64,000 nucleotides of DNA, from assembly GCA_965223585.1 (NCBI GenBank), contig CBDCWW010000010.1, forward strand, positions 55,165 to 119,164. Direction: 5' to 3'. Of the stretch, positions 1 to 64,000 are shown in pieces; the first letter of the stretch is position 1; each line of letters starts with the position of its first letter. Origin of the DNA: Trueperaceae bacterium. GTDB lineage: Bacteria; Deinococcota; Deinococci; Deinococcales; Trueperaceae. The notes beneath the pieces are model-generated. The model did no database searches. It saw nothing but the letters and a program-made list of their open reading frames with translations, and was not told the origin of the DNA. Both the position numbers and the translations under genes were made by a program.

Positions 1-74
1 CTATCCCCTTTACAGATATACCACCAGACATAGCACCAGCTGTTAGTGAGATTAAGATTTTACAACGTAGCACC

Positions 75-2090
75 TTGAATAATAAGGGTATACAAACCAG
101 TGCTAGTCTAAGCCCGAATGACATAATAGGAGAGCTAGGGAAAATCTCAGTGAGTCAATCTGGGAAAAATCAATGGCACAATCTTACATTTGCTGAACCC
201 TTTCAAGATCCCGTAGTAATTATGCAACCATTGTCATATAATGCAGGAGATCCAGCATTAATAAGACTAAGAAGTGTAACAGGTACAGGGTTTGAGTTTC
301 AAATAGACGAATGGGATTACTTAAATGGTAAGCACGGTACAGAAGTAGTGTCCTATATAGCTATGGAAACAGGCCTGTGGATAAATGGTTTAGTTTATGA
401 GGTAGGAAAAGTACAAACAAATCACAGATTTGAGGATGTCACCTTGAAGTATCCTTTTTCTCCTAGTGCAACAGTGCTAACCCAAGTACAGACTCTTAAT
501 GGAGAATCAGCAGTAACAACCAGACAAGAACCAATAACAGGAGGGTTTAGGGTAAAGGTACAAGAAGAAGAAGCAAGTGGCAGCCATACTCAAGAAGAAA
601 TAGGTTACATAGCAATATTGTCGGGGGAAGGGCCATTTGGTAAGTTTAGAGTACTAAGTGGAGAAACAAGCCCAGTAGTAAGCCACAATTGGCACACAAT
701 AAACTATGATTATAGCGCCCCAACTTTTGGGGAGGCGTATTTTGTAGGGAATATGCAAACCTACTTAGGGGCAGACCCAACGGCAGTGCGCTACCGGAAC
801 CTAGATTCTGATAGTGTACAAGTAAGAGTAGAGGAAGAAAAGTCAGCAGATACAGAGACTAACCACCCCAATGAATCTGTAGGGTATTTACTACTAAGAC
901 AAGCAGGGTTTGATGAAAGTAAGTTAACAGCTTTTGATGGGGCAGCTGATGACTGGTTTGGCCGCTCTGTAGCCATATCAGGAGATACTGTGGTGGTAGG
1001 AGCTTTCCTTGATGATGATAAAGGTAGTAGATCAGGTTCGGCCTACATATATGAACGCAGTGCTATAGGTAAGTGGGTACTGGTAAAGAAAATCCTAGCC
1101 TCTGATGGTGCAGCTGGTGACAGGTTTGGCGCCTCTGTAGCCATATCAGGAGATACTGTGGTGGTAGGGGCTGAGTTTAATGATGTTAAAGGTAATGATT
1201 CAGGTTCAATCTACATATTTGATCGCAATGAGGATGGTTCCGACAACTGGGGGCAGGTCACGAGAATAGTAGCCTCTGATGGTGCAGCTGGTGACAGGTT
1301 TGGCGCCTCTGTAGCCATATCAGGAGATACTGTAGTGGTAGGCGCTCGATTCGATGATGATAACGGCATTGGTTCAGGTTCAGCCTACATATATGAGTAT
1401 GAGCACGGTGGTGCTATAGGTAAGTGGGTACTGGTAAAGAAAATACTAGCCTCTGATGGTGCAGCTGATGACTTCTTTGGCACATCTGTAGCCATATCAG
1501 GAGACACTGTGGTGGTAGGAGCTCATAGAGATGATGATAACGGCACTGAATCAGGTTCAGCCTATATATTTGATCGCAATGAGGGCCGTCCCAATAACTG
1601 GGGTGAGGTCGAGAAAATACTAGCCTCTGATGGTGCAGCTCGTGACAGGTTTGGTCGCTCTGTAGCCATATCAGAAGATACTGTGGTGGTAAGCTCAGAT
1701 GATAACAGCACTTCTTCAGGTTCAGCCTATACATTTGATCGCAATAATGGTGGTCCCCATAACTGGGGCGAAGTCGAGAAAATACTAGCCTCTGATGGTG
1801 CAGCTGATGACTTCTTTGGCACATCTGTAGCCATATCAGGGGATATCGTGATTATAGGAGCCAGTGCAGATGATGATAAAGGTAATAATTCGGGTTCAGC
1901 CTACACATTTGATCGCAACGAGGGTGGTCCCGACAACTGGGGTGAGGTTACGAAAATACTAGCCTCTGATGGTGCAGCTGGTGACAGTTTTGGCTCGTCT
2001 GTAGCCATATCAGGAAATACTGTGGTGGTAGGAGCTCGATTCGATGATGATAACGGCTTTTTTACAGGTTCAGCCTATATATTTGAGTAG
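75..2090 (+). CDS. Surface/secreted beta-propeller protein with about seven FG-GAP-like repeats; probably 5'-truncated by the window edge
   Basis: 671-aa ORF. The C-terminal ~380 aa are ~55-aa repeats (ASDGAAGDRFGxSVAISGDTVVVGAxxDDDxGxxSGSAYIF). The N-terminal part has three ~100-aa internal repeats. The frame has no stop back to nt 3, so the TTG at 75 may not be the true start. Confidence 0.7.
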   Translation: MNNKGIQTSASLSPNDIIGELGKISVSQSGKNQWHNLTFAEPFQDPVVIMQPLSYNAGDPALIRLRSVTGTGFEFQIDEWDYLNGKHGTEVVSYIAMETGLWINGLVYEVGKVQTNHRFEDVTLKYPFSPSATVLTQVQTLNGESAVTTRQEPITGGFRVKVQEEEASGSHTQEEIGYIAILSGEGPFGKFRVLSGETSPVVSHNWHTINYDYSAPTFGEAYFVGNMQTYLGADPTAVRYRNLDSDSVQVRVEEEKSADTETNHPNESVGYLLLRQAGFDESKLTAFDGAADDWFGRSVAISGDTVVVGAFLDDDKGSRSGSAYIYERSAIGKWVLVKKILASDGAAGDRFGASVAISGDTVVVGAEFNDVKGNDSGSIYIFDRNEDGSDNWGQVTRIVASDGAAGDRFGASVAISGDTVVVGARFDDDNGIGSGSAYIYEYEHGGAIGKWVLVKKILASDGAADDFFGTSVAISGDTVVVGAHRDDDNGTESGSAYIFDRNEGRPNNWGEVEKILASDGAARDRFGRSVAISEDTVVVSSDDNSTSSGSAYTFDRNNGGPHNWGEVEKILASDGAADDFFGTSVAISGDIVIIGASADDDKGNNSGSAYTFDRNEGGPDNWGEVTKILASDGAAGDSFGSSVAISGNTVVVGARFDDDNGFFTGSAYIFE

Positions 2091-2435
2091 GTGCACCTAC
2101 TAACGGAAAAAGATATTTCTTTTCATTTGAGAAACGTGTTTAAGCGGTGACATGAAGACTGAGTGGCTTGAATTAAAGCTTATAAGCAGGAGTGTAAAAG
2201 TTTTTGTGAATAACTCAGGAGTAATCAGTGCCTATAGGTAGTTAGTAACCAGAAGTCAGTAGCCAGCATAGTAAATCCCTACTGACTACCAGCTACTGGA
2301 TTCTAGCTACTACTTTAAATTCCAAACGGAAATTCATAAGTATTTATGCATGGATCCTTATTGGAACAGTAACAAGCTTATTCTTGACATGAAACAGAGG
2401 CTCAAAAAAAGTTAGAATCAGCAAAGGAGAAATCG

Positions 2436-2840
2436 ATGAGAAAAAAAGTAGGTTTGTGGATTGATCATAGAGAAGCTATTATTGTGGCTATTACAGACAA
2501 AGGAGAAGAAATAAAGCTGATACCATCGGAGGTTGAAAGTCAGCCCCGCCGTTCTGGTGATTCACCTCTTAAAGGTCCTTATGATGTACAGCAGGTACCA
2601 GCAGATAGTAGACGCCTTAGAGCATTTACGGAACATCTCAATGGTTACTATGATTCAGTAATTGCATCTATTGGTGATGCAAAATCAATTCTAATATTTG
2701 GTCCGGGTGAGGCAAAGACCGAGTTAAAAAAACGCCTTGAAAAAAACCACCTTGGTGAGAACATTGTAGGCGTTGAAACAGCCGACAAGATGACAGATAA
2801 TCAGATAGCAGCGAAAGTTCGACAACACTTTGCTAAGTAG
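2436..2840 (+). CDS. Hypothetical protein; possible mini eRF1/Pelota-like fold (tentative)
   Basis: 134-aa ORF with an AAAGGAG SD upstream of the ATG. The FGPGEAKTELKKRL motif resembles the GPGxxK element of eRF1/Pelota domains, which is a weak basis. Confidence 0.45.
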   Translation: MRKKVGLWIDHREAIIVAITDKGEEIKLIPSEVESQPRRSGDSPLKGPYDVQQVPADSRRLRAFTEHLNGYYDSVIASIGDAKSILIFGPGEAKTELKKRLEKNHLGENIVGVETADKMTDNQIAAKVRQHFAK

Positions 2841-2859
2841 GAGTATAGCTGTTATATAG

Positions 2860-3005
2860 TACTTCAGAAAATTTTTTCTCTAGGGAAAACCCCCTCTGTG
2901 AGCATGTCATTCTGAGGAGTATAACCCTTACGAGGGTAAACTTGAAGAATCTCTAAGGGCATTAACGCATGGGAGATCCTTCGCTGCGCTCAGGATGACA
3001 TTCCT
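2860..3005 (+). repeat. MITE/REP-like long-hairpin repeat, copy A (complete)
   Basis: GTCATTCTGAGGAG ... GAAGAATCTCTAAGGGCATTAACGCATGGGAGATCCTTCGCTGCGCTCAGGATGAC, with arms that are inverted repeats. Related copies lie at 35503-35665 (inverted) and 62841-62965. Confidence 0.7.
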
Positions 3006-3074
3006 TGCGTTGATAAAGAAAATATTTATATGGACATCCATAACAACACAGTCTCGTAATGCTCTGAGATAGTA

Positions 3075-4118
3075 TTACTTGGTTAGTGCTAGTGATTGTC
3101 TTGTCTTTCTGTAAAGTAACCAAGTAGACAATGGCCCTAAAGCAAAGTTTATGTAGTAGGTTAACAGCCTCCATAAAAGTATAGGACTTGCCAATAGTAT
3201 TGCCTCAACTTGCCTTGTCCTAAGACTCCAACCAATGGCTATCTCTACAAAACCCGAACCACCGGGGGTAGGCATGATGCTGCTTAGTAGATTGATAATG
3301 TTCAATGAAGTAAGGATGTTAAGCAGTAAAGTGTGAACATCAAAGAGGACAAGTAATCCCCAAAGTAAGGTTGAGCGTGACAGCCATCCCAGCATTGTGA
3401 GTAGCTGAAGGCTAAGGCGTTGGAGTACAGATATATCACTAAAACGGGTTACGCTTTGTTGATAGTCTCGAGCAATATGTAAAGTGCGCTTCTCAAAATG
3501 CTTAGTCAAAGCTCTGAACAACGGCAAATTACCAAAGCGTGATAGCAAAGGCCTACTCAGCTTCAGTAAAAAGCTTAGTGTTATACCTAGAAGAAATAAC
3601 AAGATGCTTAGTGCAAGCACTAAGTATGAGACAGTGGGTGGCAAACTAAGCATCCCTGTACTGAAAACATAAAGGACGCTGAGGGGTACTAGAAATGCGA
3701 AATAAGCGAGATCAAGTAATATTAGCTGTGCCACAAGGCCAATTCCAGCTCCTAAAGGTAGACCCAACTTTTGCAGTGCAAGGATAAGTACTGGAACACC
3801 ACCCAGCTTGCCCGGCATTATCAAAGCTCCAAAGTTAGTTGAAAGCTGAACCATGAAACTTGTTAAAATAGATAGTTGAAGACCTTGATAGGCACAAAGG
3901 AGCTTGAGGCGCAATACAGGAAAAAACCAATAGGTTAAGAGTATAATGAGACAGAAAGCAATTATGCTAGGCTCGAGATTCCTAAGGTGATAGGTCTCAG
4001 CAGAAAGCAGTGCTGGACCCACCAACCAGTATAAAGCTAGCAACCCCAAACCAAAACTAAGACTTAGCACAGTAAGACTTCGCCACAAAGCTTTGTGGCT
4101 TAAAAGTTTGCTAATCAT
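3075..4118 (-). CDS. Polytopic membrane protein, UPF0104 / lysyl-PG synthase TM-region-like (flippase-like) family
   Basis: 347 aa with multiple TM segments. PGKLGGVPVLILALQKLGLPLGAG...LLD resembles the conserved P..GG...L...G motif of this family. Confidence 0.5.
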   Translation of the reverse strand: MISKLLSHKALWRSLTVLSLSFGLGLLALYWLVGPALLSAETYHLRNLEPSIIAFCLIILLTYWFFPVLRLKLLCAYQGLQLSILTSFMVQLSTNFGALIMPGKLGGVPVLILALQKLGLPLGAGIGLVAQLILLDLAYFAFLVPLSVLYVFSTGMLSLPPTVSYLVLALSILLFLLGITLSFLLKLSRPLLSRFGNLPLFRALTKHFEKRTLHIARDYQQSVTRFSDISVLQRLSLQLLTMLGWLSRSTLLWGLLVLFDVHTLLLNILTSLNIINLLSSIMPTPGGSGFVEIAIGWSLRTRQVEAILLASPILLWRLLTYYINFALGPLSTWLLYRKTRQSLALTK

Positions 4119-4596
4119 ACAGTAATATTTTCAATACTGCTTTGTCCCTTAACCTCCAAAGCATTAATCCCATACCAAGAGCCATGATAAGGGTACAAGG
4201 GAATGCTGAGCCAATGCCTAGTGGTATGATAGCAAGCAGAAAAATTACCCCGCCAAGAACACCTAGTGACAATAGGGGTCTACCTATTGTAAGGAAAGTA
4301 GCAATAGTAAACTGACCAATAGCAATTAGAATCACTATTAGTACAGTATATTCACTAAAAAAGCCATATATAAAATCTCTATAAACATCAAGTACAGCAA
4401 GTTCCCCAAACTCCACATATGAGTTAGGGTCTCTTAGGACAAAGATAGTGTTTACAATGCTTGCTGCAAAAAAAATCAGTGCGAACGCAAAGCGTGCAAT
4501 GTATGGCCAAAACCAAGCGATTATTAGAAGAACCACTGCTATTAAGTTTGATACGGTATAAGGGCCAACATATTCAGAAGGAATCATACATCTCAC
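4111..4596 (-). CDS. Hypothetical integral membrane protein
   Basis: 161-aa hydrophobic ORF. It overlaps the downstream gene by 8 nt, suggesting an operon. Confidence 0.5.
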   Translation of the reverse strand: MRCMIPSEYVGPYTVSNLIAVVLLIIAWFWPYIARFAFALIFFAASIVNTIFVLRDPNSYVEFGELAVLDVYRDFIYGFFSEYTVLIVILIAIGQFTIATFLTIGRPLLSLGVLGGVIFLLAIIPLGIGSAFPCTLIMALGMGLMLWRLRDKAVLKILLYD

Positions 4597-4796
4597 CTCA
4601 CTTATCTAAATACAGCTTAGCAAAGCAATGTTTATCATGCATCCTTAGAAATCCCACAACTTTCGTAGTATTTTTACCGACAGACATCTTGTTAACACCT
4701 AGGCAAAGGTAATTGAGGTGCATAGATAAATCTATACTAAAAACGGGTTAGAATCGGACATTTTCATAGATGTTATATTTATTCTAAATTTCATCC

Positions 4797-4829
4797 AGAC
4801 ACTAAGTTTCCCTAAGAAACTTAGTGTCT
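4797..4829. promoter_or_regulatory. Perfect 14-bp inverted repeat (AGACACTAAGTTTC-CCTAA-GAAACTTAGTGTCT) in a divergent intergenic region
   Basis: Read directly from the sequence. It lies between divergent genes (4596- and 5006+), so it is not a terminator position; it is a candidate operator. Confidence 0.4.
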
Positions 4830-4868
4830 TTAGGTCCCAAATTAATCTGTGATAAAGATATATCTCTT

Positions 4869-5005
4869 ATTGTCAGAAAAAGTCCTACATAGCTTGTCAG
4901 AGTTTTACTGACTAGTTAGAAAAAGTGATCAACTAAACTAGAGTAGCCAGTAGTTCTAGGGGGCAAATGCTTTTAAATCTACTAATTTAAACAAGGAGGA
5001 AACTC
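4869..5005 (+). promoter_or_regulatory. Dispersed upstream cassette, copy 1 (upstream of the PAN-domain gene)
   Basis: TTGTCAGAAAAAGTCCTACATAGCTTGTCAGAGTTTTACTGACTAGT...CTAGAG..TTCTAG...TTTTAAATCT..AAGGAGG then ATG. It shares all blocks with seven other copies. Confidence 0.7.
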
Positions 5006-5608
5006 ATGAATAAATTAAATGGTAAAACCAAAACCTTAAGCATTCTCTCTATTCTATTATTTTGTTTCTTGGCCACAATAGCATATGGTCAAGAATTTAA
5101 ACTCCCTCGAGGTGGAGAACCCATGAGCAATATTGATCTTCCGGGATCAGATATTGCCCACTTCATATGGGGTGCTCCTGCAGCAGGAATGTTGGATCTT
5201 CGACAAAATCAATGTTCTGAAGCCTGTTGGCAAAACAAGGATTGTGTGGCATGGACTTATGTAAGGCCTAACACAATCCAAGGCCCAGAGGGTAACTGCT
5301 GGCTAAAAAACAGTGTGCCAGAAAAGGTAGTTAACAATTGTTGCGTATCTGGTACGATAGGTGAAGCAAACACAGATAGACTAGGTGGCGATTACACTCA
5401 TTTTGACAATATTATGGGGCTTGATGTAACTCCTCAGCTTTGCCAAACAACCTGTCAAAACGAGACTCAATGCAAAGCATGGACGTTTGTAAAACCGAAC
5501 ACAATCCAAGGTCCCAAAGGCGTGTGTTGGCTAAAAGACACTATACCACCACCAGTAGAGAGTAATTGCTGCATATCTGGTTATTTCGAAATACAGATCA
5601 TTAGATAA
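5006..5608 (+). CDS. Secreted protein with two PAN/Apple-like (PAN_4-type) domains
   Basis: Signal peptide present. Two repeats of C..C...C.AWT(Y/F)V.PNTIQGP.G.CWLK....CC(V/I)SG. Confidence 0.65.
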   Translation: MNKLNGKTKTLSILSILLFCFLATIAYGQEFKLPRGGEPMSNIDLPGSDIAHFIWGAPAAGMLDLRQNQCSEACWQNKDCVAWTYVRPNTIQGPEGNCWLKNSVPEKVVNNCCVSGTIGEANTDRLGGDYTHFDNIMGLDVTPQLCQTTCQNETQCKAWTFVKPNTIQGPKGVCWLKDTIPPPVESNCCISGYFEIQIIR

Positions 5609-5727
5609 TCCACTGATGAGGGGGTGATGCAAAGACTTGAAAAAGGGAAGGTCTTTTATGGCTGGTGGATGACCTTGCTTTAAGAGAAAATTACCAACTG
5701 AATTCAAAACTAAGGAGAAATTGAATT

Positions 5728-6495
5728 ATGCGTATAAACAAATTGTTTTTTGTAGTTATCGTTGTTTTTTCTATAATGGGTGTATTATCCATGGGAGCAA
5801 TCGCTTCTTGGGGATTGGCTGGAGATATCCCTGTTGCAGGAGACTTTAATCGTGACGGGAGCGGTGATAGAGCAGTTTTCCGCCCTTCCAACAACACTTG
5901 GTACTTTGATTATGATTTTGATGATATCACAAACGACAGGATTAGCCCTTGGGCCTTAAGAGGCGATCTGCCAATTGCTGGAGACTTTGACAGAGATGGT
6001 CATCGAGATGATATTGCTGTTTTTCGTCCATCCAATCGCACTTGGTACTATGATTTTGATCATGATGGCACCACTGATGAGAGAGTTGATCCTTGGGCTA
6101 TAGATGGCGATCTGCCAATTGCAGGGGATTTTGATAGAGATGGCCAATATGATGATGTAGCAGTTTTTCGTTCATCTGATCGTACTTGGTACTATGATTT
6201 TGACCATGATGGCACCACTGATGAGAGATTTAGTCCTTGGGCTATAGATGGCGATTTGCCATTTGCAGGGGATTTTGATAGAGATGGTCAATACGATGAT
6301 GTAGGAGTTACTCGAGCGTCAAATACTACAAAGTATGTTGACCTTGACCACAACGGTTCTACCGATGGCACAGGATCAGCTAGTACAGGCGAAGAAAATT
6401 GTTACCCAGTAGTAATATCCAGATCTTGGGGAGATACCATAGATATCTTCTGTAACGGTACTTGGTGGGCTCCAGATCCAGATAGTCAGTATTGA
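5728..6495 (+). CDS. Secreted FG-GAP/VCBS-like repeat protein
   Basis: Signal peptide present. Four repeats of [40 protein letters not shown]. Confidence 0.65.
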
Positions 6496-6636
6496 TATTG
6501 AAAATCGAATGCTAAGATATTTGCCTAACAAGGGGGGCTAAGACATCCTAGCGAATAGCATTTTGAAAGTGGCCTAACCTAATCATTAAGCCCATCAAGA
6601 GGACTAAAATTCTTAATTTATGATAGGAGTGATTTT

Positions 6637-7380
6637 ATGAAGATGTCTTTTATTTTTTTATTAGCAATTCTGACTACTGCTGTTTTTGCTCAATATGAGT
6701 ATGGTGTAGACCGACCCGGATCAGATATTAGGAGTTTTGCACTTCCTGAAAACGGCTCACCAGAAATGTGTAGAAGTGCTTGTGAAGGAGAAGCAGCTTG
6801 CAAGGCTTTCACCTTTGTTAGGAAAGGATACCAAGGTCCCAACCCTGTATGTTGGCTGAAGAGCGATCGTCCAAATCCTATTGATCACTTTTGCTGTGTG
6901 TCAGGAATAGTTTCTAGTTATGGTGATTTTGAGTACGGTACTAATCGTCCGGGTGGCGACTATAGAAACTTTGACCTTGCACAACCCAATCCTGAGGATT
7001 GCCAGATTGAATGTCAGAATGATGGTAGATGTCAGGCTTGGACTTTTGTGCATCCCGGTTACCAAGGACCCCAAGCACGGTGTTGGCTCAAAGATCAAGT
7101 ACCTGATGCTATAAGCAATGATTGTTGTGTGTCAGGAATAGTTTCTACTTACAGTGATATTGAGTATGGTATTGATCGTCAAGGTAGTGACTACAGAAAC
7201 TTTGACCTTGCGCAACCCAATCCCGAACTTTGCCAAATTGAATGTCAAAATGACAGTAGATGTCAAGCTTGGACTTTTGTAAATCCCGGTTATCAAGGAC
7301 CTCAAGCACGGTGTTGGCTTAAGGACCAAGTTCCTGATGCTACAAGAAATGATTGTTGTGTTTCTGGTATTGTTCCCTAG
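6637..7380 (+). CDS. Secreted protein with three PAN/Apple-like domains
   Basis: Signal peptide present. Three ~77-aa repeats end in CWLK....CCVSGIV. Repeats 2 and 3 are nearly identical at the nucleotide level (231-nt period). Confidence 0.65.
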   Translation: MKMSFIFLLAILTTAVFAQYEYGVDRPGSDIRSFALPENGSPEMCRSACEGEAACKAFTFVRKGYQGPNPVCWLKSDRPNPIDHFCCVSGIVSSYGDFEYGTNRPGGDYRNFDLAQPNPEDCQIECQNDGRCQAWTFVHPGYQGPQARCWLKDQVPDAISNDCCVSGIVSTYSDIEYGIDRQGSDYRNFDLAQPNPELCQIECQNDSRCQAWTFVNPGYQGPQARCWLKDQVPDATRNDCCVSGIVP

Positions 7381-7431
7381 CTAACCTGATCTTATTTATT
7401 CTCTTTTAAAAGCAAAGATACTGGAGAAATA

Positions 7432-8109
7432 ATGGTTACACAGAAAACCTTACAGAAAGACTCAAAACATAACAGTCTGGTACACATCCCACTAGATGAT
7501 TTGCTGCTGGAAGGCAATCTTACTGTTCCTGAAGGGGCAAAGGGTTTGGTGATATTTGCTCATGGTAGCGGCAGCAGCCGTCACAGCCCGCGCAACCGCT
7601 ATGTTGCTGAAGTACTGAATGATCAAAAACTAGCTACATTGCTGATCGACCTGCTTTCACAGAAAGAAGAAGAAATTGATTTGCGAACGCAGCATCTCCG
7701 TTTTGATATTCCCATGCTGGCACAACGGTTGGTGGGTATTGCTAATTGGGTGGAAAGCAATCCTAATATCAAACATCTAAAGATTGGCTATTTTGGCTCG
7801 AGCACTGGCGGTGGTGCAGCATTGATTGCCGCTGCTAAAAAACCAGAGCATATTGCTGCTGTTGTGTCGCGTGGAGGCAGGCCAGATTTAGCTGGGGAAT
7901 ACCTGCCCCAAGTTAAAGCTCCCACTTTGCTGATCGTTGGCGAACGTGATCCGCAGGTCATTGCGCTTAATAAACAGGCATTGGCACATCTGAACGACCT
8001 GTCCAAGCTGAATATCATCCCGCATGCCACACATCTTTTTGAGGAACCGGGAACTTTAGAGGATGTTGCACATCTTGCAGCAGAATGGTTTAAGAAGTAT
8101 TTAGAGTAG
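7432..8109 (+). CDS. Dienelactone-hydrolase-like alpha/beta hydrolase
   Basis: 225 aa with HGSGSSRHSPRN, a nucleophile elbow GSSTGG, and a C-terminal H in IPHATHLFEEPG. Confidence 0.65.
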   Translation: MVTQKTLQKDSKHNSLVHIPLDDLLLEGNLTVPEGAKGLVIFAHGSGSSRHSPRNRYVAEVLNDQKLATLLIDLLSQKEEEIDLRTQHLRFDIPMLAQRLVGIANWVESNPNIKHLKIGYFGSSTGGGAALIAAAKKPEHIAAVVSRGGRPDLAGEYLPQVKAPTLLIVGERDPQVIALNKQALAHLNDLSKLNIIPHATHLFEEPGTLEDVAHLAAEWFKKYLE

Positions 8110-8303
8110 ATTATATTGTTTTCAAACCAAGAAGCCTAGCCAGAGAAAAGCAATAGTTCTTTTATTCAAGCTCGAGAAAAGAAACTACTAGCTTGGTTGA
8201 AATCAGCTTCAAATCAGTGATGTGATTTATATTGCCTTAGTGGGAACGAGCATCACTGGAATTTCGGATGATCTTCTACAGGATCATATCTAAGGAGCAA
8301 GTT

Positions 8304-9125
8304 ATGATAGGTGTTATTAAGCGCCATCCAGTCAGAAGCTACTTTGCTTTGGCCTTTACCATTTCTTGGATCGGCAGCCTGATCGTGGGTGGTGCAAAAT
8401 TACTCCGAGGAGAGTCTTTAAATCCAAATGATCTTTGGCTCATGGGCCTGTTCATGGTAGCCGGACCCAGTGTGGCAGGCATCCTCATGACCTATCTTAC
8501 TGAGGGAAAAAAGGGTCTTCAGGATTTGCTTTCCCGAATGACAAAATGGCAAGTGGGTGTACGCTGGTACAGTGCGCTACTAATTTTCCCGTTTTTTGTT
8601 TTGCTTGTATTACTAACCTTCGCCAAGCTAGTCTCTCCAGAATTTACCCCTACCTTCTTTGCCATTGGCATCTTGATGGGTCTTTTTGCTGGCTTCATTG
8701 AGGAGATCGGTTGGATGGGCTTTGCGTTTCCTAAAATGCAAGTGAAATACAGTATCTTAAGTGCCACACTTTATCTGGGGTTCTTACATGCACTGTGGCA
8801 TATTATGGCAAGCTTTCTAGGAAGCTTTGCAATCTTTGGTGAGTATTGGTTACCCTATTTTCTTGGATTTTCCCTGTTTGTCATAGCCTTGCGTGTCCTT
8901 ATAGTATGGGTTTACATTAACACTAGAAGCCTTTTATTAGCCCAGCTTATGCACGCTAGTTCGACAGGATTTTTATCTATTCTTGTACCCATGACTATGG
9001 CACCCGTCTATTGGACTATTTTTTATTCTGTTTATGCTCTTGTTTTGTGTGCTATTGCTGCGCTTGTCATATCAAGGTATGGTAAAACTTTGGTGCAACA
9101 TTCTAATAAAGAAAGTCAAGCGTAA
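8304..9125 (+). CDS. CPBP family (CAAX/Abi-type) intramembrane metalloprotease
   Basis: EEIGWMGF and LHALWH motifs; polytopic. Start moved to the ATG at 8304, which is preceded by AAGGAG. Confidence 0.7.
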   Translation: MIGVIKRHPVRSYFALAFTISWIGSLIVGGAKLLRGESLNPNDLWLMGLFMVAGPSVAGILMTYLTEGKKGLQDLLSRMTKWQVGVRWYSALLIFPFFVLLVLLTFAKLVSPEFTPTFFAIGILMGLFAGFIEEIGWMGFAFPKMQVKYSILSATLYLGFLHALWHIMASFLGSFAIFGEYWLPYFLGFSLFVIALRVLIVWVYINTRSLLLAQLMHASSTGFLSILVPMTMAPVYWTIFYSVYALVLCAIAALVISRYGKTLVQHSNKESQA

Positions 9126-9129
9126 GATA

Positions 9130-10023
9130 ATGGTAAGGCTTTCATTCCTGTTAAAACTGTTGAGTATTCTCATTCTTATCGACTTTACCATTGCTGTTTA
9201 TCTACTCATTATCCGCCCTTGGCAGCTGCACTGGGGTGCTACTGCTGAGGAAGTAGCTCGAACCATGCTGAGTGATGAACTTGTACTCGAGCCAACTTTC
9301 CGAGCCACTAGGGCTGTTACTATCAAAGGTAGCCCAGCAGACATCTGGCCTTGGCTGGTACAGATGGGCTATGGCCGGGCTGGCTTTTACGGCTATGATC
9401 TAATTGAAAATCTTGGCAGTGAACGGGGCTTAAGAAGTGCCGAGCGTATCCTTCCTGAACTGCAAGCATTAGCAGTGGGTGACACCGTGCCCATTAGTGC
9501 CATCTCAACTTTGATTATTCAAGATATGGAACCCAACGAATTCCTTGTTTGGGTCGATGGTTCAACCCCTCCCAGCATTGCATTTGCTTGGGTTTTAGCT
9601 CCTGTTGACAAAAGCCATACCCGCCTAATCAATCGTGTCCGCTTTCGACATCATTGGAATGAGCCTTGGATCATCATCGACCTGTTTACGGATTTCGCTG
9701 ACCACGTTGCAGTGCGAAAAGTTCTACTGGGTATTAAGGATCGGGTGGAAGGCAGGGTTGAACCGATGATCATTCAAAATATTGAAATAGCACTTTGGAC
9801 AGTGGCTTTCATAGCATTTATCATTGCCCTTATCTTAGTCTTTACCCATAAATCATGGTGGCGCAATTGGTTGCTTGCGCTGGCAGCTGCAACCATCCTG
9901 CTCATTACCCTGTATGTGCACCCACCACTTTGGCTTGGGATTTTCTTAGAAGTGCTACTCCTTACTGGCCTAGTTTGGTCATACCGAACCTCGCCAAGCC
10001 TTGGGAAGGCAGTGTCTTCATAG
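9130..10023 (+). CDS. Membrane-anchored protein with SRPBCC-like central domain (tentative)
   Basis: The ATG at 9130 lies just after the previous stop. N-terminal TM segment, a soluble domain (ADIWPWLVQMGYGRAGFYGYD), and C-terminal TM segments. Confidence 0.4.
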   Translation: MVRLSFLLKLLSILILIDFTIAVYLLIIRPWQLHWGATAEEVARTMLSDELVLEPTFRATRAVTIKGSPADIWPWLVQMGYGRAGFYGYDLIENLGSERGLRSAERILPELQALAVGDTVPISAISTLIIQDMEPNEFLVWVDGSTPPSIAFAWVLAPVDKSHTRLINRVRFRHHWNEPWIIIDLFTDFADHVAVRKVLLGIKDRVEGRVEPMIIQNIEIALWTVAFIAFIIALILVFTHKSWWRNWLLALAAATILLITLYVHPPLWLGIFLEVLLLTGLVWSYRTSPSLGKAVSS

Positions 10024-10225
10024 GCTTTAGCCAAACCTTTAGCACCTTCTAACTAGCTTGGAGGATTTTATCAACCCTGCCTTAAGGAAACTTTTGATTT
10101 TCCTTATTAAGCTTTTTCACAGCCTGATTTACCTCTTAATGAGTGGGTGTGTCGGCTATCTGAAAAGGATACCTCTAGATTTTTAGAGCAAGACCTACAC
10201 GCTAACAAGAAAGGCTTTTGAGAAC

Positions 10226-11608
10226 ATGCCGATACTCAAAGAAATCACTAGAGAAATTTTAAGAGGAAATCTCGACTTTGAATCCTTCTCGCCTCCTAAT
10301 TTTTATCTTAATTGCAAATTCCGCTTTGCTCGCATGACTAGAGATGCAATCAAAGTTTATCAACTTAGGAAAGTGCGAAACATCATTAACTACGCATTAC
10401 GATATTCTGCTTTTTTTGCAGAACACTATCGCGACCTTGATGTTAATCGTGTGTGGTCATTACCGACAGTTAACAAGGAACTCATGATGAAAAACCTAAG
10501 TACTTACAACACAATTGGTTTGACTCGTCGAGAGATTCTAGATTTCTGCTTAGAAATCGAACGTAGCCGAGACTTCTCAAAGCGCCTTAAGGATGTCAAT
10601 ATCGGAATGTCATCTGGAACCAGTGGTAACAAGGGCGTTGAAATCACAACACGTCGTGAAGAAGCCTATTTGAAAACTGCCTTATTTGCGCGTTTTCCGC
10701 TACCCAAAGCAAAATTAAACCTAGCCTTTATCTTGCGGGTAAGCACGCCAGCCTTCCAGATTAACAGGTTTGGGCACCACCTAACCTACATTAACCAAAT
10801 GAACCCCCTAGAAGAAATATGCGCTCAGCTTGAGAGCCTAGAGCCCAATGTTATTTCAGCACCAACATCTATGTTACGTTTACTAGCAGATCAAGTGGAA
10901 CAGGGTAAACTATCTGTCAACCTAAAAGAAGTTGTTTCCTATGCAGAAGTTCTTTATCCTGAAGACAAAAACTATTTCAGTCAAGTTTTCAACTGTCCAG
11001 TTTTTGAAATCTATAAAGCAACTGAAGGTGCCATAGCATTATCCTGTCGTCTAGGGAGCCTGCATATCAATGAGGATCTTATTGCTGTAGAATTATTTGA
11101 TGAGAACGGAGCGCCTACCCAAGTTGGCAAACCCTCGCACCGTATGTTGGTCACTGATCTCCACAAAACATCGCAACCCATCCTACGCTATGAATTAGAT
11201 GATGTGCTAACGATAAGCCCTGAACCCTGTCCGTGTGGATCATCTTTCCGAGTAATACAGCAAATCCAAGGACGAGCTGATGATCTGTTTTGTGGTGTAC
11301 GCGCAGACAGTGGGCAAGATCAATTTATCTTCCCTGATTACATCCGCCGTGCCATTATCGTGTTGTCCGACACGATTAAGGATTATCAGGTCATTCAAAC
11401 AGACCTTGATGCAGTGAGCGTGCACCTCTTGGTTTCAGAAAAAGCTAACATAGACGAGCTTGCTGATTTAGTAAAGGCAAGCATTCAAAAGGTCTTTACA
11501 GCGCATGGTTGTTGCCCGCCAGAGGTCGAAGTCGACTTTTTACCCCCTATACCCAATGCTAATTCATCAAAGTTAATCCGCATTCATCGCGCCTTTGATA
11601 GGTCTTAA
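10226..11608 (+). CDS. Adenylate-forming enzyme, coenzyme F390 synthetase / phenylacetate-CoA ligase-like
   Basis: 460 aa with the P-loop-like adenylation motif GMSSGTSGNKG. Size and layout fit the F390-synthetase-related clade. Confidence 0.6.
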   Translation: MPILKEITREILRGNLDFESFSPPNFYLNCKFRFARMTRDAIKVYQLRKVRNIINYALRYSAFFAEHYRDLDVNRVWSLPTVNKELMMKNLSTYNTIGLTRREILDFCLEIERSRDFSKRLKDVNIGMSSGTSGNKGVEITTRREEAYLKTALFARFPLPKAKLNLAFILRVSTPAFQINRFGHHLTYINQMNPLEEICAQLESLEPNVISAPTSMLRLLADQVEQGKLSVNLKEVVSYAEVLYPEDKNYFSQVFNCPVFEIYKATEGAIALSCRLGSLHINEDLIAVELFDENGAPTQVGKPSHRMLVTDLHKTSQPILRYELDDVLTISPEPCPCGSSFRVIQQIQGRADDLFCGVRADSGQDQFIFPDYIRRAIIVLSDTIKDYQVIQTDLDAVSVHLLVSEKANIDELADLVKASIQKVFTAHGCCPPEVEVDFLPPIPNANSSKLIRIHRAFDRS

Positions 11609-11617
11609 GGAGGAACT

Positions 11618-12877
11618 ATGAAACGTCTCATGGCTTTAGACCTTGTGCGAGGTGTGGGTATTAGCTTAATGGTTTTTTTACACGCTACAACTTTCCACTA
11701 TGAAGCGATTACTAGTCTTGACTTTGATAACCCTCCTCTTATCATAACGGTGGTTGGTTTCTTGCTTATGTGGGCAGGGCTATTTGCCATTACTTCTGCT
11801 ACTGCTTACACTTTTTCTTCAGGTTTACGGTTGCATAATGGCACAATTTCAAAGGGGCAACTTCTCAGGAACTTTTTAATTGCTGGCATTTATTTGCTAG
11901 TCTTACATTATCTATACTTTTTGGCCTTAGCTCCACAGCTTCTTGATCTGGTTAATGGCGATCACCAATATGCTTTGCTACCGGGCTTACTAGTACAAGG
12001 TAGTTTCCCACTGTTATATCCAGATCGCATATACTATGCGACAACTCTTTCTATGATTGCTTGGAATCTACTGCTTATAGGTCCTATTATTTACTTGCTG
12101 TCACGGTATTTGCCAAAATTTGATCGGGTGGGTGCTTGGCTAGCTGGTCTCGGAACACTCGTTATGATTCTCTCGTTGGCACGCATTCCCCTTTATCCAC
12201 TAGCGCTCAAGGCTATAGATGAAGGTGACTTTCTTTCTTCTCTTTTTTTGGGGTTCCTTGTTAATAAAAACAACCCTATTTTGCCTTACCTTGCCTTTGG
12301 TTTGTTTGGTGGCTGGCTTGGCTTATCCTTAGTGAAAGGTGTATCGGCTCGAGCGTTACACCCCGTTGGCATAGCAGGTTTTCTCTGGTTAATAGCTGGA
12401 CTAGGAGGAATCTTGCTTTTGCCCACCACCATGTTAGAAAGAGAAATAGATCTATTTTGGTATTTCCTAACAGCCTTACAGCTTGGTTTATTCCTTATTA
12501 TAGTTGTCACTACACTTTTCCTAATAGATGTTAAAAGTTTTAGCCTAAAGGTGCTCGAGCCTTTGGCTTATCCTTTTCGTATTATGGGGTTGTCCTCTTT
12601 AACAGTGTTTCTACTTGAGACACCCCTTTCAGAATTACTCGCAAAGCTTGTTAGCATTTTCCTACCTAGTTGGCAACTTAGCCTAAACTGGTGCTTTGCT
12701 TTTGGTGCAGTGAATGCTTTGCTTTGGATTGCAATCATGATTGTTTGGTCAAGGTCTAATTTCAAGTACTCTGTTGAATGGCTCACCATGAGAATTTATG
12801 CAGAGCTTAAACGACCCTCCAATAAATTGCCAAAGCTCCAAAATTACCCTAAATCCTCTGAGAAAGCAAACCTTTAA
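11618..12877 (+). CDS. Polytopic membrane protein, DUF1624 / heparan-alpha-glucosaminide N-acetyltransferase-like
   Basis: N-terminal R..ALDLVRG....MV.LHA signature; about 10 TM segments. It starts 10 nt after the previous gene. Confidence 0.5.
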   Translation: MKRLMALDLVRGVGISLMVFLHATTFHYEAITSLDFDNPPLIITVVGFLLMWAGLFAITSATAYTFSSGLRLHNGTISKGQLLRNFLIAGIYLLVLHYLYFLALAPQLLDLVNGDHQYALLPGLLVQGSFPLLYPDRIYYATTLSMIAWNLLLIGPIIYLLSRYLPKFDRVGAWLAGLGTLVMILSLARIPLYPLALKAIDEGDFLSSLFLGFLVNKNNPILPYLAFGLFGGWLGLSLVKGVSARALHPVGIAGFLWLIAGLGGILLLPTTMLEREIDLFWYFLTALQLGLFLIIVVTTLFLIDVKSFSLKVLEPLAYPFRIMGLSSLTVFLLETPLSELLAKLVSIFLPSWQLSLNWCFAFGAVNALLWIAIMIVWSRSNFKYSVEWLTMRIYAELKRPSNKLPKLQNYPKSSEKANL

Positions 12878-12942
12878 GCCTAGCGCCCCTTGTAATATTG
12901 TGGCGATATTGCAGCAGCATGTGAGACAGTGAAAGGCAAACT

Positions 12943-14211
12943 TTGAACGTTCACAAAGCCTTCAACTGGGTTCAGCGACTCAACTTAAACCAAGCTAGAG
13001 CCACCAATTTGCGCTTAGCATGGCGTAATCTTTGGCGGTATCCAAGAAGAACTATTCTTCTAGTGGTAGTAGTTGCTTACACAACAGCCACCACTATTTT
13101 TTACTGGAGCTGTGTCGATGGTTACGTTGAGTCTGTCCTAGCATCCCATGCTCGCTATATCGCTGAACCTGTTCTCATAACGAAAAAACAATGGTTCTAT
13201 GATCGTGATCCTAGTCATACTCTGACCGATCTTACTTTTGTTAAGACCTTGCTCGAGCAAAAACCTATCAGGGCTGCTGCTCCTAGACTCGAGCTTCCTG
13301 TTCGTATTCGTTCAGCTTATGCTTCTGAAAGTCAGATTGCGCGCGGGGTTGACCCCTATGCAGAGCAAGCACTTAGCAACTTACCGCAAAAGGTGTTTGA
13401 GGGGCAGTGGCTAAGCGAACCCGGCAAAGTTCTCCTTGGACACAAGCTAGCAGAGCGCCTAGATGCTAGACTTGGCGAGCGAATAATCCTCGATACAGCT
13501 AGCTTGGAACAGCCACAGGCTCGAGCCCTTCGTGTAGTAGGCCTCATTAAAGCTGGCATTGATTTAGTTGACCAAAATGCCGTGCTAATTCATATTGATG
13601 ATGCAAGAGCCTTAACTGAGGTTTCGTCAGCAACAAGCATTGCTTTGATGGTTGCTCGAGGTAGTGAAACCGCAGTTGCAAAATTAATCACCCCCTTACT
13701 TCCCGAGGGTGTTGCAGCCTATGGTGTTTGGGACATTGTTGGTCCTATAAAGACTGACCTTATTGGTGCAAAACTCTCAGCTATTCCTGTTGGGGTACTG
13801 TTAAACATTTTTGCCATTATTACTGTGGTCAGCACAGTGTTGGTCAGTGTGTTTGAACGCAAAAAGGAATTTGCAGTAATGCAAGCACTTGGTTACTTAC
13901 CTCATCGCCTAGCAAATATGGTTGTACTCGAGTCACTCTTGGCCACATTTTTGGGCTGGCTCTTCGGTTTATCTTTAGGTTATGGGGTTGCTTGGATGTT
14001 TGCAACGCACAATATTTTGGGGCGTCTTTTTGCTGTTTCTGGTCGAGTTTGGCCTTCGACAGGGATAGCAGAAGAGTTGTACGCAGCTGTGCATCCCATT
14101 TACAGCCTTTATGCCCTCACTATTGTTATCTTAGTTGTTCTGTTTTGTATCCTTTTAACTGCTCCATATGTTCGAAATATTAAGATTTCTGAAGTTATTC
14201 GTAGCCTATGA
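12943..14211 (+). CDS. FtsX-family ABC permease, type A (MacB/LolC/E-like)
   Basis: LAWRNLWRYPRRT N-terminus, large periplasmic domain, C-terminal 3-TM FtsX block (ERKKEFAVMQALG). Paralog of 28731..29957. Confidence 0.8.
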   Translation: MNVHKAFNWVQRLNLNQARATNLRLAWRNLWRYPRRTILLVVVVAYTTATTIFYWSCVDGYVESVLASHARYIAEPVLITKKQWFYDRDPSHTLTDLTFVKTLLEQKPIRAAAPRLELPVRIRSAYASESQIARGVDPYAEQALSNLPQKVFEGQWLSEPGKVLLGHKLAERLDARLGERIILDTASLEQPQARALRVVGLIKAGIDLVDQNAVLIHIDDARALTEVSSATSIALMVARGSETAVAKLITPLLPEGVAAYGVWDIVGPIKTDLIGAKLSAIPVGVLLNIFAIITVVSTVLVSVFERKKEFAVMQALGYLPHRLANMVVLESLLATFLGWLFGLSLGYGVAWMFATHNILGRLFAVSGRVWPSTGIAEELYAAVHPIYSLYALTIVILVVLFCILLTAPYVRNIKISEVIRSL

Positions 14212-16063
14212 AAAATGCCTTTCTTACAACGTTAACTTGATTGGGCAACAATGATCCCACTAGCTTGGAAAAATATCTGGCGACAAAAACGACGCACTCT
14301 TTTTGCAGTTTTTGCTGTGGCAATTGCCTCCATCTTGACACCTTTACTCTTTGGCTTTTTAGCTGCGTGGCAAAATGGTATGTTTGAACATTTGACGGCC
14401 AGAACAGGTCACTTAATGGTGCATGTTGAGCATTGGCAGGATGTAAGGCAATTTGAAAAACTGCTTATTCCTAATGAGAATGTTGTAGCGAAGCGCATTA
14501 CAGAGACCTTAAACAATATTAAGAATGTTCAGGTGGCTACTTTATTGGAGGTTCCTGCCCTCTTAGCAGGGGAGTCAAAATTTCGAACTGTACAGCTTAC
14601 AGGCTTAGATCAACCCAGTGCCCTTGATGAGCCATTAAATCAAAGGTTGATTGCTGGACGCTTACCAAACCCCAATACCTTAGAAGAGATCGTTTTGGGA
14701 GACTCGTTAGCAGAAGCACTCGAGGTTAGTTTAGGGGATACAGTTTATACTTACTTAGCACAATCAATTGGTGAGCGAATAATCCTCGATACAGCTAGCT
14801 TGGAACAGCCACATGCTCGAGCCCTTCGTGTAGTAGGCCTCATTAAAGCTGGTATTGATCTAGTTGACCAAAATGCCGTGCTAATTCATATTGATGATGC
14901 GAGAGCCTTAACTGAGGTTTCGTCAGCAACAAGCATTGCTTTGATGGTTGCTCGAGGTAGTGAAAGCATAGCTGCAAAGTTAATCGCACCCTTACTTCCT
15001 GAGGGGGTTGCGGCTTACGGTGTTTGGGACATTGTTGGTCCTATAAAGACTGACCTTATTGGCGCAAAACTATCAGCCATTCCTGTTGGGGTACTGTTAA
15101 ACATTTTCGCCATCATTACCGTGGTTAGCACGGTGTTAGTTAGTGTGTTTGAACGCAAAAAGGAGTTTGCAGTAATGCAAGCACTTGGTTACTTACCTCA
15201 TCGCCTAGCAAATATGGTTGTACTCGAGTCACTCTTGGCCACGTTTTTGGGTTGGCTCTTCGGTTTATCTTTAGGGTATGGGGTTGCATGGATGTTTGCA
15301 ACGCACAATATTTTGGGGCGTCTTTTTGCTGTTTCAGGTCGAGTTTGGCCTTCGACAGGGATAGCAGAAGAGTTGTACGCAGCTGTGCATCCCATTTACA
15401 GTCTTTATGCCCTCACTATTGTTATCTTAGTTGTTCTGTTTTGTATCCTTTTAACTGCTCCATATGTTCGAAATATTAAGATTTCTGAAGTTATTCGTAG
15501 CCTATGAAAAACGCCTTTCTTACGACGTTAACTTGATTAGGCAAAAATGATCCCACTAGCTTGGAAAAATATCTGGCGGCAAAAACGACGCACTCTTTTT
15601 GCAGTTTTTGCTGTGGCAATTGCCTCCATCTTGACACCTTTACTCTTTGGCTTTTTAGCTGCGTGGCAAAATGGTATGTTTGAACATTTGACGGCCAGAA
15701 CAGGTCATTTAATGGTACATGTTGCACATTGGCAGGATATAAGACAATTCGAAAAACTGCTTATTCCCGATGAGAATGTTGTAGCGAAGCGCATTACAGA
15801 GACCTTAAATAATATTCAGAATGTTCAGGTGGCTACTTTATTGGAGGTTCCTGCGCTCTTAGCAGGGGAGTCAAGATTTCGAATTGTACAGCTTACAGGC
15901 TTAGATCAACCCAGTGCCCTTGATGAGCCATTAAATCAAAGGTTGATTGCTGGACGCTTACCAAACCCCAATACCTTAGAAGAGATCGTTTTGGGAGACT
16001 CGTTAGCAGAAGCTCTCGAGGTTAGTTTAGGGGATACAGTTTATACTTACCTAGCACAATCAA
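13472..16063. repeat. Exact tandem duplication, 2 x 1296 bp (13472-14767 and 14768-16063)
   Basis: The offset of 1296 nt was verified at both ends. The unit is the 3' half of permease A, the spacer, and the 5' half of permease B. The copies differ at a few percent of positions. Confidence 0.9.
14251..15507 (+). CDS. Chimeric FtsX permease (N-terminal half of type B fused in-frame to C-terminal half of type A)
   Basis: Residues 1-172 are about identical to 15547..16779 and the remainder is about identical to 12943..14211. The junction reads YTYLAQS|IGERIILD at nt ~14768. Confidence 0.8.
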   Translation: MIPLAWKNIWRQKRRTLFAVFAVAIASILTPLLFGFLAAWQNGMFEHLTARTGHLMVHVEHWQDVRQFEKLLIPNENVVAKRITETLNNIKNVQVATLLEVPALLAGESKFRTVQLTGLDQPSALDEPLNQRLIAGRLPNPNTLEEIVLGDSLAEALEVSLGDTVYTYLAQSIGERIILDTASLEQPHARALRVVGLIKAGIDLVDQNAVLIHIDDARALTEVSSATSIALMVARGSESIAAKLIAPLLPEGVAAYGVWDIVGPIKTDLIGAKLSAIPVGVLLNIFAIITVVSTVLVSVFERKKEFAVMQALGYLPHRLANMVVLESLLATFLGWLFGLSLGYGVAWMFATHNILGRLFAVSGRVWPSTGIAEELYAAVHPIYSLYALTIVILVVLFCILLTAPYVRNIKISEVIRSL

Positions 16064-16779
16064 AAGGAACAGGAGCGGCTGCTTTTAAGGTTGTTGGTTT
16101 ACTCAGTATCACCGAGACCTCAACTGAAGCTAGAAGCGCATACATATCCCTCTTAGCAGCACAGGATTTAGCTGCACCTAATGAAGCTACTGCCTTCAAA
16201 CTCTTTTTCACAGACTTGAATAGAATGGACCATAAGCAGTTATCTGAGCTTCAACAAAAACTTGATGACCATCTAGCCTCAGACCTTTCTGTGACAAATT
16301 GGCAGCAAGCTAATCCAGATCTTGCAACTGTTCTTGATTTACTCGAGCCCGTTTTTCTCTTTTTATCTATTATCTTTTATGGTCTTGCTGGTTTGCTTGT
16401 GGTCAACACAATTTACTTGAGCTTAATTGAGCGCGTTCGTGAGTTCGGTCTTATGCTTGCCCTAGGGGCTGGTCGCACAAAAATCATAAAACTTGTTTTT
16501 ATGGAAACAGCTTTTGTAGTTTTTATAGGAGCAATAATAGGTGGAATTATTTGTTGGCTAATCCTCTTTCGTTTGAGCCAAGGTTTCAGCCTACCTTTTG
16601 GTCTTGCCCAGATTTATGCCCAGTTTGGTTTACCCACAGTACTCTATGCTAATCTTTCGTTAGACAAAATCCTCATGAACTTGTCTTTTGTTGTTGCTAC
16701 TGCTTTGTTGGCAGCTTTATGGCCTGCTTGGGTTTCTGGTCGACTCGAGCCTGCTAATGCCATGCGTTTTACTGGCTAA
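15547..16779 (+). CDS. FtsX-family ABC permease, type B
   Basis: LAWKNIWRQKRRT N-terminus and C-terminal FtsX block (ERVREFGLMLALG). Paralog of 30074..31300. Confidence 0.8.
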   Translation: MIPLAWKNIWRQKRRTLFAVFAVAIASILTPLLFGFLAAWQNGMFEHLTARTGHLMVHVAHWQDIRQFEKLLIPDENVVAKRITETLNNIQNVQVATLLEVPALLAGESRFRIVQLTGLDQPSALDEPLNQRLIAGRLPNPNTLEEIVLGDSLAEALEVSLGDTVYTYLAQSKGTGAAAFKVVGLLSITETSTEARSAYISLLAAQDLAAPNEATAFKLFFTDLNRMDHKQLSELQQKLDDHLASDLSVTNWQQANPDLATVLDLLEPVFLFLSIIFYGLAGLLVVNTIYLSLIERVREFGLMLALGAGRTKIIKLVFMETAFVVFIGAIIGGIICWLILFRLSQGFSLPFGLAQIYAQFGLPTVLYANLSLDKILMNLSFVVATALLAALWPAWVSGRLEPANAMRFTG

Positions 16780-17060
16780 AGCCTCAAACTATCCTCAATA
16801 ACATATTGTTATAAAAATTTAATTACCTGTTTATTCAATTTAGCACTTCTTTAACATAGCATTTAGTCCAAGGAGAGTGTATGAAAATCATTTTTTTTGT
16901 TTTTATAATTACTTTTGATCCACCAAAGTGGAAAGATGCAGTTTTAGAACTCGCAACCCCACAAAAAACTCTTCAAATCACGATATGGTATTTCTGACAA
17001 TCACAAAATTCAAACTGTAACTATTTTGCTAATTAAGCAGTTTGCTTCAGGAGAACATCA

Positions 17061-17777
17061 ATGTCAATTGTAGAACTTAACAACGTTAAAAAGACTTACC
17101 CATTAGGAAAAACAGAAGTACAAGCTGTCAAAGGTGTGTCCTTTGAAATCAAAAAGGGTGATTTTGTCTCCATTGCAGGTCCATCAGGGTCTGGTAAATC
17201 AACAATTCTGAACATGATAGGTTGCATAGACACCCCTACATCAGGAAGCGTTTATATAAATGGTGTCGAAACTACAGACCTGTCTGATAAAAAAATTACT
17301 AGGCTCAGACACCAAGTTCTGGGGTTTATATTTCAATCATTTAATTTAATACCTGTACTAAATGTCTTTGAAAATATAGAGTTCCCCTTGCTGTTAGGTA
17401 AAAGTAGCCTGTCTAAGAAAGATAAAAATAGTTGGATTAACTATCTTATTGAAGAAGTTGGTTTAACTAAATGGAAAAGCCATAAACCTAATGAGTTATC
17501 AGGTGGGCAGAGACAGCGAGTTGCTATTGCAAGGGCGCTAGCAACAAAACCAAGCATTGTTATGGCTGATGAACCTACTGCAAATCTTGATTCCACTACA
17601 GGTGAAGCCATTATTAATCTGATGAAGAAGATGAATCGGGAACTTGAAACAACATTTATCTTTAGTACTCATGACCCTGAAATTGTCAAAATTGCAGATC
17701 AAGTCATTAAATTGCAAGATGGTTTGATTGTAGAAAACTATAAGGCAGATATAGCATTGCAAGAGGCAGTTGCATGA
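17061..17777 (+). CDS. ABC transporter ATP-binding protein (MacB/LolD-type)
   Basis: Walker [10 protein letters not shown], signature LSGGQRQRVAIARAL, Walker B VMADEPT. ATGA overlap with the next permease. Confidence 0.9.
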   Translation: MSIVELNNVKKTYPLGKTEVQAVKGVSFEIKKGDFVSIAGPSGSGKSTILNMIGCIDTPTSGSVYINGVETTDLSDKKITRLRHQVLGFIFQSFNLIPVLNVFENIEFPLLLGKSSLSKKDKNSWINYLIEEVGLTKWKSHKPNELSGGQRQRVAIARALATKPSIVMADEPTANLDSTTGEAIINLMKKMNRELETTFIFSTHDPEIVKIADQVIKLQDGLIVENYKADIALQEAVA

Positions 17778-19225
17778 TCCTGCTAAAAATTGCTTTTCGT
17801 AACTTACGTGAGCATAGAACCAAGACGCTTATTATTGGAACCTTAATTGCCTTGGGGATTGCCTTTCTTGTGGTAGGGAGCTCTGTTATGGAGACTATCA
17901 CAAAAGGAATGAGAGATACCTACAGCGAAAGCTTCACAGGTGATTTGATTCTAAGGAATGCTACTGATGAAGATGTTTTTTTTATAAGTGGGTTTAGAGG
18001 AACTACACCACCACTGGAAAACTATGCTGAAATTGTTGCCTATTTAGAGCAGCAGGATTCTGTAGAAGATTTTACTCCACTTGTAACAGGATCTGCCTCT
18101 ATTAATAATGAAGAAGAAAGCCTTTCATTTGCTTTTTTGTGGGGGATTCAACCAACAGATTATCGTGAGATGTTCTCAGACACCTTTGTTATAACTGCTG
18201 GCGAAGACCTAAAAGATAATAAAGAAGGTATTGTACTCTCACAACAAGTGGTAGATGATGTTTTTAAAGAAACTGCACAACAGCTTAAGCCCGGAGACAC
18301 AGTTTTACTTTCAGGCCAAAATGACGCCACTGGGACGAAAATACGGGAAGTTACCATTCAAGGAATTGGTCATTTTAAAAACAATGCAGGATTTCTGGGC
18401 AATGTTTCATTTGTAGATATAAGTACCTTACGCACTCTCTATGGTCTGACTGCTGTAAAAGAAGCTCTCAGCAATGAAACAGTTACAGATATTTCCTTTG
18501 CAGAAGATTTACTTTTTGGTGGGGGCTCTTTGGTTACTGATGTAACTGAAAACACAGCTAACAATACAAACTCTTCAATTGACTTTGAGAATATTCTTGG
18601 TGATACCTCAATAAGGGATCAGTATTTGCTTTTAGATAATGATGCATGGCATTTTATTTTGCTAAAAGTTGCTGAAGGTTATTCCACAGCTGATTTAAGT
18701 AATCAATTATCGTCAAACAAAGAAATTTTGGGCGATGAATTGTTAGTAGAAAACTGGCGTTGGGGAGCTGGATTTCCTGCAGAAATAGCCTATAGCATTC
18801 GAAATATCTTATATGGTGCGATATTGGTTATTGCCATAGTTGCAGTTATTATCATTATGAATACACTGGTTATTTCAGTTACAGAAAGAATTCCTGAAAT
18901 AGGTACTGTAAGAGCAATCGGAGGACAACGCTTTTTTGTAAGGGCAATGATTACTCTTGAAGTCCTCATGATTACCATAGTTTTTGGCCTTATTGGCATT
19001 GCAATTGGCATTGCAATAATCGGAGTGCTTAACACCATAGGACTCACAGCGTCAAATGTATTCTTCCAGATACTGTTTGGTGGTGCTACTCTAAAACCTA
19101 TTTTGTCAGTTACATCACTTATAAACTCCCTATTCATAGTAGTTTTCATTGGCATTCTAGCAAGCCTTTATCCAGTTTCTGTTGCATTAGGCATTACGCC
19201 AGTGCAAGCGATGCAGAAGAAGTAA
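17774..19225 (+). CDS. FtsX-family ABC permease (large periplasmic domain)
   Basis: 483 aa with FRNLREHRTKT at the N-terminus and C-terminal ERIPEIGTVRAIGG plus 3 TM segments. Confidence 0.8.
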   Translation: MILLKIAFRNLREHRTKTLIIGTLIALGIAFLVVGSSVMETITKGMRDTYSESFTGDLILRNATDEDVFFISGFRGTTPPLENYAEIVAYLEQQDSVEDFTPLVTGSASINNEEESLSFAFLWGIQPTDYREMFSDTFVITAGEDLKDNKEGIVLSQQVVDDVFKETAQQLKPGDTVLLSGQNDATGTKIREVTIQGIGHFKNNAGFLGNVSFVDISTLRTLYGLTAVKEALSNETVTDISFAEDLLFGGGSLVTDVTENTANNTNSSIDFENILGDTSIRDQYLLLDNDAWHFILLKVAEGYSTADLSNQLSSNKEILGDELLVENWRWGAGFPAEIAYSIRNILYGAILVIAIVAVIIIMNTLVISVTERIPEIGTVRAIGGQRFFVRAMITLEVLMITIVFGLIGIAIGIAIIGVLNTIGLTASNVFFQILFGGATLKPILSVTSLINSLFIVVFIGILASLYPVSVALGITPVQAMQKK

Positions 19226-19242
19226 GGAGAAGATTTATAATT

Positions 19243-20580
19243 ATGCAGTCAATAAGAATTGCCTTTAAGAATGTTTTAGGACAAATGAATAGAACACTGC
19301 TTTTAGGAGGAGCAATTGCTTTTGGTTTCTTTGTATTTACTATTATAAATGGTTTTACCAACGGTTTAATACGCACCGTTGAAGAAAATTTTTCCAACAC
19401 CTTTGGAGGACACATTTATGTGTCTGGCACAGAGGTAAGCAGCAGAGGAAACGAGATATTTATAATCAGAAAGCCTCAAACTATATACGAAGCCTTACCT
19501 ATAATAGAAGATCAAGTTCTTTCTTACAATACACGTTCATCTGCAAACACAAGTCTGATTTTTGGGAATGCCGAAGAAAATCAAAACTTGATTGGAGTTG
19601 ATTTCAATCAGGAGAAGGAATTTTTAGATAGCCTTAATTTTGTTGAGGGTAATGCCAATGATTTTCTAGCTAATGAGTTAGGTGTACTCTTGCCAGAAGA
19701 TACTTTTGAGGACCTTGGTATTGAAGTAGGTGAGAGTGTAATTATCAAAACAACTACTATCAACGGTCAACAAAATGTTGGAGATGGAATAGTTGTTGGC
19801 AGCATTGTAAGCGAAGAGAGTTTTGGAACCTCATCAGGCTATATCCACATTGCTACGCTTAACAATTTGCTGGATATGAGTTCAGATCAATTTCAAACAC
19901 TTAACATATATCTAAAAGACATCGGTGTTATTGAAAGTGCTACAGATGTTTTACATAAGGAACTTTCATCTCTTGCAGAAACTGAACCTAGAGATAGTGA
20001 TGATGGTGAAGACCGTATGCAAAACCACATAATGCGTATGATGGGTTTCAGTCAGTTGAACAGCGTGGATGAATCTGAAAGATGGTCTGGGACTAAATTT
20101 AGTTTATCTACCCTCAATGACAGGATGGATAACGTTATGGCACTGATAAGTATCATGGACATCATTGGTTTAGTTATCTTCTTTGTCATACTTAGCATCA
20201 TTATGGTGGGTGTCATGAATTCCTATCGGATGGTTATGCTGGAAAGAACAGCAGAAATCGGAACCATGCGAGCTATGGGCATACAAAAGGGAGGAGTTCG
20301 CGATATATTTATTGGCGAAGCCTTCTTCATCGCTCTAGGAGGAGCAATTGTTGGTTTAGTGTTATCCTTTCTCTTCATGGCTGGAGTAAGCCTATATGAA
20401 TTTAGCTCGAGTCATTTCACACTCTTTCTGCGCCAAGGACACTTACAGTTTGCCATAGCAGCTTCTGAAATAGTTGGCAATATCCTTACACTTTGTCTAG
20501 TAAGTATTGCCTCAGTTTACCTGCCTGCACGGGCTGCTGCGAATCTAAAGCCAGCAGAGGCCCTTCGGACAAGTTACTAG
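19243..20580 (+). CDS. FtsX-family ABC permease
   Basis: 445 aa with C-terminal ERTAEIGTMRAMG plus 3 TM segments, ending in PAEALR. Confidence 0.8.
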   Translation: MQSIRIAFKNVLGQMNRTLLLGGAIAFGFFVFTIINGFTNGLIRTVEENFSNTFGGHIYVSGTEVSSRGNEIFIIRKPQTIYEALPIIEDQVLSYNTRSSANTSLIFGNAEENQNLIGVDFNQEKEFLDSLNFVEGNANDFLANELGVLLPEDTFEDLGIEVGESVIIKTTTINGQQNVGDGIVVGSIVSEESFGTSSGYIHIATLNNLLDMSSDQFQTLNIYLKDIGVIESATDVLHKELSSLAETEPRDSDDGEDRMQNHIMRMMGFSQLNSVDESERWSGTKFSLSTLNDRMDNVMALISIMDIIGLVIFFVILSIIMVGVMNSYRMVMLERTAEIGTMRAMGIQKGGVRDIFIGEAFFIALGGAIVGLVLSFLFMAGVSLYEFSSSHFTLFLRQGHLQFAIAASEIVGNILTLCLVSIASVYLPARAAANLKPAEALRTSY

Positions 20581-20597
20581 TTTTTAAGGATTTAGCA

Positions 20598-21344
20598 ATG
20601 AAACGAATTATTATTACACTTATAGGAATAGGGTGTTTTTTTTGCGTAGCAAACTCACAAAGTCAAGATTTTGAGCAAATTCTACAACTTATTGACACTC
20701 GCAGCAATTTCCAAGGTGACCTTGCTACAACAGTATCTTTAGAAATAAAAGACCCAGACGAAGGCGATGATTCAAGAACAGCACAGATGTTTCGCAGAGA
20801 TGCTGAAGATACTTTTCTCATACTTATCCAGAAACCTGCTGTTGAATTGGGACAGGGGTATTTACTAATAGATAATAGCCTGTGGTTTTATGATCCCGAA
20901 AGTCGTCGATTCACTCATACATCTATGAGTGAGAGCTTTGAAAATAGTGGTGCCAGACATTCTGATTTTGGTAGTTCTACTCTAGCTGAAGATTATGATG
21001 TGCTCTCAACAACAGAAGCAAAATTAGGTAACTTCGATGTTTGGGTGCTCGAGCTAGAGGCAGTGCATTCAGAGGTGACTTATCCTTTTAGAACAATTTA
21101 TGTCACTAAAAACAACAATCTTCTCTTAAAAAGTGACGATTATAGTCTGACAAAGCGTTTGTTAAGAACATCTTATTATCCAAGCTATGCAAAAGCAGGT
21201 GATAGTTACATTGCAGAAAAAATGATATTTGTTGATGCTTTAGTAGAAAATAAATCTACCAGCATCACCCTATCTAACATCTCCACCGCAAAAATTCCAG
21301 ATTCCGTATTTACTAAGGCATATGTAGAACGTGTCAATAGATAG
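20598..21344 (+). CDS. LolA-like outer membrane lipoprotein-sorting protein family
   Basis: Start moved to the ATG at 20598 (signal peptide MKRIIITLIGIGCFFCVANS). Central LWFYDPESRR motif and a size typical of the LolA_like family. Confidence 0.6.
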   Translation: MKRIIITLIGIGCFFCVANSQSQDFEQILQLIDTRSNFQGDLATTVSLEIKDPDEGDDSRTAQMFRRDAEDTFLILIQKPAVELGQGYLLIDNSLWFYDPESRRFTHTSMSESFENSGARHSDFGSSTLAEDYDVLSTTEAKLGNFDVWVLELEAVHSEVTYPFRTIYVTKNNNLLLKSDDYSLTKRLLRTSYYPSYAKAGDSYIAEKMIFVDALVENKSTSITLSNISTAKIPDSVFTKAYVERVNR

Positions 21345-21353
21345 TAAATCTTT

Positions 21354-22652
21354 ATGAAAGTCATTTTTTTTATGAGCATATTGCTTTTTGTCTTCGCATG
21401 GTCGCAGGAAAGCAGTTTAGACGAGGAGCTTTTTGGTGGAGGAGACTCAACTGGAGATGAGGAATCTATTGTTTCTGAAGTGGAAGATGACCCGGAATCT
21501 AATCTTGCCGATGAACTTTTGGCAAGCGAGAAAATAGCTATCGGCGGTACTCTTACTATAGATGGTGAGGTTAGCCTCGATCTCGATTCCGATAGTGAAG
21601 ATTCCCTTTCGAGTGGTTTCACAGACTTCAAAGCTCGCTTATACCTTGATGCTAGACCAAATAGTGACCTGAGAGCATTTGTTAAAGGTGATATTGTTTA
21701 TGACACTTCAGATGGAGTGTCATTTGACCTAAGAGAAATGTTTGCTGATGTAGGTATTAGTGATACTGTTTTCTTGAGAGCAGGTAAGCAAACCATCAAT
21801 TGGGGGGTGGGGTTCTTTTTTAGCCCTGCCAACATTATTAATCTAGAAAACATAGACCCTGAAGACCCTAAAGAAGAATTAGCAGGCCCAGTTGCTTTTA
21901 AAGCACAATTACCTTTAGGAACTAGTAATTTATCGGGCTATCTACTTTTAGATGAAATTGAAGAGGATAATCCTGTTGCATTTGCTTCACGTTATGAGTT
22001 TTTACTAGATTCAATGGAAATTACTGTAGGAGGAGTTTATCAATATGATAATCCTTGGTCAGTTATGGTGACTGGCACACGTAATTTTGGTGATATTGGC
22101 TTTTTTGCTGAAGCTGTACTTGAAGGGAATAGTAATAAGGTTTTTTTGGTTGAAGACTCGAGCAAACCTTCAGGAATAGGCACAGAAACAAGACCTGATA
22201 AATTGTTCCTCTCTGGTACAATTGGTGGTAACTATAGCTATACTACAGATGACGATATGTTTTCAGTTGCACTCACTGCTCAATACTTTTACAATGGTTT
22301 AGGATACTCTGATTCCAGTCTCTATACTAAAAATCCAGCTGCCTTAACCACACTTATAGAACAGGGCGCTTTAAGTTTTAGTGATCTTCGAGAGCGAGGT
22401 CAGCATTACGGTGCTGCAAGAGTAAGTTTTAACAATATTGTAGACACAGATTTGACCCCGTCATTACTATGGATAGGCAATTTGAACGATGGATCAGGCA
22501 TAGTTGATATTAGTTTGCGATACAGCGGTATAGATAACCTAACTCCAAGTATTAGCTATAAATATAACTATGGTGTAGAAGGATCAGAATACAGTAATAG
22601 TGGTTCTGGACACAGCCTAACTGCGGGTCTTGCCATAAATGCAGTTTTTTAA
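21354..22652 (+). CDS. Putative outer-membrane beta-barrel protein
   Basis: Signal peptide, acidic N-terminal linker, alternating beta-strand-like pattern, and a C-terminal aromatic residue (..AINAVF). Confidence 0.45.
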   Translation: MKVIFFMSILLFVFAWSQESSLDEELFGGGDSTGDEESIVSEVEDDPESNLADELLASEKIAIGGTLTIDGEVSLDLDSDSEDSLSSGFTDFKARLYLDARPNSDLRAFVKGDIVYDTSDGVSFDLREMFADVGISDTVFLRAGKQTINWGVGFFFSPANIINLENIDPEDPKEELAGPVAFKAQLPLGTSNLSGYLLLDEIEEDNPVAFASRYEFLLDSMEITVGGVYQYDNPWSVMVTGTRNFGDIGFFAEAVLEGNSNKVFLVEDSSKPSGIGTETRPDKLFLSGTIGGNYSYTTDDDMFSVALTAQYFYNGLGYSDSSLYTKNPAALTTLIEQGALSFSDLRERGQHYGAARVSFNNIVDTDLTPSLLWIGNLNDGSGIVDISLRYSGIDNLTPSISYKYNYGVEGSEYSNSGSGHSLTAGLAINAVF

Positions 22653-22667
22653 GGTGAATATAAAAAT

Positions 22668-23360
22668 ATGAAAGCCAGCGTTCTAGTTATAGAAGATGAG
22701 GTTGAGTTGGGTGACCTCATCGCTATGTATTTAGAAAAAGAAGGTATAGAGGTGCGTACCTGTACTAGTGCTGAAGAAGCTGAAGAATTACTTTCACTTG
22801 CCGAGTTTGACCTTATAACATTAGACATCAATTTACCGGGTAAGGATGGGTTCGAATTCCTACAAAATTTTCGTCGTGAACACCATGTGCCAGTAATGAT
22901 TATCTCTGCTCGAGAAGCAGATGAAGACATCATTTTGGGTCTAGGAATTGGTGCAGATGAATTTGTAAGTAAGCCTTTTGCACCTCGAGTCCTAGTTGCT
23001 AGAATCAGAGCTATGCTTAGGCGGCATAAACAACCTGCCAACAAAAGAAGTATGATAAAGTTCCTTAGCTACACTTTAGATGTAGATGCTTTTCTTTTAA
23101 AGAAAGATGATGAAAGAATCACTCTCTCTGGCAAGGAGTTTGAGGTACTAAGTTATCTTGCTCAACATGCTGGTCGCACCTTTAGTAGTGATGAGATTTA
23201 CGAGGCAGTCTGGGGTAACAGTTATGGTGACTTAACCGCTGTTGGTGTATATATTCAGCGTCTTCGGAAAAAAATAGAGCCTAACCCAAAACATCCCACA
23301 GTTATTGAAACAGTTTTTGGAAAAGGTTACAGATTTAACGAAGACCTTCTTCAGAGGTAA
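22668..23360 (+). CDS. OmpR-family response regulator
   Basis: Receiver domain (DLITLDINLPGKDG) plus a winged-helix output domain (VIETVFGKGYRF). Confidence 0.9.
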   Translation: MKASVLVIEDEVELGDLIAMYLEKEGIEVRTCTSAEEAEELLSLAEFDLITLDINLPGKDGFEFLQNFRREHHVPVMIISAREADEDIILGLGIGADEFVSKPFAPRVLVARIRAMLRRHKQPANKRSMIKFLSYTLDVDAFLLKKDDERITLSGKEFEVLSYLAQHAGRTFSSDEIYEAVWGNSYGDLTAVGVYIQRLRKKIEPNPKHPTVIETVFGKGYRFNEDLLQR

Positions 23361-23362
23361 GA

Positions 23363-24718
23363 GTGAACCTAAAAACGCAATTCACACTTTTAATAGTAGG
23401 GATTTTCATAATTCCTTTATTAGTTGCATCAGGAATTATGGCTTTTCAGTTTTGGTCTATAAGGAATTCAGGGAATGGCTTTCGTGTGTTTCCAACAATA
23501 ATTCAAATGATTAAAAATACTTCTCCTGAAGATTTTCTAAATGGCAAATTTGATGCGTTGTCTGTACCAGAAAGTATGGGGCTAACAGTAGTAGATAAAA
23601 CAAACAATACTATAATTTTTTCAACCCAAGCCACATCTGATACTTTGTTAAGCAAGGAAGAATACTTGCTATCTCGAGCATTGGCAGACGGACTAGAAGA
23701 TTTTAGCTTGTTTAATATTTCAACTGACCAGAAGCAATTTCAATATTTGATTAGCTATCCTAGAGTTTTTAGAGGTTCTACCAACATTCATCCTCAAGCA
23801 TATATTTTAGCCATTTTTACTACCCTTCCCTTTATCATAATGCTTTTTCTAGCTATTGTTTTTTCACTGCTTATCATTAAAAGTATCAATAATAAAATAA
23901 GGAACTTGGAATATGCCACTACTCAAATCTCGTCTGGAAATCTTGGGTTTGAAATCCAAAGCAAAGGAAGTGATCAATTTGCTTCACTTGCTCATTCCCT
24001 TGATGAAATGCGTAAACAATTGAAAGATGAATATGTGCGAAGGTCTCGGTTTCTAATGAGCATTTCGCATGATCTTAAAACTCCTTTAGCATCAATCGAT
24101 GGATATATTGATGCTCTATTAGAAGGTTTTGGAGATAGTGAAAGTAAGCGAGATAAATTCCTTAAAATTATGAAGGAAAAATCTGTAACTCTTAATAAGC
24201 GGATTTCATCCCTTATAGATTTTGCCAAACTTACAACTTCTGAGTGGAATTTGAAATTGAAATCTACTTCTCTGAAGGGGTTTGTAGAAGATTTTATAGA
24301 TCTGTACACTACCGAAGCAGAAATGCAGGGCTTCCAAATTGATAGAAAAATATCAATTCCAAAAGAAGTTGAATTCCCTATGGATGAGCAACTAATATCT
24401 CGTGCTCTGGAAAATATTCTAAGCAATGCAATGAAGTTCTCAGATGAGAGAAAGCATATTGTTTTTAGTTTAGTGCAGACAAATGAAGCAGAATTACAAA
24501 TACAGATTCAAAATTATGGTCTAGGTATAGCAAAAGAACATCTGGATCTAGTTTTTGAGCCTTTTTTCCGAGAATCCTCAGGCAGAAATGAACTTGGAAC
24601 TGGTTTGGGTCTTGCCTCAGCGAAGTATATCATTGAGGCTCATGGCTGGAGTATTTCGGCCTCATCAGAGCTAGGAGAAATTACCAGCTTTATAATTCGT
24701 ATTCCAAGATTGATGTGA
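23363..24718 (+). CDS. Sensor histidine kinase (2 TM, HAMP, HisKA, HATPase_c)
   Basis: H-box SHDLKTPL, N-box NAMKF, G-boxes GLGIA and GTGLGL. The GTG start lies 3 nt after the regulator's stop. Confidence 0.85.
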   Translation: MNLKTQFTLLIVGIFIIPLLVASGIMAFQFWSIRNSGNGFRVFPTIIQMIKNTSPEDFLNGKFDALSVPESMGLTVVDKTNNTIIFSTQATSDTLLSKEEYLLSRALADGLEDFSLFNISTDQKQFQYLISYPRVFRGSTNIHPQAYILAIFTTLPFIIMLFLAIVFSLLIIKSINNKIRNLEYATTQISSGNLGFEIQSKGSDQFASLAHSLDEMRKQLKDEYVRRSRFLMSISHDLKTPLASIDGYIDALLEGFGDSESKRDKFLKIMKEKSVTLNKRISSLIDFAKLTTSEWNLKLKSTSLKGFVEDFIDLYTTEAEMQGFQIDRKISIPKEVEFPMDEQLISRALENILSNAMKFSDERKHIVFSLVQTNEAELQIQIQNYGLGIAKEHLDLVFEPFFRESSGRNELGTGLGLASAKYIIEAHGWSISASSELGEITSFIIRIPRLM

Positions 24719-24809
24719 TTTTATTTTATACGGTGGAAACTTTGGTAGTTTTGTAGGAGTAATCTTGAGGTTCAGGTAGTGGCCTCAAGTACTGTCAGAT
24801 CGTTTCTTC

Positions 24810-25343
24810 CTATAGGTTCTTTGAATAGAAACCATTTGGGTGGTGCAAACGTGAGAGTTGAAATGCTAGAGTTGCGATGAGCAGTACAAGAGCAGCCCCA
24901 ACACGCAAACCTACCGCCACCCTTTTTAGCATGACTGTATGTCCAACAATCTCGGCACTAAGCACAGCGACTATAAACGTAGTAATGTCAAGAATGAGGT
25001 AGTTAGTACCTAAAACTGCTGTGTAGCTGTAGAACACCACCACAATCAACACTGGGGACAGCAAGCAGCGAAAAGTTGTGGCAAGCAGCCAACCCGGTGG
25101 CCTGCCATAGAATCGATACTGGATTGGAGCGAGAAAGAGCGCCGGCCAGAAAGCCAATTTCATATGTTCCCAAGTGCTTTCATTTGTCGCAGCCAATACT
25201 GCTACCAAGGGTCTACGACCAGTCCACTCCCAAGCAAAGTGAAGGATAGAACCTGCCGTCACTACTGTCATTGTACTCACTATGATGCGAGGCCACGTGC
25301 TAGAGTTTGTATTGGTGTTTTTCATGGTAACTTGGCAACACAA
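24810..25343 (-). CDS. Small polytopic membrane protein, DUF6512-like (tentative)
   Basis: HFAWEWTG and NESTWEHMKLAFWP motifs. The start may be the internal ATG at 25325. Visibly GC-richer than its surroundings. Confidence 0.4.
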   Translation of the reverse strand: MCCQVTMKNTNTNSSTWPRIIVSTMTVVTAGSILHFAWEWTGRRPLVAVLAATNESTWEHMKLAFWPALFLAPIQYRFYGRPPGWLLATTFRCLLSPVLIVVVFYSYTAVLGTNYLILDITTFIVAVLSAEIVGHTVMLKRVAVGLRVGAALVLLIATLAFQLSRLHHPNGFYSKNL

Positions 25344-25379
25344 AGGTCCATATGAGATGAGATTGAAGTAATGGGATAG

Positions 25380-25775
25380 TTAGAGATTCATGTAAGTTAT
25401 TGTTAATTGTAATACTGTTGCAAATGATACCCATAACACATAAGGAGTATTCACATATGTCACCCAAGGGACATACGTATATATAACATAGAGTGCCCAC
25501 AAAAGAGTCCCGAGAACAAGAAGAATATCTATTGAGGCAAGTAGGTTATTTTTTAGGCCAAATTGTAGCGGAGTAAACGCCAAATTAAAAATAAGGTTAA
25601 GAATGAAAGGTAATAAAACTACAAAAGGTATAACTCCTTTGAAATATAAGTAGGCGACATAACCAAAAGAGATGAATATGATTGCATACAGGACACTCCA
25701 TACAGGACCAAAGATCCAAGAGGGTGGTGCCCACTCTGGCTTAATAAGTTTTTGATACCAATCATACGTTGACAT
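25380..25775 (-). CDS. tspO: TspO/MBR-family tryptophan-rich sensory protein, apparently lacking TM1
   Basis: WYQKLIKPEWAPPSWIFGPVWSVLY plus the downstream N..FN..F and W motifs. Only ~131 aa from the ATG at 25775 (the ORF extends to 25805). Confidence 0.65.
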   Translation of the reverse strand: MSTYDWYQKLIKPEWAPPSWIFGPVWSVLYAIIFISFGYVAYLYFKGVIPFVVLLPFILNLIFNLAFTPLQFGLKNNLLASIDILLVLGTLLWALYVIYTYVPWVTYVNTPYVLWVSFATVLQLTITYMNL

Positions 25776-26096
25776 ATATTCAATATAGCAATAAATCCCC
25801 TGCACTAATTCATCTCTATAAACTTTATTTCAAATATAATGCAGCATTAAGAATGCGTGAGTGCTCTGCGAACAAACTGGGATTCTTGCCCAACTCTTAA
25901 TTTACTTATTCACAGGTAGAAGGAACAGTGTAAGTAAAAATTACAGTCATAAACTACAATTAACATAGTAATGAAATATAAAGCAACAAAGCCTCTAGTA
26001 AAACTTAGTTCTTCCAAAAATCCTGTAACTTAGGGGAATGTATCTAAAAGTGATCTTCCCTGAGCTTAGTAAGGTTAAGTAAATGGATAAAATCAC

Positions 26097-26579
26097 ATGA
26101 CGAATCTCATGCTCTGGCTGATGCGTGGCTTGGCAGTTGGACACCTCGCTTGTGGCTTAATTTTTGTTCTTGTCGCCTTGCACATCATACGCTCGTCCTT
26201 TGCTGTCCTAACCTACATGTCGACTGGCACTGTCTGGTCCAACTTGTCTATGACGATATTCCTAACCATACAACATTCCTTGCCCTTTGTGCTGCTTGGC
26301 GGGTGGATGCTCATCCTCGGCAACCGTATCTGGAAAGGTACTCGCCCTGTTCGCACAATACTTCTTGTGACCCATGGCATCCTGCTCGTGATTGGCAGTC
26401 TTTCCGTCGTAATTGGCGTCTACGCTGTGCGCGGTGCCGAGATCAGCATAGCTCGGGGTGGCGGTCTCCTCAGCCCCCTTGCTTGGGTGCCGCTAATCTT
26501 CGGCATTGTCCTAGTAACCTTGGCCTTGCCCTCTATAGTCCTCGCTTTATACAGCAAAGTCCTTGCCTCCTGCGATTAG
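26097..26579 (+). CDS. Hypothetical 4-TM membrane protein (GC-rich patch)
   Basis: 160-aa hydrophobic ORF, preferred over the overlapping Arg/Cys/His-rich frame at 26150..26665. Confidence 0.45.
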   Translation: MTNLMLWLMRGLAVGHLACGLIFVLVALHIIRSSFAVLTYMSTGTVWSNLSMTIFLTIQHSLPFVLLGGWMLILGNRIWKGTRPVRTILLVTHGILLVIGSLSVVIGVYAVRGAEISIARGGGLLSPLAWVPLIFGIVLVTLALPSIVLALYSKVLASCD

Positions 26580-26863
26580 GCTTAATTGTCATAAACATTG
26601 CTTTGACCGGATACTTCACTACTTTGCAATTGCTTAATTGTGTCCTTAACGAGGTTAAATTTTAGTTCAAACTCTTATTTAATACGTTCATTTTGCTTTC
26701 TCTCATCATACTGGAGCTTTTCTTTAAAAAAGGGCAAGCTGTGTAAAGTGGATTGACATTCATTAGGGAGTTCACCTTCTTCGTCAAATCTTGATAAAGC
26801 TATAGGATAGTTTCGCTTAAAAAAACGGTGCTAGAGCTTTTTTTGAAGTGTTATACTGTGAGC

Positions 26864-27601
26864 ATGAATAAGTATCTAACAGGAGCTGTTTTGCTTATCG
26901 CTATCGTAGGGGTTGGAAGTTATTTGATGTATAGGTCTGCGTCTATAGTGCGTGGGTCTGGCAACATTATAACTGAAGCTCGAGATGTTGCAGGCTTCAA
27001 TCGGATTGAGTTAAGTGGCAGAGGAAACTTGCTCATTGATCAATCTGGGGACGAATCATTAAATATTGAGGCTGAGGATAATATAATCGATAGAATTGAA
27101 ACAGTAGTTGAGGGCAACACTCTTAAGATTCGATTTAAGAGGGAGTGGTCGATTCGACAACTCTGGCCAACTAAAGACATAAATTATCATCTTACTGTCG
27201 CTGACATAGAGCATATTGGTATTTCTGGCTCTGGCTATATTGAGACGGAGAATATCTCTACAGACGAACTAACAATTGGCATTAACGGTTCAGGCAAGGG
27301 TTCTTTGGGTGTAAGCGTAAAGAAGCTTGATCTCAATGTATCTGGCTCGGGAAGGTTTGTATTTAAAGGAACAGCAGAAGAACAAAAAGTTAATATAAAT
27401 GGTTCTGGTAACTATGATGCAAAGGATCTTGCCTCAAAGAAAGCTGAATTTCGCACCAGTGGTTCCGGTAAGGGAATTATAAACGCATCTGATGAATTGA
27501 GTGTAAATATCAGTGGAAGCGGGAATGTACGATACATCGGTTCGCCTGTCATTAGCCAAAAAATTTCTGGCTCTGGCAGCATCTCTCAATACAAAGAGTA
27601 A
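26864..27601 (+). CDS. DUF2807 / head GIN-domain (putative adhesin head) protein
   Basis: N-terminal TM segment followed by repeated GSG(N/K/R) strand pattern (SGSGxxxxxG). Start taken as the ATG at 26864. Confidence 0.55.
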   Translation: MNKYLTGAVLLIAIVGVGSYLMYRSASIVRGSGNIITEARDVAGFNRIELSGRGNLLIDQSGDESLNIEAEDNIIDRIETVVEGNTLKIRFKREWSIRQLWPTKDINYHLTVADIEHIGISGSGYIETENISTDELTIGINGSGKGSLGVSVKKLDLNVSGSGRFVFKGTAEEQKVNINGSGNYDAKDLASKKAEFRTSGSGKGIINASDELSVNISGSGNVRYIGSPVISQKISGSGSISQYKE

Positions 27602-27613
27602 AAACCACCTAAA

Positions 27614-27800
27614 ATGGTCTATATAAAAAATGCGCCTGACTAATCAGGCGCTAAAGGGGGTAAAAGGGGGGCAATGCTAGATGCTCTAGTATATTAGCAC
27701 TCAAGTAACTTGATGTCAAGCCTGTAGGATTATGGCCTTAGAGATGCTAGCAAAGCGTTTATTGGTTTATTCTAAATAGTGTTAGTGCCCTCCATGAAAC
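27614..27800. repeat. ~190-bp direct repeat R1, copy 1 (contains sRNA candidate 1)
   Basis: Aligns with 28294-28490. About 80 nt are near-identical and the distal part is diverged. Confidence 0.75.
27625..27685 (-). ncRNA. Candidate small RNA, copy 1 (C-rich body plus intrinsic terminator)
   Basis: On the minus strand: TTGACA (27719-27714), a 17-nt spacer, TAATAT (27696-27691), then ..AGCATCTAGCATTGCCCCCCTTTTACCCCCTTTA, then GCGCCTGA-TTAG-TCAGGCGC (27651-27632) followed by T6. Confidence 0.55.
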
Positions 27801-27878
27801 TTTATTGAGTACCTATGACCACTGCCAACTGTTATAACGTCAAGTTGATTAACCCAATCTGGTACGGCGTCAAGATTC

Positions 27879-28124
27879 CTAATCGTTGGAATTAGCATTA
27901 GAGTCATTAACAGCTTTTTTCTCTGCTAGTGGTGGCTGCGGTACAATCAACATTGCTATCACATATGCGATTACACCGGGTGCCACACCAGTAAAAAGCG
28001 TCAAAAATACATAGGCCAAGCGCAAAATCGTTGGGTCTACTCCAGCATACTCACCCAATCCCCCAAGCACTCCAGCAAATACACTATTGTCACGACTTTT
28101 GTAAAGTTTTTTTTCTATATCCAT
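27879..28124 (-). CDS. pspC: PspC-domain membrane protein
   Basis: LYKSRDNSVFAGVLGGLGEYAGVDPTILRLAYV is the canonical PspC domain, followed by one TM segment. Confidence 0.8.
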   Translation of the reverse strand: MDIEKKLYKSRDNSVFAGVLGGLGEYAGVDPTILRLAYVFLTLFTGVAPGVIAYVIAMLIVPQPPLAEKKAVNDSNANSND

Positions 28125-28207
28125 ACGGTCTATTTTAACATTTCAAGCAAAGTGTATTATCAGGTTGTGTTTTTGTTTTGTGATTAACAATGGTGAAGGC
28201 ATTGATG
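28123..28207. repeat. ~85-bp dispersed repeat R2, copy 1 (immediately upstream of the pspC start)
   Basis: ATACGGTCTATTTTAACATTTCAAGCAAAGTGTATTATCAGGTTGTG...GTGATTAACAA matches 52602-52686 with about 8 mismatches. Confidence 0.7.
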
Positions 28208-28293
28208 GTTAAGTAGAAGAACCAAGAAGAAGGTAGTCTGGCTTTTGCTCTCAAAGGTGCAGTGTTGATAAATAACTGGCGGAGATAGTCTAT

Positions 28294-28490
28294 CTAAAAA
28301 AATGCGCCTGACTAATCAGGCGCTAAAGGGGGTAAAAGGGGGGCAATGCTAGATGCTCTAACATGTTAGCACTCAGATAATCTTATGTCAAGTCTATAAG
28401 ATTATAAGATGATGAGATTAGGGATACTAACAAAGTACTTATCAGTTTATCCAAAATTACATTAGTACCACCTATGAAAGCGATTTTTCT
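28294..28490. repeat. ~190-bp direct repeat R1, copy 2
   Basis: See 27614-27800. Confidence 0.75.
28296..28357 (-). ncRNA. Candidate small RNA, copy 2
   Basis: On the minus strand: TTGACA (28391-28386), a 17-nt spacer, TAACAT (28368-28363), a body identical to copy 1, the hairpin at 28323-28304, and T7. No minus-strand gene lies upstream that would need this terminator. Confidence 0.55.
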
Positions 28491-28730
28491 GTAATAGAAA
28501 TTGATCAGTCACAGGATGCAGTAGGGTCAGGCAAAAGTATAGAATAGTTAACAGTGTACTGCTAGCTCGCTGAAAAAGACTCAATCTGCTTGAAAATGAC
28601 ACTTTCGAGGCCAAACAAAGTCTTACTGAAATGCGAGTCATGTCTTTGCTGAAAGAAGATTACCCAAAGTATTTTTTAAGTAGTGGACGGAACAGCATAA
28701 GACAAAGACTTAGTAGAAAGCAGGTGAACC

Positions 28731-29957
28731 GTGAATACGTCTATATCTAAACTAGCTTGGCGCAATTTGTGGCGGCATAAACGTCGTACCCAGCTTTTAT
28801 TAGCTGTAGTAGCCTATGCAACCATTGCCATTATTTTCTTTTGGGGTTTTTATGATGGTTTTATAAATACTCTTTTAAGTGGTCAAGCTCGCTACTTAAG
28901 TGCTCCCATTATGGTGCAAACCGAAGCCCACTATCAAGACCCTGATCCTGAGAATAGTTTATTGGCACTTGATTTTAAGGATATACTGGTAAATTTTGAA
29001 AATGTGAAAGGAGCTGCTCCCAGACTTGAATTTCCTGCACTCATACGTTCACCATATCGCGCTATGGGTGCACAGGTACGTGGCATTGATCCTAGCCTCG
29101 AGCCCCAAGTAAGTGCTCTACCTGAAAATATTAGTGAAGGGCGGTTACTTGCAGCCCCCGGTGAACTTGTTATAGGTATAGGCCTTGCTGAAGAGGTTGA
29201 CGTGCGTGTGGGTGAGCGACTTGCACTAGACGTACAATCCTTGGCTGGCTCTCAGGGCATAGGCTTACGAGTGCTTGGGCTTATTAGAAGCAATATCAAG
29301 GTTGTAGACGACACAATAGTACTAATTCATCTTGAGGATGCTCGCAGTTTAACAGGAGTAGAAACTGCCACAAGTTTAGCACTTGATGTCAATCAAGGTG
29401 ATGAAAAAGCAGTTGCCAAGGCTCTTAACAATTCATCTATATTACCCCAAGGCGTTTTGGCCTATAGTATTTCCGACCTGCTTAGTGGAATTATGGCAGG
29501 TATTGAGACCAAGCGGCTGTCAATGATACCTATTGTTGTCCTTATAGCTATCTTTGCAGCAATCACAGTAATGAGTACTGTGGTTGTAAGTGTGATTGAG
29601 CGTACTAGGGAGTTTGGTGTTATTACCTCATTAGGATTGTATCAAGGACAAATTGCACGTATGGTGACTCTAGAAGCTACTTACACCACCTTGCTAGGGT
29701 TTTTAATTGGTGGAGTTTTAGGTTATGGACTTAATTGGATTTTCAGTGCTTTTAATATTATGGGACCGCTTATTAAGAGCTATTACGGTCGAATGTTGCA
29801 AGGTCTTGCCCTAAGTGATCATTTCATTTTAGCAGCTCAGCTAAGTTACCTTGCTTGGGCAGCTATAACCATCATTATTGCAGCAGTACTAGCAATTGGT
29901 GTGCCGGGACGGCGTGTAAGGAACCTTAACCCTTCAGAAGCAATGAGAGCGACTTAG
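28731..29957 (+). CDS. FtsX-family ABC permease, type A paralog
   Basis: GTG start, LAWRNLWRHKRRT, C-terminal ERTREFGVITSLG plus 3 TM segments. Confidence 0.8.
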   Translation: MNTSISKLAWRNLWRHKRRTQLLLAVVAYATIAIIFFWGFYDGFINTLLSGQARYLSAPIMVQTEAHYQDPDPENSLLALDFKDILVNFENVKGAAPRLEFPALIRSPYRAMGAQVRGIDPSLEPQVSALPENISEGRLLAAPGELVIGIGLAEEVDVRVGERLALDVQSLAGSQGIGLRVLGLIRSNIKVVDDTIVLIHLEDARSLTGVETATSLALDVNQGDEKAVAKALNNSSILPQGVLAYSISDLLSGIMAGIETKRLSMIPIVVLIAIFAAITVMSTVVVSVIERTREFGVITSLGLYQGQIARMVTLEATYTTLLGFLIGGVLGYGLNWIFSAFNIMGPLIKSYYGRMLQGLALSDHFILAAQLSYLAWAAITIIIAAVLAIGVPGRRVRNLNPSEAMRAT

Positions 29958-30073
29958 CAAGAGTCAGCTAGTGGAAGGAAATTATTCTAAATTTGAACTG
30001 CCGATTTCTAGAAAGGAATAATCATGCAACAAATTCAATTAGCAACTAAGCCACTCATTTGGGGAAAAAGTAA

Positions 30074-31300
30074 ATGTTAGCTCTAGCTTGGCGAAACCTA
30101 TGGCGACAAGGACGGCGTAGCCTTATCACCCTTTCAGCTGTAGCAATTGTTGTCTTTATGGCAATTATGATTTATAGTCTTGGTGGTGCAATTAAGAATA
30201 GCCTTTATCAAGATTTAACTGAGCAGGTTGGTCATATTCAAATCCATGCTGCCGATTATCGTGATGCTCGAGACTTTAGTGCAGGATTACTATATAATGC
30301 TACTGACTTACGTGCTAGCGTTGAGAAGGTTGCTCCTGATGCTGTAGTGGTCGGCTCGCTACAGATTCCTGCGCTCTTAGCAGGTGAAGACCGTTCACGT
30401 GGCCTAGCCATAAGTGGGCAGGATTGGCCTGACATTTTACGGGAAGATTTTGTAGCAGATAATCTTGCTGAGGGTAATTTTATTGCTGCTGATGACCTTA
30501 CCAGCATAATGCTGGGTCAATCATTAGCGACTTCGCTTAAGGTTAATCTTGGCGATGAAGTTTATGTTTATGCACCCGAAACTGAGGGTTATGGTGCAGC
30601 AGCTTACACTTTAAGGGGATTACTTGACTTTGATGATCCTAACCAAGAAATCAATGCAGTTTATGTGTCACTCGCCGCTGCTCAAGAACTAGCTGCCCCA
30701 AACGCTGTGAGTCGCCTCGAGCTACACTACCCAACTATAGTTACAGTTGACCAAGATACTCTCACACACGAAGATGCCAATTCCCTCAGTAAAAGCTTGG
30801 GGCAAAATTATGAGATAGAGGTTTGGCAAGAGCTTGACCCCGGTCTAGCAGGAGTACTCAACTTTATTATGCCTATTATGATGGTTATGTCGCTTATTTT
30901 CTTTTTGCTAGCAGGTTTACTGGTTCTAAATACAGTCTACCTTAGTACACTCGAGCGTATACGTGAGTTTGGTGTCATTATCAGCCTTGGTGCACTTGGA
31001 CGACAAGTTATGCAAATGATTACCTTAGAAAGTGTGATTATGTGTGTTACAGGTGCAGCCATTGGTACAACACTTGGCCTAGGATTGATTGCTATGCTTT
31101 CAGATGGTTTTACCTACCCCGGAATGGAGAAATTGTTTGCTGAGGTAGGCATGAATCCTATCATGTACCCAACTATTGAATTGTGGCAAGTACTTTTTGC
31201 AGTAGGTTTTGCTATTGTTACAGCTATCCTTGCTGCCCTATGGCCTGCTTTGTTAGCTGCAAACATCGAGCCTGCAGAGGCAATGCGTTACACCGCATAA
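30074..31300 (+). CDS. FtsX-family ABC permease, type B paralog
   Basis: LAWRNLWRQGRRS, C-terminal ERIREFGVIISLG plus 3 TM segments, ending in PAEAMRYT. Confidence 0.8.
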   Translation: MLALAWRNLWRQGRRSLITLSAVAIVVFMAIMIYSLGGAIKNSLYQDLTEQVGHIQIHAADYRDARDFSAGLLYNATDLRASVEKVAPDAVVVGSLQIPALLAGEDRSRGLAISGQDWPDILREDFVADNLAEGNFIAADDLTSIMLGQSLATSLKVNLGDEVYVYAPETEGYGAAAYTLRGLLDFDDPNQEINAVYVSLAAAQELAAPNAVSRLELHYPTIVTVDQDTLTHEDANSLSKSLGQNYEIEVWQELDPGLAGVLNFIMPIMMVMSLIFFLLAGLLVLNTVYLSTLERIREFGVIISLGALGRQVMQMITLESVIMCVTGAAIGTTLGLGLIAMLSDGFTYPGMEKLFAEVGMNPIMYPTIELWQVLFAVGFAIVTAILAALWPALLAANIEPAEAMRYTA

Positions 31301-31373
31301 AGGAAAAAAGTATTTTAATAGGTCTCTTTGGTTAATCCTTCCTAATTGCCCTTAAGGGAAGAACATTGAAAGT

Positions 31374-31390
31374 CCCCCTTAATAAGGGGG
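31374..31390. repeat. CCCCCTT-AAT-AAGGGGG stem-loop; same family as 37616-37637 in opposite orientation
   Basis: GTCCCCCTTAATAAGGGGGAT here versus ATCCCCCTTTTTAAGGGGGAC at 37616. Confidence 0.45.
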
Positions 31391-31462
31391 ATTTAGGGGG
31401 ATTTCCCCTACAAGCCCGGCCTAATTTAATTCTGCGCTGTAAGTACTATCTGAAAGGAAAAA

Positions 31463-32155
31463 ATGCCTCTCTTTGAAGTTAAAAATCTAAAAAAGGTTTA
31501 CCAAGTAGGCGAAGTTACCACCCAAGCTCTGCAAGGTGTAGATTTGGTTATTGAACCGGGCGAATTTACTGCCCTTTCTGGGCCTTCGGGAAGTGGAAAA
31601 AGTACACTACTACACCTTATGGGTGGACTCAATCATCCAAGTGAGGGTGAGATTTACCTCGAGGGCAAGCGTGTTGACCAGCTTGGTAAAAAAGAAGGTG
31701 CAAAGGTACGCCTTAAGAAACTTGGTTTTGTGTTCCAAGCATTTAACCTCATTCCAGTGTTGACTGCTTTAGAAAATGCTGCTTTTGTGCTCGAGTTACA
31801 AGGAGCTGGGAAAAAGGAACGTGAGGCAAAAGCCCTAGAGTCGCTTAAAGCACTTGGTATGGAAGAATTTGCTAACCGCCGTCCTAATCAACTTTCGGGT
31901 GGGCAGCAACAGCGTGTTGCTTTAGCTCGAGCTTTTGCTGCTGATCCAAAAATCATTCTTGCTGATGAACCTACTGCCAACTTAGATAGTGAAACAGGCA
32001 ATCAACTTATTAAATTGATGAAGCAACTCAACGAGGAAAAAGGTGTAACCTTTGTTTTTTCAACTCACGATCCACGCTTGTTGGAACATGTTAAACGTAT
32101 TGTTAGATTAGAAGATGGCAAGGTTGTAGAGCAGGAAACACCCCTTGCTGCTTAG
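31463..32155 (+). CDS. ABC transporter ATP-binding protein (MacB/LolD-type)
   Basis: [31 protein letters not shown]. Confidence 0.9.
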
Positions 32156-32550
32156 AATGCAACTTCTGTAATTTTGGGCGGTTTGTCCTATGCTACTTTC
32201 CATTTATTTGAGTTTTGGGTAGTTTATGGAACGCTCGAGGCTGCTATTGTCTCAATCTTATTTGTGTATTTGCAGTTTACTGGCACAGGCATGATTAAAG
32301 CTTTCATGACACTGCTTAGCGGTAATGCCTAGACACACTTGTGGGGCTATCATGTGATTGCGCCATGTTTTTTTGTGCACCTCTGGATGGACGCTGCTTT
32401 GATTGTTACTGCTTTTGGTATTCTATAAGATTTGACTTTGGCGTTGTGGTAGAAACAGGTTATTTACTTGGGATGTAGCTGTGGGAACAACAATATTAAT
32501 AAAGTGTGATTAGGCTAGCTAAGTCACACTTTAACCCTGTAAAAGGTAAT

Positions 32551-32755
32551 TTATTTGTCTCGTAAATAGTAATGACGATTCACACCATCATATTTTCCAG
32601 AATCCATACAACACCGTTTAAAAATACCTCCCTGAACCACAAGGGCAAAGGTCTCTACGTCCAAGCTTTTCGATAAGCTCTTTGTCACCTCTAACAACTC
32701 TTAAACCACATCTAACTTTAGTTTCTGAAGGGAAACCTTTACGACGCTTACTCAT
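32551..32755 (-). pseudogene. Small SEC-C-motif protein gene, frameshifted in a T5 run
   Basis: Hand translation gives [45 protein letters not shown] then a stop. Dropping one T restores [23 protein letters not shown], completing the CPCGSGxxFKxCC SEC-C motif. Confidence 0.6.
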
Positions 32756-33031
32756 TACTTCAAAAGGAAGCCAATTCGTCGTGATCTTTTAATTTTCTTG
32801 GCATGAGAAACCTCCACAATGTTAGCAAGCAAAAAGCTCACATAAAACTTGGGTTAATCTTAAAAACATAGAATAACCCAAGTGCTTGATGCTTATTTAA
32901 AGTCACTTTAGAAATTAGGTTGAGAATTGACTGATCACACCAGCTCAATAATGAGCTTTTAGCAAGATAGCAAAATCAATGCCTTACTGTCAAAAATAGT
33001 GCGTATTAGGCAGACATTTTAAAATAAGGTG

Positions 33032-33060
33032 TTGACAAAAACTAATATTATTAGTATATT
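33032..33060 (+). promoter_or_regulatory. Sigma70-type promoter with embedded palindromic operator
   Basis: TTGACA (33032-37), 17 nt, TATATT (33055-60). The spacer carries the palindrome ACTAATA-T-TATTAGT (33041-55). It lies upstream of the hydrolase-TetR operon. Confidence 0.55.
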
Positions 33061-33242
33061 AACTACTATGATTAATTTAAATAGAGACTCAAAACTAACA
33101 AGCAAGGAAATTGATATAAAAAATGCAAGAATTATTGAGAACAAACTCAAATGAACTACAAGGCAGAGCAGTCTCTTTTTTTACACTCAAAACTAATGGT
33201 ATTAGCTTTGAAACTCGAGCAAAAACAAGAAAGGAAAACTCT

Positions 33243-34040
33243 ATGAAAACTCAAATACTTTCACGACCCGAAGGCAATCTCGCTTATGACGATACAGGAA
33301 GCACAGGAGAAGTTGTTATTTTAGCCCCCGGTGCAGGCGACATTCGCAGTGAATATCGTTTTTTAGCTCCTAAACTTTCTGAAGCAGGTTATCGTGTAGT
33401 AACATTTGATCTACGTGGTCACGGTGAATCAGACTCTAGCTTTTCAAATTATGGAGTTTCAGATACCGCCAGCGATATTCTTGCACTGATAGATCATTTA
33501 GATGCTGGAGCAGCTACTGTTATTGGTACATCGTTTTCACCTGCAGCAGCACTATGGGCTGCTGCTGAGGCCCCTGAGAAAATCAGGAAGCTTGTTCTTA
33601 TTAGTGCCCACCTTGAGGACTCGAGCCCCTTTCAAAACTTTCTCCTCAATTCCCTGTTGCGTGGCCCTTGGAAAGCACGTCTTTGGGAGATGTTCTATAA
33701 GTCTTGGTATCCAAGTCAAAAGCCTGCTGATATAGAGGCCTACAGTCGTCACCTTAGAGCTAGCATTGCCCCTGCGAACAAAGCGAAAGCTGCAAGAGCA
33801 ACGCTGACAGCCTCAAGGGACGGTCTTGATGAACGACTTGTTAAGGTTAAGTTACCTTCACTTGTCATTATGGGTAGTAAGGACAGCCATTTCAAAAATC
33901 CTGAGGAAGAAGCTGAGTTTATAGCAAGCAAAGTTTCAGATCAAATTCAAATGATAGATGGAGCAGGACACTATCCCCATGCTGAAATGCCTGATAAAGT
34001 AACCCCTTTGATACTCGAGTTCTTAAAAGAGACCAACTGA
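33243..34040 (+). CDS. Alpha/beta hydrolase
   Basis: The ATG at 33243 follows AAGGAAA. Motifs: VILAPGAGD..., nucleophile elbow GTSFS, C-terminal GAGHYPH. Confidence 0.7.
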   Translation: MKTQILSRPEGNLAYDDTGSTGEVVILAPGAGDIRSEYRFLAPKLSEAGYRVVTFDLRGHGESDSSFSNYGVSDTASDILALIDHLDAGAATVIGTSFSPAAALWAAAEAPEKIRKLVLISAHLEDSSPFQNFLLNSLLRGPWKARLWEMFYKSWYPSQKPADIEAYSRHLRASIAPANKAKAARATLTASRDGLDERLVKVKLPSLVIMGSKDSHFKNPEEEAEFIASKVSDQIQMIDGAGHYPHAEMPDKVTPLILEFLKETN

Positions 34041-34595
34041 GTGGCACGTCCCGGCCTAACTGAAGCAAAGGTCATTGATGCTGCTATCAATATAGCTGAT
34101 AAAGAAGGTATAGAAGCACTTTCAGTGGCCGCCCTTGCCAAACACTTTAAGGTCAAACCTCCTTCACTTTACAATCACATAAGTAATCTGGAAAGCTTGC
34201 AACGTGCTATGGCATTAAGAGGCATTCAGGAATTAACAGTTGTTAGCCAAAAGGCTGCAATGGGGCGTGCTGGTTTTGATGCTCTTAAGGCTGTGGCCTT
34301 AGCCTATCGTGATTTTGCCAAGAGTCATCCCGGACTTTATGCACTTACGCAACGATCTTATGAAAACATTGACGAAGAGCTTAAGCAAGCAGGTCGAGAA
34401 GCTGTAGAGGTCTTTTTAATTATTTTGCGAGCATATAATCTTAACGAAGAAGAAGCTCTGCACGCAGTTCGTTGTATTCGTAGTAGTTTGCATGGTTTTG
34501 TGTTGCTCGAGACCAATGGGGGTTTTGGAATGCCACTTAAGGTAGAAGAAAGCTTTAATAAGCTTTTGGATATGCTGGATTGTAGTTTGCGCTAG
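34041..34595 (+). CDS. TetR/AcrR-family transcriptional regulator
   Basis: The GTG start abuts the hydrolase stop. N-terminal HTH (LSVAALAKHFKVKPPSLYNHI) and a C-terminal SLHGFVLLE (WHG-like) motif. Confidence 0.75.
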   Translation: MARPGLTEAKVIDAAINIADKEGIEALSVAALAKHFKVKPPSLYNHISNLESLQRAMALRGIQELTVVSQKAAMGRAGFDALKAVALAYRDFAKSHPGLYALTQRSYENIDEELKQAGREAVEVFLIILRAYNLNEEEALHAVRCIRSSLHGFVLLETNGGFGMPLKVEESFNKLLDMLDCSLR

Positions 34596-34815
34596 GACTT
34601 GGTTCGCTGCTTTAAATTACAAAGATACTAAAGCGATTACTAATGTTAATTAGAGGTGAGTCAGGTCTATTCTGTGTTTCTTAGGCTTTTTGCTAGTTCT
34701 AACGGATTCTCGAGCCCAGAAAAGTTAATCTATAACTTGGTTAGGCTTAGTTGCAGCACTAACCACGTGTGTGACTAGTTTAGCTAAGCACCGCAACGAA
34801 TTTGGTGGTTCACCT

Positions 34816-35397
34816 TTACCCTTTCTGATCTAGTGCTTGATCAATAAATACTTCTGCCATTTTCTTAGCTGTTTTAGTGATTTCTTTATTATCACACACA
34901 TGGGCGTTAACAATAGCACCTTCGACTAGCAGGTTGAGTTGCTCTGAAAGTTCACTAGGGTTTTTTACTCCCGCTTTTTCAGCTAATTCACGCACATATT
35001 CAAACATCAATCTTTTATGTTCTTTACTAATAATATGGCAAGGGTCATCCTGATTAGCAAATTCAGCAGAAGCATTAATAAACATACAACCACAGAAATC
35101 TTTATCATTAAACCACTCATTCAATACATCAAAGACAGCAATAAGTTGACCTCTTGGTTCTTTTGCTAAACGTTCTACAGAACGCATAAAATTATTACGG
35201 AACATTTCATCGCGTTTACGTAACACTGCTAGGATCAACTCATCTTTGGACTTGAAGTGATTATAGAGTGTTTTCTTAGACACTCCTGCTTCCTGAATAA
35301 TCTTTTCTACCCCCGTTGCATGAAATCCGTGCTTATAAAACAAGTCTAGTGCGATATTAGTAATATGATCTCTTTTTGATGGTATTGGCATATCCAT
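34816..35397 (-). CDS. TetR/AcrR-family transcriptional regulator
   Basis: HTH motif GFHATGVEKIIQEAGVSKKTLYNHFKSKDEL. Confidence 0.8.
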   Translation of the reverse strand: MDMPIPSKRDHITNIALDLFYKHGFHATGVEKIIQEAGVSKKTLYNHFKSKDELILAVLRKRDEMFRNNFMRSVERLAKEPRGQLIAVFDVLNEWFNDKDFCGCMFINASAEFANQDDPCHIISKEHKRLMFEYVRELAEKAGVKNPSELSEQLNLLVEGAIVNAHVCDNKEITKTAKKMAEVFIDQALDQKG

Positions 35398-35502
35398 TAT
35401 ATTATAGGCTAAATGTATACCGATATGTTTATGATATGACAGTTAATACATTTATATTTTCTTATATAATGTCCAGATAAACATTTACTTTACCAATGCG
35501 AG

Positions 35503-35665
35503 CAATGTCATCCTGAACCCTTCACTGTGCTCTAAGGCAAGCTATGTGAAGGGTTCTTCATGCGTTAATGCCTTTAGAGATTCTTCGTCGCTATGCTCCT
35601 CAGAATGACAGGGTAACAGAGAGGGACTTCCCTTTAGAGGGGAAATTTTCTAGAAAACTGCAACA
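35503..35665 (-). repeat. MITE/REP-like long-hairpin repeat, copy B (inverted, complete)
   Basis: The reverse complement aligns with 2860-3005, including GTCATTCTGAGGAG, GAAGAATCTCTAAAGGCATTAACGCATG and TCAGGATGACATT. Confidence 0.7.
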
Positions 35666-35734
35666 AAATAGTTGCCACCTAAAAGTCGACCTAGTAGCAA
35701 TATTGGGAAGTGAATTTTTTCTAAAATTAAAGGG

Positions 35735-35790
35735 TTGACAAGATACACCGATCGGTGTATCTTAATTTTAAGAGAAACCGATCGGTTTTC
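35735..35790 (+). promoter_or_regulatory. Sigma70-type promoter overlapped by a 20-bp perfect palindrome, plus a second related half-operator
   Basis: TTGACA (35735-40), 17 nt, TATCTT. Palindrome GATACACCGATCGGTGTATC (35742-61), with a second AAACCGATCGGTTT at ~35776-89. It lies divergent from the TetR gene at 34816..35397. Confidence 0.6.
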
Positions 35791-36588
35791 TTTTTGAATC
35801 ATCTACCAGAACTACCCGCACTCTTTGCGCAAGGTTGAATGACTATGTAATTCAACTCGAGTGTTAGCAAGTTCTGTTTTTCCGACAGGCACAAACCCCC
35901 TAGGCCTTCTACTTAGGGTGGTTTAGGAAAGGAAATAACCATGACTATTCTAAGTAAACCATTCAAGAGAGTTTCTACGTTTAGAGAAATACTTGCAGTA
36001 ACTGTAACTACAATTGTTTTATCCACTTCAATGATAAGCAATGCAATTGCAACACCACAAACTCAAACCCAACATAAAGTAATTAATGTAAACAACTTAG
36101 ACATTTTCTATAGAGAAGCAGGGCCGAAGGACGCACCTACCATAGTGCTCCTGCATGGTTTCCCCACCTCTTCACATATGTTTAGGAATCTTATTCCAAT
36201 GCTTGCAGATCAGTACCATGTCATTGCGCCAGATTACCCGGGCTATGGCAATAGTGACATGCCAGCCATAGACGCATTTGACTACAGTTTTGATAACCTT
36301 TCTAATACAGTAGACAAATTTTTAGAGAAAATAGATGCTAAGACCTACACACTTTATGTAATGGATTATGGTGCACCTATTGGTTTCAGGATTGCTGCGA
36401 AGCATCCAGAAAGAGTAACAGGCCTAATTATTCAAAATGGCAATGCCTATGAGGAAGGCTTACTTGAATTTTGGGATCCTATTAGAACTTATTGGGAAGA
36501 GAAAACTCCTGAGAATGCCAAAATGCTTAGTGATGCACTACTAACAATTGGAGCAACCAAATGGCAATATACTAATGGTGCACGTAGT

Positions 36589-37200
36589 CATAAAACCACC
36601 ACCAGAGGTGGTGGCTTGTTTTGTTAACCCCTAGAAGGGGTATCGGACGCTAGTGCCCGATACTACTCAAATAGGCTCCTCTGTTGTGCCTCTAATGCTC
36701 TTTCCTTCTGCTCTTGCCAACGTATATACTTCCTTATCTTTTGTTCATCTAACCCTACTGTGCTTACACAATATCCTCTACTCCATAAGCTCTTTTGCGG
36801 ATATCCTCTTAACTTCCTTCCATACATCTTTAGCATGTTTATTGCTGACTTTCCCTTGATAAAGCCCATTATCCCTGACACGGAATATTTTGGTGGGATT
36901 GATACCAACATGTGTACATGATCCTTTCTTATGTTCAGTTCTAACACCTCTACTCTATCTTTTTCTCTACACAACTTGTATATTATCTGCTTCAAGGATT
37001 CCTCTACTCCATCCTTCAGCACTCTAAAACGATACTTTGGACAAAAAACTACGTGATACTCACAACTGTAAATTGAGTGTGACAACTTTTTGTATCTGCT
37101 ATTCTTGGGCATGTATTTCCCTTTCTTTAACCTTCTAGGGAAATACATCATTGCTTAACTAGTAGAACTTTTTACTAGACCACTACCAGAGGTAGTGGTT
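36589..37200 (-). mobile_element. IS200/IS605-family insertion sequence, copy 1
   Basis: tnpA is flanked by terminal hairpins ACCACCACC-AGA-GGTGGTGG (~36595-36616) and ACCACTACC-AGA-GGTAGTGGT (~37179-37199), plus subterminal CCCTAGAAGG / CCTTCTAGGG inverted repeats. Boundaries are approximate. Confidence 0.75.
36663..37112 (-). CDS. tnpA: IS200/IS605-family Y1 (HUH) transposase TnpA
   Basis: YHVVFCPKYR, HUH motif DHVHMLVSIPPKYS, and LWSRGYCVSTVG. Start taken at the ATG at 37112. Confidence 0.85.
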   Translation of the reverse strand: MPKNSRYKKLSHSIYSCEYHVVFCPKYRFRVLKDGVEESLKQIIYKLCREKDRVEVLELNIRKDHVHMLVSIPPKYSVSGIMGFIKGKSAINMLKMYGRKLRGYPQKSLWSRGYCVSTVGLDEQKIRKYIRWQEQKERALEAQQRSLFE

Positions 37201-37615
37201 TCCACCAATGATAATGAAGCAGCTATCAGTCCAGATAATTGGATAATTGACCAATCATTGCTTGATCGTCCGGGCAATAAGGAGATCCAATTGGAGCTGT
37301 TCTATTCATATAAAACAAACCTTCCTCTTTACCCTGAATGGCAGGAATATTTCCGCACACACCAGCCCCCTGCATTACTAGTTTGGGGAAAGAATGACTA
37401 CATCTTTCCTGAGGAAGGTGCGCACCCTTATAAGCAGGATCTAAAAAATCTGGATTTCCACATTTTGGATACAGGGCACTTTGCTTTGGAAGAAGATGGC
37501 TATGTGATTGCTGATCTCATTCGGCGTTTTATGCAAAACAATGTAAATGAATAAATTTAGTTGTGTCCTACTGTTACAGTGCAAAGTTTAACGAAACTAA
37601 ATTGCAGGAAAGAAA

Positions 37616-37637
37616 ATCCCCCTTTTTAAGGGGGACT
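37616..37637. terminator. CCCCCTT-TTT-AAGGGGG stem-loop between convergent genes
   Basis: 7-bp GC-rich stem between the 37554 (+) end and the 37776 (-) end. There is no clean T-run, so this is only a tentative terminator. Confidence 0.35.
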
Positions 37638-37719
37638 TTCTGTTTCCCTCTTTAATAAGGGGTGCTAGGGGGAGATTAAGCTAAAGATTTAGTGACATCG
37701 AGGTAAACCCAAAAGTTAC

Positions 37720-37743
37720 CCCAACTTCTCTATAAAAGTTGGG
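37720..37743. repeat. CCCAACTT...AAGTTGGG hairpin (REP-like); relative at 40324-40347 in opposite orientation
   Basis: TTACCCCAACTTCTCTATAAAAGTTGGGATT here versus the reverse complement of AATCCCAACTTTTGTGTAAAAGTTGGGCAA. Confidence 0.45.
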
Positions 37744-37775
37744 ATTGGAATATTTATGAGGTAACCCATAATCCT

Positions 37776-39389
37776 TTATCTTTTAGCTGCCAAGGCCATA
37801 CCAAAAGAATCACCATGTTCAACTGTACCTTTAATGCCACTGCTATTCTGATGCCAGAAATCATCTGCTACACTGGTTAACCCAGAATTTGATCCATAAA
37901 TTACATTGACTGCACCCTCACCGAATGACGACCCTTCATCATTAATGATTTCATTTGGCACTCCTATAGCTAGATCATCTTTCTTATCGCCATTAAAATC
38001 GCCAGCGGCTAACGAATCACCAAATTGATCACCGGATTCAGCTGAACCTCTAATCCCTGGAGAGTTCTGGTGCCACAGTTGATTATCACTTGCTGTAATG
38101 CCTGTAGAGGATCCATAAAGAACATTTACCGCACCAGCGGCGTCCACCGACCCAACATCTTCACGTGGTGCCCCCACAGCAAGATCACAAGCACCATCAC
38201 CATTAAAATCTCCGGAGGTAAGTGTTCTACCAAATCGGTCATCCGATTCAACAGTGCCCGCAATACCAACGCTATCTTGATGCCAAAGGCTATTACCAGC
38301 AGAAGTAACTCCACTATTAGAACCGTACAGAACATGGACTACTCCAGCATTGCTAACAGCACCTATATCTTCAAGGTGAGCACCTATAGCTAAGTCGTCT
38401 TTGCCATCATAGTTGTAATCACAAGCAGTTAATGCCCAACCGAAGTGGTCACCTTTTTCTGTAGCATCTAAGATTCCACCAAATCCCTGCCGAAACCTAT
38501 CAGAATTGGTAAGGCTAAGGCCATTTGTGTCACCATAGAGAACATCAACTATTCCTGAGTTACTCTGGTCATCAACCTCTTCCTCAGGAGTACCTATTGC
38601 CAAATCATCTTTCCCATCACCATTAAAATCTCCAGAGGTAAGTGTGCTACCAAACAGATCCAATTTTTCTATATCGGAACGAGTTGAAATCATACCTTGA
38701 TGAAAAAAGAGGTCTGCTATCCTCATATTGAGACCCTTATTTGAACCGTAGAAAACATGGACAGCGCCAGCGTTTGTAGTTCTTCCTATATTCTCATCAG
38801 GAACCCCTACAGCCAAGTCATCCTTACCATCATTGTTAAAATCCCCCACGGCTAGTGAGTGTCCGAAGCTGTCACCAAGTTCTGATCCCGATGGATCACC
38901 CGTCCCTTTGTCCTGAGTCAAAAAGTAATCAGCTCGCTTGCCTAAGCCACTATTGTAGCCATAAATAATGTGAACAGCCCCAGCCCATGCTAGGGTGCCG
39001 ACCTCCTCATTAGGAACCCCTATAGCTAAATCGTCTTTGCCGTTGCCATCAAAGTCTCCAATAGCTAGTGACCAACCAAAACGGTCAAGAACCTCAGCAC
39101 TATCTACTATGCCAGCACTATCTTGGTGCCATATTTGATCATTAGCAGAAGTCAAACCTGTGTAAGAGCCATAAATTACATTGACTGCACCAGCATCTCT
39201 TAATTCCCCAACGTCTTCATACGGTACCCCTATAGCTAGGTCATCTTTAGCATCTCTGTTAAAGTCTTGGAAACCTATTAAGGTTTCTTCTGGGTTAACT
39301 GTTGGAGTACTTGTGTTTTTCTGACAAGCACTAAGCAAAAGTCCTAAAAATATAAGGAGAATTATACGGCATTTGTATTGTAGTTTCAC
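37776..39389 (-). CDS. FG-GAP repeat lipoprotein (integrin-alpha-like propeller, about 8 repeats)
   Basis: The GTG at 39389 is preceded by AAGGAG at 7 nt. Lipobox LLLSAC. Repeats of D(R/Q/S)FG.SL..GDFNGDGKDDLAIG.P.E.....AGAV.V.YGS..GL. Confidence 0.8.
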   Translation of the reverse strand: MKLQYKCRIILLIFLGLLLSACQKNTSTPTVNPEETLIGFQDFNRDAKDDLAIGVPYEDVGELRDAGAVNVIYGSYTGLTSANDQIWHQDSAGIVDSAEVLDRFGWSLAIGDFDGNGKDDLAIGVPNEEVGTLAWAGAVHIIYGYNSGLGKRADYFLTQDKGTGDPSGSELGDSFGHSLAVGDFNNDGKDDLAVGVPDENIGRTTNAGAVHVFYGSNKGLNMRIADLFFHQGMISTRSDIEKLDLFGSTLTSGDFNGDGKDDLAIGTPEEEVDDQSNSGIVDVLYGDTNGLSLTNSDRFRQGFGGILDATEKGDHFGWALTACDYNYDGKDDLAIGAHLEDIGAVSNAGVVHVLYGSNSGVTSAGNSLWHQDSVGIAGTVESDDRFGRTLTSGDFNGDGACDLAVGAPREDVGSVDAAGAVNVLYGSSTGITASDNQLWHQNSPGIRGSAESGDQFGDSLAAGDFNGDKKDDLAIGVPNEIINDEGSSFGEGAVNVIYGSNSGLTSVADDFWHQNSSGIKGTVEHGDSFGMALAAKR

Positions 39390-39440
39390 GTTTCTACTCC
39401 TTGTAAATTGGAAGATCAAACAAAATAAAATGCTTAGTCA

Positions 39441-40072
39441 AGATACCACCACCTGAGGTGGTGGCTTATTTTATTGCCCCTAGAAGGTGGCATGTTACAT
39501 CTACCTTAACCCTCCTTTCCCTAACCTACATTTATTCCTCTTCCTGTTCCTTCTCTTTCTCCTTTTTCTCTTGCCATTTCACATACTTCCTTATCTTTTC
39601 TTCATCCAATCCTACTGTACTTATGCAATACCCTCTACTCCACAAATGCCTTCCCCAATACCGCTTCCCTAACTGTTCGTATCTCTCAAACATTCTTAAC
39701 GCTAACTTCCCTTTCAAGTATCCCATTATGTCTGACAAGCTATACTTTGGCGCTACAGACATCACCAGATGAACATGATCCTCCTGTACATTTAATTCCA
39801 TTACTTCTACTCCGTCCTTGTATCCTAGCAACTGATAAACAGCATTATTTACGTAATCTCCTATCTCTCCTTTCAATATCTTATATCTATACTTTGGACA
39901 AAACACCACGTGATACTTACATTCGTATATAGAATGTGACAACTTCTTAAATCTTTTATTATTATTCATGTGTACCTCCAGAATTTCACCTTCTAGGGAG
40001 GTACATTTTTACCCAACTTTACTACTCGACTGGTAAAACCCCTAATTGCACCACTACCATAGGTAGTGGTTT
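39441..40072 (-). mobile_element. IS200/IS605-family insertion sequence, copy 2
   Basis: Same end architecture as copy 1: hairpins at ~39445-39465 and ~40050-40070, with CCCTAGAAGG / CCTTCTAGGG. Its TnpA is only moderately similar to copy 1's. Confidence 0.75.
39532..39969 (-). CDS. tnpA: IS200/IS605-family Y1 (HUH) transposase TnpA
   Basis: YHVVFCPKYR, DHVHLVMSVAPKYS, LWSRGYCISTVG. GGAGG SD present. Confidence 0.85.
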   Translation of the reverse strand: MNNNKRFKKLSHSIYECKYHVVFCPKYRYKILKGEIGDYVNNAVYQLLGYKDGVEVMELNVQEDHVHLVMSVAPKYSLSDIMGYLKGKLALRMFERYEQLGKRYWGRHLWSRGYCISTVGLDEEKIRKYVKWQEKKEKEKEQEEE

Positions 40073-40191
40073 AGCAGAAGCTAATAAATTTGGTGAGCAA
40101 AGCGTTTGCTACTCAAAACCATTCTAGATGACTGCTTTTGCTAAATAATCAGTAAAATTCTGACAAGCTATGTAGGATTTTTTCTGACATA
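40073..40191 (-). promoter_or_regulatory. Dispersed upstream cassette, copy 2 (minus orientation), cut off from its gene by IS200 copy 2
   Basis: The reverse complement reads TATGTCAGAAAAAATCCTACATAGCTTGTCAGAATTTTACTGATT...CATCTAGAATGG..., running straight into the IS end at 40072. Confidence 0.6.
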
Positions 40192-40323
40192 AGAGTGTCG
40201 CCTCACCTCATAAATTGACATCCCTGAAAGGTATTAAGAAAACAGCCTAGGTATGCAGTAAACAGACTTCTTAACACTATTGGCAAAGGTGTTAGATTTG
40301 AGTTTTACAGATAGAGCTCTAAT

Positions 40324-40347
40324 CCCAACTTTTGTGTAAAAGTTGGG
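40324..40347. repeat. CCCAACTTTT-GTGT-AAAAGTTGGG hairpin (REP-like)
   Basis: 10-bp perfect stem. See 37720-37743. Confidence 0.45.
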
Positions 40348-40516
40348 CAAATCCACAATCTCCAAAAATCTAGGTTGAGATAGGATTAGAGGGATGTTTT
40401 GAATCTAATAGAAAAGCATCTGAAAATTTGTTTCCCCAACTATTGCTTTATATGACCAGAAAAGTTAGGATTCAAACTGTTTAGAAAGTTGAGGTGGTGA
40501 CAACATCACGCACAGG

Positions 40517-40780
40517 TTAGTGCTCTTGTAAGGATTGCTTGAAACTCTCAAAAGAGCTGTGTCGTACTAAATCACGACCTTCTTCGATGTCCTTAATCGC
40601 TTGCCGTGTTTCAGCGTTAGGAATGCGTAAATCAAAAGGAATACCTTGGTTTAGTTCAACCTGATGGTAAAACATACGCACAGCCTCACTAGGCTTAATA
40701 CCCAGTTTGGCAAAGACGGCCTCTGCTGCAATCTTGGTTTTTGGATTAATTCGTACTTGTATCTGGTCTGTTTTATTCAT
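40517..40780 (-). CDS. RelB/DinJ-family type II antitoxin (no adjacent toxin ORF found)
   Basis: 87 aa with QVRINPKTKIAAEAVFAKLGIKPSEAVRMFYHQV..GIPF, the DinJ/RelB ribbon-helix-helix signature. Confidence 0.7.
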   Translation of the reverse strand: MNKTDQIQVRINPKTKIAAEAVFAKLGIKPSEAVRMFYHQVELNQGIPFDLRIPNAETRQAIKDIEEGRDLVRHSSFESFKQSLQEH

Positions 40781-41031
40781 ACTTGCCTCTTGCTTTAGTG
40801 TAATGCAAACACATTACATTTACAACAGAAATCAGGAAAATCACCCTAAGGCTTACTCTAATTGTCAGGGTTTTTTCCTAACATAAATTCCAGTAAGCCT
40901 TTCTAATAGGAAACTAATGGAGAGACCTAAAAGATTTTAAATATTTTCTATGGTGGGCAGAACTATGATACCATTATGGGTGGTAGTTGAGGCAGGGATA
41001 GCCTTACCAAATTAACATTAGGAGTAAAGTC

Positions 41032-41655
41032 ATGACAGAAATACAACCAGAGAAATGTGCAGTAATTGTAGTGGATATGGCTCGAGATTTTATTGAACCG
41101 GGTGGATTCATTGCTGACGCTGGAGGTGCAGACTACCAAGCCAAGGCAAAGGCAATAATTGGGCCTTTAGCACAACTGCTCGATGCGGCTCGAGAGGTTG
41201 GTGTCACGGTGGTTTATTCGACAGATCGACACACACCTGAGGATTCTGAACTCAAAAAATGGCCGCCACATTCAATGGAAGGAACCAAATGGTCTGAAAT
41301 CGTAACTGAGCTAAAGCCCCAGCCGGGTGACCTTGATTTATCAAAGACGACATACAGCGGTTTCCAAAGCTCGGACATAGATGCACAGCTTAGAGCGCGT
41401 GGAATTGAATCCCTTTATATAACTGGGCTTCATACCGACTGTTGTTGCCGGCACACGTCGGGAGATGCCTTTCAAAAAGGTTTTGATTTGGTGTGGGTTA
41501 CAGACGCTCTTCAGGCGTTTACAGACGAAGCGCATGAGAGCGGTTTAGACTACTACAAAGCATGGTACGCAACTGAGCCTGAGCGGCAATTCAAAACGGC
41601 TAACGAGGTTATAAAAAGTTGGTCTAAGGCCACAGCTGCTGTCGCTGCGGCATAG
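41032..41655 (+). CDS. Isochorismatase-family cysteine hydrolase (nicotinamidase-like)
   Basis: VVDMARDF (catalytic Asp), K in the KKWPPHS region, and TGLHTDCCCRHT (catalytic Cys). Confidence 0.75.
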   Translation: MTEIQPEKCAVIVVDMARDFIEPGGFIADAGGADYQAKAKAIIGPLAQLLDAAREVGVTVVYSTDRHTPEDSELKKWPPHSMEGTKWSEIVTELKPQPGDLDLSKTTYSGFQSSDIDAQLRARGIESLYITGLHTDCCCRHTSGDAFQKGFDLVWVTDALQAFTDEAHESGLDYYKAWYATEPERQFKTANEVIKSWSKATAAVAAA

Positions 41656-41727
41656 CATAGCTTCGCTTCATACAGGGGGGCAATTGAGTATAGAATTAGC
41701 TTCAGCAAGGCGCAAATAATATTACAG

Positions 41728-41858
41728 TATGTCAGAAAAAGTCCTACATAATGTGTCAGAGTTTTACCGATTAGTCAGGAAGAAGTAATAATCTAGAATA
41801 GAATAGTTCTAGGTAGCAAATGCTTTTAAGCAACTACTCTTTCAAAAGGAGTAAATCC
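41728..41858 (+). promoter_or_regulatory. Dispersed upstream cassette, copy 3
   Basis: TATGTCAGAAAAAGTCCTACATAATGTGTCAGAGTTTTACCGATTAGT..CTAGAATAGAATAGTTCTAGGTAGC..TTTTAAGCAACTACTCTTTCAAAAGGAG, then the GTG at 41859. Confidence 0.7.
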
Positions 41859-42248
41859 GTGAATAAGTTAAGTGGTAAAACTAAACAATTTCTTAAAGAC
41901 TCTCTGGGCTGGGGTTTTATTCTCTGGCTCATCGGCTACGGTCTTGGCATTATTCTTTTCCCAATTGTGCCAATTCCCTTAATTGGCTGGATCATTATGC
42001 CGGTTGGAGTAGCTATAACGCTTTGGGTATTATTTAAGAAAGTAAAAGGAGATTCGTTTCAGTATTTTGCTCTGCTCGCAGTAGTTTGGGTGCTAATAGC
42101 TATTGTTTTTGATTATTTTTTCCTTGTTAAGGCTTTCCAACCAGAAGATGGATACTACAAGCTGGATGTATATCTATATTATGCTTTGACTTTTGTTCTC
42201 CCTCTTGTGGTCGGTTGGTACAAAAAAAGATCTGCAAATGCATCTTAG
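41859..42248 (+). CDS. Hypothetical 4-TM membrane protein
   Basis: The GTG start lies 7 nt after AAAGGAG. The ORF-track ATG at 41820 lies inside the cassette. Confidence 0.5.
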   Translation: MNKLSGKTKQFLKDSLGWGFILWLIGYGLGIILFPIVPIPLIGWIIMPVGVAITLWVLFKKVKGDSFQYFALLAVVWVLIAIVFDYFFLVKAFQPEDGYYKLDVYLYYALTFVLPLVVGWYKKRSANAS

Positions 42249-42380
42249 GATAAATAGGTCTTCTAAAAAGGCCTTAACGTACTAGCGCTGTATAGGGCAT
42301 AAACTATTTAATGCTCGAGTTCAATACAAAAGGAGATCAAAATACAAGAACTATCACTACTTTCACAAATCAGCCTATAC

Positions 42381-42782
42381 GTGCTACTAACACTGATGGG
42401 TCTACTTACCCTAATCATTTGGGGTTGGCAAATAATGGTACTTCAGGGTAAAGCAATAAAGAATGCCGATGGATCAACAGACGATTGGCACGAGCAGAAG
42501 ATCTTTTACGGTATGGCTTTTGCTGACATATTTCTGGCCTGCCCTGCCTGCATTGCAGCTATTGTTCTTATATTTATAAGCCCCCGTTGGGGCTACTACC
42601 TGCTGATTTGGATCAGTTTTTGGTTTGTTTGGGCAAATATTATGACAACGGCAACCAGCCTACGGTTTGAGAAACCTAAATTCACTCTGATGTGGTTTAT
42701 ATCATTCCCTTTTGGTGCACTTGTCGGATTAGCAACAGTTGTGTGGACAGTAGTCCACTTTGACACCATTTACCTTCCGTGA
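42381..42782 (+). CDS. Hypothetical membrane protein
   Basis: 133-aa hydrophobic ORF from a GTG. A strong AAGGAG at 42329-35 has only ATC/ATA in-frame codons nearby, so the true start is uncertain. Confidence 0.4.
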   Translation: MLLTLMGLLTLIIWGWQIMVLQGKAIKNADGSTDDWHEQKIFYGMAFADIFLACPACIAAIVLIFISPRWGYYLLIWISFWFVWANIMTTATSLRFEKPKFTLMWFISFPFGALVGLATVVWTVVHFDTIYLP

Positions 42783-42804
42783 ATACCTATCAGGAGGAGC
42801 AAGT

Positions 42805-43239
42805 GTGAATATTGTCTGGGGTGTAGTTCTAATTATTTTTACCCTGATTGTGTGCTGGCTGGGGCAAATTATCACTACCATAGCACCAACACTGGCTAGA
42901 CGCTTAGGGATCACCGAGTCTGAAGCTGATGTAGATCCAGCATTTTTTGCAGATGGTCGTGGCGAGGCCATTTGGGATGCGCTAATACTCTGGACACTTC
43001 CAGTTGCAGGCGTATTGCTTATTTTTAAAAACCCGTGGTGGGCCTACTTTGGACTGGTTGGTGGCGGTATGTACCTATACTTTGCTGGGCGCGGCATAGC
43101 TCAACGTCTGGTCATGCAACGTCGTGGCATTCGGATTGGCAAACCATCACTACTGAAGGTGTACTATGTAGTGCTTGTGCTTTGGGGCCTGATTGCTTTG
43201 GTTACAATTGTGATGGCGGTGGTGGCATTACCTTTATGA
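42805..43239 (+). CDS. Hypothetical membrane protein
   Basis: The GTG at 42805 lies 7 nt after AGGAGG. 4 TM segments. Confidence 0.45.
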   Translation: MNIVWGVVLIIFTLIVCWLGQIITTIAPTLARRLGITESEADVDPAFFADGRGEAIWDALILWTLPVAGVLLIFKNPWWAYFGLVGGGMYLYFAGRGIAQRLVMQRRGIRIGKPSLLKVYYVVLVLWGLIALVTIVMAVVALPL

Positions 43240-43290
43240 TTGACCATGATTATTGGACATTAGCAAAAATTATTGTGGTAGGAGCTTAAT

Positions 43291-45237
43291 ATGAAATTTA
43301 CAAAAGCCATGCTTGATAAACCTCGCCCAAATAGCATTAGAAATGTTGTTTTACCTAGGCGTCAAAACTACTTTTCTTCTCCTAGTGATTGGCGTGATGA
43401 AGTACTTTATTTTCTACTAGTAGATCGTTTTAGTGATGGTAAAGAAGCTTCTCGTCCACTGCTTAATAGGCAAAACCCTGCTGCTACCCGCCCTAAATCT
43501 TGGCAATGGAGTAGCTGGGCTCATTCTGGGGCTCATCGTTGGCAGGGCGGTAATCTTGTTGGGGTAAAGTCCAAGCTCAGTTATCTTAAAACCCTTGGAA
43601 TTACTACTATTTGGTTAAGTCCTGTATTTAAGCAGCGTGGGCACTTAGGGACCTACCATGGCTATGGCATTCAAGATTTTTTGGAAGTTGACCCTCGCTT
43701 TGGTACTAGGCAAGATTTGGTTGATCTGGTAAGTGCTGCACATGATGAGGGATTGCGCATTGTCCTTGACATTATCTTTAATCATTCAGGATCTAACTGG
43801 GTCTATGAAAATGGTGGCAGAACCCCTCCTTTTAAACAGTGGCCAGATCACTATGAAAATATTATTTGGCTTGATAGTGAAGGGCAAGAAATAGTTGGAG
43901 TTCAAGGAGGGGACGATGGCGTTTGGCCAGTGGAGTTACAAGATAAAGAACGCTATACCCGGGCTGGAAGTGGTGGACTTGGCTCTGGTAACATAGATGA
44001 TCCCATAGCTGAACATAAACGCAGTGATTTTTTTGACTTGCGAGACTTTAGACTTGATGACGGAACTACTTTAAATAACTTAGCACTATGTTATCAATAC
44101 TGGATAGCTTTAACAGATTGTGATGGTTTTCGTATAGATACACTTAAACATGTATCCCTTGAAGAAGCTCGTAATTTCTGTGGTGCAATTAAAGAGCTTG
44201 CTGTTAATTTAGGCAAACATGACTTTTTCTTGCTTGGTGAGGTAGCTGGTGGAGACTTTGAGCAGGATCGTTACCTCGATGTTCTCCAGAGTAATTTAAA
44301 TGCTGCTCTTGATATAGGAGGTATGCGAATTACCCTAAATAAAGTGGCTAAAGGCCTCAAGCCTCCAACAGCTTACTTTAACGGTTTCAATGCTGGAAAC
44401 GCAATTATGGGTTCACACCGTAACCTTGGGGAACGACATGTGTCAATCCTAGATGACCATGATCATGTTGTTGGTGAAAAAATCCGTTTCTCTAGTGAGG
44501 CAGCTTCCGAGCATCAAATAGTAGCAGGCGTAGCCTTGCAGCTTTTTAGTCTTGGTATTACTTGTATTTACTATGGGACAGAGCAAGCTTTAGCTGGACC
44601 TGAACCTTCTGAAAGAAAGTGGTTACCTGCTTGGAAAGGCAGAGAAGATTTTGCTGATCGTTACTTACGTGAAGCAATGTTTGGTCCTGAACACCCTAAA
44701 CAAGAAGGTACAGACAGTTTGCTGTCAGGAATTGACGGCCAAGATCAAAATCTTCCCGGTTTTGGTCCTTTTGGCACTGCTGGACATCACTGCTTCGACT
44801 CTAAGAATCCTACTTACCTTCGTATTGCAGCTATGACAGAGTTACGCAAACAATACCCAGCTTTGCGCTATGGCCGCCAGTACCTGCGCCAAACTTCTTT
44901 TTTAGGGAAACCCTTTGACTTCCATGGTCCGGGAGAGCTTATGGCTTGGTCACGGATTTTAGCTGACGAGGAATTTGTTTGTGTTCTTAACACTCATGGT
45001 ACTGATAGTCGTGGTGGAGATATTTTAGTTGACGTTAACCTTAATCCGTCTGGAAGCGCTATGGTTGTTATTTTGAATACTATAGAATCTGTGCAAGCTT
45101 CTACCAGTATTCACCCAGTAGGTTCAAAGTCGCTCATTAAGAGAACAAGTGATGGAACAGCATATATAGAGGTTAGAAACCTTGGGCCTTCGGAGGTTTT
45201 GGTTATGTTGGGTGAAGCAAATATAGGGCGAAATTAG
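43291..45237 (+). CDS. GH13 alpha-amylase-family glycoside hydrolase
   Basis: Conserved regions VDRFSDG, LDIIFNH, GFRIDTLKHV, LLGEVAGG, ILDDHD. Confidence 0.85.
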   Translation: MKFTKAMLDKPRPNSIRNVVLPRRQNYFSSPSDWRDEVLYFLLVDRFSDGKEASRPLLNRQNPAATRPKSWQWSSWAHSGAHRWQGGNLVGVKSKLSYLKTLGITTIWLSPVFKQRGHLGTYHGYGIQDFLEVDPRFGTRQDLVDLVSAAHDEGLRIVLDIIFNHSGSNWVYENGGRTPPFKQWPDHYENIIWLDSEGQEIVGVQGGDDGVWPVELQDKERYTRAGSGGLGSGNIDDPIAEHKRSDFFDLRDFRLDDGTTLNNLALCYQYWIALTDCDGFRIDTLKHVSLEEARNFCGAIKELAVNLGKHDFFLLGEVAGGDFEQDRYLDVLQSNLNAALDIGGMRITLNKVAKGLKPPTAYFNGFNAGNAIMGSHRNLGERHVSILDDHDHVVGEKIRFSSEAASEHQIVAGVALQLFSLGITCIYYGTEQALAGPEPSERKWLPAWKGREDFADRYLREAMFGPEHPKQEGTDSLLSGIDGQDQNLPGFGPFGTAGHHCFDSKNPTYLRIAAMTELRKQYPALRYGRQYLRQTSFLGKPFDFHGPGELMAWSRILADEEFVCVLNTHGTDSRGGDILVDVNLNPSGSAMVVILNTIESVQASTSIHPVGSKSLIKRTSDGTAYIEVRNLGPSEVLVMLGEANIGRN

Positions 45238-45525
45238 AGGTTTGCATAACATGACTTAATTATTTTCTTTACCCTTATAAGAATACTTTCCAGTTACACC
45301 GACTTCTTCAATAATAATGCCCTCATCATCAAAAGCTAATGTCCATTTGCCCTTAGTTGAATATCCAATAAGCTCATATTGTGATCATTTTTGCACTAGT
45401 TTTTGCGCTGATCTACATCCGTTTTAAAAACTAGATGCGTGAAGCTCGAGCTTTGCAAAAGTGGTAATGTATAGTTGCTCGAGTTGAGCCAGTAGTGAGC
45501 CTGAACACCTGCTTGAACACTAACC

Positions 45526-45555
45526 TACTGTATCTAAGAATACTGTATCTAAGAA
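45526..45555. repeat. Perfect 15-bp tandem direct repeat (TACTGTATCTAAGAA x2)
   Basis: Read directly from the sequence, ~130 nt upstream of the GC-rich glycosyltransferase gene. Confidence 0.8.
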
Positions 45556-45684
45556 GTAATTCAGGAGAAGTTGTTGCATGAAGATTGTCAGAGAATCAAG
45601 AAAACCCCCGTTATGGGACTTGGCATCACGCACATCCTTCAGAACCAAGGTGCATCATGACAACATTTTCTTATGGGACGGCCT

Positions 45685-46932
45685 ATGAAAATAGCTCTTC
45701 TTACGCTTGGCACGCGGGGTGACACTCAACCTTTTATCGCTTTGGGTAAGGCGCTTAAAGCACGTGGCCACCAAGTTGTGTTGGGCGCACCAGAGAACTT
45801 CCAAACTTGGATCGAAGAACATGGTCTCGCCTATCGCTCAATCGGGGTCGATATGCAGGCTTTCGTTCAGTCCTTGGAAGCACGCAAGGTTATGGCTGGC
45901 AACGTATTCGCCATGGCCCGAATGTGGCGTCGAACCATCGTCCCGTTAACCCGCAAGTCTTTGGAAGCAATTTGGGAGACTGCGCGTGATGCCGATGTCA
46001 TCGTTTATCATCCGAAGACTGCTGGGGCGACCGACGTGAGTGAAGCGACCGGGGCCTCTCTCTTCCAAGCCGCCCCCTTCCCCATCTTCCCAACCAAGGC
46101 CTTCCCGCTGTTTGTGTTTCCCGGCACCTACAGCCCATGGCTCAATCGACTCACCTACGAGGTTCTCATCTTCTCACGGTTGCTCTTCTTGCCCACCGTA
46201 AACGACTGGCGCAACAACATGTTGGGGCTTAAGAAAGTATCGCTGTTCAGTCAGGCACGCACTGCCAAACAGCAAAGCTCAGGGCAATTATGTGCCGTCT
46301 CACCAACCGTTGTGCCTAGCTATCCCGCCACCGACTCAGAAAATATTCAGACGACCGGCTATTGGTTTCTCGATGAGGGTCACGATTGGCAACCTGATGC
46401 CACACTAACGCAGTTCCTCAAAGACGGCGATCCGCCGGTCTACATTGGGTTCGGCTCCATGACAGTGAAGGATCCCATCAGGCTCGCGGAGACCATAGTT
46501 GAAGGTGTGCGCCACGCCGGAGTGCGCGCCATCCTAGCGACTGGGTGGGGTGCGATGGGAAAGATCAATGTTCCTGAGACAATGCACGTCATTGGAGGAG
46601 CTCCCCATAACGCACTCTTCAAGCATGTCTCGGCCGTCGTTCATCATGGTGGAGCGGGTACGACCGCTGCTGGTCTTCGGGCCGGGTTACCGGCGTTGAT
46701 ATGTCCGCTAACGGTTGATCAGCCGTTCTGGGGCCGCCGGGTCCATGCGCTGGGATGCGGGCCCAAACCACAACCGTTGAAGCGTCTGCGGTCAGGCCAG
46801 TTTGCGGAAGGACTGGTGGACTTGATCGAGACGAAGCGATATCGCACCTGCGCTGAGGAGGTAGCTAGGGCTATCACAAAAGAAGAGGGGACCTCTCGAG
46901 CGGTCGAGATAATAGAGGCAGTGAGAAAATGA
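45685..46932 (+). CDS. GT1-family glycosyltransferase (MGT / sterol-macrolide glucosyltransferase-like)
   Basis: MKIALLTLGTRGDTQPFIALGKAL N-terminus and HHGGAGTTAAGLRAGLP nucleotide-sugar motif. Visibly GC-rich relative to its flanks. An alternative ATG lies at 45673. Confidence 0.8.
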   Translation: MKIALLTLGTRGDTQPFIALGKALKARGHQVVLGAPENFQTWIEEHGLAYRSIGVDMQAFVQSLEARKVMAGNVFAMARMWRRTIVPLTRKSLEAIWETARDADVIVYHPKTAGATDVSEATGASLFQAAPFPIFPTKAFPLFVFPGTYSPWLNRLTYEVLIFSRLLFLPTVNDWRNNMLGLKKVSLFSQARTAKQQSSGQLCAVSPTVVPSYPATDSENIQTTGYWFLDEGHDWQPDATLTQFLKDGDPPVYIGFGSMTVKDPIRLAETIVEGVRHAGVRAILATGWGAMGKINVPETMHVIGGAPHNALFKHVSAVVHHGGAGTTAAGLRAGLPALICPLTVDQPFWGRRVHALGCGPKPQPLKRLRSGQFAEGLVDLIETKRYRTCAEEVARAITKEEGTSRAVEIIEAVRK

Positions 46933-47068
46933 CTTGAGTGAGCCTACTTCTCCCCTGCCACATGCTCACATGTGGGGAGTTGCATGGCCTCACTTAATAT
47001 CTTCTAAGCTCCATGTAATAAACAAAGTGTTTGCATCATCGCATTTGAGCAGCTCTTTGTTTAATTAT

Positions 47069-47194
47069 TATGTCAGAAAAAATCCTACATCATTTGTCAG
47101 AGTTTTACTGATTTTCCAGCAAAAAATGATCACCTAGAATAGGATAGCTCTAGGTAGCTTTTAAGCACACTATTCTTTGGAAAGGTGTTTGATA
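47069..47194 (+). promoter_or_regulatory. Dispersed upstream cassette, copy 4
   Basis: TATGTCAGAAAAAATCCTACATCATTTGTCAGAGTTTTACTGATT..CCTAGAATAGGATAGCTCTAGGTAGC TTTTAAGCACACTATTCTTTGGAAAGG, then the ATG at 47195. Confidence 0.7.
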
Positions 47195-47572
47195 ATGTTA
47201 AAACAAATTTTACTTTATGTCGGTGCTGCTCTACCCATTATTTGGGGAATTGCACATCTTTTCCCAACCAGATCAGTTGTGCAAGGATTTGGTAAGATTT
47301 CAGTAGATAATCGCCGGATTATCACTATGGAATGGATTGTCGAAGGTGTTGCTTTGATCTTTATCGGGGTATTGGTGGCTGCTGTAACCATAGTGGCTGA
47401 GCATCAGGTTACTTCACTTATTGTGTACTTGCTAAGTGCTATAACTTTGCTCATTTTGGCCTTAGTATCGCTCTTTACGGGTTTCAAGATTAACTTTTTC
47501 CCATTCAAGCTGTGTCCTGTGCTTTTCACAACTTCTGCTATTCTAATCACCATAGGGGCTTTAGGCTTTTAA
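47195..47572 (+). CDS. Hypothetical 4-TM membrane protein
   Basis: The ATG at 47195 follows GAAAGG. The ORF-track TTG start lies in the cassette. Confidence 0.5.
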   Translation: MLKQILLYVGAALPIIWGIAHLFPTRSVVQGFGKISVDNRRIITMEWIVEGVALIFIGVLVAAVTIVAEHQVTSLIVYLLSAITLLILALVSLFTGFKINFFPFKLCPVLFTTSAILITIGALGF

Positions 47573-47586
47573 AGTAAGGGCTTGAA

Positions 47587-48399
47587 ATGTCAAGTATGCG
47601 AAAAGTAGTGTTGTTTGTCTTGCTTGCCTATGGTTGGTCATGGTTCTTTTGGATACCATCTGCACTAATGGCTAAAGGACTCTTGGTGCCTACTTCACTC
47701 GAGAGCTTCTTCAACTTCGCCTTTAAATTAGGGGGATGGGGTCCTTTACTGGCTGCTTTTCTTGTGACATATTTGGATTTGAAAAAGGAAGGCGTAATTG
47801 ATCTGCTAAGGCGGGGAGTGAAGTACCGATTTGGATTGATATGGTATCTAGTAGCCCTATTTCTTTTTCCCATCCTTATAGGTGGCTCATTGTTTTTAGC
47901 TGCCCTCACTGGGGAACCTCTGCCTGAGTTGGAAGTGCTTGCTGAGCCAATCACAATTCCCATTTCTTTCCTAGTTGTCTTTTTCATGACGGGCCCATTG
48001 CAGGAAGAGTTTGGTTGGCGTGGATTTGTCCAAGAACGTCTTCAGAGTCGGTGGAATGCCCTCACCACGAGTATAGTTGTTGGTACAATGTGGGGCCTTT
48101 GGCATTTGCCTCTCTTTTTTGTTCCAGAGATGGGGTTCTACTATGAGCGACCGATCTTAGGTTTGATACTGTCAACAATACTTGTGTCAATCCCCATAGC
48201 ATGGATTTACAATAATACTGGTCGAAGTGTTCTGGCTGCTATGTTAATGCATGCTTCATTCAATTGGTCACACTTCCTATTTCCAACTCTTAATTCAGAT
48301 CGAGCAAGTTTGATTTTGTTTTTGCTCGAGGCATTCATAGCAGTGATTATTGTTTTGATTTGGGGTTCTAAGACATTGACTAGGGGACCTCAAAAATAG
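47587..48399 (+). CDS. CPBP family intramembrane metalloprotease
   Basis: QEEFGWRGF, WGLWHLP, MHASFNW motifs. Confidence 0.8.
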   Translation: MSSMRKVVLFVLLAYGWSWFFWIPSALMAKGLLVPTSLESFFNFAFKLGGWGPLLAAFLVTYLDLKKEGVIDLLRRGVKYRFGLIWYLVALFLFPILIGGSLFLAALTGEPLPELEVLAEPITIPISFLVVFFMTGPLQEEFGWRGFVQERLQSRWNALTTSIVVGTMWGLWHLPLFFVPEMGFYYERPILGLILSTILVSIPIAWIYNNTGRSVLAAMLMHASFNWSHFLFPTLNSDRASLILFLLEAFIAVIIVLIWGSKTLTRGPQK

Positions 48400-48402
48400 C
48401 AG

Positions 48403-48533
48403 TATGTCAGAAAAAGTCCTACATAATATGTCAGATTATTACTGACTAGTTGGAAAAAAGTAATCGCTTAGAATAAATAGGATAGCCCTAGGTTTTATCT
48501 TAGTTGCCCACACTCAAATGAAAGGAGTGCTCT
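48403..48533 (+). promoter_or_regulatory. Dispersed upstream cassette, copy 5
   Basis: TATGTCAGAAAAAGTCCTACATAATATGTCAGATTATTACTGACTAGTTGGAAAAAAGTAATCGCTTAGAATAAATAGGATAGCCCTAGG...AAAGGAG, then the ATG at 48534. Confidence 0.7.
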
Positions 48534-48701
48534 ATGAAATCAGAAAATAGCTCAAGACCCATTCGGGTTGACAATCAAACAGGTGGTATTCTTTGGTGCA
48601 TTGGTTGGTTATTCACAATTGCATTTGCAAAGCTTGTTTGGTGGCAAGCTCTCTTGGCAATTGTGATTTGGCCATATTATCTTGGGGTGGCTGTCAGGTA
48701 G
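48534..48701 (+). CDS. Small (55 aa) two-TM membrane peptide; paralog of 58341..58520
   Basis: Hand translation gives MKSENSSRPIRVDNQTGGILWCIGWLFTIAFAKLVWWQALLAIVIWPYYLGVAVR. AAAGGAG SD present. It is below the ORF-track size cutoff. Confidence 0.6.
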   Translation: MKSENSSRPIRVDNQTGGILWCIGWLFTIAFAKLVWWQALLAIVIWPYYLGVAVR

Positions 48702-48736
48702 TAAGCAAATTAGACCTTGATCCATAGCCCCATAAC

Positions 48737-49576
48737 ATGATTAGGAAATACCCCTTAACTTCCTACTTTATTTTTGCGACACTGTTCACCTCTGTTCTCC
48801 TTTTACCACTAATCCTTTTTAGTCAAGGTCTGAGCACTTGGGCAGTGTCACAAGATTGGCATTGGGTGGGTGCGCTAGGGCCTATTATGGCGGCTTGCAT
48901 TGTCGTAGCTTCACTCTACGGAAGCTCTGGCCTAACTAATTACTTAACAAGCCTATTTGACACAAGATTCTCACTTTTACTCTTTTTCGTAGCCATTCTT
49001 CCTCTACTACTCTTTCTGATTGTTCAACCCCTCTTGCTGCTTCTAGAAAGGGAACAAGTCAATATCTTAGGAGAGCTTTCTTTTGGCTGGTGGTTAAGTA
49101 CTTTAATTTCATCTCTAGCTTATGGCATAGGAGAAGAGGCAGGTTGGCGGGGGTTTGCTTTGCCACGATTGCAAGCACGTTTCACAGCCTTAACAGCTGT
49201 CATCATATTGACCGTGTTTCACGCCCTGTGGCATCTGCCTTTTTTCTTTTATCGACTCGAGTTTGGCCTAGTAGGTACTGTGGGCTTCTTTATCGGTATG
49301 CTGGCAGGAGCCATTTGTATTTCTTTTTTGTACAATCAGTCAGGCGGCAAGACTTTGTTACCCATTCTTTGGCACACAACTTGGAATGTAGTAAGCTTGC
49401 TCACTTTTGCCACCATTCCCGAGACAGCTTACATTATCAGTACGTTGTTTATAGTTATAGCAGTGGTCATCATCGTTGTCTTCAAACCAAAAAACTTAGC
49501 AAGGAAAGAATTGTATGCTATTAGGGATAGCCATTCTTTGACAGCACCAAAAACTTTAATTGGAACGAAAGGATAA
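48737..49576 (+). CDS. CPBP family intramembrane metalloprotease
   Basis: GEEAGWRGFALP, FHALWHLPFF, WHTTWN. Confidence 0.8.
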   Translation: MIRKYPLTSYFIFATLFTSVLLLPLILFSQGLSTWAVSQDWHWVGALGPIMAACIVVASLYGSSGLTNYLTSLFDTRFSLLLFFVAILPLLLFLIVQPLLLLLEREQVNILGELSFGWWLSTLISSLAYGIGEEAGWRGFALPRLQARFTALTAVIILTVFHALWHLPFFFYRLEFGLVGTVGFFIGMLAGAICISFLYNQSGGKTLLPILWHTTWNVVSLLTFATIPETAYIISTLFIVIAVVIIVVFKPKNLARKELYAIRDSHSLTAPKTLIGTKG

Positions 49577-49585
49577 AAAAGTCAT

Positions 49586-50449
49586 ATGTTAAGCCTCATA
49601 AGGGAATACCCGCTCACAGCTTTTTTTGCCTTTGCAATCGCTATTTCGTGGTTACTCTGGCTGCCTAGAGTGGCAGGGCAGTATGGCTGGATTGGGCCAG
49701 TTTCTCCTTACTGGCACTTTGTTGGCAGCCTTGGCCCCATGTTAGGAGCGCTTATTGTGGCTGGCGTGGTTTATGGGCGAGGAGGGCTCGAGCGCCTCTG
49801 GCAAGGTATGGTAAAGTGGCGGGTCAGCCTTGGCTGGTGGGGAATTGCAGTATTAGGACCTGTTGTGGTCATGCTGCTTGCCATTGTAATTATACGTTTG
49901 ATGGGGAACCCTTGGCCTGAATGGAGGTTGTTAGGCAAAGTTGCTGAGTTTCCGCAGCTAGGCTTTATCGCCCTTTTGATTGCCGAAACTATTTTCTACG
50001 GCTACGGTGAAGAGGTTGGCTGGCGTGGCTTTGCACTGCCTTATTTGCAAAAGAGCTACAGTGCCTTGTGGTCATCGGTGCTGCTAAGCATAGTCTGGTT
50101 CCTGTGGCACACTCCTCTGTTCCTAGTCAATGAAAGCTACCGCCAGATGAATCTGCTTATGCTTCTAGGGTTCTACTTCAGCATTTTGACAGGTGCTATA
50201 CTAATGACTTGGCTTTACAATGGTACAAAAGGCAGTTTGCTGCTATTGGCATTGTTCCACGCTCTTTTAGACATCACCATGATCAACGAAGCTTTGAATC
50301 TTCAGGCGGTTAACCTCATGGGCATGCTGATTACTTTCTGGGGTCTGGCAGCGATCTGGCTGATTATAAAACAAGTAAAAGTCATTTGGGATATTAAGCC
50401 AACACACATCGAATCAAAGCGAGGATCTGATCTGCGCGCTCACGGCTAA
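49586..50449 (+). CDS. CPBP family intramembrane metalloprotease
   Basis: GEEVGWRGFALPYL, WFLWHTPLF, FHALLD. Confidence 0.8.
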   Translation: MLSLIREYPLTAFFAFAIAISWLLWLPRVAGQYGWIGPVSPYWHFVGSLGPMLGALIVAGVVYGRGGLERLWQGMVKWRVSLGWWGIAVLGPVVVMLLAIVIIRLMGNPWPEWRLLGKVAEFPQLGFIALLIAETIFYGYGEEVGWRGFALPYLQKSYSALWSSVLLSIVWFLWHTPLFLVNESYRQMNLLMLLGFYFSILTGAILMTWLYNGTKGSLLLLALFHALLDITMINEALNLQAVNLMGMLITFWGLAAIWLIIKQVKVIWDIKPTHIESKRGSDLRAHG

Positions 50450-50492
50450 CAATATTTGATCCATCATTAGGGCAGAAAATAAGGAGTATAGT

Positions 50493-50699
50493 ATGAGAAA
50501 GCTTGCTAAGCGCTATCCACTCAGAAGCTACTTTGCTTTGGCCTTTACCATTTCTTGGGTCAGCAGCCTAATGGCGTGGGGTGCAAATTTCTTCCGAGGA
50601 GAATCATTCGAACTAAACGATCTTTTTCTCGTCGGCATGCTTATGCTAGCCGGACCCAGACGGTACAGCTTTGGTGCGACATTCTATAAAAAAAGTTAA
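50493..50699 (+). pseudogene. Truncated CPBP protease fragment (5' ~165 nt only)
   Basis: The first ~55 codons closely match the 5' end of 8304..9125 (RSYFALAFTISW..., RGES..ND.., AGP). The match then breaks off and a stop follows. Confidence 0.65.
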
Positions 50700-50715
50700 G
50701 GCAGTCTAAAAAATA

Positions 50716-51549
50716 ATGAAGAGTATAAGACACTCTCAACACTTCTTAACTCAAGATCTTCTTACGATCTCGCAGGGCACCAAAAGGTTTGAGGCTCTGG
50801 CAGTTATTGTAATGGTGTTAATGTTTACTGCTTTCCCACTGCTTCCCTACAGCAGCGTGATTGGCATAGGTATTTGCATTGTGCTTGTGACTGTAGTTAG
50901 TTGGTTCAAGCGTTGGTCAATAGGTGTATCTGTTGGCATGTTTTGCATGGTATGCATTGCGCTTGTCTTGTTGAAGGTGCCCTTTTCCCAACTCTGGCTG
51001 AGCCTTGCCCTTAGCATACAAGTGTTGGTAATAAGAGTTGTGCCTTGGTTGCGTGGAAATGATGCTTGGTTGCGTGTTGGCTCACTGGGAAAAGACATGT
51101 GGTTACTGACAGCAATTTCAGGACTCATGGCTGCCATTGCACTAATAGCTTGGTTTTTACTCCTGCAGCCTAATATCGATGACCTTATAGAGAGCCTCCT
51201 ACCTGACCTAAACCTCGGCTTACTAATTGTGGCTGCTTTACTGTTTTCTATAGTTAATGCAGCAGTGGAGGAAGGTGCATATCGTGGCGTGATTATGGAT
51301 GCCTTAGACAGGTCACTTGGAGCAGGCATTGCAGCGCTTATAATCCAAGCTGTGGCTTTTGGAACATTCCACATTAGAGGTTTTCCACGAGGCTGGTTAG
51401 GCGTTGGCCTTGCTTGTATTTATGGTTTGATGATGGGCATTATACGCAGGCGCACTGAAGGCATGCTGGCACCGTGGATCGCGCATGTTTTTATTGATGT
51501 AGTGATTATGGGCATCGTTATACTCAGTCTAGGCAGCGGCTTGCTTTAA
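50716..51549 (+). CDS. CPBP family intramembrane metalloprotease (divergent)
   Basis: VEEGAYRGV, FGTFH, WIAHVFID motifs, with an extra N-terminal TM region. Confidence 0.7.
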   Translation: MKSIRHSQHFLTQDLLTISQGTKRFEALAVIVMVLMFTAFPLLPYSSVIGIGICIVLVTVVSWFKRWSIGVSVGMFCMVCIALVLLKVPFSQLWLSLALSIQVLVIRVVPWLRGNDAWLRVGSLGKDMWLLTAISGLMAAIALIAWFLLLQPNIDDLIESLLPDLNLGLLIVAALLFSIVNAAVEEGAYRGVIMDALDRSLGAGIAALIIQAVAFGTFHIRGFPRGWLGVGLACIYGLMMGIIRRRTEGMLAPWIAHVFIDVVIMGIVILSLGSGLL

Positions 51550-51588
51550 CTGTGCCTTTACCACCTTCTGACTAGCTTGGAGGATTCT

Positions 51589-52617
51589 ATGACCTACAAA
51601 CGTGTTTTAGTACCTCGTTTTGGTGGTGCTGACATTCTAACCATTGTTGAGGAAGAAGTAACCAAACCTCGAGCAACTGAGGTGCGCATCAAGGTACTGG
51701 CAGCAGGCATTTCATTTGCAGATGTGCTGGTTCGGGAAGGGCTTCATCCCGTGAGGCCACGACCACCTTTTACACCGGGTTGGGATGTCGTGGGTGTGGT
51801 GGACGAACTTGGTGCTGGCGTTAGTGGTCTGACACTCGGACAGATGATCGCTGCCTTGCCAGTCATCGGTGGCTATGCGGAAACGATTTGCTTACCTGCT
51901 GCTGAACTAATACCTGTTCCTGAAGGCGTTGATCCTTGCGAGGCAGTCTGTCTAGTGCTCAATTATATGACGGCCTACCAAATGCTGCACCGCAGTGCAC
52001 ATGTTAAATTCGGCGAAAGTATCTTGATTCATGGTGCGGCAGGTGGGGTAGGCACTGCACTTCTTCAACTGGGACAGCTTGCGGGTTTAAAAATGTATGG
52101 TACTGCCTCGAGTCAAAAGCACGAACTCATCAAGCGCTACGGGGCAACGCCAATTGATTACCGAAAAGAGGATTTTGTCGAGCGTATCCACACTTTGACA
52201 GAAAAGGGCGTGGATGCCGTGTTTGATGGTATTGGTGGCGCACAGTTGCGTCGCTCTTACCAAGCTCTTAGGCGTAATGGTCGCTTAATCGTGTTTGGTC
52301 ATGCTGCTAACCTTGTTTATAAAGCACGCAATCCACTTATAACTCTGTCCACATTGTTAAATACAGCAGCAATCTTCTTGTGGAGCCTTAATATAGAGCA
52401 AAAGCGTGTCAAGCTCTACAGCATTCAAACTCTCAAAAAACAGCATCCTGAGTGGTTTAGAGAAGATCTAAGCAAGTTGCTGAAGCTGCTGGCAGCGGGT
52501 GAAATCAAGCCTATTATTGCTGAATGCTTGTCACTTGATGAGGTAGCTCGAGCTCATAAGATGCTCGAGTCAGCATCAGTGAAAGGCAAACTGGTTCTTC
52601 AATACGGTCTATTTTAA
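51589..52617 (+). CDS. MDR-superfamily quinone oxidoreductase / zinc-type alcohol dehydrogenase-like
   Basis: The ATG at 51589 follows GGAGG. NAD(P) fold HGAAGGVGTALLQL and a GroES-like N-terminal domain. Confidence 0.8.
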   Translation: MTYKRVLVPRFGGADILTIVEEEVTKPRATEVRIKVLAAGISFADVLVREGLHPVRPRPPFTPGWDVVGVVDELGAGVSGLTLGQMIAALPVIGGYAETICLPAAELIPVPEGVDPCEAVCLVLNYMTAYQMLHRSAHVKFGESILIHGAAGGVGTALLQLGQLAGLKMYGTASSQKHELIKRYGATPIDYRKEDFVERIHTLTEKGVDAVFDGIGGAQLRRSYQALRRNGRLIVFGHAANLVYKARNPLITLSTLLNTAAIFLWSLNIEQKRVKLYSIQTLKKQHPEWFREDLSKLLKLLAAGEIKPIIAECLSLDEVARAHKMLESASVKGKLVLQYGLF

Positions 52618-52686
52618 CATTTCAGGCAAGGTGTATTATCAGATTGTGCTTTTGCCTTTGTGATTAACAACGTTGGAAGCATTGAA
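52602..52686. repeat. ~85-bp dispersed repeat R2, copy 2 (covers the last 5 codons and 3' flank of the oxidoreductase)
   Basis: See 28123-28207. Confidence 0.7.
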
Positions 52687-52886
52687 AACAAAGTATCCGC
52701 ATTAATGATTGAGTATTGATTTTTCAGTACTATTGCTTAGACAATTAGTTGAATGTCTGCTTAATAAGTCATAACAATTCTAATAAAGTACAGTTTTATG
52801 GACTAGCACTAGCTTAATCATCAATAAAAACGATAAAAAATATCCAAACATAAATCTATCTAGGCCTAATGTGAGAGGTCTATTAT

Positions 52887-53252
52887 TTAAAAACTCATCC
52901 AAAACAACCAACCTCCCAAAATGAGGAGGAGAATGGCTTCAATTGTTTGATGGCTTTTGAACAGTTGCGCTTGTTTATGGATATACTCCGGAAAACCAAT
53001 TTTCATAACTCCCTTGATTAACGTGGACCAACCTAAAATAGTAATAGCAATTCTCCAATCAGCAACCCAAACATTATGTAAAATTACAGTAACTAATCCC
53101 AAGAGTAGCGTGATATAGCCAGTAGATATAACAAAAGCTTTATCTTCAGTCATCTCTATAACCCTGCCCAAATACTTTGCTCCAAGAAAAAGTAGGCCAA
53201 AAATTAGAAAGAAACTGCCTAAAAATCTTGCAAAAAAGATCGAAATTTCCAT
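52887..53252 (-). CDS. Hypothetical 4-TM membrane protein
   Basis: 121-aa hydrophobic ORF directly downstream of cassette copy 6. Confidence 0.5.
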   Translation of the reverse strand: MEISIFFARFLGSFFLIFGLLFLGAKYLGRVIEMTEDKAFVISTGYITLLLGLVTVILHNVWVADWRIAITILGWSTLIKGVMKIGFPEYIHKQAQLFKSHQTIEAILLLILGGWLFWMSF

Positions 53253-53391
53253 AGTATTTTATCCACTCACACTATTTTAAGTGAATTTGCCAGTATAAAA
53301 AGCATTTGTCACTCAAAATTATTCTAGGTGATTACTTTCACTGATTAATCGGTAAAACTCTGACAAGTTATGTAGGACTTTCTCTGACATA
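53253..53391 (-). promoter_or_regulatory. Dispersed upstream cassette, copy 6 (minus orientation)
   Basis: The reverse complement reads TATGTCAGAGAAAGTCCTACATAACTTGTCAGAGTTTTACCGATTAATCAG..CACCTAGAATAA..., then the ATG at 53252. Confidence 0.65.
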
Positions 53392-53572
53392 CCATTAATC
53401 AAGCTTCTATGCAAAAACCTACTGACGTTCATCCTCTTTTAAAGATAAAAAGAAAAATTATAGCATTCTCCTAAACAAACTGGTACAGTTATGGGAAATA
53501 GATTTGTGGAATAGTGTTTTTAGCCCTCTCGCCGCCAGTGTTTTTCTCTTATCAAAGAATATTTAGGAACTG

Positions 53573-54022
53573 CTAATTTATGATATGCAGCCCCTCGTTT
53601 TCTTCAGTTCTTGAATATCGCCTTTTCAGAGCTTCTTCATCGCCGTACTCAGCAAAATGTGCTTCGTGTGCTGCCTGCACATATCCACGATCTTCCAGAT
53701 GTGCGACCGCACAAAAATAATTCTCAGTTCGACCAGCAACCACCGATGCATAGCGCAACCATCCGTTTACATAACCGCAGTAAGCACATCCTAGTTTCTC
53801 ATACCAAGTTAGATAAGGCAGTTTAGTCCGGTCAAAAATGCGTATATACTTTTTTCGTTCAACGGTCCTAATTCCATATATAGGAAAGAATACCCTGTGA
53901 CATATCTCTAGAACAATGTCAGAAAATAGTATCGGAACAATCGCTATCCAGATAAACGGTGCCCCAATTACCCAACGTATAATTAAAGGAAACTTATTTT
54001 TCTCGTGTTTTATTATAGCCAT
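53573..54022 (-). CDS. Hypothetical membrane protein with CxxC motif
   Basis: An N-terminal TM hairpin, then KLGCAYCGYVNGWLRYASVVAGRTENYFCAVAH. No family assigned. Confidence 0.45.
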   Translation of the reverse strand: MAIIKHEKNKFPLIIRWVIGAPFIWIAIVPILFSDIVLEICHRVFFPIYGIRTVERKKYIRIFDRTKLPYLTWYEKLGCAYCGYVNGWLRYASVVAGRTENYFCAVAHLEDRGYVQAAHEAHFAEYGDEEALKRRYSRTEENEGLHIIN

Positions 54023-54127
54023 TGGCGAATCCTCCCAAACTAATCGAAAATAACCATCCAAGGCCGCTACTTACATTGAAGCTCGAGCTAATTAGGCTGA
54101 ACGATATTGTGATTTCTATTTAACTAC

Positions 54128-55201
54128 TTATTTCCGAACAAGTTTAACTTCAACATTATTTACAAGGGTTTCGCCCTTACCTTCAACAATTCTATTACCT
54201 AGTGCAATAGAATATAAGTAAAAAGAATTTCTATCTTTTATGTGTTCGTTGTTTTCAACCAAATAATCCACCACATAATCTGTGAATGGTTTAACATTAA
54301 GGGTTTCATTGTATGAGCATATATTACCTTGTGATTTATCTTTACAAAGGGGTTTTGTACCCGTGTCATCCTCAATAATAAAAGTAAACAAATCCCATTG
54401 ATCTTGAGGGGTTGTTATATGTGATTTGTAGATACGATACTCTTGCTCTTCGTGACTAAAAATTGCGTCAGGCTGATAGCTTTCTATGTAGTTTTCAAAA
54501 CTTAGATCTTGACGATCAAATTTTTCTTTTCCATTTATATTAAGCTTATTTCCCTCAGGAGAGTCCTTATTTGTGTCAAGGATGATGAGCACTTCCGTCT
54601 TGGCTTTACTTTTATCACTTTCCTCAATATTAATAAGCCAAAGATCAACTACTAAACTATATGTATTGAGAAGAGATAAATCAAATACCGTCTCTAAATT
54701 ATATAAAAGGGGTATCTTATCTATAACACTTAGTGCAGTGGGTAAACAACTATTAATTGATTCATCCAATAAAGGTTTAGGCTCAAACAACACATGAGGA
54801 AAAGCATCATATTCATTAAGAAACTCGCCATTTTTATGTCCAAGAAACCATTCACTGATGTTACCAAGTACATCGTCACCAAATACATCTTGTCCTTCCC
54901 ACTCCCAACCATAAGACTTTTCGTTAACCTTTACATTTTGCCTTAAGAGGAAGGGACCCTGTTCACTTTTCTTAAAATCTATTATCTTACCAGCTTCGAA
55001 GATGTAGGTTGATTTACCAGACTTACCCTCAAAACGACCTTGATATTCTCCATCAAGATCGTATGTTCCAGCCAATTCACACTTTGAACTTTGACTTTGT
55101 TCTTGGGAATTAATGCTGTTTAGTTGTAGAACAAACAACCACAGAACTGAAAAAATGATTTTCCAAATAGTAAAATTATTTTGCACTATCAAAGACTCCA
55201 T
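54128..55201 (-). CDS. Hypothetical secreted protein (no recognisable domain)
   Basis: 357 aa with a signal-peptide-like N-terminus. Very AT-rich and free of CTCGAG. Confidence 0.45.
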   Translation of the reverse strand: MESLIVQNNFTIWKIIFSVLWLFVLQLNSINSQEQSQSSKCELAGTYDLDGEYQGRFEGKSGKSTYIFEAGKIIDFKKSEQGPFLLRQNVKVNEKSYGWEWEGQDVFGDDVLGNISEWFLGHKNGEFLNEYDAFPHVLFEPKPLLDESINSCLPTALSVIDKIPLLYNLETVFDLSLLNTYSLVVDLWLINIEESDKSKAKTEVLIILDTNKDSPEGNKLNINGKEKFDRQDLSFENYIESYQPDAIFSHEEQEYRIYKSHITTPQDQWDLFTFIIEDDTGTKPLCKDKSQGNICSYNETLNVKPFTDYVVDYLVENNEHIKDRNSFYLYSIALGNRIVEGKGETLVNNVEVKLVRK

Positions 55202-55502
55202 ATATCAAGCCACGCCCAGTAAGGGTAGCGTCACAATTTTTTCTATGCCCATGTAGTTTATTTTAACATGTGAAAAACTATGAAGCTGAAAGATGCAATG
55301 ACCTCAAGCTAAGTCGCATTTTAGCGGGGTTGGGCAAATCTCCCTTTGTCACTTTTTAGATGACAAACGAGGGAATCCAACCTTACACTGTAATGTTACT
55401 GCGACGTTACCAAAGCAAAAGAATACTTATCTAAAGCGCAAGGAGGCAAGGAATAAGAAGCCATCACAATCAACACCTTGCGGTTTTTATAAGGAGAAAA
55501 AA

Positions 55503-56231
55503 ATGGAAGCCATATCACAATTTAATCAAGTTATCAATAAAAAAAATTCTGCTGCCTATCTTTTGCAGCTTTTTGTAAACTATTTGATAATTGAAGTCCG
55601 CAAACCGAATATCTTTCTTGTACCTGCACGTGTTTTTCTAGGCATCGGTTGGTTACGTGCTGCCATTGAAAAAGGGGTTTCAGGAACGTGGTTTACTGGC
55701 TCTGAAGTTGAGGCATTTTTACTTGAACACCTCCCCACAATGTCATTTCCCTTTTTTAAAAGTTTGACTACTAACGTTTTTCTGCCACAAGCTGAATTTT
55801 TTGCTTTAATTGTTTTTATAGCTCAGGTATTAGTAAGTTTATCACTTATCTTTGGAGTATTTACAAGACCTGCACTATTAGGCGGTATGTTTATGAACAT
55901 AAGCTTTTTGCTGGCAGGTGCAGTAAATCCTAGCACTTTCTATCTGGTGATTCAGATGCTACTTTTCAACATGAATGCAGGTGAAGTGCTCAGCCTCGAT
56001 ACCTTGAAAAAGCAAGTCCCACTTAAACCACTGATTCACATAAACAGACGTATGTTCCTTGTGTGTGCCTTTGGCTTACTACTTTTAGCAAGCTTGGCTT
56101 TTCCTTATATTCAAGACTTTAGTCCTGAAGGAGCAATTGAAGATACTGCAGCTGTAACAGTGGTACTGCTCAGCATGCTTAGTTCATTCTTGTTAATTAC
56201 TTATTTACGTCTAGGCCAGAAACTAGGCTAG
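55503..56231 (+). CDS. Membrane protein, DoxX/DoxD-like (tentative)
   Basis: ARVFLGIGWLRAAIEKG motif; 5-6 TM segments. Confidence 0.35.
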   Translation: MEAISQFNQVINKKNSAAYLLQLFVNYLIIEVRKPNIFLVPARVFLGIGWLRAAIEKGVSGTWFTGSEVEAFLLEHLPTMSFPFFKSLTTNVFLPQAEFFALIVFIAQVLVSLSLIFGVFTRPALLGGMFMNISFLLAGAVNPSTFYLVIQMLLFNMNAGEVLSLDTLKKQVPLKPLIHINRRMFLVCAFGLLLLASLAFPYIQDFSPEGAIEDTAAVTVVLLSMLSSFLLITYLRLGQKLG

Positions 56232-56249
56232 CTATTTTATCTACAGCAA

Positions 56250-56379
56250 TATGTCAGGAAAAGTCCTACATAACTTATCAGAGTTTTACCGATTAGCTAG
56301 AAAAAGTGAACAAATAAAATTAAGGTGCTTTAGGCAGCAAGTTTTTTTAAGCACACTACTTCTTTGGAAGGAGAACGTC
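56250..56379 (+). promoter_or_regulatory. Dispersed upstream cassette, copy 7
   Basis: TATGTCAGGAAAAGTCCTACATAACTTATCAGAGTTTTACCGATTAGCTAGAAAAAGTGAAC...TTTTTAAGCACACTACTTCTTTGGAAGGAG, then the ATG at 56380. Confidence 0.7.
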
Positions 56380-57207
56380 ATGCAAGATAAAAACATACTG
56401 ATAACAGGTGGGACCTCTGGTATGGGTAAAGCAACGGCTGAGCACCTTGCCCAAATGGGTGCACAACTCCTATTAATGAGTCGCAACTCTGAAAAAGGGG
56501 AAGCGGCTGCAAGCGAGATTCGCCGCACTAGCGGCAATGACAAAGTCACTTTTGTAAAGGCTGACCTGTCGCTCTTGAGTGAAATGCGACAAGCTGCAGA
56601 CAATGTCCGACAAAGATTTGATAGGCTCGATGTTCTAATACACGCTGCAGGCGGTTCCTTTCCTCCAGAGCGTGCGCTAACCAGTGAAGGCCTCGAGCTA
56701 AACTTTGCTGTCCAGTACCTAGCCCGCTTTGTCCTAACCAATGAACTGCTTGAATTGTTAAAGGCAACCCCCGCACCACAGGTGCTAAGTCTTGCTGGAG
56801 GTTCTACCATCTCGGGTCAGGTAGATTTTGACAACCTCCAAGGCGAAAAAAAATACAATAAATTTGGATCAATAGCCAACTCTTCACGACTAAATGACCT
56901 ACTCACACTCGAGCAGATAGCCCACTACCCTGAAATCACCTTCTATAATTATGGCCCGGGGTTAGTGCGAACTGCGACTATCATGATATCTTCGTTTGCG
57001 CGCCTATTCTTCAACACTGTAGGACGCCCCTTCACTAGGTCAGCCGAACGAGCAGCCAAGGACATGGTGATGCTCCTAACAGGTGACTATCCCAGTGGTT
57101 TTTACGGGCGTTCTCTAAAACGCAATGAACCCTCAGAAACAGCAGATACTGCCTCGTGTGAAAGGCTTTGGAAGTACAGTGAAACCCTAGTTGAACAGAT
57201 CAAATAA
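56380..57207 (+). CDS. SDR-family oxidoreductase
   Basis: TGGTSGMGKATA Rossmann motif. Start at the ATG at 56380 after GGAAGGAG. The ORF-track N-terminal extension is the cassette read through. Confidence 0.8.
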   Translation: MQDKNILITGGTSGMGKATAEHLAQMGAQLLLMSRNSEKGEAAASEIRRTSGNDKVTFVKADLSLLSEMRQAADNVRQRFDRLDVLIHAAGGSFPPERALTSEGLELNFAVQYLARFVLTNELLELLKATPAPQVLSLAGGSTISGQVDFDNLQGEKKYNKFGSIANSSRLNDLLTLEQIAHYPEITFYNYGPGLVRTATIMISSFARLFFNTVGRPFTRSAERAAKDMVMLLTGDYPSGFYGRSLKRNEPSETADTASCERLWKYSETLVEQIK

Positions 57208-57268
57208 CCACTTATTCATCAGACAGATTTATAATGATGGGATTTTCTCTTAGTTTATTGGACACACC

Positions 57269-57739
57269 ATGATTATTCTCCAAGACAAAGTCGACATAAA
57301 CACCTCAACTGAGGCTGTATTCGAGTGGCTCGAGCACTTCTGTGAGCATTATCGTGAGTGGCATCCCAGTCATGTGTCGTGTTGCTACCTGCGTGGTAGC
57401 GGGTTACAAGTCAGCACAATTATCCAAATCGAAGAAACTTTGCATGGGAAACTGCATAGATTGCGCCTCCTAGTCACAGAAGTCATTCCCGGCACTCGCG
57501 TAGCGTACCGCATTGCTCCCGGGATGAAGGGTGCCTTCGAGGTAAAGTCAAAAGCTAGCAAGATCTGCTTTGTAGCCACTATCACCATAGGAATCAGATT
57601 TCCCCTACTCGAAGGCCTCATTGATGCGTTACTCTGGAGGGTTTTGGCATCTAGGCTCGCAGCTCTACAAGAGCATATGGCTGAAGAAGGCAAAAACCTT
57701 AAGCGTCTTTTGGAACAGCCTTCAGAATCCCCTAAATAA
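57269..57739 (+). CDS. SRPBCC-superfamily (polyketide cyclase/dehydrase-like) protein
   Basis: 156 aa. N-terminal I.....VFEWL......EWHP pattern and size. Confidence 0.5.
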   Translation: MIILQDKVDINTSTEAVFEWLEHFCEHYREWHPSHVSCCYLRGSGLQVSTIIQIEETLHGKLHRLRLLVTEVIPGTRVAYRIAPGMKGAFEVKSKASKICFVATITIGIRFPLLEGLIDALLWRVLASRLAALQEHMAEEGKNLKRLLEQPSESPK

Positions 57740-57858
57740 ATTTAGGGGAACATTAACTTAAACATTATAAAAGGGGGAGGTCAGGAAGAAGGAGAAGAGA
57801 AATTAAAAACAAAGTTGTTTGATTACATATTAGTTATTGGGCAGGCGCTATTGTCAAT

Positions 57859-58182
57859 TTGTACGCAGCTTTCCGATGGATGTTCCCGCAAGTGTTCCCG
57901 GGTTCAAGTACTGACGTTGGTTACAACTTGGGTATGAAATGGGGAGTAGCCCTTATGCTGGGCTGGGTAGCTCTCTTGATTTGGGCAGATAGGAAACCTG
58001 TAGAACGCAAGGACATCCTTTTACTGACGATCTTTCCAGTCATTACAGGTCTTTTGATCACAACTGTCGTTGCCTTCACCGCTAGTTTTATCTCGACTTC
58101 AACGCTGACCTTCAACTTGGTCATAATGATAATTTTGATTGGGTTAATGGGATTCAGCTATCTGAATGCCCGAAAGAGTTAA
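57859..58182 (+). CDS. Hypothetical membrane protein (start uncertain)
   Basis: Hydrophobic 107-aa ORF from a TTG. The frame is open from 57823 with no canonical start upstream. Confidence 0.35.
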   Translation: MYAAFRWMFPQVFPGSSTDVGYNLGMKWGVALMLGWVALLIWADRKPVERKDILLLTIFPVITGLLITTVVAFTASFISTSTLTFNLVIMIILIGLMGFSYLNARKS

Positions 58183-58219
58183 AGTGATCATTCCATTGGT
58201 CTGCCGGGGAGCATGGTTT

Positions 58220-58340
58220 TATGCAAAAAAAATCCTATATAGCATGTCAGATTTTTACTGACTAGTTGCAAAAAAGTAATCGTCTAGAATGTATAGGATA
58301 GCTCTAAGTTTTAGCTTAGTAGTCCACACTCAAATTGTTT
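58220..58340 (+). promoter_or_regulatory. Dispersed upstream cassette, copy 8 (5' block degenerate)
   Basis: TATGCAAAAAAAATCCTATATAGCATGTCAGATTTTTACTGACTAGTTGCAAAAAAGTAATCGTCTAGAATGTATAGGATAGCTCTAAG. About 90% identical to copy 5. Confidence 0.65.
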
Positions 58341-58520
58341 ATGAAATCAGAAAATAGTTCAAGACCCATTCGAGTCGACAGTCAAACAGGTAGTATTCTT
58401 TGGTTTATTGGTTTGTTATTCACAATTGCATTTGCAAAACTTGTTTGGTGGCAAGCTCTCTTAGCAATTGTGATCTGGCCATATTATCTTGGGGTGGCTG
58501 TCAGGTATAAGGCAAACTAA
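58341..58520 (+). CDS. Small (59 aa) two-TM membrane peptide; paralog of 48534..48701
   Basis: MKSENSSRPIRVDSQTGSILWFIGLLFTIAFAKLVWWQALLAIVIWPYYLGVAVRYKAN. Confidence 0.6.
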   Translation: MKSENSSRPIRVDSQTGSILWFIGLLFTIAFAKLVWWQALLAIVIWPYYLGVAVRYKAN

Positions 58521-58778
58521 ACCTTTGCAAACCCCTGCCATATAAATTCGCTGATGCTCTTAGAGTTGCAATTCAGCATAGGGCAAACCGGTTCAGTATA
58601 ACATATGCTAAAAACGGGGAAGAATTGGACATTTGTGAAATAGTGCTTGGAAAAACCTTGAAGGTCTTGAAGACCTTCAAGGTTTGGGCAACACTTCATT
58701 GCATTCAAGGGTAAACCGAAAATTTATATGTCCATTTTTAAACCATAAGCAGTATAGAAAATAACTAAGGGTGCTTGG

Positions 58779-59798
58779 TTAGGCTTTATTATTATGCTCC
58801 AAAGTTACAACCACGCTTCCCTTTTTATGCCCCGCTTCAACATACCTATGAGCCTCAGCAGTTTGTTCTAAAGGATAGCACCTATCAATCACCGTTTTTA
58901 TCGCCCCCTTCTCAGCAAGATCTTTAATGACCATGAGGCCTTCTATCTTTTCGTTTGACAACGCACAGATAACTTTCTTACTGCTAAATACTGAAGTCCA
59001 TAGCATCTGAACAAGCTGCCTTGTCTTAAAACTGGCTAAAAGGTAGCGCCCATTAGGTGTTAAAGAGTTTTTACAACGCAAAAACGACGATTTACCTAAA
59101 ATATCAAAGATCAAGTCATAGGTCTCACCGCTTTGGGTAAAATCCTCTTTGGTGTAATCAATAACTTTATCCGCACCTAAAGCTTTCACTAGCTCTACTC
59201 TTGGAGTACTGCATACCCCTGTCACATTTGCACCATAGTGTTTGGCAAGCTGTACAGCTGCTGACCCTATCCCTCCTGACGCACCATTGATAAGGACCTT
59301 TTGACCGGGTTGAATGTTCACTTTTCTGAGGAGATTAAGTGCGGTTAGTGCTCCATAAGGCACAGCAGCAGCTTCGGCGTAGCTCATATTGGTGGGTTTG
59401 AGTGCTACTAAGCCATCTTCAGGCATACATAGATACTCGGCATTCGCACCCATTTTAGAACCGCGATAGGCAAAAACTTGGTCACTTACTTTAAACTTCG
59501 TAACATCTTTGCCTACAGCTTCAATTTCCCCGGCTAGCTCACCACCCAAGATTGTTTTGTTTTTCCTTGGTTTGTTAAAGCCGAACTCGAGCCTTGCAGG
59601 AAGCCATAGGGGTGTAGGCATAGAAAAGGTGCGAGGCGTGAATTTTCTTTTGATGTCTCTAACAGTAATATCCCCAAAGTTTACGGGTGTTGCACGTACT
59701 CTTATCAGGATTTCATTGTCCTTCGGGGTGGGTTTAGCGATCTCTTTGAGTTTAAGGACATCGGGTGACCCATATTCGGTAAATACAATTGCTTTCAT
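58779..59798 (-). CDS. MDR-superfamily NAD(P)-dependent oxidoreductase
   Basis: NGASGGIGSAAVQLAK. The ATG at 59798 follows GAGGAAA. Confidence 0.8.
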   Translation of the reverse strand: MKAIVFTEYGSPDVLKLKEIAKPTPKDNEILIRVRATPVNFGDITVRDIKRKFTPRTFSMPTPLWLPARLEFGFNKPRKNKTILGGELAGEIEAVGKDVTKFKVSDQVFAYRGSKMGANAEYLCMPEDGLVALKPTNMSYAEAAAVPYGALTALNLLRKVNIQPGQKVLINGASGGIGSAAVQLAKHYGANVTGVCSTPRVELVKALGADKVIDYTKEDFTQSGETYDLIFDILGKSSFLRCKNSLTPNGRYLLASFKTRQLVQMLWTSVFSSKKVICALSNEKIEGLMVIKDLAEKGAIKTVIDRCYPLEQTAEAHRYVEAGHKKGSVVVTLEHNNKA

Positions 59799-59806
59799 GT
59801 TTTTCC

Positions 59807-60064
59807 TCAACTTTCTTTAACTTGTTTTATGAATTCATCCTCGGGCTCAAAAGAAAAAACCTCTTCTAGTGGCAAGCTAAAAACATAAGCAATGCGAAAT
59901 GCCAAATCTAGTGTTGGAGAGTATCTTCCTTTTTCAATAGCGACAATGGTTTGCCGTGTTACCCCCACTTTGTCTGCCAATTGCTGTTGGGTCATTTCAT
60001 CAAAGTGAAAGCGCAATTTCCGCACATTGTTGCTCACTCGGTGTTTACTATCTTTTTTACCCAT
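59807..60064 (-). CDS. XRE-family HTH transcriptional regulator (YozG-like)
   Basis: MTQQQLADKVGVTRQTIVAIEKGRYSPTLDLAFRIA. Confidence 0.8.
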   Translation of the reverse strand: MGKKDSKHRVSNNVRKLRFHFDEMTQQQLADKVGVTRQTIVAIEKGRYSPTLDLAFRIAYVFSLPLEEVFSFEPEDEFIKQVKES

Positions 60065-60065
60065 A

Positions 60066-60512
60066 CTAAAAACCTCTGCGATAAAAGTAGATCTGTGAGG
60101 CACTTCCAACAAGCTGTGCTAAAAAGAGCGAGACAAGAAGTATGTGAAACATTGTTGACAATGGTTGCTTGATGACCAGTGCTGCCATCGCCAGCAAAAA
60201 GCCCGTGCCAAACATGTAAAAGGTATTCCGTGTTGCACGAAGTTCGATAAGCTTGTCAAATTCATCGGTGATATCGGGAGCTTCTTCCTTGGTTGCGATG
60301 GTGTTAATGATGCTGAAAAAGATGTACATGATGATACTGACAACAACTTGTATAGGAATCAAGACTAAAAAGGCAATTCCCCAAAAGCGTAAGAATGTTG
60401 TTAAATCTGTGCTGCTTGCTTGATCCATTTGCAATAGAAAGGTGTAGTAGAACCAAGCCACAACTAAGGTGACTAGAAAATAAACAATTGCTCGTTTTTC
60501 TTGAAATGACAT
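60066..60512 (-). CDS. Membrane protein, DUF2178-like (tentative)
   Basis: 4 TM segments with a central DEFDKLIELRA motif. The pairing with a YozG-like HTH gene is typical. GGAGG SD before the ATG at 60512. Confidence 0.4.
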   Translation of the reverse strand: MSFQEKRAIVYFLVTLVVAWFYYTFLLQMDQASSTDLTTFLRFWGIAFLVLIPIQVVVSIIMYIFFSIINTIATKEEAPDITDEFDKLIELRATRNTFYMFGTGFLLAMAALVIKQPLSTMFHILLVSLFLAQLVGSASQIYFYRRGF

Positions 60513-60523
60513 AATTCCTCCAT

Positions 60524-60745
60524 TCAATGGTTTATGACTTGCTGATACACCGAATACTCCACTTCTTTATTGTGGTTGTAAGGTGCGACAGATTGCTTTA
60601 AAGATTCCTCTTGTGATGACTTGATGTTCTTAGCTGGCAAAGGGCGGTAGTCAACAGGAGTACCCTCTATTCGGAAAATGAAAACTCCTACAGCAGACCA
60701 GAACTGCTCGAGTTTAGTAAGTACTTTGTTATTTGTGAGTTTCAT
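60524..60745 (-). CDS. Hypothetical small protein (73 aa)
   Basis: ORF from the ATG at 60745, lying between the permease and the DUF2178-like gene. Weak SD. Confidence 0.35.
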   Translation of the reverse strand: MKLTNNKVLTKLEQFWSAVGVFIFRIEGTPVDYRPLPAKNIKSSQEESLKQSVAPYNHNKEVEYSVYQQVINH

Positions 60746-60756
60746 TATCACCAAAC

Positions 60757-61617
60757 CTAGTTCGTGTTTTTGTTGTTGTAAAGGTGCATGGTTAGTGGCG
60801 CAAAGATTGCAATAAGCACAGTGCAAGACACCAATACGGACACAATCTGCATGGTCGTTGCCTGTCCATGCATCAAACTGCGTACTGCCGTGGCAGTAAG
60901 GCTAACAGGATTGATATTCACCAAGGGTTGCAAGAATGCTGGCATGGTCGTGGGATCAACAAACACGTTGCTGATGAAGTTCAGTGGGAACGAAATAAGG
61001 GAAGTCAGCATTGAAACCGACTTTGGATCATTCATCAGTAAGCCGACTGCCGTCCAAATCCATGACAAGCTAAAGGCAAAGACCAGCACCAGCAGTAGAG
61101 ACCACAAAACACCACTAAGGCTAGCTTCTGGACGAAAGCCCAAACTTAGACCTAGCACTAAGACGACCAAGAACGCTGTTGTGTACCGCACCATATCGCC
61201 CAATAGTGCACCGACAAGCACTGCAGGTCGCCAAAAGGGGAGTGAGCGAAAACGGTCAAAGATACCGTTAGAAATGTCTGCATTGAGTCCAATTGCTGTG
61301 TACATGGTAATCATCACAACAGTCATGACAAGAATGCCCGGAATGAGTGGCTGTAAATAATCCTTGACGGAACCAGCTAGCGCCCCACCAAAGATATAGC
61401 TAAACATCAGGGTCAGCAAAATCGGAAACAACGTGACATCAATGAATTGTGAAGGTACATGTTTGAGTTTGAGGAGGGAGCGCCAACCAAGGCTTAGGGA
61501 TGCTGACCAGGCACTTGGACGGGCAGGATTTCCTTGGGTTTTGGTCATAGAAGTTAACACTTGCTTATCAACGATGTTGGGCAGGGTGACATCTAGTGCA
61601 GTATGGATGTTACTCAT
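60757..61617 (-). CDS. ABC-2 type transporter permease (DrrB-like)
   Basis: 286 aa with 6 TM segments. 4-nt overlap with the upstream ATPase gene. Confidence 0.75.
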   Translation of the reverse strand: MSNIHTALDVTLPNIVDKQVLTSMTKTQGNPARPSAWSASLSLGWRSLLKLKHVPSQFIDVTLFPILLTLMFSYIFGGALAGSVKDYLQPLIPGILVMTVVMITMYTAIGLNADISNGIFDRFRSLPFWRPAVLVGALLGDMVRYTTAFLVVLVLGLSLGFRPEASLSGVLWSLLLVLVFAFSLSWIWTAVGLLMNDPKSVSMLTSLISFPLNFISNVFVDPTTMPAFLQPLVNINPVSLTATAVRSLMHGQATTMQIVSVLVSCTVLIAIFAPLTMHLYNNKNTN

Positions 61618-62582
61618 ACTATAAGATCCTTTCTGGTGTTTATGTTATTGTTTGTTACCTCTCCTGTGAGGGCAAGGAATACGTCATCAAGACTGGGTTG
61701 CTCGAGCGCAAACTCTGCTAAACCGACCTCTGCCTGTGATAGTGCCGTAATGGTGTTTGCCAATCTTTCAGAGTCGGAAACCTGTGCTGAAAGTGTTGTA
61801 GGATCGGGTTCACGTTGGGCTGCTATACCCAGTGTCTGTAAGACAATCTGCTCAGCTAACGTCCGCTCGTCAGCATGATTCAAGCGTAGTCTTAAAACAC
61901 CTGAGCCAACCGACGCTTTGAGCTGGCTGGGCATACCATCGGCAATAATTGTGCCGTGGTCGATGATGACAATGCGGTCAGCAAGCTCATCGGCTTCTTC
62001 TAAATACTGCGTGGTTAGCAGCACTGTGGTGCCTGCCGAGCGTAGGTTGCGAATAACATCCCATATATAACGGCGACTTCTAGGATCAAGCCCTGTAGTT
62101 GGTTCATCGAGAAAGAGCAGGTCAGGTGACACTATTAGACTTGCTGCAATATCAAGGCGACGTCGCATTCCACCTGAGTAGTGCTTGACTTGGCGCTTGG
62201 CCGCATCTGTTAGACCAAAAGCCTGAAGTAAGCCAGATGCTCGAGTCCTAGCATTTACCCATCCATAGCCCAGTAACCGTGCCACCAACATCAAATTTTC
62301 CAGTCCTGATAGTTCATCATCAACAGAGGCAAATTGCCCCGTCAAACTCACCCGACGACGTACTGCATCTGCATCTGTAATCACGTCATGTCCAAAAATC
62401 CGTACTATACCTGTGTTAAAACGGAGCAAGGTTGCTAGAATACGGACCGTGGTGGTCTTGCCAGCACCGTTTGGACCTAGCAAGGCAAGCAAACTTCCAC
62501 GTTTCACCGCTAAGTTGATGCCCTTCAAAACATTAACCCTGCCGTAGGATTTGTGTAAGTCAGAAACTTCAATGGCATTCAT
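61614..62582 (-). CDS. ABC transporter ATP-binding protein (DrrA-like)
   Basis: GPNGAGKTT, LSGGMRRRLDIA, LFLDEPTTGLD. The ATG at 62582 follows GGAGG. Confidence 0.85.
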   Translation of the reverse strand: MNAIEVSDLHKSYGRVNVLKGINLAVKRGSLLALLGPNGAGKTTTVRILATLLRFNTGIVRIFGHDVITDADAVRRRVSLTGQFASVDDELSGLENLMLVARLLGYGWVNARTRASGLLQAFGLTDAAKRQVKHYSGGMRRRLDIAASLIVSPDLLFLDEPTTGLDPRSRRYIWDVIRNLRSAGTTVLLTTQYLEEADELADRIVIIDHGTIIADGMPSQLKASVGSGVLRLRLNHADERTLAEQIVLQTLGIAAQREPDPTTLSAQVSDSERLANTITALSQAEVGLAEFALEQPSLDDVFLALTGEVTNNNINTRKDLIV

Positions 62583-62695
62583 GACTTTCCTCCATACTTG
62601 TTTGATGCTTTGTTGCCTTGTGCCATTGTGATGACGATTTTGTCTCGAGCGCATTTTGTCTCGAGATAGCTAGAGTGTTTTCCTTGAGAGGACAT
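62579..62695 (-). CDS. Candidate 38-codon upstream ORF translationally coupled to the DrrA-like gene
   Basis: Hand translation gives MSSQGKHSSYLETKCARDKIVITMAQGNKASNKYGGKS. AAGGAG lies 5 nt upstream. Its TGA overlaps the ATPase ATG (ATGA). Confidence 0.35.
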   Translation of the reverse strand: MSSQGKHSSYLETKCARDKIVITMAQGNKASNKYGGKS

Positions 62696-62840
62696 GTTTT
62701 CTCCTTGATGTATATATTTGCTTACCTTAAGTAAGCTTATTCATACATAGAGTAATATAAAATATACTTAATGTCAAGTAATCTTTACATTTGATATACA
62801 AAACAAGCCTCTGACGCCTTTCCTGAATGTTTAAATATAC

Positions 62841-62965
62841 TCCAGAAAAGTTTTTTGCCTAGAGAGAAACCCCCTCTGTGAGCATGTCATTCTGAGGATC
62901 TTGGTTCTTACAGGATAAACTACGAAGAATCTCTAAGGGCATTAACGCACGAGAGATCCTTCGCA
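62841..62965 (+). repeat. MITE/REP-like long-hairpin repeat, copy C (3' arm truncated)
   Basis: Matches 2860-2985 and then lacks the closing TGCGCTCAGGATGAC arm. Confidence 0.65.
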
Positions 62966-63004
62966 TAATTTACCCTAGAGCAATTGATGTATTGGAAGTT
63001 GTAA

Positions 63005-63976
63005 TTATTTATGCTGACTTTCTTTCAAGACAACGTTTACTAATAATTCCTGATACTTCTCTTTTTCTTCTATCATTGGGAAGTGTGCTGAGTTTTCAAA
63101 AATGATAAGTTTTTTGCCTTTTTCGGCGTTTAGACTATTATAAAAATCTTTAACAAGAACAGTAGGCGTAATCATGTCATATTTACCTACAAAAAAGTAG
63201 ATGGGGGCTTTTATGGAATGTATTTCATTTGTGAGGTTAACGTTTTGTATCTCCTCCCACCTAGCCTTCACAGTAAAATTCAATCCTTTCCCTCTCATCG
63301 TGTTAATTCCTTCTGATAGAGAATACTCAGGTGAAGTCAAATAGTTTAGCCAGAAACCTACCATTTGTTTAATAGGATTATCACGGATGAATCCTCCATA
63401 TCGACCAATATACCTAGCTTTTTCAAACTCTTTTTTTGGTGTTTCATAGGGTGGAGGTCCCACTGCTTTTATTTTCTCTTGTATTTTCATGTCTCCAAAT
63501 TTTTCAGCTTCTTCAACAACATAATTAAACGACTGCCTTTGTTGTTCACAGTCGTTAATAACCTGTGACACACCTACATAAGCATGTACTTTTTCTGGGT
63601 ATCTATGTGCCGTTTTAATGCCAATCGGTGTTCCACCTGAGTGGGCAACAAGAAAAACTTTTTGGGTGTTAAATCTGTTTCGCAAATAATCAATTAACGC
63701 ATTACAATCTTCAACCATTCGATCAAAAGTCATTGAGTGAACTGGGATATCACGATGATATGACTTGCCTGCGCCTCGTTGATCCCAATGAACGACTGTA
63801 AAGTGTTTAATTAACTCAGCATCTAACTTGCGTGAGCTTGACATGGCTGCCACTGGTTCGCCGGGGCCGCCATGCAAGAATAGTAAAACTGGATTGCTTT
63901 GATCTATACCTCTGATAAATATCCATTGTTTCAAACCGCCTAGCGGTATCTCCTCTAATGAGCTTATGCCATTCAA
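63005..63976 (-). CDS. Alpha/beta hydrolase (proline iminopeptidase-like); 5' end may lie beyond the window
   Basis: LFLHGGPGEP and the nucleophile elbow AHSGGT. The frame stays open from 63976 to nt 64000. Confidence 0.7.
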   Translation of the reverse strand: MNGISSLEEIPLGGLKQWIFIRGIDQSNPVLLFLHGGPGEPVAAMSSSRKLDAELIKHFTVVHWDQRGAGKSYHRDIPVHSMTFDRMVEDCNALIDYLRNRFNTQKVFLVAHSGGTPIGIKTAHRYPEKVHAYVGVSQVINDCEQQRQSFNYVVEEAEKFGDMKIQEKIKAVGPPPYETPKKEFEKARYIGRYGGFIRDNPIKQMVGFWLNYLTSPEYSLSEGINTMRGKGLNFTVKARWEEIQNVNLTNEIHSIKAPIYFFVGKYDMITPTVLVKDFYNSLNAEKGKKLIIFENSAHFPMIEEKEKYQELLVNVVLKESQHK

Positions 63977-64000
63977 GGCTTTAATCTTAGTTGAATTTTT

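Follow-up and report, generated by a model that had tools for sequence, protein, structure and literature searches.

The sequence at 41728-41858 belongs to a family of short cassettes that precede diverse genes in the window (the whole stretch of DNA analyzed here, 64 kb in length) and that most likely represent a shared, regulated promoter. The specific reading that we favor, with a probability of roughly 0.48, is that the cassette is a DNA-level promoter-operator module which has been propagated before different genes within an accessory island. The coordinates of the relevant features are given in Table 1.

Arrangement of the cassettes and the genes behind them

A search with the 21-mer TGTCAGAGTTTTACYGAYTAG, with up to three mismatches allowed, identifies eight copies of the cassette in the 64-kb window, where none is expected by chance, and an nhmmer profile of the 5'-terminal 75 nt, built from 11 aligned copies, retrieves the same eight with E-values from 1e-17 to 1e-21 and no weaker ones. 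The first-pass annotation of this DNA had described eight copies located at a fixed distance from the start codon in the orientation of the gene, and had proposed a profile scan; the scan of the window returned these eight copies and no others. All eight are directed toward the next gene, as are those copies in related genomes for which the downstream gene is readable. The distance from the cassette start to the start codon is 121-139 nt in seven of the eight copies and, given that the first TGTCAG is located at offset 2, this corresponds to the 119-137 nt previously noted for TGTCAG. The fixed distance does not extend to copy 40191(-), which was severed from its FG-GAP gene by an IS200/IS605-type insertion at offset ~119; the start codon of that gene is GTG 39389, behind AAGGAG, so that the original distance was about 170 nt. 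Seven copies are clustered within 18 kb of one island. Several cassettes are found directly 3' of stop codons within co-directional gene strings, and in three of them the gap to the upstream stop codon is 4, 19 and 38 nt; because the cassettes abut these stops without intervening terminators, read-through transcripts must contain them, a point against the promoter-operator module.

The genes linked to the cassettes encode a PAN-domain protein, an FG-GAP lipoprotein, three small membrane proteins, peptides of 55 and 59 aa, and an SDR. Further genes of the same operons code for four CPBP/Rce1-like proteases, a GT28 glycosyltransferase, an amylase, Zn-dependent dehydrogenases and an SRPBCC protein. 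The earlier description of the downstream genes as unrelated is correct for most pairs, for which an all-against-all BLASTP comparison detects no similarity (all E > 0.5), but has to be amended for the 55- and 59-aa peptides, which are paralogs (93% identical in the same comparison), and for the PAN protein and the 129-aa membrane protein, which have their first nine residues, MNKLxGKTK, in common. In the region 56251-57207, a 13-codon frame of the conserved 5' block has CGA in place of its TGA stop and continues in frame into the SDR gene; the resulting 318-aa ORF is spurious, and an annotator could take it for the gene.

Structure of the cassette and the predicted promoter

Among the copies in the window, pairwise identity is 0.86 (range 0.81-0.91) over offsets 0-47, 0.67 over offsets 47-75 and 0.56 from offset 75 to the start codon; the background is 0.49 in the upstream flank and 0.51 in the first 60 nt of the coding sequence. 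Judging from this profile, the actual cassette is a unit of about 72 nt that is followed by a leader of similar length, largely gene-specific. The total length is ~75-130 bases, with homology ending at approximately offset 72 (copies 41728 and 47069 are 83% identical across 90 nt), and the flanks of the copies are unrelated. The 47-nt block contains the direct repeat TGTCAGA-N17-TGTCAGA and an imperfect palindrome that is confined to offsets 3-43. Of the ordered blocks that the first-pass annotation had assigned to all copies, the first two are indeed present in all eight, the CTAGA..TCTAG repeat can be recognized clearly in no more than about five, and the TTTTAAGCACACTA..GGAG block turned out to be confined to one subfamily.

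The observation that the cassette lacks a TTGACA/TATAAT pair is borne out, but every copy contains a -10-like hexamer at offset 65/66 (15 of 15, comprising the eight copies in the window, six in relatives and one that is truncated at the 5' end). The hexamer is TAGAAT or, in one family each, TAAAAT or TAAACT; T1, A2, A4 and T6 are invariant and the variant families differ only at positions 3 and 5, with 40-60% conservation in the flanking columns. The hexamer is separable from the CTAGA/TCTAG repeat, given that in copy 4869 an arm of the repeat is mutated and TAnnnT is kept. There is no conserved -10-like hexamer upstream. The Shine-Dalgarno sequence and the start codon are located 50-70 nt downstream of the hexamer.

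Elsewhere, this genome uses GC-hairpin/T-tract terminators and, as had been pointed out, canonical TTGACA-17-TATAAT promoters, so that a lone -10 box implies help from a factor. Homology stops just past the hexamer, and the conserved part is thus what would be expected of untranscribed promoter DNA. Under the mechanism that we propose, the cassette would be a factor-dependent promoter of the sigma-A type, with a -10 box and without a usable -35 hexamer; transcription would start ~7 nt past the TAGAAT-type hexamer, at cassette offset ~77-79, so that each 5' UTR would be gene-specific, ~45-60 nt long and equipped with a strong Shine-Dalgarno sequence. The 47-bp block, with its imperfect 41-bp palindrome at approximately -75 to -35, would be the binding site of a putative regulator, more likely an activator over the -35 region although possibly a repressor. 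At least eight transcription units would then respond together and form a regulon, specific to the lineage, whose products are membrane, envelope and detoxification-type proteins. Beyond the conserved hexamer at its fixed offset, these steps are what we infer from the sequence. The proposal of a portable regulatory module put forward in the first-pass annotation is retained in so far as the copies are co-oriented, TAnAnT is at a fixed offset, homology ends behind it, and promoters and 5' ends have visibly been captured by unrelated genes; its option of a structured 5' leader is not (see below). A search of the window and the related loci found no regulator gene, and half-sites or bipartite motifs beyond those in the cassettes, sought as markers of such a gene, occur at chance level only. 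The promoter-operator module accounts less well for the even conservation of the 47-nt block, spacers included, which is broader than a typical operator, and for the palindrome, which keeps conserved mismatches and in which several substitutions would still permit G-U pairing in the sense strand, also suiting an RNA hairpin.

Table 1. Cassette copies and their elements in the window
Feature	Coordinates	Strand	Remarks
Focal cassette copy	41728..41858	+	Before gene for 129-aa membrane protein (GTG 41859)
Highly conserved 47-nt 5' block	41728..41774	+	86% pairwise identity among paralogous copies
TGTCAGA box 1	41730..41736	+	Candidate -35 if the block is ECF-like; otherwise outer left part of the palindrome
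TGTCAGA box 2	41754..41760	+	17 nt past box 1; its TGTC is the candidate -10 if the block is ECF-like
Imperfect 41-nt palindrome/hairpin	41731..41771	.	GTCAGAAAAAGTC ... GAGTTTTACYGAY; proposed operator/activator site, ~-75 to -35
TAGAAT	41794..41799	+	Proposed sigma-A-type -10 hexamer, offset 66
Equivalent hexamers	4934-4939, 47135-47140, 48469-48474, 56315-56320, 58285-58290	+	
Equivalent hexamers	40121-40126, 53321-53326	-	
CTAGAA-N8-TTCTAG inverted repeat	41793..41812	+	Across -10 hexamer and predicted start site; some copies only
Shine-Dalgarno AAGGAG	41846..41851	+	7 nt before GTG 41859
Cassette copy	4869..5005	+	Before PAN-domain secreted protein (ATG 5006); hexamer TAAACT
Cassette copy	40073..40191	-	Cut at offset ~119 by IS; originally for FG-GAP lipoprotein gene (GTG 39389)
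Cassette copy	47069..47194	+	Before 125-aa membrane protein and CPBP protease
Cassette copy	48403..48533	+	Before 55-aa peptide, CPBP proteases, Zn-ADH; 4 nt past upstream stop
Cassette copy	53253..53391	-	Before 121-aa membrane protein (ATG 53252)
Cassette copy	56250..56379	+	Before SDR, SRPBCC protein, 107-aa protein; 19 nt past upstream stop; hexamer TAAAAT
Cassette copy	58220..58340	+	Most degenerate; before 59-aa peptide; 1-nt deletion in box 1, without GGAG
IS200/IS605-type element	39447..40072	-	tnpA 39532-39969; in leader of copy 40191; boundaries good to ~10 nt

Taxonomic range and spread

The cassette is present in few copies, is bound to an island and is restricted to one low-GC lineage of Trueperaceae (Deinococcota). 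The cassette pattern has three hits in a related 5.16-Mb MAG labeled 'Trueperaceae' (CBDCVN010000013.1), and besides this MAG no match was found among 185,579 species representatives; scans of metagenomes and viruses yielded chance matches only. Further copies are present in the related sequences L002, L003, L004 and L015, and none were detected in 43 kb of other DNA from the lineage, which comprises L014, part of the same MAG, and L016, a core region of a related species. The lineage, as represented by the window, L004, L015 and L016, is characterized by a GC content of ~38-42% and strong AGGAG Shine-Dalgarno sequences; cultured Trueperaceae have a much higher GC content. The Trueperaceae label of the related MAG is credible despite its ~41% GC because PheA, the product of a housekeeping gene of a relative, has named homologs only in Deinococcales, Trueperaceae and Truepera.

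The clearest junction is found in the focal gene. The 129-aa protein belongs to a family with 70-83% identity across Patescibacteria and Methanoperedens, the members of which start with MTKQF..., and the protein encoded in the window has MNKLSGK before the family start, so that its first nine residues, MNKLSGKTK, match MNKLxGKTK of the PAN proteins. The 6-residue N-terminal extension is absent from the homologs in other phyla and is common to the PAN proteins, and it follows that the cassette, together with the first codons, was joined in frame to a foreign 129-aa gene. In the related MAG, the units that correspond to 47123-48704 and 49564-50645 of the window sit between the equivalents of 8109 and 8997, and the left breakpoint is inside a cassette that has kept TAGAAT and the leader and has lost the first ~25 nt (the locus L002 4100-4240, where the 125-aa gene follows this shortened cassette; compare 47069-47194 in the window). 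We read the spread of the cassette as promoter propagation by recombination, in which the copies would have arisen via local duplication and recombination and not via transposition.

Several observations concern the same loci. The 129-aa protein (41859-42248) matches no Pfam family and has ~2,000 homologs at 70-83% identity in Patescibacteria, Methanoperedens (archaea) and metagenome contigs; for a membrane protein of this small size, such cross-domain conservation is unusually high and points to frequent horizontal transfer. A CPBP gene is preceded by the region 8110-8267, which may be what is left of a decayed cassette. In addition to the IS200/IS605-type element in copy 40191, the window contains a second one at ~36600-37201 (-), with a Y1 transposase ORF at 36663-37151; both elements have Y1 transposase ORFs and GC-rich end hairpins. 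In L015 (1840-2038, minus strand), an IS with a DDE transposase directly follows the Shine-Dalgarno sequence of a cassette, the second case of an IS in a cassette leader.

Alternative explanations

The 47-nt block might instead be a promoter for a sigma factor of the ECF41/ECF42 type, with TGTCAGA and (T/C)GTC as the -35 and -10 elements on either side of a 17-nt spacer; transcription would then start at offset ~36-38, and the ~95-nt 5' UTR would contain the TAGAAT region. The bipartite motif resembles both the ECF41 signature TGTCACA-N16(+/-1)-CGTC, with the variants TGTT and TGTC (PMC3426412), and a promoter upstream of rpoE10 in S. meliloti, TGTCGGA-N16-CGTC (PMC6180224): TGTCAGA is found in six of seven cases, followed by the 17-nt spacer and TGTC, which is CGTC in the L015 copy. 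The pattern TGTCASA-N15-18-GTC occurs in six window copies versus 0.74 expected, and one target is an SDR/epimerase-type oxidoreductase, a kind of gene controlled by ECF41 factors. However, the -35 element of the cassette is TGTCAGA, the spacer and the 15 nt past the '-10' vary as little as the boxes, GTC is mutated in two copies (TATC, TGCC), and both the TAnAnT hexamer and the end of homology at offset 72 are left unexplained. Furthermore, ECF41 factors have a C-terminal extension and a single target (COE) that is adjacent to the sigma gene (PMC3426412), whereas the cassette has at least eight targets and no adjacent sigma gene is seen; no sigma-factor domain was detected among ~50 ORFs by Pfam search or among precomputed Pfam hits for the genes of L004, L014, L015 and L016, and no 'simple' bipartite ECF-like site was found outside the cassettes. 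We consider the alternative sigma factor, which had been offered as an option, rather unlikely. Far less probable is a selfish or neutral repeat without a regulatory function, that is, a MITE- or REP-like palindrome or a relic of duplication or gene conversion. The palindromic core, the IS-rich, rearranged island, the IS insertions in two copies and the confinement to one lineage are compatible with such an origin and, similarly to the Correia and ERIC MITEs and to REP/REPIN sequences, the cassette is a short intergenic repeat that is often found after a stop codon; such repeats can also bring a promoter. In contrast to these elements, it is present in very few copies (three pattern hits in 5.16 Mb) with a strict orientation toward the gene (8/8) at a fixed distance, an inverted-repeat search shows no shared terminal inverted repeats bounding it, and there are no target-site duplications in its flanks. 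The graded conservation, which peaks in the 47-nt block with the rest diverged to background, indicates selection on the block.

A function at the RNA level, with the cassette forming part of the transcript, as a 5' leader or between cistrons, and controlling stability or translation, is unlikely in our assessment. A protein or an RNase would then recognize the 41-nt hairpin, or the hairpin would alternate between pairing with its own left arm and with codons 2-9 of the ORF downstream. The boundaries of the conserved block are those of the hairpin, cassettes occur directly after stop codons in co-directional gene strings, standard pairs are found in 94.5% of the pair cells, and four pairs vary on one side yet stay paired, mostly as G-U; by the same pair count, there are no compensatory changes, and 10 cells break pairs. 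Complementarity of the right arm to the first 33 nt is somewhat higher for the cassette ORFs than for controls (mean -8.4 versus -6.4 kcal/mol; p = 0.011, with copies that are not independent), which also counts against the promoter-operator module, but this weak, post hoc signal is driven by two gene families that share 5' ends by descent. Folding z-scores range from -0.3 to -2.3 for the hairpin and from +0.1 to -1.9 for the whole leader, without a common fold; the only structure that RNAalifold predicts is the 5' hairpin, at a covariation term of -0.01. A hairpin that sequesters the Shine-Dalgarno sequence, as in RNA thermometers, was rejected because the pairing probability of this sequence is not above that of 23 control genes (p = 0.13), and long-range pairing between the 5' flank and the start region is not significant (p = 0.12). 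Rfam 15 has no hits at gathering scores in the whole window, and at E <= 5 the region 40000-59000 yields four matches, all below threshold (17.8-18.9 bits, where the gathering scores are 52-100), none of which recurs across copies. These results are in line with the earlier statement that the cassette is not recognizable as any described riboswitch or leader, and speak against its being a structured 5' leader. An improbable extension of the RNA-level function is that the cassette is a portable expression platform, partly RNA, which was recombined, sometimes in frame, onto horizontally acquired ORFs, amounting to integron-independent gene capture and expression, with a hairpin that switches between self-pairing and the first codons. 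The least plausible alternative, with hardly any probability, is that the 47-nt block encodes a 13-residue leader peptide, MSEKVLHNLSEFY, in the frame ATG/TTG TCA GAA AAA GTC CTA CAT AAC TTG TCA GAG TTT TAC TGA. This frame is open in 13 of the 14 copies, TTG takes the place of ATG in three, and several replacements are conservative (V/I, L/V/M, E/D, F/Y), but it is preceded by neither a Shine-Dalgarno sequence nor a promoter, and five copies have CGA in place of the TGA stop codon. The distinct variants include 4 synonymous and 13 non-synonymous ones (23.5% versus 20.4% expected at random) and are distributed 6:5:6 over the codon positions, a neutral-like pattern in which nothing indicates coding selection; among the 10 in-frame differences within the four closest pairs (three orthologous pairs and c40191 versus L004b), 8 are non-synonymous and 2 synonymous.

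Comparison with known systems

The promoter-operator module can be compared with several described types of elements. Putative mobile promoters, as outlined by Matus-Garcia, Nijveen & van Passel 2012 and in a commentary (PMC3575422), are sequences of at least 50 nt with at least 80% identity that are located at approximately -150 to -50 from the starts of non-homologous genes in one genome; in the account given in the commentary, their families have no Rfam match and their function is mostly undescribed (PMC3575422). The cassette fits this published definition: identity is at least 80% (0.81-0.91 over offsets 0-47, and 83% over 90 nt between 41728 and 47069), the 47-nt block is located 74-139 nt before the start codons, and the adjacent coding sequences are non-paralogous except for the 55/59-aa peptides, with promoter activity being a prediction. 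The differences are that the cassettes are few and clustered in one island (seven in 18 kb) and that they possess a recognizable -10 hexamer, a palindromic block and one in-frame fusion to a foreign ORF. Promoters that depend on LysR-type or other class II activators likewise combine a -10 box without a -35 box with a long dyad site at approximately -75 to -35 and rigid spacing, but the cassette has neither a T-N11-A box at the usual spacing nor a divergent regulator gene, and the binding is predicted.

Within the same phylum, the DdrO operator of Deinococcus (RDRM) is a 17-bp palindrome with the consensus TATGYYHTTARCRKA (PMC8533742). The cassette has similar half-site-like arms (TATGTCA...ACATA), and, like the RDRM, it would define a regulon through a palindrome in promoter regions; however, the cassette site spans 41-47 bp, compared to 17 bp, and is associated with membrane and detoxification targets as opposed to DNA-repair genes. 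Identity with the RDRM was rejected because, although TATGTCA agrees with the left half, the ACATA of the right half is 13 nt away versus ~5 nt. Arrays of integron attC sites resemble the cassettes in that a repeated unit of ~120 nt with an imperfect palindrome is found between small unrelated ORFs in an array, but the alignments of the cassette contain no RYYYAAC/GTTRRRY cores, the palindrome is only 41 nt long, the units are multi-gene and located on both strands, and the cassette carries the Shine-Dalgarno sequence of the next gene; no integrase was found among the scanned ORFs.

The cassette opens no new category of mechanism since promoter propagation is already known. If the promoter-operator module is real, it would define a compact, lineage-specific regulon in an uncultured and unusually low-GC branch of Deinococcota, and would provide a natural example of promoter propagation in which the same module was placed on unrelated genes, several of which look horizontally acquired; the propagation would be visible as one fusion junction inside a coding region and as a sister genome with a different order of units. 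The 47-bp block would also be a ready-made bait for finding the putative regulator.

Other repeats in the window

Two compact units that are 90% identical (27625-27733 and 28297-28405, minus strand) flank a PspC-like gene (27879-28124). Each consists of a TTGACA-17-(TGc)TAATAT/TAACAT promoter and a GC hairpin with a T-run terminator, with a predicted transcript of ~60 nt that contains an unpaired C-rich stretch, CCCCCCTTTTACCCCCTTT. By their layout these units look like a duplicated small-RNA gene; a search against Rfam gave only sub-threshold matches (PinT, mmgR). A 56-nt repeat with 91% identity covers the start codon of the PspC-like gene (28120-28175) and, in its second copy (52599-52654), extends from the end of the Zn-ADH gene (51577-52617) into the sequence that follows. 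Repeats within genes or between them include units of ~170 nt at 929-2094 within the 671-aa ORF 75-2090, FG-GAP repeats of 210 nt at 37942-39267, and tandem paralogous genes for FtsX/MacB-type permeases at 12943-16779, where neighbors are 94% identical over a 300-nt stretch.

Follow-up and report, generated by a model that had tools for sequence, protein, structure and literature searches.

What brings four CPBP protease genes and the gene of a tiny hydrophobic protein together in the genome of a Trueperaceae bacterium? The initial annotation read this locus as either an immunity repertoire or a set of proteases with their substrate or inhibitor. We analyzed the 64,000-nt stretch of DNA that contains it (hereafter the window), in which all the features described below lie on the + strand. 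Candidate genes were assigned to the CPBP family (PF02517) when they scored above the Pfam gathering cut-off of 22.4 bits. Four array genes scored 46.7-61.3 bits, and the array is, as first described, a tandem of four intact CPBP genes plus one 5' fragment within 4 kb. CPBP1 (47587..48399, 270 aa, E 1.1e-16) resembles MmRce1, a glutamic intramembrane endopeptidase, and presents the motifs EEFGWR, WGLWH, and HASFN. It is followed by CPBP2 (48737..49576, 279 aa, E 8.7e-13; EEAGWR, ALWH, and HTTWN), CPBP3 (49586..50449, 287 aa, E 3.9e-12; EEVGWR, WFLWH, and HALLD), and CPBP4 (50716..51549, 277 aa, E 3.8e-16; EEGAYR, FGTFH, and HVFID), whose domain lies at the C-terminal end. The signatures EExxxR, [FW]xxxH, and HxxxN/D are found in all four genes, which are therefore predicted by motif to be catalytically intact. 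Since the genome holds 15 PF02517 genes in 5.79 Mb, the presence of four of them within 4 kb far exceeds chance.

The sixth CPBP gene of the window, previously placed at 8304, was recovered as an ORF at 8268..9125 (285 aa, E 2.7e-8, 34.4 bits) in which 8304 is an internal ATG that could serve as an alternative start. Its motifs are variant: in EEIGWM, both glutamates are kept and the arginine is replaced by methionine, and both histidines are conserved with no final Asn/Asp after the last one. Its clade in the tree shows the corresponding pattern, EExxx[M/T] with the final Asn/Asp missing. The 68-aa ORF at 50493..50699 is identified as a 5' fragment of a gene of this type because it matches the N-terminal part of the 8268 product at 60% identity over 55 aa (BLASTP, E 2e-20); it was also aligned at the DNA level with the sister genome and with window positions 8250-8530.

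The array genes and the 8268 gene thus resemble the CPBP/Rce1-like endopeptidases, and the EExxxR, xxxH, and HxxxN motifs of CPBP1 align in register with those of MmRce1 (PDB 4CAD, E 1.1e-10). None of the CPBP genes, however, is an equivalog of MmRce1: their scores with NCBIfam NF041656 were 38-65 bits, where 425 are required, and the resemblance is one of broad subfamily fold. CPBP4 yielded partial NCBIfam matches that were all far under their cut-offs. Bacteria are not known to carry out CAAX prenylation, and the substrates of these proteins must therefore differ from those of Rce1. CPBP membership does not by itself imply proteolysis, as illustrated by LnsB, which takes part in lipoprotein N-acylation (PMC7387801), and by CflP, a noncatalytic member (bioRxiv 10.64898/2026.10.04.756536).

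The array did not arise by recent duplication, one of two origins that had been considered for it. Its members were 27-36% identical in pairwise BLASTP comparisons or could not be aligned at all, in agreement with the divergence noted initially, and their branches in the tree are long. CPBP2 is closer to homologues elsewhere (68% and 51-56% identity) than to its neighbor CPBP3 (36%). For these reasons, the array is best described by its sequences as a set of distant paralogs. CPBP4 had no significant BLASTP match to CPBP1-3 and is assigned to another CPBP subfamily. The CPBP2-CPBP3 pair was found again on a metagenomic contig of 60% GC (L115), where the CPBP3 homologue (76% identity) directly follows the CPBP2 homologue (68%).

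Comparison with close relatives shows that the set of CPBP genes varies between genomes. This genome presents 15 CPBP genes versus 7 and 3 in two congeners. CPBP1 and CPBP3 each have an ortholog with 92% identity in the sister species (L010), and the remnant at 50493-50699 is orthologous to a remnant of that genome. Neither congener possesses an ortholog of CPBP2 or CPBP4, and the third congener contains none of the array members. In the case of CPBP2, the difference from the sister genome, which lacks the gene, is a precise indel of 859 nt (48705-49563). CPBP3 orthologs were detected in 2 of 81 Trueperaceae genomes (none in the 79 others). Synteny places the whole array of the sister species at the position of the 8268 gene, where it adjoins genes for FtsX/MacB transporters and for secreted PAN and FG-GAP proteins. 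The array therefore rearranges between sister species and its genes are accessory; they are absent from most relatives, and the possibility that they are simple housekeeping paralogs can be set aside. Relative to three nearby genes that we assumed to be native-like (GC3 of ~0.29-0.34), the array presents a GC3 of 0.41-0.54 (0.535 for CPBP3). These properties, together with the recurrence of the CPBP2-CPBP3 pair on L115, are signs of horizontal transfer of the CPBP genes of the array.

Two copies of a short cassette precede the genes of the locus. The cassette consists of a core (TGTCAGAAAAA-TCCTACAT-N4-TGTCAGAGTTTTACTGA), a -35-like hexamer, 16-17 nt, TAGAAT, and a conserved 5'UTR. The first copy (47069..47176; repeat family D2, alignment, and motif search) carries the promoter-like sequence TTTCCA-16-TAGAAT at 47113-47140, and the second (48403..48533) ends with the AGGAG-N6-ATG of the peptide gene. 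The initial annotation had taken the cassette as the peptide's own, which does not hold: the core motif occurs eight times in the window relative to zero expected from shuffled sequences, and about 45 times genome-wide, upstream of many unrelated genes. The cassette is thus, by these criteria, a lineage-specific promoter-like element. Its properties recall promoter propagation and putative mobile promoters, in that one cassette (here ~75-130 nt), equipped with boxes of the -35/-10 type and followed by a conserved 5'UTR, stands before many unrelated genes, and the duplication of the cassette and peptide gene as one unit, described below, is a further similarity. A point of difference is that this cassette is associated with CPBP genes to a marked degree: 7 of the 15 possess a copy on the same strand within 4 kb upstream, among them those of a second operon on contig C23, in which a cassette precedes two CPBP genes and a hydrolase gene.

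The first gene downstream of the first cassette, TM131 (47195..47572), encodes a multi-pass membrane protein of 125 aa (131 aa if translated from the TTG at 47177) and is separated by 14 nt from CPBP1, the next gene downstream. TM131 matched no Pfam or NCBIfam family. It belongs to a very large family with 2961 homologues at E<=1e-3 and 63-73% identity across phyla; CPBP genes were absent from its contexts elsewhere. At the other end, a gene for an NAD(P)H quinone oxidoreductase-like protein of the PIG3/zeta-crystallin type (51577..52617; TIGR02824, E 1.2e-62) starts 27 nt past CPBP4 with no terminator-like site detected between them, and the transcription unit may end with it. Intergenic gaps are 9-43 nt and no convincing terminators were found inside the units. 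Spacing and cassette positions together point to two probable transcription units: cassette-TM131-CPBP1 and cassette-peptide-CPBP2-CPBP3-(remnant)-CPBP4-(quinone oxidoreductase).

The peptide gene (48534..48701) encodes a hydrophobic microprotein of 55 aa and is preceded by an AGGAG Shine-Dalgarno sequence 6 nt before its start. The ORF was as initially described, but its two-transmembrane topology is only putative: members of the family present two short hydrophobic stretches of ~15-17 residues each, and AlphaFold2, run on an alignment of 102 sequences, predicted a single unbroken helix over residues 14-54 (mean pLDDT 75). Searches of Pfam, NCBIfam, PHROGs, PADLOC, and PDB returned no match, consistent with the first impression that the peptide lies outside recognized families. 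When homologues were clustered, the family amounted to 140 groups at 90% identity and 501 at 50% identity; it was found at 224 species loci, mainly in Chloroflexota and Actinomycetota, and its members remain 51-76% identical across several phyla. Residues W21, G24, F27, W46, Y48, L50, and G51 are invariant and the C-terminal end reads WPYYLGxAVR. Values of dN/dS range from 0.07 to 0.21, which indicates purifying selection, and the protein almost always stands alone, with no fusions among the clusters at 50% identity. Alignments and substitution patterns thus indicate that the microprotein represents a real, independent, and widespread protein family, so far unnamed and for the most part unannotated.

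A duplicate of the cassette and peptide gene is found at 58219..58525 (repeats D1 and D3, and sequence comparison). The repeat of ~90% identity reported near 58 kb was recovered as two aligned segments, 48408-48519 with 58224-58335 (86%) and 48533-48718 with 58340-58525 (91%). The two peptide genes differ with a dS of 0.21. The second copy has lost the Shine-Dalgarno sequence and the stop codon, which yields a 4-aa extension (YKAN), and carries the changes G18S and W25L at two nearly invariant positions; no CPBP gene lies nearby.

If the microprotein were a substrate or an inhibitor of these proteases, the initial annotation reasoned beforehand, the two should be associated in other genomes. 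A CPBP gene was found within 500 nt in only 1 of 80 peptide loci from other genomes, the sole case being the sister species, and 4 of the 80 had one within 10 kb; these frequencies match the genomic background. None of six peptide loci examined in other whole genomes by Pfam search presented a CPBP gene nearby. The immediate neighbors of the peptide loci are highly diverse (108 Pfam families among 114 proteins). The reading as a protease/substrate or protease/inhibitor set is therefore not supported, and in its genomic contexts the peptide family shows no linkage to CPBP genes beyond this genus.

Because this widespread family is unlinked to CPBP outside the genus, a patchwork is the likeliest reading of the cluster. 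On balance, we consider it probable that the locus is an assemblage of accessory membrane genes acquired horizontally by a low-GC member of the Trueperaceae (Deinococcota) and placed under a shared promoter, with no dedicated protease-peptide system. Judging from spacing and cassette positions, the cassette would join the array genes into one co-regulated set, probably an envelope/membrane stress or defence regulon, in keeping with the envelope-related functions found in the wider window. The CPBP proteins would then cut membrane-embedded peptides or proteins while the regulon is on, and their targets could be membrane-active peptides of foreign origin or else membrane proteins of the cell, damaged or otherwise. 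The microprotein would work alone in the membrane, tied to the proteases by the shared promoter only. TM131 and the 55-aa microprotein are two unrelated small membrane proteins, each conserved in its own right.

An alternative that we regard as unlikely, but worth weighing, is an Abi-type immunity repertoire in which each divergent CPBP confers protection from a distinct bacteriocin or membrane-active peptide, whether self-produced or released by competitors. In Firmicutes, Abi/CPBP proteins such as PlnI and SkkI confer bacteriocin self-immunity. Abi-mediated immunity reportedly required the catalytic motifs in the 2010 work of Kjos et al., and these motifs are all intact in the array. Systems of this kind have been summarised (bioRxiv 10.1101/2023.06.07.544157), and the array resembles them in its multiple divergent accessory CPBP genes, which are clustered and vary among close relatives. 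Diverse, horizontally acquired genes that differ between sister species are also what conflict genes would look like. Moreover, the wider window is rich in antimicrobial-peptide-resistance and envelope-stress functions (an MprF-like LPG-synthase transmembrane protein, many MacB/FtsX ABC permeases, and an OmpR-type regulator), and the sister-genome array abuts transporter genes of the same FtsX/MacB type. Unlike in Firmicutes Abi loci, however, genes for bacteriocin structure, export, or regulation were not recognized here and the host is a member of the Deinococcota. The ORFs scanned with Pfam between 45 and 60 kb of the window included none recognizable as a bacteriocin structural gene, a C39 exporter, or a modification enzyme and none with a recognizable double-glycine leader, a search that small unrecognized bacteriocin genes could escape, and PADLOC yielded no matches. 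The sole small peptide is a conserved protein that spans phyla, unlike fast-evolving bacteriocins, and other phyla also commonly have tandem CPBP arrays in genomes where no bacteriocin locus is known.

Rather less likely is a dedicated pair at the level of the genus, in which the microprotein would be processed by CPBP2 or CPBP3, or would modulate one of them, by analogy with MroQ-AgrD or with a myxosortase and its sorting signal. Peptide/CPBP processing pairs include MroQ-AgrD of Staphylococcus and MrtJ/JDVT-CTERM, and in both the gene of a small hydrophobic protein stands right before a co-oriented CPBP gene. The same arrangement is observed here: in the window, 35 nt separate the peptide gene from CPBP2, and in the sister genome 26 nt separate it from CPBP3, in each case with both genes in the same orientation and with no terminator. 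Since one peptide paralog was retained directly upstream of a CPBP gene in both species, a lineage-specific functional link may exist. However, accepted pairs are near-universally adjacent, JDVT-CTERM/MrtJ in 16 of 17 cases (bioRxiv 10.1101/2023.06.07.544157), whereas here only two sister species show the adjacency, which is lacking at 79 of 80 other loci. The second peptide paralogs of this genome and of the sister genome, and the single copy of the third congener, are not near CPBP genes, and the CPBP2-CPBP3 homologues of L115 lack such a peptide. In addition, alignments of the family revealed neither a conserved Cys nor the terminal motif of known CPBP substrates, and the invariant residues fall within the hydrophobic helices. 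Much the same low probability applies to the view that the 55-aa family is a new widespread class of conserved membrane microproteins that this genus has newly recruited, through capture of the promoter cassette, to serve the CPBP2/CPBP3 proteases encoded right after it as a substrate or a modulator; if true, the locus would show a protease-microprotein module at the very moment of its emergence.

It is very improbable that the peptide is a membrane toxin, of type I or bacteriocin-like, with immunity provided by the adjoining CPBP genes. Its small size and strong hydrophobicity, together with a putative promoter and 5'UTR of its own, would suit such a role. Type I toxins and bacteriocins have a narrow range and evolve fast, unlike this protein with its cross-phylum identity and purifying selection; it lacks a leader peptide, ~79 of 80 loci are without a candidate immunity or antitoxin partner, and Rfam searches of the window and of 20 peptide loci gave neither an antitoxin RNA nor a riboswitch. 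Least credible of all is the idea that the CPBP genes encode myxosortase-like sorting proteases for C-terminal signals of secreted proteins encoded nearby. It is favored by a weak similarity of CPBP1 and CPBP4 to NCBIfam Mrt families (NF040914, NF033192, and NF040589) and by the secreted PAN and FG-GAP proteins encoded beside the array in the sister genome. However, all Mrt scores were 20-27 bits against cut-offs of 75-130, and the C-terminal ends of the neighboring secreted proteins show neither a hydrophobic tail nor a Cys-containing signal.

Finally, CPBP genes elsewhere frequently have other small membrane proteins encoded just before them. This could hint at a general relationship between these proteases and small membrane proteins that a family-by-family test would not reveal.

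The tandem CPBP array described in the initial annotation was recovered by Pfam searches. Four intact genes matched the membrane-protease family PF02517 well above its cut-off: CPBP1 (47587-48399), CPBP2 (48737-49576), CPBP3 (49586-50449) and CPBP4 (50716-51549). These genes lie on the forward strand, as do an upstream ORF for a membrane protein of 125/131 aa (TM131; 47177/47195-47572), the 55-aa peptide ORF (48534-48701), a 68-aa ORF (50493-50699) and the ORF of a quinone-oxidoreductase-like gene (51577-52617). The 68-aa ORF is the proposed fragment and shares 60% identity with the N-terminus of the gene at 8268-9125, which also matches PF02517 and represents the sixth copy (hereafter the 8268 gene). 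Since the whole genome (5.79 Mb) carries 15 PF02517 genes, the presence of four of them inside 4 kb is not due to chance. Other phyla commonly carry tandem CPBP arrays as well (genomes G003 and G006).

The motifs EExxxR, [FW]xxxH and HxxxN/D are kept in all four array genes, and the MmRce1 structure (4CAD) aligns with CPBP1 with the three motifs in register. None of the four genes reached an NCBIfam equivalog cut-off. The array proteases are probably active. To our knowledge, CPBP proteins are among the least understood bacterial intramembrane proteases, with substrates known for only a handful of them. A variant clade is formed by the 8268 gene and three genes located elsewhere in the genome (C23:907199, C23:908131 and C4:137512). 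Its members retain both glutamates and both histidines, but the arginine of the first motif is replaced by methionine or threonine (EExxxM/T) and the Asn/Asp of HxxxN/D is missing, which constitutes a variant active site.

The array had been described as diverging, and the array members are indeed old, distant paralogs rather than products of recent duplication: CPBP1-3 and the 8268 gene share 27-36% identity with one another, and CPBP4 could not be aligned to any of these by BLASTP. In the phylogenetic tree, CPBP1 and CPBP3 each pair with an ortholog from the sister genome (92% identity), and no ortholog is seen for CPBP2, CPBP4 or the 8268 clade. A third genome of the same genus contains only three 'core' CPBP genes, and orthologs of CPBP3 were found in 2 of 81 Trueperaceae genomes. 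Homologues of CPBP2 and CPBP3 (68% and 76% identity, respectively) occur in the same order, separated by a 15-nt gap, on a metagenomic contig of 60% GC (L115, 674-3395). The array genes have a GC content at third codon positions (GC3) of 0.41-0.54 vs 0.29-0.34 in three neighbouring genes that were taken as a native-like reference. Together, the low mutual identity, the patchy orthologs, the pair on L115 and the raised GC3 suggest that the array is an assembly of horizontally acquired paralogs.

CPBP2 and CPBP3 are best read as an old two-gene module. The pair on L115 lacks the peptide; a gene for a 168-aa membrane protein overlaps it on the upstream side, and an RDD-family gene (PF06271) comes next downstream. 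Two other contexts (L118 and L120) likewise have RDD genes close to CPBP2-type genes. CPBP-CPBP-RDD may represent a conserved module, perhaps one that involves a CPBP heterodimer.

Comparison with the sister species revealed several rearrangements. CPBP2 is missing from the sister genome through an exact 859-nt indel, which we read as a deletion in that genome. The gene order there is hydrolase (w7432), TM131, CPBP1, peptide, CPBP3, a CPBP remnant, w9034 and FtsX permeases, and the array occupies the position where the window carries the 8268 gene. The remnant (11101-11376 of the sister locus, L010) is an 8268-type CPBP gene with an in-frame internal deletion: the N-terminal 55 aa are fused to the C-terminal 36 aa at the short repeat ATGG.A.CC, and the whole catalytic core is removed. 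The 5' end of this remnant is orthologous to the window's fragment at 50493. These rearrangements suggest that the array is a hot spot of turnover. Directly upstream of the array, a GT28/GT1-type glycosyltransferase gene (45673-46932) has a GC content of 0.56 and a GC3 of 0.60 in a genome of 39% GC, which sets it apart as a clear foreign island.

The promoter-like cassette upstream of the peptide gene, which the initial annotation had assigned to the peptide as its own, is shared with other genes. The core motif was found in eight copies in the window, against none in shuffled sequences, and in approximately 45 copies genome-wide. These copies are concentrated: 16 are on the window's contig and 11 of the 12 copies of contig C23 fall within a stretch of ~160 kb. 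Their alignment revealed two palindromic blocks, a -35-like hexamer, a spacing of 16-17 nt, TAGAAT and a conserved 5'UTR ending in AAGGAG. The palindromes read TGTCAGA...TACTGAC. In the window, the genes found behind a cassette encode a PAN-domain secreted protein, small membrane proteins, an SDR protein, TM131 and both copies of the peptide. Seven of the 15 CPBP genes of the genome are located at most 4 kb downstream of a cassette on the same strand. A second operon outside the window (C23:906917-910078) presents the arrangement cassette, CPBP, CPBP and alpha/beta hydrolase, and its two CPBP genes (287 and 299 aa) belong to the 8268-type clade. The cassette is a putative shared, regulated promoter that would have spread by promoter propagation. 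A first idea that it was part of an IS200 transposase (39532-39969) was dropped, and neither the window nor a set of 20 peptide loci gave Rfam matches that would indicate riboswitch or sRNA control.

The 55-aa ORF encodes a real protein whose family is undescribed. In a word-indexed search, 140 clusters were found at 51-76% identity, and 224 loci were found when one genome per species was scanned. The family is mostly distributed in Chloroflexota (Anaerolineae and Dehalococcoidia) and Actinomycetota (Coriobacteriia), and is scattered in other phyla. Within Trueperaceae, it was found in all three genomes of the window's genus; three further genera each gave a single match, of which one was marginal. 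An exhaustive profile search of 1.84 billion representatives extended the family to 501 clusters (50% identity). With few exceptions, the matches are 45-130 aa long and carry the domain at their extreme C-terminus. No informative domain fusion was found among these representatives; one match of 1567 aa was confined to a short repeated stretch and is considered spurious. Most copies are not annotated. Across 102 aligned sequences, seven positions do not vary and another fourteen show conservation of 90% or more; dN/dS within the genus is 0.07-0.21. The family possesses two hydrophobic stretches of ~15-17 residues each, and AlphaFold2 modelled the peptide as one long helix (residues 14-54), not as a hairpin. 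As first noted, the peptide matches no recognised family: no match was returned by Pfam (including at E<=10 with 20 members), NCBIfam, PHROGs or PADLOC, by profile searching against PDB, or by looking for its motifs in the literature.

The proposal that the peptide is generally associated with CPBP genes did not hold across whole-genome searches, HMM searches of 80 loci, Pfam annotation of neighbours and clustering. A whole-genome PF02517 search of six other peptide-carrying genomes identified a CPBP gene beside the peptide in the sister species only. Using two iterated in-house CPBP HMMs on 80 peptide loci (1.17 Mb in total), a CPBP gene was found within 500 nt of the peptide in one locus and within 10 kb in four, and the density of ~1 per 300 kb is the background level. 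The 114 immediate neighbours of the peptide matched 108 Pfam families, none of them present in more than five loci, and the two CPBP matches both came from the sister species. When the neighbours within 5 kb were clustered all against all, no recurrent partner emerged; the largest group, ABC ATPases (16 of 80 loci), was at about chance level. TM131 was also considered as a conserved partner of CPBP and was rejected, as its contexts elsewhere are without CPBP genes.

These results suggest that the locus is best read as a patchwork of accessory membrane genes under one promoter cassette. Distant CPBP paralogs, including the CPBP2-CPBP3 tandem pair, would have been gathered by horizontal transfer; the propagating cassette would tie the acquired array into a host regulon, and the microprotein would be independent of the proteases. 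The locus could illustrate how CPBP arrays arise, through horizontal assembly and promoter-cassette wiring. A candidate immunity-like or envelope-protective role fits the window context. Apart from the array, the window encodes an OmpR-type regulator, an MprF-like LPG-synthase transmembrane protein and many permeases of the MacB/FtsX type together with ATPases, as well as secreted PAN and FG-GAP proteins and several small membrane proteins without a Pfam family. No bacteriocin genes were recognised among the ORFs scanned between 45 and 60 kb, and PADLOC returned no matches. A peptide-CPBP relationship specific to the genus may exist, yet it lacks comparative support. Within the genus, no CPBP gene lies near the second peptide copies of the window and of the sister species or near the single copy of the third congener. 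Finally, the protease/substrate reading was not borne out, with no partner family emerging from the co-occurrence tests, and the locus supplies no new CPBP substrate pair.

A duplicate of the cassette and peptide had been described further downstream and was confirmed at 58219-58525 (86-91% identity). This second copy may be decaying: its peptide gene (58341-58520) has lost the AGGAG Shine-Dalgarno sequence through a deletion of ~13 nt as well as its stop codon, resulting in a YKAN extension, and two of its nearly invariant positions are changed (G18S and W25L). The first half-site of its cassette is degenerate. Around this copy (57269-62654) lie genes for an SRPBCC protein, for an ABC-2 transporter and for an HTH_3 regulator accompanied by a small membrane protein. 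An actinobacterial locus in which the peptide occurs twice (L005 and L069) has the same set, with DUF2178, HTH_3, ABC and SRPBCC genes. This shared pattern recurs in that one organism only and is probably a coincidence.

Two conserved membrane families unnamed in Pfam and NCBIfam emerged from this analysis, the 55-aa microprotein and TM131 (~3000 homologues). Each is a candidate for family curation and for laboratory study as a small membrane protein. TM131 is a multi-pass protein with 2961 homologues at E<=1e-3, which are 63-73% identical across phyla (e.g., Desulfobacterales and Ignavibacteriaceae) and variable in gene context; neither Pfam nor NCBIfam has a model for this family. Small multi-pass membrane proteins are unusually dense in the window (41820-43239, 52887-53252, 55503-56231 and 57859-58182) and some of them lie behind cassettes. 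None has a significant match in Pfam, NCBIfam or PHROGs, and those at 55503-56231 and 57859-58182 present weak, sub-threshold Pfam similarities (DoxX and Bax1-I).
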